DNA of 64,000 nt from Amphiscolops sp. MND2022. Its lineage: Eukaryota. The notes below the pieces were generated by a model. The model searched no databases. It was not told the DNA's origin and saw only the letters and a program-made list of their open reading frames with translations. How positions within the stretch are numbered: the first letter of the stretch is position 1; each line of letters opens with the position of its first letter. Where the stretch lies: contig OZ076421.1 of the NCBI GenBank assembly GCA_964187785.1, positions 19,158,001-19,222,000 on the forward strand. Direction: 5' to 3'. A program made the position numbers and the translations under genes. Shown one piece after another: positions 1-64,000 of this stretch.

Positions 1-596
1 TGTACGAAAAAAAAACAAAAAGTAATAATTCGACTTTGTTGGCACTTAGTTGGTTGTCAAATATGCAAAAATGAGAAAAATTGTGAATGAATAAATAATT
101 ATCTACTTATAACTTCCTAAGTACGACACAGATGGCGGACTTTCAAGTTACAGTAACTATGGGAAACGACAGACCTATGAATGTACAAATATTTGCAGAG
201 ATTTACAGGGACGCCGTTTGTATCTTAACCACAGCAGTTCACGAAGAACGACAACACGGCACGAATTGGCTCTGAGACCAGCAATGAAAAAGTGAGAACA
301 CTAATTTTTTTAGCACGGTGCTCTAACGCGGACACAGTGCAAATGTTCTCTTTTGCATTCGCAGCAGACTTCCATTTTGTGTATGCTGCATGGAAAATTT
401 TGCAAGGATTCTGCCAAGAAGCCTTATGGGAATTTCCACTGCTGCAGCGCTTATAAATTTTGTCTCTATTGAACGATATCATTGTAATGGGAATGCAAAA
501 TTTCCCTGCTTGCTGTTTCGTGCACTTGCAGTATACGGCGCAGGCTCGCTCCGAACATTAGACATCTTTAAAGGGCCGCGACCCGAATGTGAATAT

Positions 597-679
597 ATGA
601 TGTAACTTCATACGAGTATGATGTAACTTCATAAGAGTGTGATGTAACTTCATAAGAGTATGATGTAACTTCATGAAGT
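597..679. repeat. Minisatellite, ~4 copies of a 21-bp unit (ATGATGTAACTTCATAAGAGT)
   Basis: Units start at 597, 618, 639 and 660 with 1-3 substitutions each. They produce the EVTSYSY repeat in the spurious minus-strand ORF. Confidence 0.9.
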
Positions 680-2045
680 GAATTAGAGTTGAAAAAAAGA
701 GTCGTTTTTTGATGCCGAGTGACTTTTGACCCTAGGATACAAATCATGCAGTCTGAAAACTTTTTCAAACATCCGTTTTAAATAAAGCTGCAAAACTACC
801 AAAAGAAAATAGAAATCAAGAAATTTTGTTGAAACTTTTCACACTCATTTTCTCAATTTGAGTGTCACGTCTTCTGAGAATTTCCCATCAAAATAAAAAT
901 TCATTCTTACCTCTGATCTCATCAACTCCGGTTCTAACGACTGGTTCAGACCAAACAGAGCCCTTTTGAGGCCTAATAATATTTCCACGATTTGTACGTA
1001 CGAATACCCAAGGCGTTTAAAATAGTTACGAAATGTTTAACGAAGAGATAACTCAGGCTTGAAATAGCTCGGATGATGGCAAACAAATGTTCCTAGGGAT
1101 TTGGGACTGAAAATGTTGAACACATGATATTAGGAAGGTAAAATACGCAATGTTTTTGTGCTCATCACAGTTTTTGAATCTGTTGCAATCCCTTGTTGAA
1201 CATGTTTGAACTTTTTACATGTACTTTAATGTTGCCAGCGACTTTTATTATGATAATCTAAATATCTTTCGGAAACATTAATGCGTTAATATTTCCCTGT
1301 TGTGGCCAACTTTTATCAAGCTGCTTTAAAGAATCATCAATGTTTTGGCGGCAATTTTCAGCCGTGAAATTCTGCAAGTTTCAATCAGTTCTAATTTTAA
1401 ATGCAGCTGAGACGTCAACTATTTTGCCGCCATTTTAATGCAAATTAACTTCATTCACAATGTAAACAGCGAACTACCGTCATCTTCAGCGTCCTATTTG
1501 AGAAGCGGTGATTAAATCAAATGCGTATTTTAAGAAATCAATGTGTGAATACAACGTGATCGTGTCCGTAAAAGAAGGGGGAAATATTTTCAAATTTAAT
1601 TGCAGTAGTGAAAAATGCAGTATAATTCTACAAGATTTACCCACGGAACCTTACTGAATTTTCTAGGTTTTATAAAAACTTACCCTGCATGCAGGCCTGC
1701 AGCATGTAAAAAGTTCCAGCAGTCTCAACTAGGGATCACGTCAGAGTTTTTGTAAAATTCACCTTCCTCGAAAGAATTTTTTTTTCGTCGGAATGTCCAA
1801 GAGAAGTCAGAAAAAAGCCCTTCGAATATGACCCAACACTGAATGAAGAATTTTTTGCTTATAACTGGAAAATAACTGCCCAATGCCAAAAGCGCTTCTT
1901 ACATTACAGTGCCAAAAGTGCGTATTTTGGAATTTGCAGTGGAAGTCGGAGGACGGCAGTTTTGGAAAGCGTGCAGCGTAATCCACTGACAAATGCTGTT
2001 ACGTTGCAGTCGATTACACCTTTTGGCAGATTTCCTATCAGCGGA

Positions 2046-3584
2046 CGTGATAATCCTCTAAGGACTCTGCATCAGATTCTTCGTCTGAGTGTATTGTTAC
2101 ATCTACATCTGATTCAGCCCGAAACATAGGCTTAGCAGGAAGTCTCAAGTCTTTCATTTTAGAAGCTCTTAGAGGATGATCTTCATTTTCTGAATCTGAA
2201 TTTTTGTTTAATGATGCGTGAACTCCTATAGACTTGTTAGTTTTAGACCCCGACGCTTGGGGTTCCTGATTTTCATTAAGCTCTGATCTTGGGTTTGTTA
2301 CTGTCGATGCACTTTTGTTTGACTTGATTTCTTTCAGAATTGCTTCAAACTTGTTGTCTATTTCTTCTCTCATTCTCTCGATTCTATCATTATTCTTTTG
2401 TTCTATAATCTAGGTCCAAGCTTGGATTTCATTACTAATTTGGCTTGGTTCAACCATTGGGTTTTCTGAGACGTTTTCACCTAAATTCTCCTGTAAAACT
2501 GAGTTAAAATTAGTCAAAGTCTCATTACCTTGAGCTGACGTATCTACTTGTGCCTCAATTGGGTTTCTGTCTGGAGACGGTGTTTCTAGCCTTCTAGATC
2601 TCCTGTTTCTCTTATTCCCCATCTTTCTCAAGTGAAAACGATCGATTTGCAGGGTCAAGAATTTGAATTGAAGACAAATAGTCAAAGGAAATCAATTTGA
2701 AATGTTCAAAGATCCCAAAATGTAGAACAAAGGTTGCAATAGTTATCAGAGAACAAACTGGTTCTGAAGAAAGTTATATCAGTTGTGTTCGCTCCTTTAT
2801 TCCTCTCGAAAGTACAAAATCACAAAAAGATGACACGCAATTTTACAAGCATCATTCCTAGGAAAACTAATAATAGCACTTCGTCAGAATACCGTCATCC
2901 TATTTATATCTCATGAGTCATTTTCCATGACATTCAGAAATGATAACGAGGCTTATAAGACCCTAGAAAGGTGTTAAACAACGATATATCATGGACTTAT
3001 ACTACTGTATATGGAAAAGCAAAGTTAATTCTTCATATTAAAGCAAGCATAGCGAAAAACGTATTGTACCGAGTACTCATTGTTCCTCAAACCGCAGGAT
3101 GACGTATAATGAAAAATGCATAGTGTTGAGTAAATGTCACCGCTCAAACCGCATGGTGACGTATAATGAAAGTTAGAAAGATGCATAGTGTCGAGTAAAT
3201 GTCACTGCTCAAACCGCATAGTGACGTATAGTGAAAGTCAGAAAGATGCATATGCGCATAGTACCGCATACTCATTAGCACTCAAAACGCACAATGTCGT
3301 ATACAATTGGTACTGCTTGATTAAAATGAACTACTAGCACTGCATTAAGATCATCAGGAGTAACTAAAAACATCATTAAATCCTCTTAAGGTTTGGCAAA
3401 TCATTTTAAGACATCAGTTTTACAAAATAAATCAACTAAATGACCCTGATTACAACAAATATTTACAAAACAAACAAACTATATGACTTGCAAATGAGTC
3501 CTTGGGTTTTGGAAGTTTTTAACAAGCGTTGTTTGTTTTCTTACTGGTGCACACCGGACCCATCGCAACGCTGTGGCCGCGACA
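2046..3584 (-). repeat. 3' LTR of element 1
   Basis: Direct repeat of 16609-18147 (offset 14563). On the element strand it begins TGTCGCGG and ends ATTATCACG (CG instead of CA). I found ~5 transitions versus the 5' LTR. Confidence 0.96.
3087..3270 (+). repeat. Three 58-65 bp tandem units in the LTR, each carrying CCGCATAGTGACGTATA-like motifs (copy in the 5' LTR at ~17650-17833)
   Basis: CTCAAACCGCA(G/T)..TGACGTATA.TGAAA units at ~3087, ~3144 and ~3209, plus GCGCATAGTACCGCATA at 3254. Confidence 0.85.
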
Positions 3585-4596
3585 GTCCTGCATTTTTGAA
3601 GATAAACAACGCAGCTTCAAAACCATCTATGAAGGCTCTAGAACGCACCCCGCGATCCCTGACTGTTTCCTCGTTGTAAGCGGTAGCGCCAAGATAGTCC
3701 CCCAATGTTTCCAGTGCGACTTGATCAAAGGTACGGCCACACCAGTCACAATATCCGGAGACGTTTGGCATAACTGTTGGGAACAATCTGAAGTTTTGTC
3801 TCTCATTGCCTGGTATCATAAGGATATTAGTACTATGTAGTATGTTGAATGGAAATCCAGCTTGGACTACTTGGTGGAATTGACCATTGAAGTTGGTGGG
3901 GACAATTCCCATGTTTCTAGGGGGCAGATGTATCACTACTGGTGTGATGTCATTTGCAACAGGGTGTGTTAATTCTTCTGGGATGAACGCGGCCTGCGGA
4001 TAATCGTCTTCTAGTTCATATGTTGGTACGTCAGTAGCCCCTCCTGTATTTGTATCTACTGTCTGTACTTGATGAGAATTAGGGACATTCTGTACATAAT
4101 TCGAAGGGTAAGTCGGCACTGGTCTAACAGTTTCATTTGGTGGTTGCAATGAGACCCTTGGTGTGGGCAGTATTGCTGCAGTTGGCCGACCATAATTATT
4201 AAGCTGTACTCTGGGTTCTGTGACAATTGCTACTGGAGAAATACCTGGTCCTTCGAACTCTGAATCAATGAAAGACAGCGGAGATGCTGGAGAAGAGGAA
4301 GGACCCTCCTCTATCAACTCCATGATTTCCCTTTCGATGTGGGTTCCAGCAGTGTCGATGGATTCTTGTTGTCCCATGCAATTTGAAGGGGGAAACAAAG
4401 AAGCAGTTGCAGAGCCCACGAAAGCTGTCATCATGTTTGATCCCATTGTATTGACCCTGAACCTTTCGTCCAGCTGGGCAATATTGCCAGGTTCAACAAT
4501 GAACTCCTCCCCAGATTCACTGGAGATGTCTATCACCCCAGGGGAGATGGGTGAGTAGCCCAGATCCTCGTCGAGATTGAATTGTAGTGAGTCCAT
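3541..4596 (-). CDS. Accessory ORF of element 1 (351 aa, unknown function; acidic/Pro-rich N-terminus, C-terminal CDWC-containing region)
   Basis: Uninterrupted ATG-initiated 351-codon ORF on the gag-pol strand. The stop lies 44 nt inside the 3' LTR. No signal peptide or transmembrane segment is visible. Confidence 0.75.
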   Translation of the reverse strand: MDSLQFNLDEDLGYSPISPGVIDISSESGEEFIVEPGNIAQLDERFRVNTMGSNMMTAFVGSATASLFPPSNCMGQQESIDTAGTHIEREIMELIEEGPSSSPASPLSFIDSEFEGPGISPVAIVTEPRVQLNNYGRPTAAILPTPRVSLQPPNETVRPVPTYPSNYVQNVPNSHQVQTVDTNTGGATDVPTYELEDDYPQAAFIPEELTHPVANDITPVVIHLPPRNMGIVPTNFNGQFHQVVQAGFPFNILHSTNILMIPGNERQNFRLFPTVMPNVSGYCDWCGRTFDQVALETLGDYLGATAYNEETVRDRGVRSRAFIDGFEAALFIFKNAGLSRPQRCDGSGVHQ

Positions 4597-5474
4597 TTTC
4601 CAGGTTTTAGTTGGAAATTTATAGGTGAACAGAAATAGAGTTTGAAATTGAAAGCAACTGAATCACAGTTTAATATAGACCATATGGTGATGGAGTTTCC
4701 CTCACTTTTCGTTTTCAGTGGAAAACCCGCGGAAAAATTGAGTGTCATGATTTCAGGTCCCTAAACACCCTTATAAGGGTTTCCACCTAGACTCATATCA
4801 TGAGTTCCTTTTACAGTTGATCATAAACAACTTCCATAAAAGGTAACAAGTTTAGCACTTCAACTGATTTCCTTTTATCATCACCCTTCTTAACATTTCA
4901 CCAGTATTTAAATCGTACATAAACAAATTTGACTTGATATTAGGGATGCTGAAACAAAATACTTTCATGAAAATATTCAATAAAGTAATTCAGAATCAAT
5001 TTATTTGATTTTACATGACTATTTTATAAAAGGAAAAGGATGTTAATAAACGTGTTCCAATCTAATCTAAGGTCCGTTAGTGAGTTGAATTTTATCATTA
5101 GGAGAGACATCCAGTAATGTTAGTCCTGCATTTAAAATGCAAGTGCAGTTAATTAATGTTCCGGGTGAATTCCAGTATCTCTTGGTAAATGATTTATGGG
5201 TCTTAGAAAGCGCCAACAGTTCAAATTGTTACATACATATTGGTTCCAAATGAGCATTGGTATCACAGGCTAAACATCATTAAAAAGGGTAACTAAGCAA
5301 GTATACAGTATATCAATATTGCCACTCAACTTTCAGTTGTGGTAAACACACAGTTTCTTCAGTTCCATTACGTAATATCACTCCATTTGCCCATTCTTGT
5401 TGATCTACGGTGTTAATTCATCTCTGTCATGCATACAGCGAAAACCGCTGAATGTCGAGTATACGTCAATGCTC

Positions 5475-5593
5475 GATCCGCATACTGCCGTATATCCATC
5501 ATTGGTAGATCCGCATACTGCCGCATAATTTAAATCAGCAATACGCATATTGTCGAGTAGTCGTTAGTGGTAGATCCGCATACTGCCGCATAC
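5475..5593 (+). repeat. Three copies of GATCCGCATACTGCCG(T/C)ATA in the divergent intergenic region of the cargo
   Basis: Copies at 5475, 5508 and 5573; same core as the LTR motif. Confidence 0.85.
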
Positions 5594-6036
5594 TCTCGCT
5601 TTCTAATTCATTCCATTCAGCATACATGTATACCAACGTTGTTGGCAGAAGTCAGATGTGTCAATCAATTACGCTGGCAGACGTAATTGACATTTGAACA
5701 GCCAATCATATTGCAGTATTCTCTACGCATATTTGCGCACAATTGTTCCACTTGCTCTTTTGCCTTTGTCTATTGCATTAACGTTACGCCACGCCTTTTA
5801 CTGTTTCTTTTGAATTTTCAAGTCTCTTACCAGTTCATTTAGTCTGTTCAGTTAAAGTTCTAGTATATTAAACACAATCTTCCAAATCTTGGATTCTTCA
5901 TCTTTAGTTCCCCTTTTATCTGTTTTCAATTTCCTTACTCTGATCTATTGTATTTTCTCCTCGTTCACTTCTGGAACAAATACTTTGAGCTTGCATCAGA
6001 ATTTTCCTGAATTACTCCCTGGTTCTGTAAAAAAGA

Positions 6037-9000
6037 ATGGATTCACCACAAGAGGGAAGCCCCGGAGGGAAAAAAAGATCCCGGAAAAGTTATGATCCTT
6101 TGCAACGTGACGACTTCTGGCACAGTGATCCGCCGCCTGAGACGTCATCCCGTAAGTTCAACATATTTCGTTTTAATTCTGTTTCATTTTGACTTGTTTT
6201 GAATTTGGTTGATTTGCAAAGCTGGCCAGGCTAGCAAAAATAAAATGACAAGATTATTATCTTTGTCAAGTTCAAATTTTTGAAACGTTTCCGCTTCCAA
6301 TTTTTAAACAACATCCGTTCCAATTTTATTTCCTGTCCCCGCGTCCGGTTCAAGGCAGTTAAAAACGGTTATTGCTTGTGAAATTTGTTCTTTTGTTAAT
6401 CAACAGATCAATTGTTTCAGTTGAACAAGGATCGTCCCAGAACGTCCAAACCACTCCAAACAACTCTCCTGCCAAAGTCTACACATCTTTGAACGTTGTG
6501 ACTCCACAGACTTCTAAGGTTACAGAGGAAGTGGATATCCCCAATACCCCAACTTTGCAGATCAACGAAGAAGTAGCAGGTGAGCCACCGAGTGGACATA
6601 CATCCACAGAGCCTCCTGAAGTTACTTCCCAGGGTAACCCAAGTCAAAAAGGGGATTTAGCTTCACGAAGTAATTCGCCGCCATTTGTGAACGTTACCCC
6701 AACGAAAGCTATGAATGAGCCAATGACGACATTCCCTCAAGGGGTACTTGATGATTTCATCACGCAGGGTAATTCTCAGATACATTCTCTTCAGTTTGAA
6801 CAGTACGTCACTCCTAGTGAGGATGGTGCAACAGGATTCACCACCGGGCAGATACCCGAAACCACGGTTTCTCTTAGCACGGCTAATGACCAAGGACAAA
6901 CAACTGGTCAGGACACAGAAGGCTTGGGTAACATTCCCAGATCAGAGTTCCCCAATGTTAGTGTTACTCGACAGGAGGTCTTATTTCTCCACAATTTCCT
7001 TGGGAGGATCCCACAAGCCTTCATCACCGGAGAAGAGACTGGATGTGGAGACACTATGGCACTTACTTTGATAGATGATGTACCGCAATCTGCTTTATTA
7101 ACTACATCAAGCCAAGAAGAAGCACTTGTCCAATCTACTTCAAGAACTGCGCCGACTTACTCAGAGCATAATCTCCCTGAAGTACGGGGGAAACGACGCC
7201 GCCCTAGATACTCCTTAACTGGTAGTATGTTTAAAAGACACCCAGTTTTGAAATTCTCTGCCACAGGTCCACTGGATCAAGAGTTATCACCTTTCAAGTG
7301 GTGGTGTAGGGTGTGCCGTGTTGAATTATCGTTAATGAGTCGTGGGAGTCTGGAACTGATATCCCATTACAGGTCCGAATCTCACCTCGTAAGGGAACAC
7401 CGAATCCGAATGGAGATTCCAGGAATGCCCCTTTACGACAAAGACGAACATGAATTGCTTGGAATTTCACTGCAGGAAGCCAAAAAGAAGGCGAAGGACA
7501 CCTACCCAATTCCTCCTCAATTGGATACGTACCGACCTCTAGTGGGACAAGATTCAGTACCCGATTTTAGTGCTTTCACAACCCCAACTGAGAAGATATT
7601 TTCGCAGATAAACATTCTGGAATTTGGGTTAAGGCACGGAGGTAACGTCGCCAGTTTGACCGGAATGTATGACGAGTTGGTCAGACTTACAGCAAGTGAT
7701 CGGCTATCGTTTCAAAACTGGAGCAATGAACGTCTTTTCGTAAGTTTCTTTGTGAATTTTTTTTAACACACAATGGTTTAACCATATTCTTTCTCCCTCA
7801 TTAAAGGTTTCAATTACCTTGAAGTTACACTATAAGTTGAAGGTTTCACCATTTTCCAATACCTTAACACTTTCTTTGTTTGCAGGGTATCATAGTCTAC
7901 ATGTTCCGAGAACTCATGGACTACTGTGTACGATCTATATCTTCTTCGGGGTACTATTCATTGGCCATACAACATACTCCGGTTGCCACATACGTTATTC
8001 TTTGCTTTTGGGCCGAGAATGTGCTGTATCGAGTGTGCATAGGGGGCGCCCCTCGGGGAATGTTACTACCAAGGAAGGTCCTTTCTCTTGTGGCTTCCTT
8101 TCTCAGTCTGTTCGAAACATTCCCAAATTGTGTATCCCTCATTGGATTCAGTGACAAATTAAATGATTGTCTATCGTCTTGTTTGCCCGGATTAAAGCCC
8201 CCTTCGACTGTCAACCCATTTGGACCGAACGAATTTGAGCGAACATTAGCAGGCCCTACCGCTCAGGTCATAGAACGACACGATTTCCGTTCTATCTTGG
8301 ATTATATATTGATGAAATTGCGGACTGCGCTAGACAGAGATTGGCTGGAGAAATTACCCCTTCTGCACAAAGTAGGTTTTCAACTTTGGTTTTTTTCTTT
8401 TCCATTGTGATGTTTTGTACATCTTCCCCTATTTTGTTTAGTGTGTGACAAACTTGAGCTATTCCCTTTCTGAAGCTTCTTCTTTGATTGAGCAGCTTTC
8501 CAACAACTGGAATCACGTGCAGGATCACCTAGAACAAGTTGCCCGCCTTCCTATCTATCGATACCATATGAGAGAGGTAGGTATTATTATCCCAGCTCCT
8601 TCCATTGTAATCTGAATCCATTTCTTAATCTTTTCCTTTTCAGCCCAATACGCTAGACGAGTGTTTTCGTCTAGACACAGCTTATCTGGCCCGTCTATTC
8701 ATTATCAGATGTGTCCTTGACCATTGTTAGTCAATTTATCTTTATATTATAACAGCGGTTTCATCTTTTGTTACGTTGTTTTCCTCTTTTTGGAGTAATG
8801 TACTATAAGCACCATCTCATTCCAAAACTTCGAACATCAGGAGTGTCATTCATTTAGCTCATCATAAGTGACACGTGCTTTTTGTTTTCTTCTGAATAAT
8901 CACGAGTAATCATCAGTTCTCAATCCGCATAATTGCGTATGACCAATCGTATTTGCTCAGAACTTCCAAATCCAGCTGCATTGCTGATTCCGCATAGTGA

Positions 9001-10381
9001 CGTATAATCACTACTACTCGTTCCGCATAGTGACGCATAGTCACTACTACACATTCCGCATAGTGCCGCATAGTCAATATCTCCTACTCAACATAGTGTC
9101 GAGTATTCATTGTTCTCGGAACCGCGTAAAGCCGTATAGCCCTGGTGTTTATACATTGAGCTATATGATGTGTTTAATCAAGCTTATCAAAAGCGTGTAC
9201 TATGCGTGATTAGTTCTCTTCTTCATGAAAGCATGCGTGATTTCTATAATTGATGATTTTTGTGTGTTTTAGATACTTCGGCATTTTCGGACATACAGAA
9301 ACGACTTGATGGAGGGTTCCGCATATACAACCAATTCGCGGTTTTTATCTACAGTCAGATGCAGAACATTCTTCCTGACAGCATTTTGGGAAATATCTCG
9401 GAATGGGATTCTTATCTTAATTTGGACCTGGATTCAACTAATTTGCCGTTTAAAACAGCAGACGACTTCGTCTTGAATGAGGATTTTCACCGTTTGGTGT
9501 ATTCAAGTAAACTCCCTCGGCCAAGCAAATTCATTGACCAGTCAGTGAGTTTCTGCAAGGCTTATTGCAAACAGTTGGTGGGTCACGGGATTGTAAAGTC
9601 AAAGTTGTTGCGGGGACTCTCTGCTTTTGATTCCTCGGTGATGCTCGAGAGCCCAGAAGACGTGTATGTTGATGCGATTGAAAAGTTGTCTTCACATTTT
9701 GTTTCTACCGGACTATTCTCTTCTAGTGACAAGGTGAAGCAGATAAGCCAGTATCGTTCCTTCGTAACCAAGCTGAGGACAAGTCCCGTACCAGAGCATG
9801 ATGATTGGATTCAGTTTGTCGTTGAACATTATGAAATCCAGTGTCGACCCGAGTTGATGCGACTATTCAAACATTCGTGTCTTTGTTTAGTTCCATTCGT
9901 GGAAATACCGCCACCATTCAAGGTACCTATGCCAGATCTTGAGTCGGATAAACATACGTTTGAATCTTGTGTGTTTAGTCTTCAGGTAGCATATCAGACT
10001 GTGCCACACGTCTCCAGCTTATTTCGAAATTCCAAGGCGATCAGCCGTGCTTTTCGCCTGTTGGGACGTGGGACTGATTTGTTATTGGACAAAAAGTTCT
10101 CGGTTTGGAATTTCCTGAAGGGAAGCAATGCCCGGAAAACTTCTCTCCAAGGTAAATTGGAAACTGGTTACCGACAAGCTGTGCTACGTGCTGAGAAACC
10201 TACCGTTTCCTCTACTTCAACAACTCCAAGTGTGAGTCGCCGCAGCAGTGTACATAGTTCCCCGTCCCCTGATCCTTCATTGGGTACACTTAATGTTCGT
10301 CTTAGTCGTTGCTCAGAGCCGACCCAAGAGGGCACTTCAAAGAGAGTGGTTGCTAAAGCTCCGAAAAGCAAGAAAAACTGA
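6037..10381 (+). CDS. Antisense six-exon cargo gene, 1081 aa: disordered N-terminus, C2H2/BED-TTF-like zinc finger, probable inactive hAT-transposase-like body. Exons 6037-6151, 6421-7739, 7886-8371, 8442-8576, 8644-8725, 9273-10381
   Basis: All introns are GT-AG (GTAAGT, GTAAGT, GTAGGT, GTAGGT, GTTAGT; pyrimidine tract + AG) with matching phases 1,0,0,0,1. The joined CDS is 3246 nt with no stop. Zn finger WWCRVC-x16-HYRSESH; basic NLS-like RGKRRRPR. The hAT resemblance is my pattern recognition, not a search result. Confidence 0.85.
8924..9138 (+). repeat. CCGCATAGTG(A/C)CG(T/C)ATA motif cluster in intron 5 of the cargo gene
   Basis: Near-perfect copies at 8990, 9023 and 9056; weaker ones at ~8924 and ~9121. 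Confidence 0.85.
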
Positions 10382-10599
10382 CTGTTGTTTGCATTATCTT
10401 GTTGTATTTATAATCTTCTTTTAGTTTTCTGATTGTTGAGTTACTCTGTATCCTGTGTATTTATTTGTTAAAGGAATCGGAGAACAGGATGAAGAAACGC
10501 ACTTGTAGTGCTGATTTGAAAAAGGAAGGATAAAAAAGAGAGTTTCTTCTGTATTTGTTTTCTGAGTACTAGTGATGAGTCAGGGATTGTCAGTTGTTT

Positions 10600-13500
10600 T
10601 TAGTATCTATAAGTGTCAGAGTAATTTGGGTTGGGGTTAGGACGTAGGTTGTATTTTTCACCACGGGTATTTATGGGTTCTTCTTGCAATGGGGTATTTT
10701 GGGAGTTTTCTGGAGTTTTTTGAGTATCATCATCTGTTGAAATATTTACATCTTTTTGGGTTTTTTGGGTATTGTTATCATCATCATTTGATTGTTGTGG
10801 GATTTCATCAGCATGATTTCCGTGATTTTGATCTGGTTCAGTGGTCTGATCCACTGGGCTCCCCCCACTATTTTTTGAAGATACTGGGGAGGGTGGGCGG
10901 CTATTGTCGGGTATTTGAATTGGGACATATTCGGTATCCTCAGTATTGTGTATTGCATCTGAGGGAATGTCATCAAATGGATTTGCTCCAAAATTCGTGT
11001 TCCATGATTGGGCATATAGATCATCATTTGCTATAGTCATTTGATCATCTTTTTGCCAGTCGGTTTCGCGAACAAAAATGTCTGCTAAAGGGGCCTGCGG
11101 TGTGAATTTCCGCAAACGAATCCGATGTAGTAGTTGGGTTTTATTTGTGCCAAGTCTCCTCACAATGTAGTAATTGTTAGGGAGCACTTTTTCAACTTTA
11201 TAAGGTCCACACCATCTGAATTCTCGGAATGGTATTTTCGTTGCTTGTGTATCGGCTTTTGGATTAAGAATATAGCAGTAATCTGTTGTCTCCAACGGGG
11301 CTGCTTTTGCTTTTCTATCGTAGTAGGCCTTGTATTTAAGGTAAGATTGCATGATATTCTTTTTGGTTTGGTCTAAAAGTGTTCTCATGCGCTTTTGATT
11401 TTCTTCTGCAATGTCAGTTTGTGGTTGATACCTCGGATTTGGATTGTATCCAAGTTTGTAGTCAAGGATATTGTGTGGTATGCGGCCATGGAAAACTCGT
11501 GAGGGTTCACAACCGAGTGATGCATGGTATGTTGTGTTATGATTAAGGACTGCTAGAGGAAGATATTTGTGCCAGTTGTTCCTGAATTCGCCTGTGGCGG
11601 CTTTTAGGTGTGTTTTAACTGAGGCATGGGTTCTTTCTAAGAGTCCTATGGTTTGTGCATGTTTCATTGTGGCATGTTTCATTTCGATTCCAAGCACTGC
11701 CGCAATTTCATGAGTGACTTGTGCGTTGAATTGAGTGCCTAGATCCGTGATTATAGTTGTTGGAAGGTAGGTGTGTTTGCATAAGATATCCATTATGACT
11801 TTTGAAACTGCTGTTGCGGTAATTCGAGTCGCAGGATAGGCAAACAAATACCTTGAGAAGACATCTATTGCTGTGATGATGTGATCGTAGCCTTCGCTTG
11901 GGGGGAGGTTTGGCAAAATATCCATCTGTAAGATGTCTTCCGGTCCAAGGTCCCATTCGGGACAATTAAGGAGTTCGGTTCTGAGGAGATCATTGTTGAT
12001 ACGTTTTGTTTGTATACAAAACTGACAATTACTGACCCATTTCTTTATGTATTTGGCCATACATGGGTAGTAATATTTTTGACCTGTTTCTTGAATCATC
12101 TTGGTAATTCCTGGATGGTTTGAGTTATGTCCATGGAGGGCTTGAAGTAGTTCTTCAAGAAGTTGGATTGGTAAGAGGATTTGATAATGCGAGATCATTC
12201 CTGTATCTGTATAGTATTTGCGTGTGAGAACTTCGTGTTTAATCTCGATTCGTGTTATGTTTTGTAAGTAGTGTTGATATCTGAAATCGGAAGCTAATTC
12301 GTTTTCATCAAACGGTTCGCCTTCTATTTTGGCTCTCAGGTTTCGAAGGACTATGTCATTGTTCTGTTCAAGGCGTATCCTCGCATTGTCCTTGAAGTGT
12401 GCAGAGGAGCAGGAGATCAATCCGGATGTGGGTTTGTGAAATTGCTGTAATTCAGAGACGTCGTTCTCTGGGTCATTGTGAGGTTCGTTTTGTGCTTGAT
12501 TGCGAGTGTTTTGTTTTTCTTCCCAAAGTTGATTTTCATCGATTTCTTCATCAGGAAGGATGTAAATTTGTTCTTCTTCGACAATTCCAGTTGATTGTAT
12601 ATTCACTTCAATTGCTTTTGTGTGAATATCGTTGCGAATTGTCATTTCGAGCTTCTCGGTTGGGTTACTTTCGGTTCTAGATAAGAAATCGGCGGCTGTG
12701 TTCATCGATCCAGCTACATGGGCGATTACAAAATTGTATTGTAATACATAATCGCATGCATTCCAAAGCGCTGGAGGAATCATTTTCGTTTGAAAAAACC
12801 GGGTTACAGACCGATTATCCGTGAACACGATGATAGGGAAGGTACTCCCCCACATGAGGTGTCCAAACTCTACGAATGCAAAATATATTGAGAGGAATTC
12901 TTTTGCATAGATTGACATTTTCGTTTGTGTTGGATTGAACGTTTTTGATCCAAACGCAATGGGTGCGTAGGTTTTTCGTTTGGATTGAAGCTTCTGATTG
13001 GGATCGTCTTCAATCATGACGGCATATCCTGCAGCTGTGAAGCTTGCATCGGACATGACTATGAGTTGTTTGTCTTTCAAGGGTTGTTTCAACGCGAGTT
13101 GGCAGGAATTTTCCAAAAGTTGATTGAGGTTTGTAAAGTCTTCAACCAAGTTTGTAGGAACATAAAATTTGGAGGTTTCTTTGAGGAGTTTGAAAAACGG
13201 GGTGAGTCGTTCTGAAAGGCGAGGTATATAGTTTCGGTAATAATTCAAGAATCCGATATACCTTTGTAGTGCCTTTTTCGATTTTGGAAATTTGAGTTTT
13301 GCCAAAAAATCTTTCACTTTGTCAGCTTGAGGGGCAACTCCATTTGGTGTGATTGTGCGTCCCAAAAAGTCGACTTGTTTAACTCCGAAATGACATTTCG
13401 ACATGGAGAGTTTCAGTCCGGCATTCTGGATGCATTCAAAAACAGTTTTGATGTTTATACACAATTGTCTTGTGTCGTTTGCTGCTATGCCGATATCATC

Positions 13501-15491
13501 GACATATTGGGCACATTGATCTGCTTTAATTGCTCTGTCTAGGTATTCTCTCATGAAGCTTGAAAATGCGGAGAGAGATCGACTGAGACCCTGGGCAAGG
13601 CGTCGATAAGCAAATGTTCTGCTTGCAAAGTTAAACGCGAGCATCTGGATAGATTGGTAGTCGGCCATTTGGAGGCAGTGGTAAGCCTGGGAGCAATCCA
13701 GTTTGCAGAAAAGCTTTTTCCCTGCCATGTGTTGGGCTGCATCAGATAGGGTGCTTACCGGGTGGTTATTATTGGCGTAATCTTCAGTGATAAGATTATT
13801 GATTTTCCGGAGGTCAACTAGGACTCTAAGGCGCCCGTTTGGTTTGCGTTGTGCAAAAATCGGGCTTGCATATTTGGAAAACGGTAGAGTTGTGATTATA
13901 CCGTACTTGTGTAGAAGCGCAAGTTCTACAGTGATGTCATCTTTGAGGTTGATTGGAGTTGACAGACTCTGGCTGTAAGCTGGTCTGTCGTCATTGGGTG
14001 TTAATTTGACTTTGAATTCGCGGTTTTTACCGATATCAAAGCGATGTCTGGCGAAAATGTCGTGGAATTCGACCAGAATCTCTTCAATCTCTTGTCGTTC
14101 TTCTGAACTAAGTGTTGTATCTGTCCAGTCGAAATTTGAGAGGAATGTTTTCCTGGATGTTTCATTATCATGTGGATTCAGTTTTTCGAGTTCTTTTAAC
14201 TCAAGAAGTTCATTGTATATACGTTGTTGTATTGGAGTATATGTTGCGGGATCGCCTGGGTCGTCTGGGGTAGGAAACCAGTACGATTCTTGTTCAGAAT
14301 TTGGTTGTGGTACTTTGAGGAGTTCGTTGATGTAGACTTCGGTGGTTTCTTCATGTTGTATCATAAACGATAGTACTGCTGGGTCTACTGGTTGGATGTG
14401 TTTGATTTGTTCTGGGGTCAGAATTTTGAAATCCGCTAAATGGGTGTCAATGGTTATTGTATATGGCAATTCTGAAAAATTGATGATCTGGTAGTCGATA
14501 GCATTATTATTAACTGTGCTAAGTGATGCTGTAATAAAAATACTATCGTGGTTTTCAAATTGTTGTGATGGAGTGACTATTCCGGTTGCATTATGGTCCA
14601 TCAGGTGAGGCATTTTGCTTGCTATAGCGAGTGTTTCGCCTGGCCTGAGTGTGTAGGTATTTTCTGCAAACAATGGTGTTGCTTGCCGTATTGCTGTTTG
14701 GGTATCGGGTTTCAGTTGCATTGAGAGGTAAGGAAAGGTTAAGATTCCTTGTGTGACATCGAAAATTGCATTGTTTCGGCGAAGGAAACACAATCCGATG
14801 AGCGGGTTTGGTAGAGTTTTCATGATGATGAAGTTTTCCTTTAACATGAAGTCTGCGACTTCGAATTCTAGTAATACTGTACCAATGGGGACTTCTAGTT
14901 GTCCATTTGCCACCATAATTTGAAAGTTTGGTGGAGGACCAGTTTCTTTTATCGCATCGTTTGCGAGCAATTTGATTTTGTTGAGGTCTTGTTCGGAGAT
15001 TGCACTTGTGAGAGCTCCTGTGTCAATAAGACAATCAAGTGTGAGGTTTTGGAAGTCCATTGGAATGTAGTACATGTGTCGTTTGCGCTTCAATGTCAAG
15101 GATGTTGAAATTGGTATGACAAGTTGCGTTCTTTGTCAAATTGTAGGTGTTCAGCTAGGTCTTCATTTAGAAGGGGTTGTTTTTGATCATTGCAAGAAGT
15201 TTTGATAGTGACATGATTTTTAATAGGTGAATCGTGGTGAATATTGAGGTCTGGGTCAATTTCAGGATGGGTTTGTTGTTTTATGAAGTAGTTGTCTGGT
15301 GCATCTCTCAAGAGTTCGTAGTATTGATCTGGAGAGGTGCTGGGAGTTTCAGATTGAACAGGAGTTGGAGGAGTAGATTCAGGTTCAGTAGTCAGTCGTT
15401 TAAGTTGAATATTTATTGTTTCCACTTGATGCTGCCAGTCATCTTGTGGTTTTATTTCGGCGTTTGTGTTGTTAAGGCGTGGCGTTTCTAG
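10600..15491 (-). CDS. pol: Gypsy Pol polyprotein (aspartic protease, reverse transcriptase, RNase H, integrase); one apparent frameshift lesion at ~15100-15115
   Basis: LIDTGA (PR); YVDD (RT); MSDAS...YAKE (RNase H); HGHNSNH..CQFC zinc finger; QMDIL/ITDLG/ERTH DDE triad; GPY motif. The upstream part (15096-15491) is in a different frame from 10600-15099. Confidence 0.95.
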
Positions 15492-17185
15492 TTTAAATCC
15501 TTCGAAGAGGATTGTTGGAGTTGTTCCATTTTAGGTTTGATGGGTTTTTTGGCTTGTTTGTAATTTTCGATTACTTTTTTCTGGGCGTCTGTGAGGTTCC
15601 ATTTGGGTGGGCGATTTTCCATATTCTCGCCAAAGTAGCAATTTTCTTCAGTGTGTCCGGGGGTGTTACAATTTTCGCATTTGTCTGCATCTGGATCTTC
15701 CTGAAGTTAACGTCGTTTGGCTAATTTGGGGCAATCAGTCATCATATGGCCCTCTTCTTTACAATAACGGCATTGGCCATCTTTGAGGGTCTTGTTTGGG
15801 ACTGATTTTGGCGTTTGTGATTTGGTTTTGTCTGTTTGTTTTTTGTTAGTGTTGTCTGTTTTGTGTTCTTTTTTAGTTGCGGTCATCTGTGTTTTGACCA
15901 GCGATTCATCGGATTCCAATCCATTGAGTTCCATCTCTCGTTCGAGATGTTTGACAATTTGGCTGTATGTGCCGTTTTCAAGGTATGCTTGGTTAATGGA
16001 CTTTTTGAGTTGGGGAGGCATTTTAGCGTAGAGTAAATTCTCTATCATTTGGTGCGCATTAGTCCCGAACGCTTTTTCAGCGCTTTCCTCAAGTTCTTCA
16101 AGGAAATCCGGGAGTTTTTGATTTTCGGGGTCAAAGAAGAGTCTATTGAATCTGTGTTTGGCAGATGCGCTGGACTCCGGTTTTACGTATTTTCGTCGGA
16201 AAACTTTGAGAATGTCTTCTAAGGTTGTTGTGGGCGTTCTTTGTATGTTTTTAAACGTTTTCAGTGCCAGACCTCTCAGGTGGGCGTGGAAATGATTGAT
16301 TTTCATGTCTTCTGTAAGATTCGGTTGCATTCTGAGTGTTGTGTGGAACAAGTCCTCAAAATACTCAAATTTTTCATTTTTCTCATTTTTTCCATTAAAT
16401 GTGAGTGTGTTTTTTGGGTGAAAGAATGTTTGTGATTCATTTTTGTTTGCTAATTTTTCTATTGCCAGGGCAATTTGATTGACTGGGTCAAGGGGTGTTG
16501 CGGATGAAGTTGTTGTGTTCTGGGCTGCGTGGGATCCTGTTGTGTCGTTTAGAGACTGTGGGTTTTGCGAACTCTGTCTATGGAGTTGTCGGTTAGCTCC
16601 TGTCACCATGTGATAATCCTCTAAGGACTCTGCATCAGATTCTTCGTCTGAGTGTATTGTTACATCTACATCTGATTCAGCCCGAAACATAGGCTTAACA
16701 GGAAGTCTCAAGTCTTTCATTTTAGAAGCTCTTAGAGGATGATCTTCATTTTCTGAATCTGAATTTTCGTTTAATGATGCGTGAACTCCTATAGACTTGT
16801 TAGTTTTAGACCCCGACGCTTGGGGTTCCTGATTTTCATTAAGCTCTGATCTTGGGTTTGTTACTGTCGATGCACTTTTGTTTGACTTGATTTCTTTCAG
16901 AATTGCTTCAAACTTGTTGTCTATTTCTTCTCTCATTCTCTCGATTCTATCATTATTCTTTTGTTCTATAATCTAGGTCCAAGCTTGGATTTCATTACTA
17001 ATTTGGCTTGGTTCAACCATTGGGTTTTCTGAGACGTTTTCACCTAAATTCTCCTGTAAAACTGAGTTAAAATTAGTCAAAGTCTCATTACCTTGAGCTG
17101 ACGTATCTACTTGTGCCTCAATTGGGTTTCTGTCTGGAGACGGTGTTTCTAGCCTTCTAGATCTCCTGTTTCTCTTATTCCCCAT
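15488..17185 (-). CDS. gag: Gag (capsid + two CCHC zinc knuckles) with in-frame TAG at 16973-16975 and TAA at 15707-15709
   Basis: ORFs 16973-17248 and 15707-16936 and the reading past 15707 share one frame. Knuckles CRYCKEEGHMMTDC and, after the TAA, CENCNTPGHTEENC. The natural stop is TAG at 15488-15490. Confidence 0.85.
15491..15497 (-). promoter_or_regulatory. -1 programmed ribosomal frameshift slippery site U UUA AAC at the gag/pol junction
   Basis: GAT TTA AAC TAG ends gag. The -1 frame (LETPRLNNT...) is open into the pol N-terminal region. It fits the X XXY YYZ consensus in the correct phase. Confidence 0.85.
16591..16608 (-). promoter_or_regulatory. Primer-binding site (PBS) of element 1
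   Basis: TGGTGACAGGAGCTAACC directly after the LTR-terminal CA. The TGG start is complementary to tRNA 3' CCA. The primer tRNA was not identified. Confidence 0.8.
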
Positions 17186-18147
17186 CTTTCTCAAGTGAAA
17201 ACGATCGATTTGCAGGGTCAAGAATTTGAATTGAAGACAAATAGTCAAAGGAAATCAATTTGAAATGTTCAAAGATCCCAAAATGTAGAACAAAGGTTGC
17301 AATAGTTATCAGAGAACAAACTGGTTCTGAAGAAAGTTATATCAGTTGTGTTCGCTCCTTTATTCCTCTCGAAAGTACAAAATCACAAAAAGATGACACG
17401 CAATTTTACAAGCATCATTCCTAGGAAAACTAATAATAGCACTTCGTCAGAATACCGTCATCCTATTTATATCTCATGAGTCACTTTCCATGACATTCAG
17501 AAATGATAACGAGGCTTATAAGACCCTAGAAAGGTGTTAAACAACGATATATCATGGACTTATACTACTGTATATGGAAAAGCAAAGTTAATTCTTCATA
17601 TTAAAGCAAGCATAGCGAAAAACGTATTGTACCGAGTACTCATTGTTCCTCAAACCGCAGGATGACGTATAATGAAAAATGCATAGTGTTGAGTAAATGT
17701 CACCGCTCAAACCGCATGGTGACGTATAATGAAAGTTAGAAAGATGCATAGTGTCGAGTAAATGTCACTGCTCAAACCGCATAGTGACGTATAGTGAAAG
17801 TCAGAAAGATGCATATGCGCATAGTACCGCATACTCATTAGCACTCAAAACGCACAATGTCGTATACAATTGGTACTGCTTGATTAAAATGAACTACTAG
17901 CACTGCATTAAGATCATCAGGAGTAACTAAAAACATCATTAAATCCTCTTAAGGTTTGGCAAATCATTTTAAGACATCAGTTTTACAAAATAAATCAACT
18001 AAATGACCCTGATTACAACAAATATTTACAAAACAAACAAACTACATGACTTGCAAATGAGTCCTTGGGTTTTGGAAGTTTTTAACAAGCGTTGTTTGTT
18101 TTCTTACTGGTGCACACCGGACCCATCGCAACGCTGTGGCCGCGACA
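16609..18147 (-). repeat. 5' LTR of element 1
   Basis: TGTCGCGG...ATTATCACA on the minus strand (canonical TG...CA), followed immediately by the PBS. Confidence 0.96.
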
Positions 18148-19244
18148 GCGGATTTCGCTGCATGCATTGGATTCCACTATCAAACACCCTAAACATGCGA
18201 ACCTAGTAGAAACTTCGAAGTACGCCTCGCTGCTTACGTTTGCTTGCTCGTTGAAGCAAGTTTAGGATTTTATGATACGTCACTGGTTTCTCAACATTCG
18301 AATACTTTCAATATATTTTAAATAGGAAAATACATAAATTTAAGAATCGCCACGAACCTTTTTTCGACGTCGTTATTAGTCATACCGTTTAATTGGGAGT
18401 AGAGAAATTGTTCACGGAGCTTTCGCTGTTTTCGTTGTTTTGATCAAAATAATCACTCCATGCCAATTATTTTCTAACCAGATTTGTTGGTCTCTGTGGA
18501 AATTTTCGCTCTGCTTCGTATCATCTGAAAGAACACTGAACAAAAAGTGGTTGAAATTTTTGTAAACAGTGCATGTATTTCTCGCCAGGGCAGAAAATGC
18601 AAATTTTAGGGGGAGTTTGTTTCCTCTACAGTCAGAAGTCAAAGTATTTGCATCAGTGACTCTCTCTTGATGCTGCAAGAGTAGAAAATACAGTGACGGT
18701 AAACATCCCTAGATAATATTTGGCGTCTTTCTTCTTTCACAGAATTTAATGCAGTGTTTGAAAAATCTGCCACCGCGGTTAGTTGCTTTAGCAAGATAGC
18801 ATATTAGCAGTAGAAATGGATATTCCAGAACGCGCATTGGAATTAAATATTCAAAAAATGGAATACAAAATGTTTGGACTGGTCTAGTTTATCATGATTT
18901 TACTTTTTGATCTCTCACTCGAAACAGAAGATAGCGCGCAGTACCAAGTAACGCCATTATACATGAACAACTGAACAGACTGATTGTTTTATTGAAAAGC
19001 CCAATGGCACTGCTTCGTACTCTTGTCCTTCCAAAAAAGGTTAAATACTATCAAAGAGTACGAAATGCTTATAAAACTTTGTAAAATTCAGGTACTTCTT
19101 CCGTTTGTTTCCAACTTGAGGCTGCAAGAGAAGGTCCGTTGAAAAAATGTTCATAAATGCATGTCCTGAATATGATGGAATTACAGAAATTTCTTATACG
19201 TTTCGTTATCAGAGAATGGAAAACATTACTCATGTTGAGCTTTC

Positions 19245-20475
19245 CTTGAGAATCTGTACATATCTCTGTGCCTTTTTTCCTTGAGGATCTGTGAAGATCG
19301 TACCACTGCTACGTAAGGACAACTGCAGATCTGTAAGGATCTTTACAGATGTTCTAGAATTTTCTGTAGAGATTTCCAGGAAAATTTTTTCAGAGCTTTT
19401 AGCGAAACAATGTACTGATTTTCGCGCTTCTTCACCTACTTTAAAAATTATTTTAGCAGTTTCAGAACGGTTCACTCGAAATTTTAAATATTTGTAAATC
19501 TCCTCTTGACATCGTTAGCGGAGACCTAAACAACTCTTTCACAAAATCTGAAAGTTTGAAAATTTCACTGGAACAATGAATATAACACATAAAAAGATTT
19601 AAAAACAAATTCGCCGACATTGAAGAACAGCAAAGACGAAAACCCTCATTGAAACTGTATTTCATGCGATCAGCGATGGACCGCGTCTGGGTACACTCTG
19701 GCAAACTCATTTCCAAAACATACAAAAGTTTTGTTTCAAATCACAAATGGAACATTCAATCTTTTTAACAAAATTTAAAACGAAGTCTTTTCGCACATAT
19801 AATTCTGAAGATGAATCCTGTTTGTAGGAGACCTACCTTCGATAGCCGAAAAAGAAGCCAAAAGATTAGTGTTATACAAATACCATTTAACTGGGAACAA
19901 TGATTAATCAGTTTGAATATATCGAATTCACTAAAACGAAACCATCAAACTTGGCATTTGCAACTACTTAAACATGTCTTCAAACATATCAAGAGCGATT
20001 CACCTATCACAACTGTCATTCTGAAAATCACATATGTTCTCCAGACTTGGATTGGACAATCCTTGGATTTTAATTTAATGAAAAAGCGATAAGAGTACCT
20101 GAATTGCTTCTGTGGAGTCTGTGCGACTCTGTAAAAATCTGTGCAGATACACACAGAAATTGTTTTCCAAAACTTCAATTAGGAGGCGTGTTTACCTTGT
20201 AGAGCACTTTTCATCAACTAATTTCATTTTCGAAGCAGTATTTACGACTAATTAATTTTCGACAAATCCTGGAATATCTGTCAGGATCTGTAAAGATATG
20301 TAAAGATTCGCACAGAAACTTTTTTTCCAAAACTTCAATTATGTGACTTCTTTGTCTTTTATAGCATTTTTTAAAAACTAATTTCAATTTTGAAACTGTA
20401 TTTACGACTAATTGTTTTTTGATAAATCCTGGAATATCTGTCAGGATCTGTACAGATCTGTACAGATTCACAGGG
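19245..20475. repeat. Degenerate repeat with GATCTGTA(A/C)AGAT motifs: ~160-bp direct units at 20140-20470 and an inverted cluster at 19250-19370 (possible MITE relic)
   Basis: TCCTGGAATATCTGTCAGGATCTGTA occurs twice (~20267, ~20427). GAATCTGTACATATC at 19250 is a near reverse complement of GATCTGTACAGATTC at ~20455. Confidence 0.45.
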
Positions 20476-21129
20476 AGGGCTCAATATAGGCATTCATGTG
20501 TGATGGAAATTGACAGCTCAATAATAGTATCTCGCTTGACCGCTGCGAGTATTAGGTATTTGCATACGTATAAAATGGTGCATTGTCAATTCTCGAGCCA
20601 AAAACTAGTTGAATGAAGCGAAGATTTTATTGAAAAAGGGTTTTGCAGTCTTTAGGGAGTCTTTGAATCCTTTAGTTTAAGACCAGTGTGTAAAGGATCA
20701 GTAAACACTACGTACTTTTGTCGGCAAAATCAAGAATTCTTCCAAATGAAAGATTAGATGTGTTGGTTCACAGGGAAATGCAAAACAGAAGTCGAAGGTT
20801 TGTAGCAATATTTCAATGATAACTCAACCAATAACGGTTTGGTTGTACAGCAACTGCGAATGTTTGTCTGCAGCTTTTTAAGCAATTGAATGCTGTGAAA
20901 AAAAAAAGATGTACTAGTTGAATAAAAAACGGAACACACAAAAATCTTGACGATCTCGAAGTTTCAAGTATTTGTCAACAAACGTTTCATGACAACTTTG
21001 AACGCTGCTGTCAATCATTGAAATTGGCGACTTCTTTTGAAGCGAAAAAATCACACAATTTTCTGTCAATCATTGAAAAAGAAGCTTTTGTTACGTGATC
21101 ACATGTTCAACTAAGGATTGTTGGAACCG

Positions 21130-21361
21130 TCACAAAATGTCTAGACATCGCTACAGGTCATTTCGTTTTCATTTTCATAGATTTTACGATTCGTTTGCAT
21201 CTGAGCGCAGGACTCATAGGCCACTTTTAAAGAACTTAGTGAAGATCTTCACTGAGTTCTTTAAAAGTGGCCTATGAGTCCTGCGCTCAGATGCAAACGA
21301 ATCGTAAAATCATCGAAAATGAGAACGAAATGACTTGTAGCGATGTCTAGACATTTTGTGA
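21130..21361. repeat. Long near-perfect palindrome, 116-bp arms, no loop
   Basis: Centre GAAGA|TCTTC at 21245/21246; the arms read as reverse complements out to TCACAAAATG...CATTTTGTGA. Confidence 0.95.
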
Positions 21362-21362
21362 T

Positions 21363-21430
21363 AAAGTTACCGACGCTGATGTGGTGGCATTAGGTCGACC
21401 TAATGCCACCACATCAGTGTCGGTAACTTT
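21363..21430. repeat. Second palindrome, 34-bp arms, abutting the first
   Basis: Centre GTC|GAC at 21396/21397; one mismatch. Confidence 0.95.
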
Positions 21431-23315
21431 CTGTCTTTGTTGACCTGCTCAAAATCAAAAGGTCGCAGTGAAACCTTTTCACGTTTTATTTGAATCTTGG
21501 GTACACTCTACGTTTACAATTTTAACCGACACTTCTGTAGGAGCAGTAGGCCTTCTCTGCATCAGCACTGACCAACACTCAGTTTCACTCACTTTTTGGA
21601 TTATTGTTTCTTCTGTACATAACTGTATGTGAGTTTGTAACAAAAATGTGACAAATGGAAGGCGGCAATTTCGTCGCCAGAAATATCGTAGTCAGAAATT
21701 TCGTCGTATTAGCGAATCCAAAAATTTTGTCGTCAGAAATATCTTGGTATTTACTGAAATCAACAAAATGAACAGCGTTTACGAAACGATATCGATTTAA
21801 TTATTCATTTTTTCTAATTCTTGAATTCAGAATTTCATAACAAGCTTTAATTTATCACCTCCGTTGAGACCAACATTGAGGCAAAACGTTACATCCAACT
21901 GACGATAATTACTTTGACCAGTAAAGTTTTTTTCTCAAATCCGGAACCAAACATGAGTAAACGAAGTGCAAGACTGAAATGTCAATCAAAACGTGGGAAG
22001 CAAGTTTTCAAGCTGCCTTTGATAAAAAAAGTTGGGCTTTGGATAGCGATTTTATTGAAGTTCAGTCGAAACGAATGCTGTTCTGGATGGTTGACAAGCA
22101 ACAAAATGAAACATCTTGTTGACAAATGTGTACGGTGTCTAATTTGGGAGACTTTACGGTAATTTGCCAAACTTTTCTTCTTTTGATTGGACTGTTGAAG
22201 ACCTATTTCTAAAACATTTCCAGACCTATTTCGGCTGAGTTTTTTGCTTTGATTTTCCAGGAACCTCGATTGTTGCTTGTTGGCAAACTTTTGATGAGAT
22301 TGGCATCGCAAGTGTGAACTAGATGAACGAAACAGAACTTTCAAAAGTTATTGTTGTATTCCGTCTTGGGGATAAGAAATGTTTCTAGAAATTTTTCTTC
22401 TGCTAACTCACTATAAAAAGATTGTGGACCCTAATTATTGAAATTATTTGCAATTTTTGCATGTTCTTTAAAGTTGCCACCAAAAATTATTTTCTGCAGT
22501 TTCTAGAATGCTCACGGAAACTTTATTACCAAAGTTTTCCCTGTTCTATTAGACTTTTATCCAGTTGTTTCAACGAAGCATCTTAAAGCTGGCTGCTGTT
22601 TCAGGTCTTTAATTTTTGCAGATTTCATCGAGAACAAATGCAAAATGCAACTAGTTTTTCAATGCAACTGAGATGTTTACAATTTTACCGCCATTTCAGT
22701 GCAAATCGGTTTAGTGATCCAGTCGGTAACGAAGTGGGAATATTTCCGATTTTAAATTTCCGAAATATATGCTTTCAAATCTCACATTTGAATGCTTTTG
22801 TTCAAGTGCACAGTTTCAAAACTCAAAACTCATTGAATTGACTTTTATTTCGAAGTGTTTCGGCTCAAAGAGCTTCTGGCGATGCAGTGAAGCTGGGTAA
22901 CTTTTCGTAGATCGTAAACACAAAAATCAGAACAAATGAATCGGTTTTTGTTGGTTTGTACCGCTTGCTTGAGGCTGCGATAAGTTTTATAAAACTTGCG
23001 AAACCTCATACACTGACTGAGAGAGTTCGGAACGAAATTACCAGAAAACGCATGCAAAAATACTTGAAACACTCAGGTAAAAAGCGTACCGTGAGAAATA
23101 CCTGAGAAACACTCTGTTCGATATATACAGTTTTCAGTTTGAGTTCATTCATGGCGAAATTCATCCATCAGTGTCGAAGTTTCAGATTTTTGTTGGTACA
23201 TGACCAGAGCAGACAATTTTGCTTGGGATTCAAAATCCATGATATTTTCAATTACAGAATAAGTTTAAAGTATTTTCTTAAACATCGATAAATTTGCAAG
23301 GTTTGTAAAACTGAT

Positions 23316-26300
23316 AAAACATAAAAAGTTTGCATTTAAAACACTTTTGTAGGTACTGGTTTTCATACTTATGTGTATTTAGTACACTTATTCAACTAAA
23401 GAAACCCATGTAACCGTTGAACCCCAATACGGTAAAAAAAAACTAGAACAGTTTGATGTTTTTAGAGGTTGTTGCTGTTGCTTAAATAATTGTTTTATAG
23501 TTAGTTACATGAAAATTGACTTTGATATATAGGAAATTTGCGACTGGCTATAAGATTAGAAACAACGTATACAAGAAGCTACATGTGTTACTGTTACCTC
23601 AGAAACACAAGCAAAGCAAAATTGCCCAGTACTTGGAAACGCTTGAACTCAAGTTGGCATCTAGAATTTAACTTTGTCCGTTGTACATGTAGGAAGAGAA
23701 CCATATATTTCTTCTGGACAATGAAGAACATTCTTTTCTAACGTACAAAAACCAGGAAAGCTCTATGGCAAAAGTTATATCAAAAGCATAACTAAATTTG
23801 GCCGACAGAGTGGTGAATCTCGCTCCAGGAGGACGTTATGAGTGTACATGTCTCGAAATTAAATGGCAGATCTGCCGGTGTTTCTTCTTTCACCAAGACC
23901 TTTTATGTTGATGAGAGACTAGTCTCGTCTCATTGACAATCAGCATTGAAAATGCTCGTGGAAAAAGTTTCATCACGAAAAGCAGTTGAGCAGTAGTGTC
24001 ACTGCAATCGACTACGAACTCGAGGATGCAATTTGAAAAGAATTTAATAATCAAGACTGTATTCTGTAACGGTATCTGATTTATGGCAATAGGTATTTAT
24101 TTGTCATCTGACTTCAGTTTGGCAAGTTGTTGGAAAATACCTAATTCACAGTTTTCGCACTTTAGTTTCCTCACACTATTCAAGGGCATTAAGTTAATTA
24201 GTGCATCTCAATCTACCACACTTCCCTCTCTATTGAGGAAACATCAGGGGAAAGTAATTACATTTGAAATGTTATGCTGTAGGTTTCATTACATCATGTT
24301 TCTCAGATATACCATTGTACAATAATCAAGGTTAAATGTAATGTTTCAACCAATAACATAAAACTGCTAAATTTAGCAAAACAAAGGCTACTACAGCAAT
24401 TAGGATACAACACGAACAGTTGATTTTAAAAGTTCCATTGTTTAAAATGTTTAATTGTTTTCGGTAAGCCTTTGTTTTGGTTTAGTGATTTCATAGACGC
24501 TAGGGAGACTGTCTTCTTCCTGGCTAGATGTGGCTTCTCTTTTGGAGATCATGATGTTGTTCCCCAGGCGGTCAGGCTTCTTTGTAACGCGGCTTGATGC
24601 TCTTTTCTTCTCCCATTTGTCTGTTCCTTAAATGGGAGCACTTTGATTTCCACTTGTTGCGGGAACAGTAGTTGGAGTGATTTGAGTTTCTCGTTCATCT
24701 TCTTTATTGTTTTCCGTGTTCTTTTCAGCTTCTTGTTGTTCTATTGCCTGTTCAGCTTGTCTTTTTTCGTCTTCTTCGCTTGTTTCATTCGTTTTGATTT
24801 TTATTGGGATTGGCTATCTTTTTATTTCGTCCATTGAGTCTGTTTCATTCGCTGTCTGCATTCATTTGGAAGCTTTTCCCATTTCGACTCTTTTGTTGTC
24901 GTTTGCCCTTTTTCTGGATTTTGCAGATTCTTTATTTTTGGCCAATTGTTGTTGCTGCTGCATTGGTGTACTTCTGCCTCCTTGTTTTGCCATGTCACGT
25001 CTCTTTTCGAGTATGTCACTTTCATCCCTGTTTTTGGCAAAATCGAAATTGTATGTTCGGACTGGCCTACTACCGCTCCTTCCACTTTTTTAAAAGCTCC
25101 TTCGAGCTTTGTCCCCCTCATTCGCTCGCGCACCAAAATTGTTGAGTCTGCCTCGCTGGAATCATCTGGTTCCATCTCGATGAGCGGGTCTCTCTCAAAA
25201 AGACATTTTTCTACCATCACTGATTTTAGCGTGTTTGGTTTTCGTCCTACTTAACTTTCAAAAGCTGATTTTCCATCCGCGCCTTTTTCTGTTCTTAGTG
25301 CAAATAGGATGCTTAAAATTTCATTTTTATCTCGCTCAACTACTATTTTTTCGATCGTCCTCAATCTCTCATTTCTCTCATTTATGGTTCTTATCATTCT
25401 TTCCCCTTTTCCATTTCACCGTGGAAAACAAAAAAAGACTGCATTCCAAACACTTTTGTAGGTACTGGTTTTCTTTTTTATGTATATTTAGTACACTTAT
25501 TCAACTAAAGAAACCCATGTAATCATTGAACCCCCATACAGTAAAAAACTAGAACAGTTTGTTGTTTTTAGAGGTTGTTGCTGTTGCTTAAATAAATAAC
25601 TGTTTTATAGTTAGTTACATGATTATTGACTTTGATATATAGGAAATTTGCGACTGGCTATAAGATTAGAAACTGTTACCACGTATACAAGAAGCTACAT
25701 GTGTTACTGTTACCTCAGAAACACAAGCAAAGCAAAATTGCCCAGTACTTGGAAACGCTTGAACTCAAGTTGGCATCTAGAATTTAACTTTGTTCGTTGT
25801 ACATGTAGGAAGAGAACCATATATTTCTTCTGGACAATGAAGAACATTCTTTTCTAACGTACAAAAACCAGGAAAGCTCTATGGCAAAAGTTATATCAAA
25901 AGCATAACTAAATTTGGCCGACAGAGTGGCGAATCTCGCTCCAGGAGCACGTTATGAGTGTACATGTCTCGAAATTAAATGGCAGATCTGCCGGTGTTTC
26001 TTCTTTCACCAAGACATTTTATGTTGATGAGAGACTAGTCTCGTCTCATTGACAATCAGCATTGAAAATGCTCGTGGAAAAAGTTTCATCGCGAAAAGCA
26101 GTTGAGCAGTAGTGTCCCTGCAATCGACTACGAACTCGAGGATGCAATTTGAAAAGAATTTAATAATCAAGACTGTATTCTGTAACGGTATTCTGATTTA
26201 CGGCAATAGGTATTTATTTGTCATCTGACTTCAGTTTGGCAAGTTGTTGGAAAATACCTAATTCACAGTTTTCGCACTTTAGTTTCCTCACACTATTCAA

Positions 26301-29300
26301 GGGCATTAAGTTAATTAGTGCATCTCAATCTACTACACTTCCCTCTCTATTGAGGAAACATCAGGGGAAATTAATTACATTTGAAATGTTATGCTGTAGG
26401 TTTCTTTACATCATGTTTCTCAGATATACCATTGTACAATAATCAAGGTTAAATGTAATGTTTCAACCAATAACATAAAACTGCTAAATTTAGCAAAACC
26501 AAGGCTACTACAGCAATTAGGATACAACACGAACAGTTGATTTTAAAAGTTCCATTGTTTAAAATGTTTAATTGTTTTCGGTAAGCCTTTGTTTTGGTTT
26601 AGTGATTTCATAGACGCTAGGGAGACTCTCTTCTTCCTGGCTAGATGTGGCTTCTCTTTTGGAGATCATGATGTTGTTCCCCAGGCGGTCAGGCTTCTTT
26701 GTAACGCAGCTTGATGCTCTTTTCTTCTCCCATTTGACTGTTCCTTAAATGGGAGCACTTTGATTTCCACTTGTTGCGGGAACAGTAGTTGGAATGATTT
26801 GAGTTTCTCGTTCATCTTCTTTATTGTTTTCCGTGTTCTTTTCAGCTTCTTGTTGTTCTATTGCCTGTTCAGCTTGTCTTTTTTTTCGTCTTCTTCGCTT
26901 GTTTCATTCGTTTTGATTTTTTTTGGGATTGGCTATCTTTTTATTTCGTCCATTGAGTCTGTTTCATTCGCTGTCTGCATTCATTTGGAAGCTTTTCCCA
27001 TTTCGACTCTTTTGTTGTCGTTTGCCCTTTTTCAGGATTTTGCCGATTTTTTTTATTTTTGGCCAATTGTTGTTGCTGCTGCATTGGGGTACTTCTGCCT
27101 CCTTGTTTTGCCATGTCACGTCTCTTTTCGAGTATGTCACTTTCTTCCCTGGTTTTGGCAAAATCGAAATTGTATGTTCGGACTGGCCTACTACCGCTCC
27201 TTTCACTTTTTTAAAAGCTCCTTCGAGCTTTGTCCCCCTCATTCGCTCGCGCACCAAAACTGTTGAATCTGCCTCGCTGGAATCATCTGGCTCTATCTCG
27301 ATGAGCGGGTCTCAATCTTTCGTTCGTCCTCAATCTCTCATTTTTCTCATTTATGGTTCTTATCATTCTTTCCCCTTTTCCGTTTCACCGTGGAAAACAT
27401 AAAAAGACTGCATTTCAAACACTTTTGTAGGTACTGGTTTTCATTTTTATGTATATTTAGTACACTTATTCAACTAAAGAAACCCATGTAATCATTGAAC
27501 CCCCATACAGTAAAAAACTAGAACAGTTTGTTGTTTTTAGAGGTTGTTGCTGTTGCTTAAATAAATAACTGTTTTATAGTTAGTTACATGATTATTGACT
27601 TTGATATATAGGAAATTTGCGACTGGCTATAAGATTAGAAACTGTTACCACGTATACAAGAAGCTACATGTGTTACTGTTACATCAGAAACACAAGCAAA
27701 GCAAAATTGCCCAGTACTTGGAAACGCTTGAACTCAAGTTGGCATCTAGAATTTAACTTTGTCCGTTGTACATGTAGGAAGAGAACCATATATTTCTTCT
27801 GGACAATGAAGAACATTCCTTTCTAACGTACAAAAACCAGGAAAGCTCTTTGGCAAAAGTTATATCAAAAGCATAACTAAATTTGGCCAACAGAGTGGTG
27901 AATCTCGCTCCATGAGGACGTTATGAGTGTACATGTCTCAAAATTAAATGGCAGATCTGCCGGTGTTTCTTCTTTCACCCAGACCTTTTATGTTGATGAG
28001 AGACTAGTCTCGTCTCATTGACAATCAGCATTTAAAATGCTCGTGGAAAAAGTTTCATCACGAAAAGCAGTTAAGCAGTAGTGTCCCTGCAATCGACTAC
28101 GAACTCGAGGATGCAATTTGAAAAGAATCTAATAATCAAGACTGTATTCTGTAACGGTATTCAAATTTATGGCAATAGGTATTTATTTGTCATCTGACTT
28201 CAGTTTGGCAAGTTGTTGGTAAATACCTAATTCACAGTTTTCGCACTTTAGTTTCCTCACACTATTCAAGGGCATTAAGTTAATTAGTGCATCTCAATCT
28301 ACTACACTTCCCTCTCAATTGAGGAAACATCTGGGGAAAGTAATTACATTTGAAATGTTATGCTGTAGGTTTCTTTACATCATGTTTCTCAGATATACCA
28401 TTGTACAATAATCAAGGTTAATTGTAATGTTTCAACCAATAACATAAAACTGCTAAATTTAGCAAAACCAAGGCTACTACAGCAATTAGGATACAACACG
28501 AACAGTTGATTTTAAAAGTTCCATTGTTTAAAATGTTTAATTGTTTTCGGTAAGCCTTTGTTTTGGTTTAGTGATTTCATAGACGCTAGGGAGCTCTCTT
28601 CTTCCTGGCTAGATGTGGCTTCTCTTTTGGAGATCATGTTGTTGTTCCCCAGGCGGTCAGGCTTCTTTGTAACGCAGCTTGATGCTCTTTTCTTCTCCCA
28701 TTTGACTGTTCCTTAATGGGAGCACTTTGATTTCCACTTGTTGCGGGAACAGTAGTTGGAGTGATATGAGTTTCTCGTTCATCTTCTTTATTGTTTTCCG
28801 TGTTTTTTTCAGCTTCTTGTTGTTCTATTGCCTGTTCAGCTTGTCTTTCTTTTTCGTCTTCTTCGCTTGTTTCATTCGTTTTGATTTTTATTGGGATTGG
28901 CTATCTTTTTATTTCGTCCATTGAGTATGTTTCAATCGCTGTCTGCATTCATTTGGAAGCTTTTCCCATTTCGACTCTTTTGTTGTCGTTTGCCCTTTTT
29001 CAGGATTTTGCCGATTTTTTTATTTTTGGCCAATTGTTGTTGCTGCTGCATTGGGGTACTTCTGCCTCCTTGTTTTGCCATGTCACGTCTCTTTTCGAGT
29101 ATGTCACTTTCTTCCCTGTTTTGGGCAAAATCGAAATTGTATGTTCGGACTGGCCTACTACCGCTCCTTTCACTTTTTTAAAAGCTCCTTCGAGCTTTGT
29201 CCCCCTCATTCGCTCGCGCACCGAAATTGGTGAGTCTGCCTCGCTGGAATCATCTGGCTCTATCTCGATGAGCGGGTCTCTCTAAAAGACATTTTTCTAC

Positions 29301-29509
29301 CATCACTGATGTTAGCGTGTTTGGTTTTCTTCCTACTTAACTTTCAAAGGCTGATTTTCCATCCGCTCCTTTTTCTGTTCTTAGTGCAAATAGGATGTTT
29401 AAAACTTCATTTTTATCTCGCTCAACTACTATTTTTTGTTCGTCCTCAATCTCTCATTTCTCTCATTTATAGTTCTTATCATTCTTTCCCCTTTTCCGTT
29501 TCCCCTGTG
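23316..29509. repeat. Tandem triplication of a ~2.0-2.1-kb unit (host flank + TSD + 3' LTR + integrase tail of element 2)
   Basis: Units start at ~23316, ~25425 and ~27394 (AAAAC(A)TAAAAAG..GCATT..AAACACTTTTGTAGG). Unit 2 has an internal ~150-bp deletion. LTR copies are at 24003-24220, 26119-26337 and 28088-28306. Confidence 0.93.
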
Positions 29510-32500
29510 GTCTCTTACGGGGCACATTACATGTTTTATAAATTTTTCGTCACAAAATTGTTTAAATTTTTCACACTTGAATACAGTGCCGGGGTCGGTT
29601 CGTATTCGTTTTGGAATTCCGTTTATTGGTAAGGTATTTTATTTCGTTTATTTAATTCCGTTTATTGGTATTTGGTAAGGAACTCAATTACTTTCTCGGC
29701 TGTTGGATTCGGTAAAAACATTGCATATGGCCATCCTGAAAAATTATCTAAAGATACCATTAAGTATTTCATTTGCTTATGCGCAATATGAAAAAGTCCT
29801 GCAAAATCGATTGAGACTTTCTCGCTTGGTTCTTTTGTTTCCGGTAATTTTCCAAATTCATTTTCCGTTTTTATGCAATTTAAATTCTTACCTGCTCTTT
29901 GACAATCTTACAATTCTGCGCTTTCTCGACTATCTCTCTGTGTACTTTCGGGCACCAAATGTCTGATGCTTCACGTAGCATTGCATCACGACCGGCATGT
30001 CCGTAGTGGATAGCGCACACAATGTTGTCTCTCATATCCTTCGGGATAACTAAACGATTGTCCATAAACAATAAGCCTTGTTCATTAACGCTAAAAGATA
30101 GAAATTTTTCCCTCCAAGGCGGTGGAAGACAATCGCCGTGTTTTTGTTTTGTAATTTTATCGTTTTCATAATTGGCCTTAATGTAAACTTTACTAGTTTT
30201 TGAATTTGCCAAATTGCTTGCCATTTTGGATGCTTGCCATTTGAATCTGCCATTTTGGATGCTTGCTTTGACGGATCAACTTGTTTGCATTTGTTTAATT
30301 TGTGCAACGGCGCGTGAATTGTCAACACTTCTCTTCCTTACATTTGCTTCTTTACGAGTTTTTTTCGCTCTCATTGGTTCGTTCGTTTTGGCTAATGCCG
30401 CTTTATAGATCGTTGGCACAATTTCATTCACTACGTTAACCGTAACCAATTATTGAACATTTCTTCCGCCTTAATTATTAACACTCATATTGTGATGGGT
30501 GGCGCGATAAATAATTCGCCAGTCCCAGTGTTCGGACTGGTGTATGTATTACTGAATTTTGGAAAGGTAACAGGCGGTCTACCCAGCGGGTTAAACTACT
30601 AGAGAACGTTTTATTTCCTTTGTTAGCTTTCAAAACACTTTGTAACGCTTTGTGGTCCGAGACCACGCCGAATTCTACTCCATACACGTAATTTTTAAAA
30701 TGTTCGATTGACCAAACGACCGCAAGTAATTCCAATTCCTGTATTGAGTACTTTGATTCCAATTCTGTTAAAAATTGTGAGGCGTACGCTAATGGTTTCC
30801 AACTGTCTTGTTCCTTCATTTGGAGCACTGCACCTACTCCGTTTTTGCTTGCATCATATATTATTCGGAGAGGTTTGTTTCTCTTGAAATGAGTTAGTTC
30901 TGCTACCTTTTTCACTTCTTCATTTACTTTTATAAACGTTGTTTCGTGCTCTTCTGTTCAGTTCCAGGCAGCTTCTTTTTTCAAAATTGACCTGAAAGGA
31001 AAACGAATGGACGCCAGGTCCGGTACGAATTTATTGAACTGGTTCACCGCTCCCAAGAATGATCTTATATCTTTCAAATTTGCCGGTCTTAACCTTTCTG
31101 TTATTCCTTGGACTTTTGAATTGATTGGCGAAATACCAGAATTTGTCAATTTGATACCAAACCACTCAATTTCCTGTTTAGCAAATATGCACTTTCCCGC
31201 CTTCAATTTACTGTTTACTAGTAATCTAGCCTTTTTGACGTAGCTGTCACCCACTTGAAGCTCACAGAAGACGTATCCAAGGAGATTTAGTGGTTTTCCA
31301 TTGAAGTCCACATACTTTTCTTCCTTGATTAGATCACGTACTTGCAATGTTTCTCTTTTCATTTTTCTTTTCAGTTCATCTATTGCGAATATTGTAACTG
31401 GGGATCCAGAATCTATCATCCATTAATAAATATATCCACATTTCCATTAATAAAATGCTCCATGAAAAACGGCTTTGAATTTTCTTCGTCTCCTTCAACG
31501 TTCAGGACAGTGTAGTTTTCCTCATCTTCGTCTTCTTCTTCTTGATCTACAAGCTGTACTCGTCTGCCTGGTGACTCGAATTTGCCAGTTTGTCTTGTTT
31601 TGGCTTTTTTCATAAAATTGTCATTTTTCTTATGGTTACACACACGTTCCAGACGGCCCTTTCTGCCGCAGCAGTTACACATTGCTCTTTGAGCTTTACA
31701 TACCTTTAAGTGCTCCATGGTGAAATTACCTGCTCCATATATCCAGCATTCACGGTCATTCTGTTTACTTCCGCTGACTGTACATATTGGCTCTTCTTTT
31801 ATTTTGTGATCTTGTGCAATGTAGCCGTATGTCTTCGCAATCCATCTTCGAACGCTATCGCAAACTGTAACGCTTCATTGGGGTTATCTTTTGGTTCGGT
31901 ACATATTTTTTCCTGTATCTGCTTATTAACCATGTTGAGTACGAAGATATCGTACACTAACCCCTTTGTTTGGTTGCCAAAGTCACCTTTCGCGGCAAAA
32001 CAGTTTAGTACATTCTAGAATTGATGTAATGATTCTGTTGGCTTTTGCTTTCTTGAAAGAAATGTGTGCCTGTCCAGCGTTCTATTTCTTCTTGTTTGGA
32101 AGCTTTCCGCACAATGTTGTAAAAAGTTGTTTAGCTGAGTCCGAAGGATGTTGATGTGGGGGAACTTGTCCATTAACATTTTTCGCCCTGTTTTTCAAAT
32201 CGCAATGTACAATGGGCTAGTTGCCTTTCTTTTTGCTGGCTCTTCCTCAAGATTTCCCATCATAGCTGCAACTCTGGGATTTTCCTGGGTTACTTCTCGG
32301 GTTAATTCGGTTACTGAGATTGAATGTCTCGCAAGAACCGCCACTTCAAAGAGCTGAATCCATTGTTCCCATTCATACGTTGGAGGCTTCTCCGCCTCCT
32401 GCCAGAAGTACTGCAAACCAGATACTGGTGAATTGGAAGAATCTTCTTCAGATTCTCGCAGCGCCATGTAATCGACTACGAACTCGAGGATGCAATTTAA

Positions 32501-32685
32501 AAAGAATAGAATAATCAAGACTGTTTTCTGTTACGGTATTCTGATTTATGGCAATATGTATTTATTTGTCATCTGACTTCAGTTTGGCAAGTTGTTGGTA
32601 AATAACTAATTGACAGTCTTCGCACTTTAGTTTTCTCACACTATTCAAGGGCAATGAGTTAATTAGTGAATCTCAATCTATCACA
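28088..32685 (-). mobile_element. Degenerate, internally deleted Ty3/Gypsy element (element 2) with 219-bp LTRs
   Basis: LTRs at 32467-32685 and 28088-28306 (TG...CA, roughly 90% identical by eye); TSD GTCCC at 28083-28087 and 32686-32690; PBS TGGCGCTGCGAG at 32455-32466; PPT-like GAGGGAAG directly before the 3' LTR. Confidence 0.9.
28900..32467 (-). pseudogene. Gag-pol relic of element 2
   Basis: Gag MALRESEE... starts at the LTR/PBS junction, with Cys/His knuckle remnants. PR MIDSGS; RT tail KCIF..EIEWFG (YxDD core deleted); RNase H YDASK..ELELLAVVW..SDHKAL; integrase HYGH, IDFAG, RTDPG, ERMIRT. Many stops and frameshifts. Confidence 0.88.
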
Positions 32686-32899
32686 GTCCCACATAAACGC
32701 AAATGATGACCGTAGATAATTTCTCAGAATTAAAGACTTCTCGTTTTCTATTAAAGAAAAAGAATCATGATGAAAACGGTAGGCTACATTCTCATTACAG
32801 ACTGTATCATGAAGTTCGAAAGCTACAAAACGTTGAGATCTCAGGGTTTCTTGGTGAGACTTGACTCGCAGATCTTTTTTTGATCTATCAAAATTTATA

Positions 32900-33800
32900 A
32901 AACAAATGCTTGTCTAAAACTTTTTTCAAAACTTCAAAGTACCATCAAGTCCATTTTTCAGCGAAGACCCTTAAATTTCCAAACTTGAATGTTGGTTTCA
33001 TAAAAGTATTGTAGATCCTTATGAAAGTAATTGTAACCGCAATATGTCCAATTCTTGAGAAATATATCTGGCTTTATCTCAACCAAAAACTGAACGTACT
33101 ACTCAAATGTAATAATCTTTTCGATAAAGACATATCAATTTCACAAAATTCGTGCAGTTTGAACTTACTTTTTTTAGCGTAGAATTGTGATCCATGCAGT
33201 TAAAAAAATTCGCAGGAGTGTTTTTTACTGTTTAAACTCAGCTTGGTTTTAAACCATCCAGTGGGAAATAGTTTCGAAAATCTTCTCCAATGAAATTTTG
33301 TAATTTCAAATTGCATCAGCAAACAGATTTCGTACAAGGCTTCCACAAGATATTGGGAAGTCATTCACTAACGTTATGATACTAAGTGTATCAACTGTGG
33401 GTTTGACGTGACAACTTTCCCTTTTCTCAAGGTTTTTCATTGGTTTCACCATGGTATTAGGCGAATATTACAAGAACTATTCGAGATAAGATACTCAAAC
33501 AACATACGCTTAAAATTTCTGCTTCAAGGTATCAAACAATTTCTTTCAATAGTGGAGATTGCCTGGCACTACCTTTTTTCAATTATGTCTGACCAACTCG
33601 GTTTTTCTCTGCAATTTGAAGCGATTTTTTTTGCCCCACTGAAGAAGATTCTTTTCATTCAAGAAGGCATACAAACGGTATTGAACGATTTCGAATTCTT
33701 TATCAATTATTGAAATATGGTGACTGTTAGAACTAGTTGTGTTTGGTCCTTCAAAGTCAGCAGTTAACACGTCTATTATATTGCGTTAGTTTCGATCCTA
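32900..33800 (-). pseudogene. Highly degraded non-LTR (LINE) reverse transcriptase fragment
   Basis: Remnant motifs on the minus strand: HISIIDKEFE..RLYAFLNEKNLL, FDT and LFADA (~33315; cf. FADD). Confidence 0.5.
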
Positions 33801-33900
33801 GAAGTGGAACAACCTTGTCCCGACAAAACATTTGACAATATTTCTACTTTGAATGATAGGTTCAATCGGTCTTAACATCTTTCTTTAACTGCGCTCAGTG

Positions 33901-33989
33901 TCACGTAAGCTTTTGGACATTCTATTCTAAATTAAATTAGAGATCATCTCTAATTTAATTGAGATAACAATGTCCAAACCCTTACGTGA
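33901..33989. repeat. Imperfect palindrome, 44-bp arms, 1-nt loop
   Basis: Centre GAGAT-C-ATCTC at 33945; outer TCACGTAAG...CTTACGTGA. Confidence 0.9.
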
Positions 33990-34311
33990 AAAAGTTATAC
34001 TGCTACTTATCTTTATTCCAGGGTCATATTGGAGAACACCCAGAAGAGGAAATATATAAAAAACTCTCCAGGTCATCAGGAAGAAATAGAGACCACTAGT
34101 TCGATCTCAGTCGAAAATCACTGGTGTTCAGAATAGGACTTGAGGACATCATGTCCTCAAGTCCTATTCTGAACACCAGTGATTTTCGACTGAGATCGAA
34201 CTAGTGGTCTCTATTTCTTCCTGATGACCTGGAGAGTTTTTTTATATATTTCCTCTTCTGGGTGTTCTCCAATATGACCCTGGAATAAAGATAAGTAGCA
34301 GTATAATTTTT
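33990..34311. repeat. Long near-perfect palindrome, ~160-bp arms, 1-nt loop
   Basis: Centre GGACAT-C-ATGTCC at 34150; the arms match almost perfectly. Confidence 0.95.
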
Positions 34312-34948
34312 TCAATTAGTGTGCTAATGTTATACGAATCAAGTAGTGGATACAGTTAATCTGCCAGTTGTTGATAAACAAACACCAGGATTGATAAACA
34401 AATTAGCAAAATACTAATTTGGCAACAAAACAAAATGAACGGACCGTTGATAAAACAAATCAAATGATTACAAATCAAGTTTCCAAGGCAAAAATTGAAG
34501 CATGAGAGAATTCAGATCGATTATTGAGATTATTGAAATCAAAAAACTAATGGCTGTTCCTAATCCCGCATCAAGTATCAATACTTTGCGCTAGACACGC
34601 GTGATATATCCCTCGCGTGAACGTCACACCTCTGTTCACCTCGGTGTCCTTCCAAAGCATGGGAAATCCAAATAAGGTAGACTTCTTCGGGATTCGGCTT
34701 TCAGTGTCATCTCACTGTACTGAAAAGTGCGAATCAACTACCTGCCAAAGTCCCAATTCCACGTTACTTTTTTCTTCATTCCTGCTCATTCCCGCCATTT
34801 TAGGGCGCCTAACCAGCGTTAGCACTGAAGCCCATAAACCAACCTACTGATGCGGGAAATAATGAAGTTTCTATCGAGCCTGTGAACAAACCTAGTACAG
34901 CACCAGAGAAGAAATTTGGGAAAGCAAATGAATGAATTGAATTAATGA

Positions 34949-35744
34949 AATAACACAAGCAATTAATTCCCTAAAGGTATTGGGAATTTGGAATTAAATC
35001 CCGAAAAACGGCTGGTAATTTCCGCCCGGACGGGCGCTCCGGTTCACCGTTCATGGCTAAATTGTAATGATCAAATCAACCAGTTCAAACACTTTAATCA
35101 TGTAGTAATTAAAACCTTGCACTTACATCACATATCTCCGCTTAAATTTACTAATAAGGTGTTAAAGTATAGTAGTTCATTGTTAGAATGCCTAAACAAA
35201 ACAAATGTTTTTGGGTGGTGTACCGAGACCAACTCAGTTACTTGCGGCGCGTATGCTGCCTGGACAGTTGACTTAAAAATATTATCATTAACTGCACTCG
35301 TATGTATGTTCAACTGGCTAGCATAATGGTAATCTTCACCTTTCGGTGAATATACTAGCATGTTTAGATTTGTATTACTAAATTGCAATCACACTAAGAT
35401 GGTTCTGGGCTGCTTGTCCCGGACGTTTATATGGAATTCATTTCTGAGTATGCCGCCTGGGCAGTTGACTCAAATAACCAAAAAACATCATATATTTTTT
35501 GAATACACAAAATGGCAGTAAATTATAAACCAGGTTCACACTGAACATTGGTGCAAGAACCTAGGCCTGAGACTTGATGATCAGCAGCTTCAGATTTTGA
35601 TTGGTTTAGGTCTCGGAGCATACGTGCCACTGTGGTAAAAGAGTTGACACGGTGTGTTTACACGGTCTTTCTTGCACCAAGTGTGCTTCTCATGTAATGC
35701 TACGATCAATTCTCTTATAAATCCGACGTTGGGATCTCCCGACT
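34949..35744. repeat. ~0.8-kb direct repeat, copy 1 (candidate 3' LTR of element 3)
   Basis: Aligns with 39922-40715 from AATAACACAAGC to GGGATCTCCCGACT; roughly 85-90% identical by eye. Confidence 0.85.
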
Positions 35745-36519
35745 TCCTTTCAATGATCGAGATTGCATCAGATTGCTCCCAGTTTAAGTTGACATGATAC
35801 CTTGGGAAATGGGGAAATAGTTGGTGTGGGATGTCACGGGTGTGAAAGCTATTGCACCAGTCGCCTGAATAAAGTCTCCTCATGCAACCCTGGAACCACT
35901 GCCACCGAGGCTATGGCACGTACAATTACGAAGTAATGCAAATTGATAGACAATGGATACAAATTTCAACCGGTGGCCCATGAAAGTACAGGGTTCTTTA
36001 TGCGATCTAAATTAAAAGTTAGTTATCGGGAATAAGACTTGAAACTTCATGTCATAGTTCTTTCAATTTGAACATTGGTAAGGTGTGGTCACTGGGCGAA
36101 GATTTCTGGCTCCATGTCATTCGGCTAAATGACTTTTGGCCCCTTGACGTAATTTTCTGAAGCCAAACATCTTGGGTTAAAGTCAGTTAATTCCATTCAG
36201 CTGAAAATCCCTAGGGTGGAAAAGCGTGGCAGATTCTGACGTAGTTATAAGTAGAAGGTGGACAGCTAGTTTCACATACCAATAGTGCTACAAATGCAGA
36301 AGCCAAGATGAGCGTTGTGCCATATGGACATGACTCAAAGTTGCTACTTGGAGAAGTAGCGAAGCGATGAACCATACAACAAATCTGCTAAAAATAAGGG
36401 ATCATTCTTTGTTCTGTCGTGGGTGAAAAACACCACTGCAGGACGTTTCTTTGAGACAAGCGCACATCTGAAGCATACCGGCTATTATAAATAACACAAT
36501 TTAAATAACACCTCTTTAT

Positions 36520-39023
36520 CTACCGATTTAGTCGACTACATATATATTTAGCAATCATAACTCTGCTTCCGGCTTCAAAGGTCTTTCTCCACAAACACAC
36601 AATCACCCAGGTATATATAGGTGGTTTCCTGTTTCTTGCCGAGCGTCGCATTGTGAGAGCAGGGGATTCCGGACAGACTTGAGAATCCTTGTCTGGTTCC
36701 ACAGATTCAAGTGGTTGACACTGCGTTCCGATGTCAGGGTCTACGTTGGTCTCTTTGTCTCTGCACTTTCCGCCTGGTTGCGAGATCATTCCTTCATTGT
36801 CAACACTAGCCGGTCGTTGAGAGAGGTCCTTAGTAGAAACCGTGTCAACTCGCACATCGCCAAAAGAGGTTCGTTCGAGGTGAGGGGAGATAAATTTGGA
36901 AATCTGTACAGGCACAACTGGAGCGTACTCTTTTGCCCTTAAGAATTTCGGAGGTACGCTGGATTATCTGCCTTCAGCCAAGGTGCGCTCCTGTCAACAG
37001 CTTGTCGTGTTTGAAACAAAGGAAGCAATCATGGGGAGTCTCCTTGGTGACGGTTGTGATAAATGTCCGAAACAAAGAGGGCGCTGATGGTACGACAAAT
37101 TCCCTGTCAGATTGTGGGCAGTTTGCGGAATGTAACAGGCACTGAACGTTCTTCAAAACCATTCCGTTGTATCGCTGGTTTTTTCCCTTGCCTCGAGGAT
37201 TGTAGGGCGTAGCTTTGGAGGTCGAAACTCCGTTCCTGCGGTAGACATTTTGAAATTCCGTTGACAAGAATTGCGTGCCCCGGTGGGAATGAATGAAACC
37301 TGGGTTTCCGAAATTGGCAAAAAGCGTCGAGAGACATTTGATGACGCCACTAATCGTGATGTTCCCGGGCCAACGGAAACCTATTAAACTCCTCCAACAC
37401 TGTGTTAAGGTATTGGTTTTTGCTTCCAGTCATTGGTTTAGGGTCAACAATTGCTACTCAGAGTAGCTCACAAGGTTTGGAGGACCGGCTAAAATCGCTT
37501 CCGGTGGCAGCGAAAAGCCCGGTTTCCATACTGCGCACGTTTTGCAATACTCGGTAACACTTTTTGCCTAAATTTAATAATTTATCGGTAATCGATAATT
37601 TGCCTAGTAATCTAAAGTTATTGGGACTTTGTGTCTTTGAATGTACTCATACAGTCGGGTCACTCTCGGATGCCCAAGTGTCTCTTTCAGGGTTTTACAG
37701 CTAGACTGTATGGTCGTTAATTGATACAGGGCGTCAGCTGGCACGTTCTGGGTACTTCTCCGATATCTCATTTCGAAGTTGTACTCCAATAGTTTCGAGA
37801 GGCAGCGAATCAATTTGTCATTTAATATAGTGGAACTGTTGGGTGCAAACAAAAGAGAGGGGTTTTCGGTCGGTGTGAACTAAACTACGTGACGTACGTA
37901 ACAGCTCCGAGAAACGGCGGAGGCCTTCCAAGATAGCCATTATTTTCCGTTCAACAACCAAGTACGCCATTTCGCTAGAGTTCAAACTTCTCGAGAAAAA
38001 AATGACAGGGTTGTCGCCCTGACTGTGTCACTTCGATTCCAGTTCTGGACTAGTCGGTTTGAAGAACACGGGGCTCGTTTGCTCGGTGAAGCCAGAGCAC
38101 GGCAGAGGCAACTTCCTTTTTAAGAGTTTCGATTGCCAGTGGAGAAGCTTGATTGACCGGAAAAACAATTTGTTTCTATGCTGCGAGCAAAGGGGGAATC
38201 TTATTCGAGTAGTCTGTAACCAACTTTGCATTTCAAGAAGGCGTTTAAACTGGGACGAGTTTCGGGGTAGGGAATAACATTAGAGTCATGTTTTGGCTCG
38301 GATCGGGGCGGTTAGATTCAACTCCAACAATGTGACCGAGCAATGGCACTGTCTTACACCCAAAACAGCACATAGCTTTTTTTCAGCAACAGACCCTCGA
38401 CTTCGGCCGCTTTCAGGACGTTCTTCAAATTTTTTGGTGTTCCCTTCAGGTTGTGCCGGCGTACAAAGGCTGTCATGTCTTGTTGAAACGCCCTCACAGC
38501 GTTTGTGACCCCCGAAGGGAAGTCTGATGAACTCCAAAAGTTGTCCGTTTACTTCAAAAACAGTGAATGGCATGTACTTGCGATGGGGTGGTATTTGATA
38601 ATACGCAGATTCTTAATAAATTTTAGACAAAATAGTGTTCTCAGCAGCTTCAGCAGGAAAAGAGTCTTGCATATTCAGAAGCTTGAGCTCGCCAGGGGAC
38701 GTGGAAACCTGAACTTAGCCCTCGGCGAACATGCGGCTAACTTCAAACTCCATAAAAGCAATGTCATGCAGTTTGTGACGAAGCAATTTTGTAGCTATCA
38801 GTTATGCACCATGAACTGAACTGGGGAGTATACGATGGAATCCTTTTGATTGCCACTGAGCATTTGATGTCGGGCGAAAAGCACTGTCTTGGGCTTCAGA
38901 ATCTGCCTGTGCAAAGCTCTCAGAGCGTTGGCAAACGCTGCACAACTTTCGATTAGAGTAAAAGAGTCTCAACCGACAATTGTACGAAGAAAACAAATTT
39001 TTGAGCATCTTCGGTTGTGCCAT
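36520..39023 (-). pseudogene. Degenerate Gypsy gag-pol (element 3)
   Basis: RT FEVNGQLLEFIRLPFG; RNase H VERKIMAILEGLRRF..HTDRKPL..NDKLIR..NVPADAL; integrase LGHPRVTRLY and TPYNPRG..RYNG; C-terminal RRSAR.RKPP. Multiple frameshifts. Confidence 0.85.
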
Positions 39024-39921
39024 TGATACATAAACCGTCCTCGAAACATTTCCTCGACCCTTTCCATTTCTCGGGAAATAGATTGGATGGCAATTCAGGT
39101 GGTTTGAACTTCATGAGACGTCACGAGACAGAAGGATTACAGCCGCAAGACAATAGGTAAGAAGAGCCTAAGAAAGTACCGTAGTAGTAGAACAAAAGAG
39201 CATCGAAGAGCTAAGAAGAACTTAAGTAAGAAAGTACAAGTATTGCCTAAAGAGAAAAGGAAAGCTCTCTTACCTGCAGTCAGCTTACGTGAAATAGCGC
39301 GAGAAGATGCAAGGGCCCCGACGGCACTTCTGTATGTTCCGGCGTGGCATTGTGGGCTTTTCGATTCTATATATATCGTTGTTTTTAGGCATTGCTTGAG
39401 TTAGTATGGTTAGCATGGGTTGGGACTAATTTTGTGGTCTTTTTGCTTCAAAATAAAAAGTCAGATGACCAGAGGAAGCCATTGAGCCAAATGACTTGAA
39501 CCCAAGTCACTTGTAACCGTTGAAGCAACGGATCTCAATAGCTCTTCCGCTCGGCAAGGCGACCTGTCTTCTAAGAATTCTGAGCGGCAGAGATGCGTTT
39601 GAAGAAATTAATTACATAGTATTTTTTGTTGGATCTGACTTTTCTTTTCAACTTGACAATCAGCGTGGGTTGTGTTGTTTTTTTTTCGTTTTGTTTCTGT
39701 CATTCGACTTGTATAATGGCTGATATGAGTGGGTTGTTGGTCGCTTTTTATCGTTGATACCGGTCTACTGAGATAGTGGCTGGTATGAGGTTTTTGTTGC
39801 AGACCACGAAGGTGTGTTTTCTTCCACAACCTGATGACACACATGGCACTAGCTTGATGACGAAGATCCATGTTTTATATGATTGTGAAAGAATGATGAT
39901 ATACAAGAAATATTGTGATTC

Positions 39922-40715
39922 AATAACACAAGCAATTAATTCCCTAAAGGTATATCGAATTTGGAAAAAAATCCCAAAAAACAGCTGGTAATTTCCGCCC
40001 GGACGGGCGCTCCGGTTCACTGTTCATGGCTAAATTATAATAATCATATCAACCGGTTCAAACACTTTCATCATGTAGTAATTAATAAATTGCACTTACA
40101 TCACATGTTTTTGCTTAAATTTACTTATACGGTGTTAAAATATAGTAGTTCATTGTTGGAATGCCTAAACAAAACAAATGTTCTGGGGTGGTGTACCGAG
40201 ACCCACTCAGTTACTTGCGGCGCGTATGCTGCCTGGACAGTTGACTTAAAAATATAATCATTGACTGCACTCGTATGTATGTTCAACTGGCTAGCAATAT
40301 GGTAATCTTCACGTTACGGTGAATCTACTAGCATGTTTATATTTGTATTACGAAATTGCAACCACACTAAGATGGTTGTGGGCTGCTTTTCCCGGACGTT
40401 TACATGGAATTCAATTCTGAGTATGCCGCCTGGGCAGTTGACTCAAATAACAAAAAACATCACATATTTTTTGAATACTCAAAATGGCAGTAAATTATAA
40501 ACCAGGCTCAATTTGAAAATTGTTGCAAGAACCTAGGCCTGAGACTTGATGATCAGCAGCTTCAGACTTCGATTGGTTTACGTCTCGGAGCATACATGCC
40601 ACTGTGGTGAAAGAGTTGACCGGGACGGTGTTCAAGTCTTTCTTGCGCCAAGTGTGCTTCTCATGTAATGCTAAGCTACTTTTTCTCAAAAATCAGACTT
40701 TGGGATCTCCCGACT
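39922..40715. repeat. ~0.8-kb direct repeat, copy 2 (candidate 5' LTR of element 3)
   Basis: See copy 1. No TSD or TG...CA termini found. Confidence 0.85.
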
Positions 40716-40849
40716 GGGTCAGGGACTTTTTGTCACACGCCATTTGGGCAACAATATGGCGTCGGTTACATGGGCGACAAAATGTCCACCAAATAAGATG
40801 ATCAAAGAGATCAATCAACTCATTTAATTGAAGAGGTTTGCTTATTTGA

Positions 40850-41580
40850 AATGGTTTGCCCACTGATGTTGTTGAAGAGGTTAAAGTGTGATTTATGCCA
40901 ACTTCAAACTTGGAGTGAGTGCAATAGGGTTTTTTTCAATGCTAAAAAGTGTCAATATCTTTTTTTCAAAGTATCATCAGGTTTCGAAAAAGAACTGTAC
41001 GACGAGAAATTAAAGAAAACGGATGTATATACGGACTTCGGGCTCGTTATAAAAAGCAATTTGAAATGGAACAACCACCTGGAGACACGACAATCTCAAG
41101 ATTATAAAGTCTATCAAATGGTAAGAAGAAATTCTGCAACGAGTACATCAACTCAGTCAAAGCTGCTAGTATACAAATCCATGATCAATCCATCCCTACT
41201 GTCCATTTCAGAATGTTGGTTTCCGAATTAATCAGAACTGAAGAAATTGTAATAGTTTAATTCTAGAGTGACAAGATGGATCATATCAAGAGACGACTAC
41301 AAACAATGATTGTCAACCCTGAGAATTTCACCCATATCGTTTTTTATCGAGCTCAAAGAAATGATGATATTATCAAACATAATTGATGGTCGATTTGTTG
41401 TAGATATGCAACGTTTTTACCAATTAAAGCAAAGCAAAAGAAGAGAAATTCAATTTGTAGTTCCAAACGTAACCAGCGAAACATTGCGACTAAACTTTAG
41501 GTATCGAGCACACTTTTGGGCTAATTAATTAGCGAAGAGTATTAACATTACAGATCCAACATCTATCAATAACAAACTAC
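40850..41580 (+). pseudogene. 5'-truncated LINE, RT C-terminal region
   Basis: FNAKKC...DFGLVIKSNLKWNNH...LVYKSMINP.L...WFP, typical of the CR1/L2/Jockey RT thumb. Confidence 0.7.
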
Positions 41581-41799
41581 TAACCTTATGATGGAAAAAA
41601 TTCAACTCATCCTTCAATGAAGATATTCTTTGCACTTACAGCTTCCTTCGTTTATGTGACACTTTCAGAAAGACTGTGGCCAATTTCAAGTGAAGGTAGA
41701 AATCCCGCCGTCAAACAGACGGAAATCCATCATATATATCACTTTCTCCCAAAAAACATTCTGAAATGGACTGCTCATTTTCAGAACTCAAAGATTTGA

Positions 41800-42280
41800 A
41801 CTCCGTGAGCGCAGCAAAAGGAAAAAACTAGATATGTCTACTGTCCGATTGCTTACTGACGAAACAGGTTAAAAGTTTCCAAAATTCGGTCCAGAGACCA
41901 AGTATCTCGGAAAAACGCCCGTATTGAGAAGAATAAGCATTTCGAAAACGCTTGATGGGAACGAAAACGAGCTCATCTTGACCGAAATTTTACAACGTAA
42001 AAAATTGGAAAGACAAGAAGTTGACGAAAAAAACCAAACGCCGGGAATAGTAGAGAGTGATTTTGCTGAAGCAACTCTGCAAAAGAGGCGGAAGAAGGGG
42101 GATGAATCAAAGTACCTTAACTGTCGCTTCTTGCTTCCGACATCCAATGTTTTGGAGAGGTTTTTTAGTGCTGCAGGCGATGCTCTGAATGATTTCAGAG
42201 AATAAAACCCCCAAATATTTCGACCAACAGCTGTTCCTTTGGGCGAAAAAAAGTATTGAACCGTTAAAACGGTCCTTTCT
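41800..42280 (+). pseudogene. hAT transposase C-terminal (dimerisation domain) relic
   Basis: LLPTSNVLERFFSAAG matches the hAT P-x-S-x3-ER-x-FS-x-AG motif. Confidence 0.75.
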
Positions 42281-42365
42281 GTTCATTCTGATTTAATATC
42301 GTTTTGTAATTATTTTTTTTCTCGATTGATTTTTTTACTGTTCCATGTGACTCAATTAATGCAAT

Positions 42366-42414
42366 TAGGTAGGTAGGTAGGTAGGTAGGTAGGTGGGTAG
42401 GTAGGTAAGTAGGA
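42366..42414. repeat. (TAGG)n microsatellite, probably the 3' (CCTA)n tail of the adjacent minus-strand LINE
   Basis: ~12 units located directly at the 3' end of the LINE. Confidence 0.85.
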
Positions 42415-44689
42415 AGGTACTGTTGATTCGGCCGTCACGGCCAAGGATTTCCTCCCCTTCAATCTACGTCGCAATTGGTTAGACTCTCCACGTGTTACTG
42501 ATAATCTCCTTGTATTTAATATTGAAATACCACCAGAAGTAACCAAGGAGTCGTTGTTTCAACCCTTGATGGTTTTTGAAATTGACTGATTTCGGAAGTC
42601 TGTTAATGAGTGCACCAGTTCCGTAGAAGAAGCTGTCTCGACATATTTTCTTCTTGGGTTTCTTGTTTTCAAACCTCAAGCAGTCACTCGATCTCAGCAA
42701 TCGCTCCTAGTCCCTCAAATAAAATTATCATCAAAGTTATAATCATAATGATCGTTTAAACAGTTCGAACGTGTCAGTAGATCTTGGAGTTGGAGATAAA
42801 GTGCAAGAGGGAGAATTTCGCATTTTCAAACTATCTAGATAAATTTGGTCTCCATTGATCCATCTCAAGTTTTCTTTTTGAGTTTTTTCAAGAGTTTTGC
42901 AACATTGAATATTCGGGTACCATATGTTGCTGCCGTAGATCAAAATGGGCACTATCATGAATTTGTAAATATTTAGCTTAGCTGTAGGACATAGCATTGT
43001 CTCTTGACCATCCAGAGCACATCCTTGCTTTAGTAGCTGCTTTTTCAATGTGTTCGTACAATTTCAGATTGTCCGAAACTACTACACCAAGATTTTTCTG
43101 AAGCGATTTCTTTTTAAATGGTTGACCTCAAAAGTAAAGGACATTATCTTGTGGTGGGGATGACATGTGTGAACACTTGTTAATGTTTAGGGATAATTTT
43201 TCCATTTAACTCCATCTCTGACTTCGGGAAAGGTCAAGTTGAAATTTAAGACCAGGTGCACCAATGTGTAAGGTTTGCATCGTCCGCGTTTAGTAAAGGG
43301 ATAAAATTGTGACAATTTTCTCGTAAGTCAGTAATATATATAATTGGAAGAGTAGACTAGAGAGAAAAGAGGCTTTGGGAAACACAACTTGTTACGTTGA
43401 CGTATTCTGAATAGTGACCGTTGACTCTGAGACGTTGTTGTTGACTGGTAAGATACGATTTTAGGAGATTTAGCAGTTTGCCTTGAACACCGTGCTCGTG
43501 GCGTTTTCGCAACTGTAGGCCGTGATCAACATTGTCGAAGGCTTCCTCGTAGTCTGTATGAACCATATTGACTTGTTCGCCTTCTTCCAGTAATTTATAG
43601 ATAGTCTCCAGGATAACCAGAAGCTGAAAAACACAAGAACGCCGTTTTCCAAAACCAAATTGGGTAAGACTGAGTATCGGTTCGAAGTGTTTATATAGAT
43701 CCAAGTAAATACATCTTTCAAGGATTTTTGAAGCAATTGTTAGGAGTGACACTTGTCTGTAGTTTTCGACATCAGGTTTGCAGTCTCTTTTGAAACTTGG
43801 TTATACTCTTGATACTTTCCAAGTATTTGGGAACACACCTGTTTGTTCTATTTGGTAGAATAATTGAGATAAGATTTCCTTATTGTATTGTAACATTTTT
43901 TGAACACAATTGGTGGGATTCCGTCAGCCCCAGAAGCCTTTGTAACATCAAGACCTTCAGCGATACATTCAATCCTGTTGATAGATGTGTCAAATTCTTC
44001 TAAAATCGGGATACCTAAAACATTTGAGGTGGGTATGAGAACACTAGATTCGATGAAAATTGATGCGAAGAATTTCGAAAAATGTTTCGCTTGTGAAAGT
44101 GGGTCAGTTGCAAAATCGTTCTTGAGATGAATTGAGGTTGGGATTCGAGTAGCTGCAAATGTTCGATAGTGCTTACATAGAAACCCGGTATCGCGGGAGG
44201 CAGAAAGATTCACTTCATAGTCAGATTTATTTTCTTTCAGCATTTTTTCAAATAACTCTTGAAGTTTTTTTATTTTGGAGATTTTAGGTTACTTGGAAAA
44301 CTTCGTAGTTTCTAGTTTCTTCATAATTATGGAGGTGGCAGGTTTGACCAAGGGAAATATTCTGCTACGATATGTGGTACATTTTGGGACGGTACCTGCT
44401 AGAATATTTTTCAACCAGTCGTAGCAATGCTCAAGAAGTATTTCAACATTGCTCCTACAAATACCGTTGAATGGTTTATCTGCTATTAGTTTGTTCATCA
44501 CTTCTTAGTTAGCTCGACAATAACTGAGACTTGAAATAGGTGAATTTGTTCGTAGATAGTTGTTCGGAAAACTCCGTATGGGTATCTGCGTTTTTTTAAG
44601 TTTACTCCTTCATGGTTGGAAAGAAAGGTGATTTTAGGATTAGATGCTTTACAGGGTATATGCCCTTTTTGCCAAGGGTGGCTGTAAAA

Positions 44690-45710
44690 AGGTCCAAATT
44701 TTCTGGTCGAAAGGACAGAGGTCGAACCTTTCGATCGAATTGCAGGGATCAAATGGAATTCGGTCGAATTCGATCGAAACGTCTTTAACGCCAAAACGTC
44801 CTCTTAACAGCTAAAAACGTTCGTTCTGGAAGCGAAATTATTGTAATGTGGGGCATATGCTGATCGCCCTCACCGTCGCAAAGACCAGCTCCCACAACGA
44901 TCGCTTCGCAATCTCCGTTCTCGCTAGGTCTTTGCTCCTGTTTGACCTCGCTTAGCAAGATGGGAACGTAAGCGGCCTCAAGGGGCCGCGGGGCACTAGA
45001 GGAAATGGGGACATCCGAGACACGTTTTTATACTTTTCTAGAAAATTCTATCTGCGGCAATTCGATTTGTTACCCAAAAATCAAAACTTCGATCCGATTT
45101 GTTTCGATCCCATTCAAAAATTTGGTATGTCGACCCGAGGACTAACTGATTTTCGATACCGTTCCTTCGACCTATTTCCGCCCACCCGTTTGCCGAATCC
45201 CATTCTGCCGAAACCCACTTTGCCGAAAGCATGGAACTTTCTTTTTCTTTTTTTCTTTTTTTCTTTCTTTTTCGAAAGCCGATTTTTTTCGGCAAAGTGT
45301 GCAAGGCAGTTGTCTACATCTGCAAAAACAGACTTTCAAAGCTATAAAGTGATTCAAAGTATAAAACGTGTCTCGCATATGTCCTCTAGTGCCCCGCGGC
45401 CCCTTGGGGCCGCTTATGTTCCCATCTTGCTAAGCGAGGTCGAACAGGAGCAAAAACCTAGCGGGAACGGAGATTGCGAAGCGACCGTTGTGGGAGCTGG
45501 TCTGCGACGGTGAGGGCGAGCGTGCATACACCGGATATGCCCCACATTATATTTTCGCTTTCAAAAAGTCTTTTTGCAGATGTAGACAACTGCCTTGCCC
45601 ACTTTGCCGAATTTCGATGCCCACCCTGCCGAAAATTAATTCGGCTAAATGGGCAAGGTAGGGACACTTTGCCGAATTCGGCAAAATGGGTTTGGGCAAA
45701 CTGTCCCATA
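44690..45710. mobile_element. Composite fold-back/MITE-like insertion; main inverted repeat 44844-45036 / 45356-45549
   Basis: ~190-bp GC-rich inverted arms; a second inverted pair at ~45279-45343 / ~45556-45615; repeated TTTGCCGAA/TTCGGCAAA and TTCGATCGAA motifs. Confidence 0.75.
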
Positions 45711-46415
45711 TTCGTTTACAGGAAATGACTTCGATGTTGTGATTCACCAAAATTAAATCGAGAATACCTGAGGCAGCTGTTGGAAAGTCAATAATTTGTC
45801 ATATCGTGGCCTAATAAATCTAGTAGAGGTTTATCGAGATCGTTCTTTGTCATTCGTGTGTCCCAGTCATCATCTTGCAGATTTAGATCGCCGCCAATTA
45901 AAACGTAGTCATGAAGTGTACCCAGGTTGAATATTTCCTCAAAAATATGGACCACTTTATCTGCTTTGATGAAATAAGGACTGACCGATGGGGCGTTATA
46001 AAAACACACTAAGAGGAGTTTTTCATTATCATTATTCAATGTACATGCTATTGCTCATCCTTTCGGATCACTAGTTATTGGTATCAATTTTTGATTGGCA
46101 AGTATTTTCATCGATTATTAATCGAAACATTTTTTGTCCCCAGTTATTTTCCAATTTTGAATTGCCAGGCCCTGAACACAAAATGTTCAATTGCAGGAAC
46201 ATACGAAGTGGAAGCAGATTGAGCGAGCGAACTTTACTGATAAGTGGATACTCGTATATAACAGGCCATGATTGTGTGGCATCTCCCCTCATCACGATTT
46301 CAACGGCAGAAATTTTGTGACTGCGATTCCTCACTTTTGCAACATTCACTAATCTTTATAAACATCTTTGTATATTTTTTCAGTCTTCTAATGTTGCTTC
46401 GTGTATCTGCAATTA

Positions 46416-46703
46416 ATGGGCTGTATTCCAAAATCCAATTTCGAAAAAATTCTCGGGGAATTGCACAAGCTTGGGATTCAAGATGTGGATACCAATGCTA
46501 TAGACAAAGCCCTAGTTTCAATTCGTAAACAACGTGGATCATTCCAAGGGCTGCGGAAGCGCGATTTTGTTGATCTAATTATCGCAAATTTGAACGCATC
46601 TCCTAAAGAAAACATTATTCCTGGATTTGTTTCAAAGGAAGGTGTCAATCTTGAACATGAAAGCCAGGAAGAAAACAACAATTCAAGTGAGACTCGTCTC
46701 TGA
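46416..46703 (+). CDS. Short ORF or exon fragment with a TTC3/DZIP3-like helical repeat
   Basis: SNFEKILGEL...IDKALVSIRKQRGSFQGL...FVDLIIANL resembles the helical module of TTC3/DZIP3 (from memory of the family). Splice context is unclear. Confidence 0.4.
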   Translation: MGCIPKSNFEKILGELHKLGIQDVDTNAIDKALVSIRKQRGSFQGLRKRDFVDLIIANLNASPKENIIPGFVSKEGVNLEHESQEENNNSSETRL

Positions 46704-47697
46704 TATGCACAGAGGAAGCATTTGTTGATAATGCCCTTAATTTCAAACGTTTTTGTGTCGAATACGTTTTCATTTTTGTTCTTGAATAGTGTTGACAACG
46801 TACTATTACCATAGAACGTATACGGAACGTATCACAAGGTACTAGTGCATGTGCTATTACCCAGAGTTGTTCAAAAATTATTGGAAATCTAGATTAATGT
46901 GAAAAATTCTTGAGCGAGATCATAAATATCATCTATATCTTCTAATCAACATTCCTACTAGTACCCAAAAAAGCGAAACCAAGAATTTCATAATTTTCAA
47001 CTGCTAATCGTAACATTATTTCATCACCCTATGCCTATTAAGATTTTTTCTAAAACCTAAAAGTCGATTGTAAATGAATTAAGTGGACGTAAATTCTTCT
47101 CGAGGTCCAAATTGAATTCTCTCTCGGACAATGCGATTATTGTACCATGCTTATACTACATCTATTCTCTATTGAAACTGAAGAATTCTATTTTTTTTCT
47201 AAAAAAGACCGTGCGCATCGAAACCAAATGGCAATCGTCTACGTATGTATGGCCCAGGTTACAGAGGGGCTTGTCAAAAAGGTGCGGAAGGTGTCGATAC
47301 GCTGCAAGCTACAGAGCCTCCTTGCAGTGTCAGTAGAGGACTAATTTATAAAACAAAACACCCGGATCGCAAAGTAGATGCTCGTCTATAAAACAGCGTA
47401 TCACAATTGAGTTGCTCGTTATGAAGTTACTGGGAGCTTGAGAGCCTTCATTTTGAAGCTATGAAAAGTGAAGCTATTCATGAACTTCAACTCATTTTTA
47501 CCACACCTAAAATATGACAGGAAGAAAATGCAGTTTTCTTGGTAAGAACTTGACCATCAAGTATTTGGGAGCGATGACGTTCTCAAACTTGCCGTGAAAG
47601 AAGGTTTATAATTTTGATTCATAATTTATCTGAACTGTCTTGTTTGTTTTTTATCTACTTCGAAAGCATTAGTCATATTGTTGGATGTTCTTTTAAG

Positions 47698-49877
47698 GTT
47701 ACTACACTTCAAACGAAACGTTGGAGATAACTGCTGCGTCTTTCACGAAAGAGTTGCAATTAGAGGACCATATACCGTCTTCTCTCGGTAATCGAATAAT
47801 TTCTCGCGATGATATATCTATTCGAGATCCTTCTGTCACAATCGATGCTAAGCCACCTCGCAAACCTCAGGAAAGGCAAGCCCCCATTCCGAGAGACGAA
47901 ACTTCTCTTCATGGGACTGAAACTGCATGTGTAACCTCAGAAGCCTCAGGAAAAGCAAGTCTTCCCTCTGAGAGAAGAAAATCCTCCTCACTAGACTGCA
48001 ATCACTTTTCATCCATGGGCGATCAGTGTTCGGAGTCCAACGTGGATATTCCTAAAACTAACTTTTTGTCAGAAACTACGTCGCAATCAACTTTTGCTGC
48101 TCCAATTACTGCCGCGATCTTGACGAACCCGTTTGAGGTGCCTCAAATTCTGACAAGCAGAGTTTTAATCAGAGACGTAGTGGATTATGTTGTAACCAAG
48201 CATAAACATCTCAATGTTTCCAAGCTGGAGGTCATTTCTATTCTACGTATTATACTTTCTTCTTCAGGTAGTCAAACATTCGATTCGTTCAAAGATGTGG
48301 CATCCCTCATTTTGTTAATCGAAAGAGAAATAGCATCAAACCGTGATTTCTGCACGATGCTCGAAAATGTTTCGTGTGGTTTCAATGCTTTGAACAGTAT
48401 ATCAAACGGTTCCTTCAAATTGAATTCCATTTCAGATGAAAGCCTATCGTATTCTACCTCCCATTCTGGTACAAACAATTCACACCAGTCTGATTACAGC
48501 TCTTGTAATGGCGCTAAAACTATGAAATGTCCCGAGCCTGAAGAAACATTTGACTGGAAAGATTATATGTTCGCTAACGTTGCTCGAGTTAATGCCGTCG
48601 ATGAAAAGTCAAACTTGAAAAGAAGCAATGTGAATTCTTTCTCGCATGAGAATATTTCTAATTCTACAATTTCCATGAAAACTAGTTCCGCGTCAACTAA
48701 AAGCTGTGAAAATTCGAGGAAACCCGGAAAAGTTGAACCGACTAAAGATACAACAAAAGTTTCTTCAAATGATTGCCTTTCAGGTCAGCGGGGCTCAAAT
48801 GTTTCCAGAAACAACAGTGAAAGTTCGTCTTTATCCGCGAAAAGTTCTTCAGTCTCGTACTCGAGGTCCTACTCCACTGGATCTCAAAACCTTCCCCCAG
48901 GCTTTGACGGATTCATAGCTCAACGAGATGGCTTAAGTAATCCGCATTCGACCACAAGTTCCAAAACCTCTCTTCACAATGAGCAGAGTGGCTTAGTGGG
49001 GAAATCTGCCAACAAAGCTGCCCCAAAAGTGAAAATCAATATGAAAGACTCAACGGACGACTCATTGGATCAGAGAAGCTGCTCGAAAAGTGTGAATTTG
49101 GACATGCTTCCTGTTTTACAGAGAAGAATCTCAGACGCATCCAAAGTGAATTGCGTGCAGTGTCAAAATGGTCTGATTCCCGGGACTGGAAAGCTTGAGG
49201 CGTTGAAATGTGGTCACGTGATGCACAAATCATGTGTTAAAAACAACACCATGGGCTGTCCGAGTCATTGTACAACTATCAACAAAACTACCTCGCAAGA
49301 CGATGATGCGGATAAGGGCGACTGGTGTGTAGTTCCGATCAAAAAGAAGAGTGCAAAAGCAGTTGAAGCTGAGCAATTGGAGAAAAATGCGAAAGATGGC
49401 AAAGATAGCAAGAAAAAACAGAAGAAAAAGAAACCTTCGCTGGCCAAGTCTCTCAGTGCTGGAGATAAGAAACACGAGAAGGTAGCTCCTAAAAATGAGA
49501 AGTATAAAGAAGGAGCGGATCTTTGTGATTCCAACGAAAATGGGTCTCAAGAAGAAGATATCAGTATTACTCAGGGATCAAATAGTTTGGGGACATCTGA
49601 GACTTCTGTTGATAGTAGTACGCGGCCTATTCAACCTAAGCAACCTACGAATTCTGTTTGGAAACAAATCGATGTTCCTACTACTTTCGAGTCATACGAC
49701 GAAGTTGAATGTCCGATTTGTTATCACAGTTTGAATTTGGGAATAGCAATTGAGCTAGTATGCAAACACGTGTTTCATTCCCATTGTCTGAATAAGTGGT
49801 ATAAAATTCAGGGAAAGTCGTGTCCGCTGTGCCGGAAAGTTGCCATGACTCCAAACGAATATCCGGCTTTGAATTAA
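47698..49877 (+). CDS. RING-H2 E3 ubiquitin ligase, TTC3/DZIP3-like C-terminus (large terminal exon; possible small upstream exon 47514-47541)
   Basis: C-terminal C3H2C3 RING CPIC..CKHVFHSHC..CPLC; second RING-like CVQC..CGHVMHKSC..CPSHC; acceptor TTTTAAG at 47697; upstream donor G|GTAAGA at 47542 is phase-compatible. Confidence 0.85.
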
Positions 49878-51350
49878 TCTCGCCTGGATCTAGAAAACAA
49901 CGTTATCATTAGTTTTAACAAGAATTTTATTTTTGTTCTTCAGAAGAAATTTATTCTTCAATTTTGTGTTTGGATGTATACAATAGTATGAATTCCAGCT
50001 ATTTTACTTCGGTGCCTTTTACATTATTATTTCGATGCCTTTTCTGCTCGATTCTATTGGTATATAATCCTTTTCTTCTCAAGAAGTTATCAAATCTTGA
50101 TTCATTTTATCATTACAAGTACACGAATAGCTGAGTCTTGTGGTGAGAGAAAAATATTTCGAAGGTTATATAATTTTGATGGACCACATTTGTTGACGAG
50201 ATAAACATGTGCAAAAATTGTTCCGTATTTTTTTCCTTCTATAAAATTTGAATACTAAAAAATTATAGAAATATGCAGAAAGTGATGAATTCAGGTGTTT
50301 TAATTTACCTATCTGAAATAAAATATAAAATAATGAAATGCTGAAAGTTTTTGAATTGTTTTCTTTAATAATTCTCATTAAAATTCAACTAAAAATGGAA
50401 TCTGTTGAAGATCGTTTGATTTTGTTTGGTTCTGATTTTTGAGTTGGAATTATTGATCACAATTTTTATTCAAAATTGATGATGAATCAAATTAACAGTA
50501 AAAATTTGTAATACAACAAATATAGGCTGCCGAGTCATGAATTGTAATCCACCGATGAATTTTATGTTCAAATTGAGAATGATTTTCAATTACGTGAAAA
50601 TGTCTATAAAAATATAAAAGTTGAAACCTCGCAAAGATGCAAAGAGTAGAGAAATTGAAAGATCGGTTTCCTTTTTAAAGCGCAACCGTTTTTACTGACG
50701 TCAATTCTTAAATTGATGTTTACCATTTTCGGTTATGTCGATGGAGTGAGTACAATTTCTATGCTTGAACCTTTGCGTCATTTCATTCTCTTGAAAAACT
50801 GAAAGCTATTTGAACTAGAAGAACATAAGGTTTAATTGAATTTTTTTCTGAAGCCTTTCTGGTTTCCTAAATTGGCAGAGCAAGATTCTCAAATTGCCCA
50901 TCCTTTTGCTTCCCGTTTGAATTGCAGTGAGGTTGCTTCATCTTATTAAGATTGCTTGTAAGCTGGCTAACAACGGGAAATATCATTGATTGGTTTTGTA
51001 TAAAAAATTGCGAAAATGATTGCCATAAAAGAACAAAAATTAGAGGAAAAACGTATCATACAAAACCATTAATTTTTTCTCTAATTTTTGTTCTTTTATG
51101 GCAATCATTTTCGTATTTTTTTGATATAGTTGCATAATTGCATAATTTACGGAACAATGAAATATTATCTTGATTATTGTCAGTACTTCGTGCGAAACTA
51201 ATGGTCTGTTCTTTTTCAGATTTTTTTGTTGAATTGAATTATTTCATTACTTCATTTTGTTCATTCGACCGAATCAACTTTTAGTTTTAAATTCTGCACC
51301 CCCAAATTGAAATCACTAAGCATCAAAATCGGCATCCCAGTTTCTTTGGC

Positions 51351-54300
51351 ATGGCAACAATCAGAGAGATCAAGCCTGGCGAAGATGAAGCTACGGTGTT
51401 GGCTGAAATGGACAACCAGTCACACGTCACCACTGATGAAGACTATGACGTCAGCGATGATGAGTATGATGACGAAGACGACGATGACGACTTGGAAGAT
51501 GAGTTTTATGTCCCTTTCAAGCCCCCTGTCACCGTGGGCTCAAATGTCACCCTCAGCTCCGGTCATGTTGGGGGAGGGGGCTCCTCGGGTGGTGGCGGTG
51601 GACTCAGAATCCCTTTTTGTCACGACGACGATGAAAGTGTTGACTCGGAGTGCGGCCATTGTAGTAAGAGTTTTTCATTTTTAAACGGCGCTATGCTGAC
51701 TAAGGCGTTTCGTTTTTCCAATTCGTGAAAGTATCCAAATGGTCCGACGAATGTATCATTCCTCTGAAGTTTGGGAACCCTTCAAAACTTTGGTGAAAAG
51801 TGAATCTTCTGACATCTAATGGAAAACCAAGACGAGAATGTCTGAAGTCGGTGCTCCGCTTAAGGCTCAAAAAGCGTAAAGTCTTTCAATATGCTCAGGG
51901 CGTTTTTGGAAAATCTTACAAATCTGAAAAACAAAGGGAAATGTGAAAAATTTCGAAAAAATGCCGGAAACAAAAATTTTATCCCCGCGCGAGATACGAA
52001 CCTTCGAAATTCAATTTTGTTGCAGCCGAATTAACCCCAGGTAAATCCACAAAGCAGATATTTACGGAACTTGTTTAAAAAACAAGGTAAAGCCGAAATT
52101 TGTGCTAAGTCTTAATCTCTTTACGTGATTGTGTCTCTCGAGAAAAATCTAACGTGTGGTTCTTCTAATTAACTGAGTTGACTGGTCTGAGGTTAATTTG
52201 GTTGTAGAGTATCGTTTTGTCATTTTTCATCCTGTCTTGTGTTAAATTCACCAATCTTGATTTAACAGCCTTATAAGCCCACAATTATGAGATATGGTCG
52301 GAATTTTTTCAGGATTTCCAAAAAGGAGAGAAATGGAACTGAATATTTGGAAGATCAATGCTTTCAATTTGTTTCTTTTTGTATAATCATTTTGCCTTCT
52401 GAAAACATCTGATTACTGAGTCTTGACGCTACGTGGCTGGACAAGAGATCAAAATTTGAAAAACTTGGTTCGTAGAAAAGAAGGTACCGACTCTCTTTTT
52501 TGCCTCATGAAGAGTAACAAGCCGGGAACGGCCCAAGTCGGCGCCGTATCCAAGGCTCAATAATATTCAAGGAAAAGCTCAGCCTGTGAGATTTTCATTT
52601 ATCACACAGTGCGGAAAAATCTCGAAAGGGTTTTCCCTGAACTTGAAAACAGTTTTTTTTCTGCACTGGAAACATCAGAAAAAACTAATTTGCCTTTGAG
52701 AAAAATTTTTTAAAAAGTATTTGGTAAAAATAGTCGCATAATTCCGAAAAACCTGAAAAGACCCTTTAGGCTCATTAAACGTTTTTTACAAACCGACAAC
52801 TTCAAAAAAATTCAAGGGGGTACCCTTTGATAAAACGAGAAAGCAAATGAGACTCGAATTCGGTAACAACAAAATTCAATGCGCATTAAATTTTTATATA
52901 TTCGACAAAAGTGCAGAGGTCTCAAATTTTTATCAGAATTACTATGGTGTTTTTTGTTTTGAAATCAAATAAGGTATATCACTTGAGTGATATAAAATGG
53001 GCTGTGATTCCATTTCGAAACGAAAAATACTGATGCAATTCTGATCAAACCTGAGATTTTTACTTCGCGACTTTTTCGTCAAATAAATACGCAAAGAAAT
53101 ACATCGAGGTGTTTTAAAATGACCACAGAAACAAAATTTTTCCTTTTCATAAAATTCTTCTTTTTTCTTTTCTGCCCAATTTTCAAAGTTAGTGCTGTTG
53201 TTCAATGTTTTCAGAACAAAAACACAAAGATCCGATTCTAAAGACTGCGGTTTTTGTTTCAGTGGGGCGGTTTCAAGATTTTAGGTAGGATGTGGTTTTC
53301 AGTAGAACACTTGACCAACAGTTTTGCAAATATTAATTAGACCTTTTCCCCAGTTTTGGTTTTAGCCCAGGAACCTCAATGCGGACATCCTATACCAATA
53401 CAATTAGCCTTCAGCTATGCGAAGGGCCTCCTTCGATTTGTATTTTTGACTGGTGAAAAGTGTTTTTTGGTTTCAAAAAAATACGCTGAAGTGAAAAATC
53501 TGACTAAAGCAGCGGCATCTTTTTTATAAAAGCATTTGTTACAGAATGTCTGAATTATGTTGCGTAACGATTGCTTTTCAATTGCTTCGAGTGTTCATTT
53601 TGTTGAAACGCAAAATAATCGGTTGATACTGTGCGAGTAATAATTCATTTGAAAAATATATCTATGCAAATCGAATTGGATTTGAAATTCAAAGTGTAAT
53701 GCGAGTATGAATGAAACAATCTTTCCTCGGTGGTAATATTACCCGGTCACAGGTCCGGGAGCTGAAAAGTCAAACAGATACAGTATAAAAAACAGATTGT
53801 ATTTTTGCTACCATAATATAAGTTACAGTTAGGAATTAAAAATTGATACAATGATATATTAACTATTTTTGCATTTGTTGCAAAACGATCTAATCCTTCA
53901 TTTCGTTTCAGCATGTGATAAGCACAAGAAGATTTTGTCGTTTATGGACGCCTGTGTCAAACTGGGTTTCCAGCTTCTCTCGTCAGACTTTGAGAAATCT
54001 TTCAAACCCCTTCAAAACGCTTTCAACTCAAGTCAGAAGTCGACGCCCATAAAACAACTCAACGGCGTGGCCCTCAGTGTGAAACGAGTTTGCAACTACG
54101 CTTTGGAGCAATCGGCCAATGGCTACATAGAAAAGTTCAAGAAGTTCATCCAGAAAGAAATGATGGACTCCGATTTTGAGCACATCGAGTTTTTGATTGA
54201 GATGCATTTCGAAATGAAAGACAATTTTGATTGTTACAGTAAAAATTTCACCCTTTTATTAGCGATTGCGACACAGTTGAAACCGGCGTATGGCGAAGCT

Positions 54301-57300
54301 GTCGGGTTCCGAGTCAGCTCTAAATCTTTCAAGGAGTCCCAGGCAATCGACCGGTTTCTTAAAACCCAGGAAGACATTAGAACTGCTTTAGTTCATTACG
54401 AGGAAGTTTTGAAGGAAATCAAAGAGAAGTTTGAAGAACAGCACCGTAAGTAAAACACACACTAGAAAAATCATTCTTAGCTTAAACGTTCTTCATTCTT
54501 CCGCGAATAACAAATACTGATTCAAATCATAAACGTTTTGTTCTCATAGTTTTTTTTTATTATTTCTGCGATAGCAGGAATAATATTGAAATCTGAATTA
54601 TTGAAATTTTTCAGTTCAATTTTCGTCCGATTCCGAGTACCTGCCTACTGAAAAATTCAGATATTTTGTTCTGTAGTGAGTATAAGCGTGAGATTTAAAT
54701 TTCTCAAGCTGCCGACAACAATTAGTTTCTCGTGCGATGGAACGAGCGAGTGGTAATTATGCATTCGTACGCCGAGTTATTGAGATGAAGCGAACGAGTG
54801 TTAACTATTCGTTCGCCCAGAGCTTCGCCTGCATTCGAATGCGAATGCGAAACTTCGTCTACGCTTAGTAGTTATATTTTCTTTAGTCCAAGAAGAATTA
54901 AAGGCGGTGTAAACTGGTACAGTGAATAATTGTGCGCTATATAAATGATTAAGATGTGCTTCTATTATTGAACATGAAGAAAGCCTAAAAACAGAAATAC
55001 TACTGTGCCACCAGGGGCCTATTTTTGAATGAATTGTTTTTGATCACTGCTTTTGGGTAGTTTTTAGTTTAAATTTGATTGTGATTCCGATCTATCATTT
55101 GATGGTAAAACGATTGACAATGTTTCAGAAACTTCTCTATCGATGCCCCATGTGTCGGAAAACGTTCGTTCTCTCATGAACGGCAGTCTGTGGATTCAAT
55201 TTGACCCTGCTGATTCTAAATTTTCGTCCCATAGCAACGAGTTGGAAAGCAGTTCGGAAAATATTGATTTATCTCCATTTGAATTTGACGTGCAAGATAG
55301 TGGAAATTCAAACACATGTTCGAAGAACTCTTCCAGTGCATCTGTGAGTAAAAGCAAGAAAGCACACACCAAAATTTCTAGCACTGAAACGTCTATCCCG
55401 ACTTCAATTAGTTCTACGAACGAAATTTTGAAATGCGATAAAACTAAAAAGTTGAAGAAAAAAGCGGCGAGGACCAAAGGTGACGGGTCGCCCTTAAATC
55501 CTGTAGCCCATGACGACGCGGCAGGTGATTGCCCGGCATCTGGCGAGATTTTGCCAAAGAAAAAATGCTCGCGTGGAACTTCCAACGGTTCAGGTTGTAC
55601 CAGAGTTTTGACTGTTAAGGAGCGTATTATCAAGTCTGTGTGTCTTACTACTGCTAATTGTGAAAAAGGATTCAAACTCAGAGAACCTTTTGGTCATGAA
55701 AGTTCTACCAAATTGTCAAATGGTGGCAGAAACTGTAGCAATTCCTGGGAACGAAGTCGTGATAGAAGCGAATCATCGTCTTGCAATCGTCATGGATCCA
55801 AGGAAATTGTGGCGAAATCATTGGATCCCAAAGTTGTTCAGCAAAATATCGAAGACAAATTGAAGAGAAATTCGTGTTTGAAAAGAAATTTTGATTGTTG
55901 TTTGAAACGAAACAGTGGCAAAGAAACCACTGAGATTGTTCCTGAAGTTAGCAAAAATAGTAACCAGGCTGAGAATGCACCTAAAACTCAAAAAAGTCAA
56001 AACCAGTCGTCCGTTGAAGAGGCACCAAATGTTAACCCGGTTGTTGAGATGGAGACAAAACCACCTAAAAAACCGCAGCCTCCCCCGGGAAAAATGACAA
56101 CTTACATGATGCGACCCGACGATTATTTGGACGACTCGGACGAAATTGGGATCGAGGATATGTCGGAGTTTATAACTGTGAACAACAAGCGAAATACGGC
56201 AGCGGCTAGGAAAGCAGCAAATGGGAGCAACAAAAATGGAACCAGTGAACAGCAAAATTTGAACGACAATGGGGTAATCGGCTCTAAGAGACATGATAGT
56301 TTACAGAGTGACGATTTTGGGAGCGTTAACGGAGGAAACAATGGAAATGCAAACAAAAACCGAGCTAACAATCGATATGATAAACCCGCGAATGTACCTG
56401 GAAGTGGAGGCTTAATTAACAGCATTGGTAGTAATAACAGCAATATCAATAGTAACAATACCACTACTAGTAATAACGCAACCAATATTATGACTAATGG
56501 GTTTGCGGATTCGAAAACTTTCCCGACTAACAATTTGACGGTTACCCAGAAGATGCAAGCCTTGATGTCGACCGATACCAAACGAAGTGTTTCGATACCT
56601 GGCGATCCTTTTGGAGACAGCGTTAAGAAGGCAAGTGAAGTTATCGAGCAAGATGCCTTCAAATTGGATCCTATCGTCAGCTCGAACAAGTTGGATAGTT
56701 TTTCGGCAGCTTTTTCGTCGGGTGATTCCTTTTTATGCAACGGAACAATCAGCTCAAAGCCCAAGCCCATTTCAAAACCGGTGGCCACTGTTGACCCATG
56801 CAAAAACGATAACCCTTCGGTAGTTACGACCTCAGCTAAAAATGTGGATAAATGGAATTCTGTGAGCTTGTTCACACCGGATACAACTTTGACAAATGGA
56901 CCTTCTTTGGATCAACCGGATGCTCCAATTTACCAAGGATACTCGCCTTTCAATGGATCTGATAGACTGAGACATGTCCAAGATTCCATGGCTAAGTATA
57001 CCAAAGGCGGCAGCAATGGATCCAAACCCGATGATTTTGACATCAGTTCCAAGGAACCTATTACCAGCAAAAGTTCACAAATGGTTTTTTCTGCACCTTT
57101 TCCCAACGGTAGCGTCTATTCGGGATTTTTTTCGAACCCGCCTTTGGGGAGTACAAATCGGAGTTCAGAAAGCGCAGCTTTTTGCTCAATTGCTCCTCCC
57201 GGGTTTGACATTACAAACGACTTGTTTACGAAATATGGGAGCTCAGATTTTCGCAACAGCAAATCGACGGAACTTTCGCCTGAACTTGATGTGAAGTCCA

Positions 57301-57971
57301 ATTTGAATCCCACAGCTTCTGTCTTTAATCCCTCTCTCCCAGCCACTGGAAAGGATTTCTTTCCATCGGCCAACCCACCTGGTGGCGTTCTTTTTAATCG
57401 CAGCAACAGCACCCCTGAGAGCCCTTTTTTGGCATCCGGGAAGTCGGTTGGTGGTACCAGTTCGACTGGGGCTGTAACCGGATCCAGTCTTTTGGCTTCA
57501 ACTTTGGCTTCTAATCTTACGAATGCTGTCAGCAGAAGCACCCGTGTGGAAGACCAATCTCGAATAGCTTCTGCTTCCAAGCTGATACCCACTTCAAGAA
57601 CATCGGTGGCCGGTTTTGTATCTCGGGTGGAACTGCTTCGAATTTACAAGGAACAAATGAACTTGCATCTGCGTGTACTAGCGGCGGATTTATCGGACAG
57701 CAAATCGAAAGTTTTCTTTTTGAACAAGTTGCAAGAGAAGCATGTTAGTGTTTTGGAAGATGTGGAGACGCAAGTACTTCTACAAGAACTGAATTCTAGA
57801 ATTGGAGTTGTAAAGGATCTTTTGGACCACGTGTACCTCAGATACAAACACAACATAACGCTTTTGAATTCGTGTGACGTGTCTTACGACCAGCTGGCTC
57901 GGGTCGAGTTTCACGTTCCGTCTCTAACTTCTAATCTTCAACGTCTTTTTTCAATTAGTTATTTTTCTTAG
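51351..57971 (+). CDS. Three-exon gene, ~1230-aa uncharacterised protein (exons 51351-51663, 53912-54445, 55129-57971)
   Basis: Donors GTAAGA (51664) and GTAAGT (54446); acceptors TTTCAG (53911, 55128); all junctions phase 1 and open. Acidic N-terminus, helical exon 2, long S/N-rich disordered region, PAM2-like SNLNPTASVFNP. Confidence 0.85.
52525..52830. repeat. Interspersed intronic repeat, related copy at ~62095-62330
   Basis: GAACGGCCCAAGTCGGCGCC.TATC.AAGGCTCAA at 52526 and 62096; shared GACCCTTTAG and GGGG.ACCCTTTG blocks. Confidence 0.65.
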
Positions 57972-58936
57972 CAGCAGCAGCCACCTAAACTCAATAACTC
58001 AAAACAACCCGATTCCGTGTTCCTGTCCTCTTCCTTTAATTGGCAGCAGCAGCAACAGCTTTTCCTTCTCTTCCTTCTACTGATCTCAGAGCCAGCCCAA
58101 TTCCATCCTTGTCACCAGTGGCGCACCTCTAACCACAAGCAGCAACCCGCTACCGACTTAACAGCAACCATCCTCGTCGTCCAATGTTTCTCCTCTTTTT
58201 GGAACATTTTTTCTTTTTGCATCATTGTTGTGGGATGTGTTGTTATTTGTGTTTTTGTTGTTATTGTGTCAACCACGAGAACAAATTCCCGAAGTGTGAA
58301 TAAAAGTTTACGTATTTTAAGACATCCACATCGCAAAATACTTCAACCTAGCTTGGGACTTAAAAGTTGTGAAACCAATGGATGCTGCGGTTTAATTTGT
58401 TAATATAAATATACGTAATATCTATTTTGTTTCCCACCATCCTCCTTTTAGATGCAAATTAACTAATTTTCATGTAGTTTGGGCCATTCGGCAGAGAACT
58501 GCAGGGTTTCATCTTTTGTGATTCCCTCTTTCCCCGCTAGATGGCCACCAGCTGTTTGCCTCTGTCTTTCTCACCGCAAGGAGGCTTCAATTTTTGACAC
58601 CGAACTGAAACGGACATACTTTGTTTTTCTTTTCTTCTGCTCGCAATAAAAGGTAGAAATAAAACTTTCCACAAACTCGTTTTCAACTGCAGCAAGGAAG
58701 TTTTGGCTGTTGATCGATGAACACGAATAGTAGCTTAGCAAGTTTTCTTGTCCCATGTTGAAGCTGTTCAAGATTCTTTGCTCTCTAAGTTCAAAAAGCG
58801 ATTGAATTACCAACTCAAGGTTTGTTAGGCTTCATTGCCGCTAAAATTGAACTAGTTTAAAACGTGAATGAACCATGTGCAGTTTCCAGTTAAATGCGTA
58901 ACACTGGTAAGTTCTGATCGTGAATTGCATCCTCAG

Positions 58937-59045
58937 TAGAGGTGTACCGGACAACAAGTCCGGTCCGGTATCCGGCCGGATTTCAGGAAAATGTCCTGTC
59001 CGGTATCCGGCCGGACTTTTTACAATGACCGGCCGGATATCTTAA
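58937..59045. repeat. CCGG-rich cluster (CCGGTATCCGGCCGGA x2), possible hAT-type terminal/subterminal region
   Basis: TAGAGGTGTACCGG start followed by repeated CCGG motifs; no matching second end found. Confidence 0.35.
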
Positions 59046-60578
59046 AATTATAATCTCAAATATTCGGAATATCTAAGTGTAGGTGAATCGAAAAATTGAA
59101 TTTGTGGCTGTGAATCACTAAAATAGTTTTCACCGCTCTGCGGTAAAAGCCTGCTTCGTTTTTCGCAATCCGCATTGCTCAATTCTGAAAACAGCCCTTC
59201 ATCGCTTATAATTTGCGGATAATGTCCGGTCCCATAACGTTTGACATCCATTGTTTCAAAGGTGACCAAGTTCTCATGCAGGCCAATCAAGCTGGAAAAG
59301 TGGCATTTAACATGAAAGATTGTGCAAAAAGCTATAAAATTTTTGAATTTTGCCCCACTGTATGAATTTTCAACTGTATAAAACGTACTAAAAAACGGTT
59401 GCTTGTCAAAATGTAAACTGGAATCTAAGTCAAAATCTCTTGAGATGAAATCTAAATATAATGAGAAAATATTGGTTGAAGGACTCGGCATTCCTCCTTC
59501 CGGGCCGCCCGGTGCCCCTCCAGGTCGGCCTTCATCGAAACCAGCCGGTGGACCAGTCAAAACCGCTTCGCTCGTGCATTTAAAGCAATATGGGTATATG
59601 ACCGTAGCTGCTAATCAGATACCTCTGTTTAGATTTTAACCTGGATTTTAACAAGAGATTTACTTGATACCATAATTCGGGTTGAATTGAAAGTAAACAG
59701 TTACTATCGTATTTTTCCGTTTGAATAGAGAGAAGCAATTCCGCAGCGATCCTCTATACTATACTTCTAGTTGAAAATTGTACTTCTAAAATCATCTTTA
59801 CTTTTAGAAACTTTCCCATGCTTTTATAAACTCGAATGGGAATTAGTGCTTATGGTCTACGGTTTCTACTACTTACGCTACTTTGGTCTACTAGCCGCAG
59901 TTTCGGTTTGGAAATGGAATAGGAATTCTGATCGTTGATAATCAGTGCCTAAAAACAGTTATTAATTTTCGTACCATTTAACCTACTGTCTCAATTAAAA
60001 CCCGATACAGCTGGACGGGTTTTACTCCTGCATGGGCAAGCAAGTCAGTTTTTCCTCAACTGATGGATTTACTTGTGTTTTCAGTCAGCCGAAGTATCCC
60101 TTTTGTATCCGGTTTGCCGCTTTGTCTACTTCGACACCTGTTAAAAATTGAAACTCATAATTTGCTTTTCAATGCCCAGTGCATTCAATTGGCCAAAATT
60201 CATAAATACGCTCAGAAATATACATACCTTCAGCATTTTTTGAATTCGAAAAAATACCGTTGTATTTCTCAGTATTTCCCTTTCGAAACTTGTTTGTGAT
60301 GGAAATGAAAAAAGATCATTGCGCTTCAAAATTTATCTTTAGCGAATTGGAACTTATTTTCTTTTTGATATTCTAGTGTAAATTTGAATGAGTAATTCCG
60401 AATTTCAAGTGTGAGATCTAGCAGTAACAAGCATTGAAAAATTTTCCTTCAATGGAACTTTTCCAAAAATCTTGAGCTTCGAAAACAGGACTTATGTAGT
60501 AAAACGACCGAAAGTCAATTCAGTAGACCATTTTTCAGTAGCTTCAAGCTTTGTTCTTGATTCAAGTTTGTTCTTCAG

Positions 60579-60710
60579 AAGTTTGCAATTCAGTCCGGAG
60601 TGGAGCATCTACATGTACACCCTGGTTTTTGCAAATTACAAGACGGCTCGGATGAAACAGACTTGGAGAATTGCAGCGGCAATGCTGAGCGAAAACAAAT
60701 GAGCCGATCA
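60579..60710 (+). pseudogene. Possible frameshifted LDLa-like exon
   Basis: TCTPWF in one frame and CKLQDGSDETDLENC in another, switching at a T-run; follows a TTCTTCAG acceptor. Confidence 0.3.
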
Positions 60711-61083
60711 TTGATCAAAAACCGTGCAAGGGATTATAATCTTACAGTTTCCAACCTTACTTCTATTAGTCTCAACAGTTGAATTAGTCTCATATACTTG
60801 AATTATTTCACAAACAGGACTATATGCGAACTAACATTGAACAAGATGAAGTTATTCTCTAGTTTTTACTCATTGTTGTATATTTAGCTAGAATCAGTTT
60901 AGCGTGACTACGTAAGACACCGTTGCAAGTTGGCATCTGTAGGTTCAAAGAGTTGGTTGTTCATAACCAAAGTTTTGACGAATTAATTAATTTACATCCT
61001 TGTGACGTTCGGTGATTTACACCACAGAGATTTGCCGTCATTGTTTGAACTTTGTTGCTTTTTCAATCGCATTCAATTCAGCA

Positions 61084-63717
61084 ATGGTTAAAGTCGAGAT
61101 ATTTCTAGTGGCCCTTGTTTTCACACTCGGAATATCTTTTCACACTTGCAAATGCGGCCAAAGTGAGTTGCTTATTCATATTTTTTCGTGGTGTCAATTT
61201 AACAATGAAGAGCAATGGACGATACCATTTTTCATATTTTGTTATTAAACTCTATTAAAAAAATCTTAAGTACCGAACAAAATGGCCCAAATCGGTGTCT
61301 GCTTAAGGCTCGAAAAGAGCAGTTTTGTAAATATGCTCAGGAACATTGAGAAATCTCTCATCAGTCTCACAGTACCGAAAACTAGCGGAAGGAGGCACTC
61401 TTGAGACCCTAAGGACGATACTGAAAACTTCGAAAATCCTAAATGGAGAGAAAAGTTATAAAACCATTCAACTATTTCACTCATTAGATTGAGCTAAAAC
61501 ATCGAAATTAACAGCGAGAACTGGCTACGTTTCAAGAGCTGTCTTTTAAGTGAGAATATTAGGACAAGATACGATTGTTCTTTAGACGATTTCTCGGGAA
61601 ACTAGGGACGTTTCTCACTGAATCAAAAAGTGCATTTAAGTGAATGAGCCCGATGCAATTTGAAGCAATAAAATGGAGAAGTCTGTAAAATGCTGTAAAA
61701 AAAGTTCTTCAACGATTGTCTTTGTTTTGAAAAACAAATAAGCATTTACAAAAAATGTGCAAAAACTCCTTTAATGATTGCCGAAGATACCGTGGTCATT
61801 TTGTGTCAGCTGATCACAGGTGAGCGTAATTTTCATCATACCTCAGACCAGTTGAATTTTCATTTCTAAGGTGGCTGGTATAATGGGCTGAAAAATGTAG
61901 AGGAAGAAAGTTCTTATTCCATAGGCATTGAAGATAGCTTCCACTTGTTTTGATGGCCCCTAAGTTCTTAACTTCAGAAAATATACAGTACATGTTTCGG
62001 GCTACCGTTATATCGGTGACTACACTCTGAAAGCATGTTCACTACAGTGGTTGTGTAAAAACAAGCCCACATGGAAACTGATTTGTCGAAATTGGAACGG
62101 CCCAAGTCGGCGCCATATCTAAGGCTCAAAAATAGCACAAGGACTTCAAAGTGTCAACGTTTTCTCTTCTTCAGTACCCGAGAAACCCAAAAGGTGGACC
62201 GAATTGGCGCGCCAGGGGGGACCCTTTGAGATTTTGCATCAATTCTGTCCCAAATAATCAAAAAAATTGAAGGGTGAAAAAAATCTCACAATGCCGAAAA
62301 AAATCAGAAAAAAGAGACCCTTTAGTCTCGTCCAGTTTTGTATGTTATGCTAAAAAAGGAACAACTCTTATAGTCCAGTTCCCTGGACCAAAAGGTACAA
62401 TTCGGCGCCTTAAAATTTTGTACAACTTTTGGTAGAATTATTTTGGTCAATTCAGGTGCATCGAAAAAAACACTGACGAAAAGCCATGACCATAGTCGAC
62501 TCTTTTCTTGAAAAAGCGCCGACTAAAAATATCAACGTTGTTTATTCAATGTTGTAGAAGGCGCCTTTTACTCGAGAAGTATCAAAATTTCACATTTTTT
62601 TGACACAGCATTGTGTTATGGATTTTTGTTCAGAAGTGTCTGAGGCAGAAAGTATCAATCTAAGACAATGATTGGTTTTCTTATTAGCGTTTATAGTTGT
62701 TCGGTGGATTGTTTATTCCCAGCATGCGAGGCAAAGAGCTGTTTCGCTTAAGAAAATGCTTCTTGTTTCAGACTGCGAGTACTTCAACTGTGGTGACAAA
62801 ATGGGGGACCCTTGTCTTAGGTTTCCATCATGGCGCTGTGACGTCATTCCCGACTGTCCAGACGGAAGTGACGAGCTGAATTGTGACTGTGAGAACTTCC
62901 AATACAAAACGTCCGCTAAGCACTGGGAAATTTTCTGTTCTGAATTATCTTAACAACTTACATTCTAGAAACCATTCAAAGGTTTCACAAGAAACACAAA
63001 AGTTGAAAAAATTGACTTTTTTCACGTTATAACTTATAAGCAGTTCCGTGAAAAAGACTTTCAAACAAAATCTTCATAAAAGAAAATCAGTTAAAAATGA
63101 AACATTTTGGCGCATTAAATTTTTTTAAAAGAAAACTATCTCAATTTTCTTTTCCCTAATTCATGAATAGAATTTTCGGTGCGTAATGGGTACTTTACAA
63201 CTCATTTTTTGAATATCTTAATTGCACGCGTAACATACATTTTTCCTGAGAATGTTAAGAATTTATAGAAAGACTCATGGTGTTACTGGCTGGTATACCG
63301 AAGTTACTAAAGAAGTACAATGAAGTTATAGTTTTGTCCGTTTTCGAGCCCGAAGTCAGAGTTTTGTTGATAATTTGCAGTCAGTTCGACTTACAGCTTT
63401 TTTTCATCACGACCGACTCCAACGCAACGAAAACTGTTAGGTCGGCGGATATTGAAGTTTTTGTCCACATGCTAGTTAGTATAATAGTTAAAGAGTTGGC
63501 TTCCGGAGCAGGAGAACTGTGTTCGAATCTCACCAGTGTCCAATTTTTTGCGCTGACTTTCAGCTGTTTTCGTTAATTTCATCCTAAGGTCTAATGATAA
63601 TTGTCAGATTCAATATCACATTGCAGATGTTTGTTTCAGCATGTCCTTATGGTGTCCTGTGCCATGACAAAAGCTGCATTCCATGGGGTGAAATGTGTCC
63701 TCCAAAAGAAGTCGATG
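61084..63717 (+). CDS. Secreted or membrane LDL-receptor class A domain protein, 5' exons (61084-61162, 62772-62888, 63640-63717); probably continues beyond the window
   Basis: Signal-peptide exon [19 protein letters not shown] with donor GTGAGT; LDLa exon C..FNC...C....[18 protein letters not shown]; third Cys-rich exon [14 protein letters not shown]; all phase-1 junctions. Confidence 0.75.
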
Positions 63718-64000
63718 GTAACAATGGAGACAAGAAATAAGACTCTCTTTGTTCTATGCAAATATAAAGTTCAGGGTAGCTGAAAAAGTTCTCGGGCTTA
63801 TGCAAACTGTTGCAATCCAGGTTTCGGGTTACTTAGAAGATTGAAAAAAATAACGAGAAGTGATTTTTTAATCAGGGGAGGGGCAAAATTCAATAAAATT
63901 GTGAGCAAATGCTTTTTTGCAAACGTCTTTGCAAACTCAGGTTTTCAGTTGATGCAAACAAAAGAATTTTTTATAAAACAAATAAAGCAATTATCCGAAC

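What the first reader, a model, noticed from the sequence alone, without database searches (positions are those of the whole stretch)
3087..9138. One CGCATA-n4-CGYATA motif is arrayed in every non-coding part of element 1: a candidate binding-site array for its own zinc-finger protein
Seen: CCGCATA(G/C)TG(A/C)CG(T/C)ATA has two CpG-containing half-sites exactly 10 bp (one helical turn) apart. It occurs in both LTRs (3092, 3149, 3214, 3254 and copies at +14563), three times in the internal divergent intergenic region (5475-5593) and 3-5 times in intron 5 (8924-9138), always in the same orientation. I did not notice it outside the element. Established: Arabidopsis VANDAL transposons encode VANC proteins that bind short motifs arrayed in their own non-coding regions and counter silencing. 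Inference: this may be an analogous, independently evolved protein-plus-site system (anti-silencing or autoregulation) in an animal LTR element. Dimeric hAT-type proteins bind repeated subterminal sites, which fits the geometry.
Basis: partly seen in the sequence, partly recalled or inferred. Interest (0 to 1): 0.85.

Follow-up and report, generated by a model that had tools for sequence, protein, structure and literature searches.

The report
Retrotransposon with its own regulator sites
A jumping gene carries three regularly spaced arrays of one short DNA word and a gene for a probably disarmed DNA-binding protein taken from another kind of jumping gene, which suggests, untested, that it switches itself on.

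Summary
The motif is real and specific to the element. The exact 16-mer has 10 hits, all on the + strand and all inside a recent Ty3/Gypsy element (2046-18147); 100 resampled windows gave none. It is better described as three arrays of a 33-bp unit (LTR U3 8 units, divergent intergenic 5, intron 5 7). Across arrays the 16-bp core is 71% identical and the spacers 37%. It is not in every non-coding part: 3 of 8.

The element's antisense six-exon gene (1081 aa, open frame) is a family component: its exons share contigs with sibling gag and orphan-ORF copies. Weak but concordant matches (zf-BED, hAT C-terminal domain, Hermes ranked first or second in two fold searches) point to a hAT transposase derivative. 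By a recalled motif alignment it lacks the DDE residues.

Best model (about 0.45): this protein binds the arrays and keeps the element's promoters active, like plant VANC or TnpA. Binding, direction of effect, host identity and family-wide conservation of the motif are untested. A host factor, repression or an RNA-level role remain open. My 10 paper searches found no such combination in an LTR retrotransposon.

The parts
2046..18147 (-). Ty3/Gypsy LTR retrotransposon, 16.1 kb, recent insertion with a 5-bp target-site duplication (2041-2045 and 18148-18152)
   Evidence: LTR pair 99.7% identical, 5 mismatches in 1539 bp; ends and TSD; domains
2046..3584 (-). 3' LTR (1539 bp)
16609..18147 (-). 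5' LTR (1539 bp). TATAAA at 17471, AATAAA at 17364; the gag N-terminus is encoded inside it; the PBS begins TGG immediately downstream on the - strand
   Evidence: U3/R/U5 limits inferred from these signals only
3060..3303 (+). Array 1 (inferred U3 of the 3' LTR): 8 units at 3060, 3093, 3117, 3150, 3182, 3215, 3255, 3288
17623..17866 (+). Copy of array 1 in the 5' LTR, about 150-400 bp upstream of the TATAAA on the - strand
5446..5592 (+). Array 2 in the divergent intergenic region: 5 units at 5446, 5479, 5512, 5544, 5577
8893..9138 (+). Array 3 in intron 5: 7 units at 8893, 8926, 8991, 9024, 9057, 9090, 9123; lattice slot 8958 is empty
6037..10381 (+). Antisense accessory gene, 6 exons (6037-6151, 6421-7739, 7886-8371, 8442-8576, 8644-8725, 9273-10381), 1081 aa, probably hAT-transposase-derived
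   Evidence: open frame; homologues; hAT matches
7167..7739 (+). Conserved domain in exon 2: basic KRRRPR stretch, CxxC..H..H zinc finger (BED-like), helical region. It follows a low-complexity N-terminal part (56% S/T/P/Q/N/G, 12% D/E, 4% K/R in the first 245 aa of exon 2)
   Evidence: (pLDDT 87.5)
9273..10381 (+). Exon 6: all-helical region resembling the hAT insertion and C-terminal domains
3541..4596 (-). Orphan sense ORF, 351 aa, ending inside the 3' LTR; no Pfam match; 47 members in its 90% cluster
10600..15135 (-). pol: protease, RT, RNase H, integrase
15491..17221 (-). gag region (capsid, CCHC). Siblings encode 577 aa in one frame over this span; this copy has in-frame stops near 16973 and 15707

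Best explanation
The three arrays are binding-site arrays for the element's own antisense-encoded protein, a hAT transposase derivative that has kept its zinc-finger DNA-binding part and lost catalysis.

Shown: the arrays, the open spliced gene, and its linkage to the family.

Inferred: an ancestral Gypsy element took up a hAT gene in antisense orientation, so its introns survive the RNA intermediate. A 33-bp unit holding the bipartite site was copied, always in one orientation as template switching would give, into U3, the divergent promoter region and the longest intron, and selection kept the 16-bp core. Oligomers of the protein bind adjacent half-sites and units, and its low-complexity N-terminus helps open chromatin or blocks silencing. 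That keeps the LTR promoter and the protein's own promoter active (positive feedback) and acts in trans on all family copies, including ones like this with an interrupted gag.
For: Motif restricted to the element, 0 chance hits. Core identity between arrays 0.71 against spacer 0.37 and random 0.26; first CpG kept in 16 of 20 units, second in 19 of 20. Arrays lie upstream of the LTR TATAAA and between two divergent ATGs.

The gene is open with GT-AG introns and has many relatives: 238 clusters for exon 2, 103 for exon 6, 96 for exon 3. Zinc ligands are conserved in 49-53 of 50-55 rows. Linkage by shared contig length: 5 of 14 listed gag siblings and 7 of 13 orphan-ORF contigs coincide with listed accessory-gene siblings (listings are partial, 15 of 36 and 15 of 20).

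hAT signals come in the right order: zf-BED in 4 of 55 relatives, best E 1.6e-4; Foldseek ranks ZBED1 BED and Hermes first and second for exon 2; for exon 6 the Atlas gives Dimer_Tnp_hAT clusters at 0.92-0.93 and VIA-align ranks Hermes first of 48,161 (Z 5.2, rmsd 8.4, 180 aligned).

Precedent: VANC arrays (PMC5735166); transposase-derived activators lacking catalytic residues (10.64898/2026.08.24.746577); hAT BED proteins prefer CGG/CGC and match subterminal sites (PMC8097297); cooperative BED binding depends on exact phasing (PMC10368747).
Against: There are no binding data. Every hAT match is below significance on its own: Foldseek E 0.75 and 1.2; Z 5.2 is tied with unrelated helical rows; Atlas shared features are 155-156 of 256, under the 170 typical of same-family hits; exon 3 gave no Atlas, Pfam or PDB hit. 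VIA-align matched the finger best to RNA-binding TUT4/TUT1 and spliceosomal fingers (Z 4.7 or less). The Hermes cooperative site is a quasi-palindrome, whereas this core is a direct repeat. 33 bp is not a whole number of helical turns. The methylation signal is weak. Array 3 has no obvious promoter next to it. Only one family copy was seen as DNA.
Confidence: 0.45

Rival explanations
1. The arrays are enhancers for a host transcription factor (for example a germline or stress factor), as ONSEN uses heat-shock factors. The accessory protein does something else.
For: Tandem factor sites in U3 are ordinary for LTR elements (established knowledge; ONSEN in PMC12859917 passage). 5 of 20 units contain the bZIP-type half-site TGACG (the bZIP label is recalled).
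Against: 15 of 20 units lack TGACG while keeping the core. The motif is missing from the second LTR element and other repeats in the window; 1 of 95,766 outside positions scores >=12. A 16-bp bipartite site on a 33-bp lattice, repeated in an intron of the zinc-finger gene itself, is more than one host factor needs (inference).
Confidence: 0.2
2. The element's protein binds the arrays but represses or insulates: copy-number control, or shielding of neighbouring host DNA.
For: Same anatomy as the best model. Antisense regulators can be inhibitory, and antisense RNA itself can silence (PMC7264820).
Against: The family is recently expanded, with 36 near-identical exon-6 members that are 97.6-99.4% identical to this copy in 15 of 15 compared. 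The N-terminal region is acidic-leaning and low-complexity. Published transposase-derived regulators activate.
Confidence: 0.13
3. The arrays act in RNA. All three fall in the 3' part of the full-length genomic transcript in one orientation, and the finger binds them for export, packaging or protection from splicing, like Rev/RRE.
For: Uniform orientation. The finger's best VIA-align matches are RNA-binding U1/matrin-type fingers. Two arrays fold somewhat better than shuffles on the - strand (z -2.0 and -1.8).
Against: The LTR array folds worse than shuffles (z +1.0), the + strands give z 0.6, -0.8 and -0.3, and there is no shared structure. No Rfam hit. The promoter-proximal positions fit DNA-level use. 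The hAT ancestry signals point to DNA binding.
Confidence: 0.1
4. The arrays are neutral: a minisatellite or LTR fragment copied within the element by template switching and now decaying.
For: Spacers keep residual similarity (0.37 against 0.26; 6 of 13, 11 of 16 and 6 of 13 held-out spacers at p<0.05), so the arrays share an ancestor. Tandem arrays of unknown function occur in about half of Retand clusters (PMC11963269).
Against: The core is far better kept than the spacer, and the lattice is kept in three places whose flanks do not align (one weak alignment, z 2.9, among 56 comparisons). CpGs are retained although CpG transitions are in excess elsewhere.
Confidence: 0.09
5. The + strand gene and two of the arrays are a nested hAT DNA transposon with its subterminal repeats, present by chance in this copy.
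For: hAT elements carry subterminal repeats bound by BED domains.
Against: The motif is also in both LTRs. No inverted-repeat pair with an 8-bp duplication flanks the gene (31 weak 12-mer candidates, none with 6 or more of 8 TSD matches). Gene, orphan ORF and gag co-occur on many contigs. The catalytic acidic residues appear absent.
Confidence: 0.03

Closest known systems
VANDAL/VANC anti-silencing system (PMC5735166; passages seen)
   Same: An element-encoded accessory protein plus a short motif accumulated as tandem repeats in introns, intergenic and terminal non-coding regions.
   Different: VANDALs are plant MuDR DNA transposons, and VANC is proposed to derive from MAIN (PMC13547354 passage). 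Here the host element is a Gypsy retrotransposon, the protein looks hAT-derived, the site is a 16-bp bipartite core on a 33-bp lattice, and binding and demethylation are untested.
Spm TnpA and AtMu1 transposase as sequence-specific activators (bioRxiv 10.64898/2026.08.24.746577; abstract, passages and first part of Discussion seen)
   Same: A transposase-derived regulator, separated from catalysis, acting on motif clusters in cognate elements.
   Different: There the regulator stays within its own DNA transposon or is domesticated by the host; the words LTR and retrotransposon do not occur in its main text. Here the regulator would have been taken over by a class I element.
Retand/Grande/RIRE2 antisense ORFs of plant Gypsy elements (PMC11963269 passages; PMC7264820 two of three parts)
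   Same: An antisense accessory gene between pol and the 3' LTR with its own promoter, predicted DNA binding, and tandem arrays nearby; function unknown.
   Different: They carry the TRP28 (PF04195) domain, not found here. The papers link no shared motif to LTR, promoter and intron, and the word intron is absent from the Retand paper. PMC7264820 notes their lack of similarity to other TEs.
Domesticated hAT DNA-binding proteins (ZBED, CGGBP; PMC8097297 first third read) and Hermes BED-subterminal repeat binding (PMC10368747 passages)
   Same: Zinc finger plus helical domain of hAT origin; preference for CGG/CGC words; repeated phased sites.
   Different: Those are host genes or active transposases. 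This one rides in a retrotransposon at 20-36 near-identical members per exon cluster.
CopiaMBD of arthropods (PMC6673714; abstract and introduction seen)
   Same: An animal LTR retrotransposon that captured a DNA-reading domain.
   Different: A host methyl-CpG reader proposed to guide integration; no cognate site arrays in the part read.

Membership tests
Ty3/Gypsy LTR retrotransposon | Direct LTRs with TG..CA ends, short TSD and PBS | tested here: met
   1539-bp LTRs, 5-bp TSD, PBS starting TGG; the first base of the left LTR is mutated
Ty3/Gypsy LTR retrotransposon | gag, then pol in the order PR-RT-RH-INT | tested here: met
   Pfam
VANDAL/VANC | Encoded by a MuDR-type DNA transposon | tested here: not met
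   The element is a Gypsy retrotransposon
VANDAL/VANC | Protein homologous to VANC/MAIN | tested here: inconclusive
   No such family in Pfam scans of exons 2, 3, 6 and relatives; the weak matches point to hAT instead
VANDAL/VANC | Short motif accumulated as tandem repeats in terminal, intergenic and intronic non-coding DNA | tested here: met
VANDAL/VANC | The protein binds the motif in vitro and in vivo | not testable with these tools
   needs EMSA, DAP-seq or ChIP
VANDAL/VANC | Induces loss of methylation and activation of cognate copies in trans | not testable with these tools
   Indirect only: CpG transitions 20 of 255 against 52 of 1483 in five repeat pairs
hAT transposase (active) | N-terminal BED zinc finger | tested here: inconclusive
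   Conserved CxxC..H..H; zf-BED in 4 of 55; Foldseek top hit is a BED domain at E 0.75; VIA-align prefers U1/matrin-type fingers. Leans BED.
hAT transposase (active) | Insertion domain and C-terminal hAT domain | tested here: inconclusive
   Atlas 0.92-0.93 to PF05699 clusters (60% and 72% of members), 155-156 shared features; Hermes rank 1 at Z 5.2, rmsd 8.4, 180 aligned; Foldseek found nothing. Leans met.
hAT transposase (active) | DDE catalytic triad | tested here: not met
   Positions assigned by eye from recalled hAT motifs, not by a tool. First: Q here (Q in 48 of 67, D in 1). Second: G here (G 39, D 21, N 7 of 67). Both D in 1 of 67. No conserved acidic column at the expected third site among 66 rows.
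hAT transposase (active) | Gene flanked by TIRs and an 8-bp TSD | tested here: not met
Retand-type antisense ORF | Antisense ORF and tandem arrays between pol and the 3' LTR | tested here: met
Retand-type antisense ORF | TRP28 (PF04195) domain | tested here: not met
   No PF04195 hit; exons 1, 4 and 5 were not scanned

The most novel reading that the evidence does not exclude
A lineage of probably animal Gypsy retrotransposons took over a hAT DNA transposase as a spliced antisense gene, lost its catalytic residues, and rebuilt its subterminal-repeat logic as phased 33-bp arrays in U3, an internal promoter and an intron. That gives a self-encoded, sequence-specific anti-silencing activator in a class I element, which then diversified into about a hundred subfamilies, with at least two recognition-loop classes (MSRG 16 and KTKG 13 of 51) that should read different arrays.
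Probability: 0.33. Interest if true: 0.9.

Novelty: new variant of a known kind. Interest (0 to 1): 0.7.

Why it matters
In the papers I read, sequence-specific anti-silencing by a transposon-encoded protein is shown only for plant DNA transposons, and the function of antisense accessory genes in LTR retrotransposons is described as unknown. This element offers a candidate protein, a sharply defined candidate site and many natural subfamily variants, so one binding assay and one reporter assay would test whether a retrotransposon can carry its own transcription factor. It would also be a case of one class of mobile element domesticating the transposase of another.

Tried and rejected
Searches that found nothing:
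- Longer relatives of exon 6: none among 3766 candidates (weak evidence).
- PDB sequence-profile searches with the three alignments: nothing at E<0.1.
- Pfam: no informative family for exon 6 or exon 3 relatives.
- Foldseek for exon 6: nothing at E<=0.001; the VIA second look at its hits was uninformative. Atlas for exon 3: no usable hit.
- hhalign of the exon-6 profile against the hAT-like fragment at 53863-54450: probability 0.2%.
- Bacterial and archaeal genome scan for related loci: 0 of 171 candidate stretches confirmed. No DNA context for relatives was obtained, and the metagenome and viral contig collections stayed unchecked.
- Rfam: 0 hits. tRNA genes: 0.
- Homodimer prediction for the exon-2 domain gave no verdict (score 0.00, alignment not used, fold uncertain). 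It is not counted either way.

Ideas tested and dropped:
- Internal arrays as parts of larger LTR duplicates: flanks do not align.
- Nested hAT element: rejected.
- CRE/bZIP site as the conserved core: only 5 of 20 units.

Corrections:
- My first exon-2 acceptor (6407) broke the frame and was corrected to 6421.
- The orphan composition was out of frame and was redone.
- The CpG test used 7 pairs, some overlapping. One search dropped 2 of them, and the excess held (2.2-fold, p=0.003), but sites within a pair are not fully independent.
- The host organism was not identified; all relatives are unnamed.
Full report
OBSERVATION. The exact pattern CGCATA-n4-CGYATA occurs 10 times in the 64-kb window, always on the + strand and always inside one element: 3215, 3255, 5479, 5512, 5577, 8991, 9024, 9057, 17778, 17818. 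It occurred 0 times in 100 dinucleotide-Markov resampled windows. 'Every non-coding part' overstates it: the motif is in the LTR, the divergent intergenic region and intron 5, and absent from introns 1-4 and the pol-gene spacer. That is 3 of 8 non-coding units, the three longest.

THE FEATURE IS A 33-BP LATTICE. Reading the arrays in register gives 8 units in the LTR (3060-3303), 5 in the intergenic region (5446-5592) and 7 in intron 5 (8893-9138, one slot empty at 8958). Fourteen of 17 gaps are 32 or 33 bp; the others are 24, 40 and 65. The second half-site is CGTATA in 7, CGAGTA in 6 and CGCATA in 5 of 20 units, and its CpG is kept in 19 of 20. Between arrays the 16-bp core is 71% identical, the 17-bp spacer 37%, and the random expectation is 26%. 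Matrices trained on one array recover the others' units at p<1e-3 in 12 of 13, 15 of 16 and 13 of 13 cases, the two misses being the same empty slot; spacers are recovered only weakly. The arrays' flanks do not align. So the unit has a common ancestor, was copied to three places, and its core was kept while spacers drifted. This is the pattern of selected binding sites (inference). The units were chosen with the core in view, which favours this contrast.

THE ELEMENT. It is a Ty3/Gypsy retrotransposon on the - strand, 2046-18147, with 1539-bp LTRs differing at 5 positions, a 5-bp target duplication and a PBS starting TGG. pol has the order PR-RT-RH-INT and gag has a CCHC knuckle. Sibling gag proteins of 577 aa match 17221-15491 in one frame at 98-99%; this copy has two in-frame stops in that span. 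TATAAA (17471) and AATAAA (17364) on the - strand place the LTR array about 150-400 bp upstream of the likely start, in U3 (inferred). Between pol and the 3' LTR lie a 351-aa sense orphan ORF (3541-4596) and, diverging from it, a six-exon antisense gene (6037-10381) with an open 1081-codon frame and GT-AG introns. Antisense orientation explains why the introns survive retrotransposition (established logic).

THE GENE BELONGS TO THE FAMILY. Exon 2 has 238 relatives at the 50% cluster level, exon 6 has 103 and exon 3 has 96 at the 90% level. All are unnamed; those with sources shown are ENA records (one also MGnify), and many end at the same intron position. The clusters of this copy hold 36 (exon 6), 20 (exon 3), 47 (orphan) and 17 (gag) members. 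Using contig length as a handle, 5 of 14 listed gag siblings and 7 of 13 orphan contigs coincide with listed accessory-gene siblings, although only 15 members per cluster were listed. No inverted-repeat pair with an 8-bp duplication flanks the gene. Whether the more distant subfamilies also sit in LTR elements could not be checked.

WHAT THE PROTEIN IS. It has a low-complexity N-terminus, a basic KRRRPR stretch and a CxxC..H..H finger whose ligands are nearly invariant. Four of 55 relatives hit zf-BED (best E 1.6e-4). The confident model of this domain (pLDDT 87.5) has ZBED1's BED domain and Hermes as its top two Foldseek rows, at insignificant E-values of 0.75 and 1.2; VIA-align prefers U1/matrin-type RNA-binding fingers (Z 4.7 or less). 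For exon 6 (model pLDDT 67), the Atlas returns hAT dimerisation-domain clusters at 0.92-0.93 and VIA-align ranks Hermes first of 48,161 chains (Z 5.2, rmsd 8.4, 180 aligned, Hermes 368-609), tied with unrelated helical rows. Exon 3 gave no tool hit. By eye it follows the recalled hAT RNase H pattern, with Q at the first catalytic position (48 of 67; D in 1) and G at the second (39 of 67; D in 21), and no conserved acidic residue at the third site in exon 6. No match is significant alone, but they name the same family in the right order. I put hAT ancestry at about 0.8 and loss of catalysis, given that, at about 0.9 (judgement).

HOST CONTEXT. The host is an unidentified eukaryote; 'animal' is not established here. 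CpG o/e is 0.78 in the element and 0.93 outside. In five non-overlapping repeat pairs, 20 of 255 CpG sites against 52 of 1483 other C/G sites show transitions (p=0.003). This fits light CpG methylation of repeats, so anti-silencing need not mean demethylation.

MECHANISM. Most likely (0.45) the protein binds the arrays and activates or protects the LTR promoter and its own divergent promoter, in cis and in trans. Shown: arrays, gene, linkage. Inferred: hAT origin, loss of catalysis, binding, activation. Rivals are a host factor (0.2), repression by the same protein (0.13), an RNA-level element (0.1; folding z-scores are inconsistent; no Rfam hit), neutral repeats (0.09) and a nested hAT element (0.03). 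The uniform orientation does not separate these, since template switching would preserve it.

COMPARISON WITH WHAT IS KNOWN. It would work like VANC, which binds motifs amplified as tandem repeats in introns, intergenic and terminal regions (PMC5735166, passages), and like TnpA or AtMu1, transposase-derived activators (10.64898/2026.08.24.746577; abstract, passages and part of the Discussion; its supplementary files were not seen). It is not a member of either system. Its position mirrors the antisense ORFs of plant Retand/Grande elements, whose function is unknown (PMC11963269 passages; PMC7264820 two of three parts), but it lacks TRP28. hAT BED proteins often prefer CGG/CGC words and bind phased subterminal repeats (PMC8097297 first third; PMC10368747 passages), although the Hermes cooperative site is quasi-palindromic and this one is a direct repeat. 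I also saw passages of PMC6431247, PMC13547354 and PMC12859917 and the abstract and introduction of PMC6673714. Ten searches of the open-access library (LTR retrotransposon + BED zinc finger + accessory, returned 0 papers) showed no LTR retrotransposon with a hAT-derived accessory gene and cognate arrays in their listings. Most hits were judged from titles and abstract starts, and subscription papers and Repbase were not searchable.

VERDICT. The feature is real, sharper than first described, and paired with a credible cognate protein. It is a new variant of a known kind of system, with the key link (binding) untested. Interest 0.7.

Noticed in passing
window 16609-17221 and 2046-2658, - strand: About 200 codons of gag lie inside the LTR itself, so both LTRs carry the gag N-terminus; sibling gags are 577 aa.
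   Followed up: partly
window 3541-4596, - strand: Orphan 351-aa sense ORF whose last codons lie inside the 3' LTR. It has an acidic, Ser/Pro-rich first 200 aa, a CxxC near the C-terminus, no Pfam match and 47 near-identical members; a possible second regulator or partner. The polypurine tract before the LTR is weak.
   Followed up: partly
window 15096-15707, - strand: After the first gag zinc knuckle this copy has an in-frame stop, a second CCHC knuckle, and two frame changes before pol.
   Followed up: partly
protein P0391 (unnamed ENA record): The only one of 67 exon-3 rows with Asp at both putative catalytic positions; may be closest to the ancestral transposase.
   Followed up: no
window 3044-3059 and 5430-5445: The first unit of the LTR array and of the intergenic array are both preceded by a similar AGCGAAAA word, a further sign of common origin.
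   Followed up: no
window 34949-40715: Second, older LTR element (796-bp repeats, 90.6% identical; integrase fragment at 36974-37426) with no copy of the motif.
   Followed up: partly
window 23316-29510: Three tandem copies of an approximately 2-kb unit at 96-98% identity, with a partial fourth near 32464.
   Followed up: no
window 33987-34314 and 21130-21361: Long near-perfect palindromes (329 bp at 98.5%; 232 bp at 95%), with smaller adjacent ones.
   Followed up: no
window 53863-54450, + strand: Fragment with a hAT-like RNase H match (PF14372, E 1e-4), not detectably related to the accessory gene.
   Followed up: partly
window 47697-49877 and 55068-57971, + strand: Long exons of probable host genes: a 726-aa frame ending in a RING-H2 finger and a 967-aa low-complexity frame without a Pfam match.
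   Followed up: no
window 30478-30957 and 43357-43800, - strand: Further retroelement fragments (RNase H; RT).
   Followed up: no
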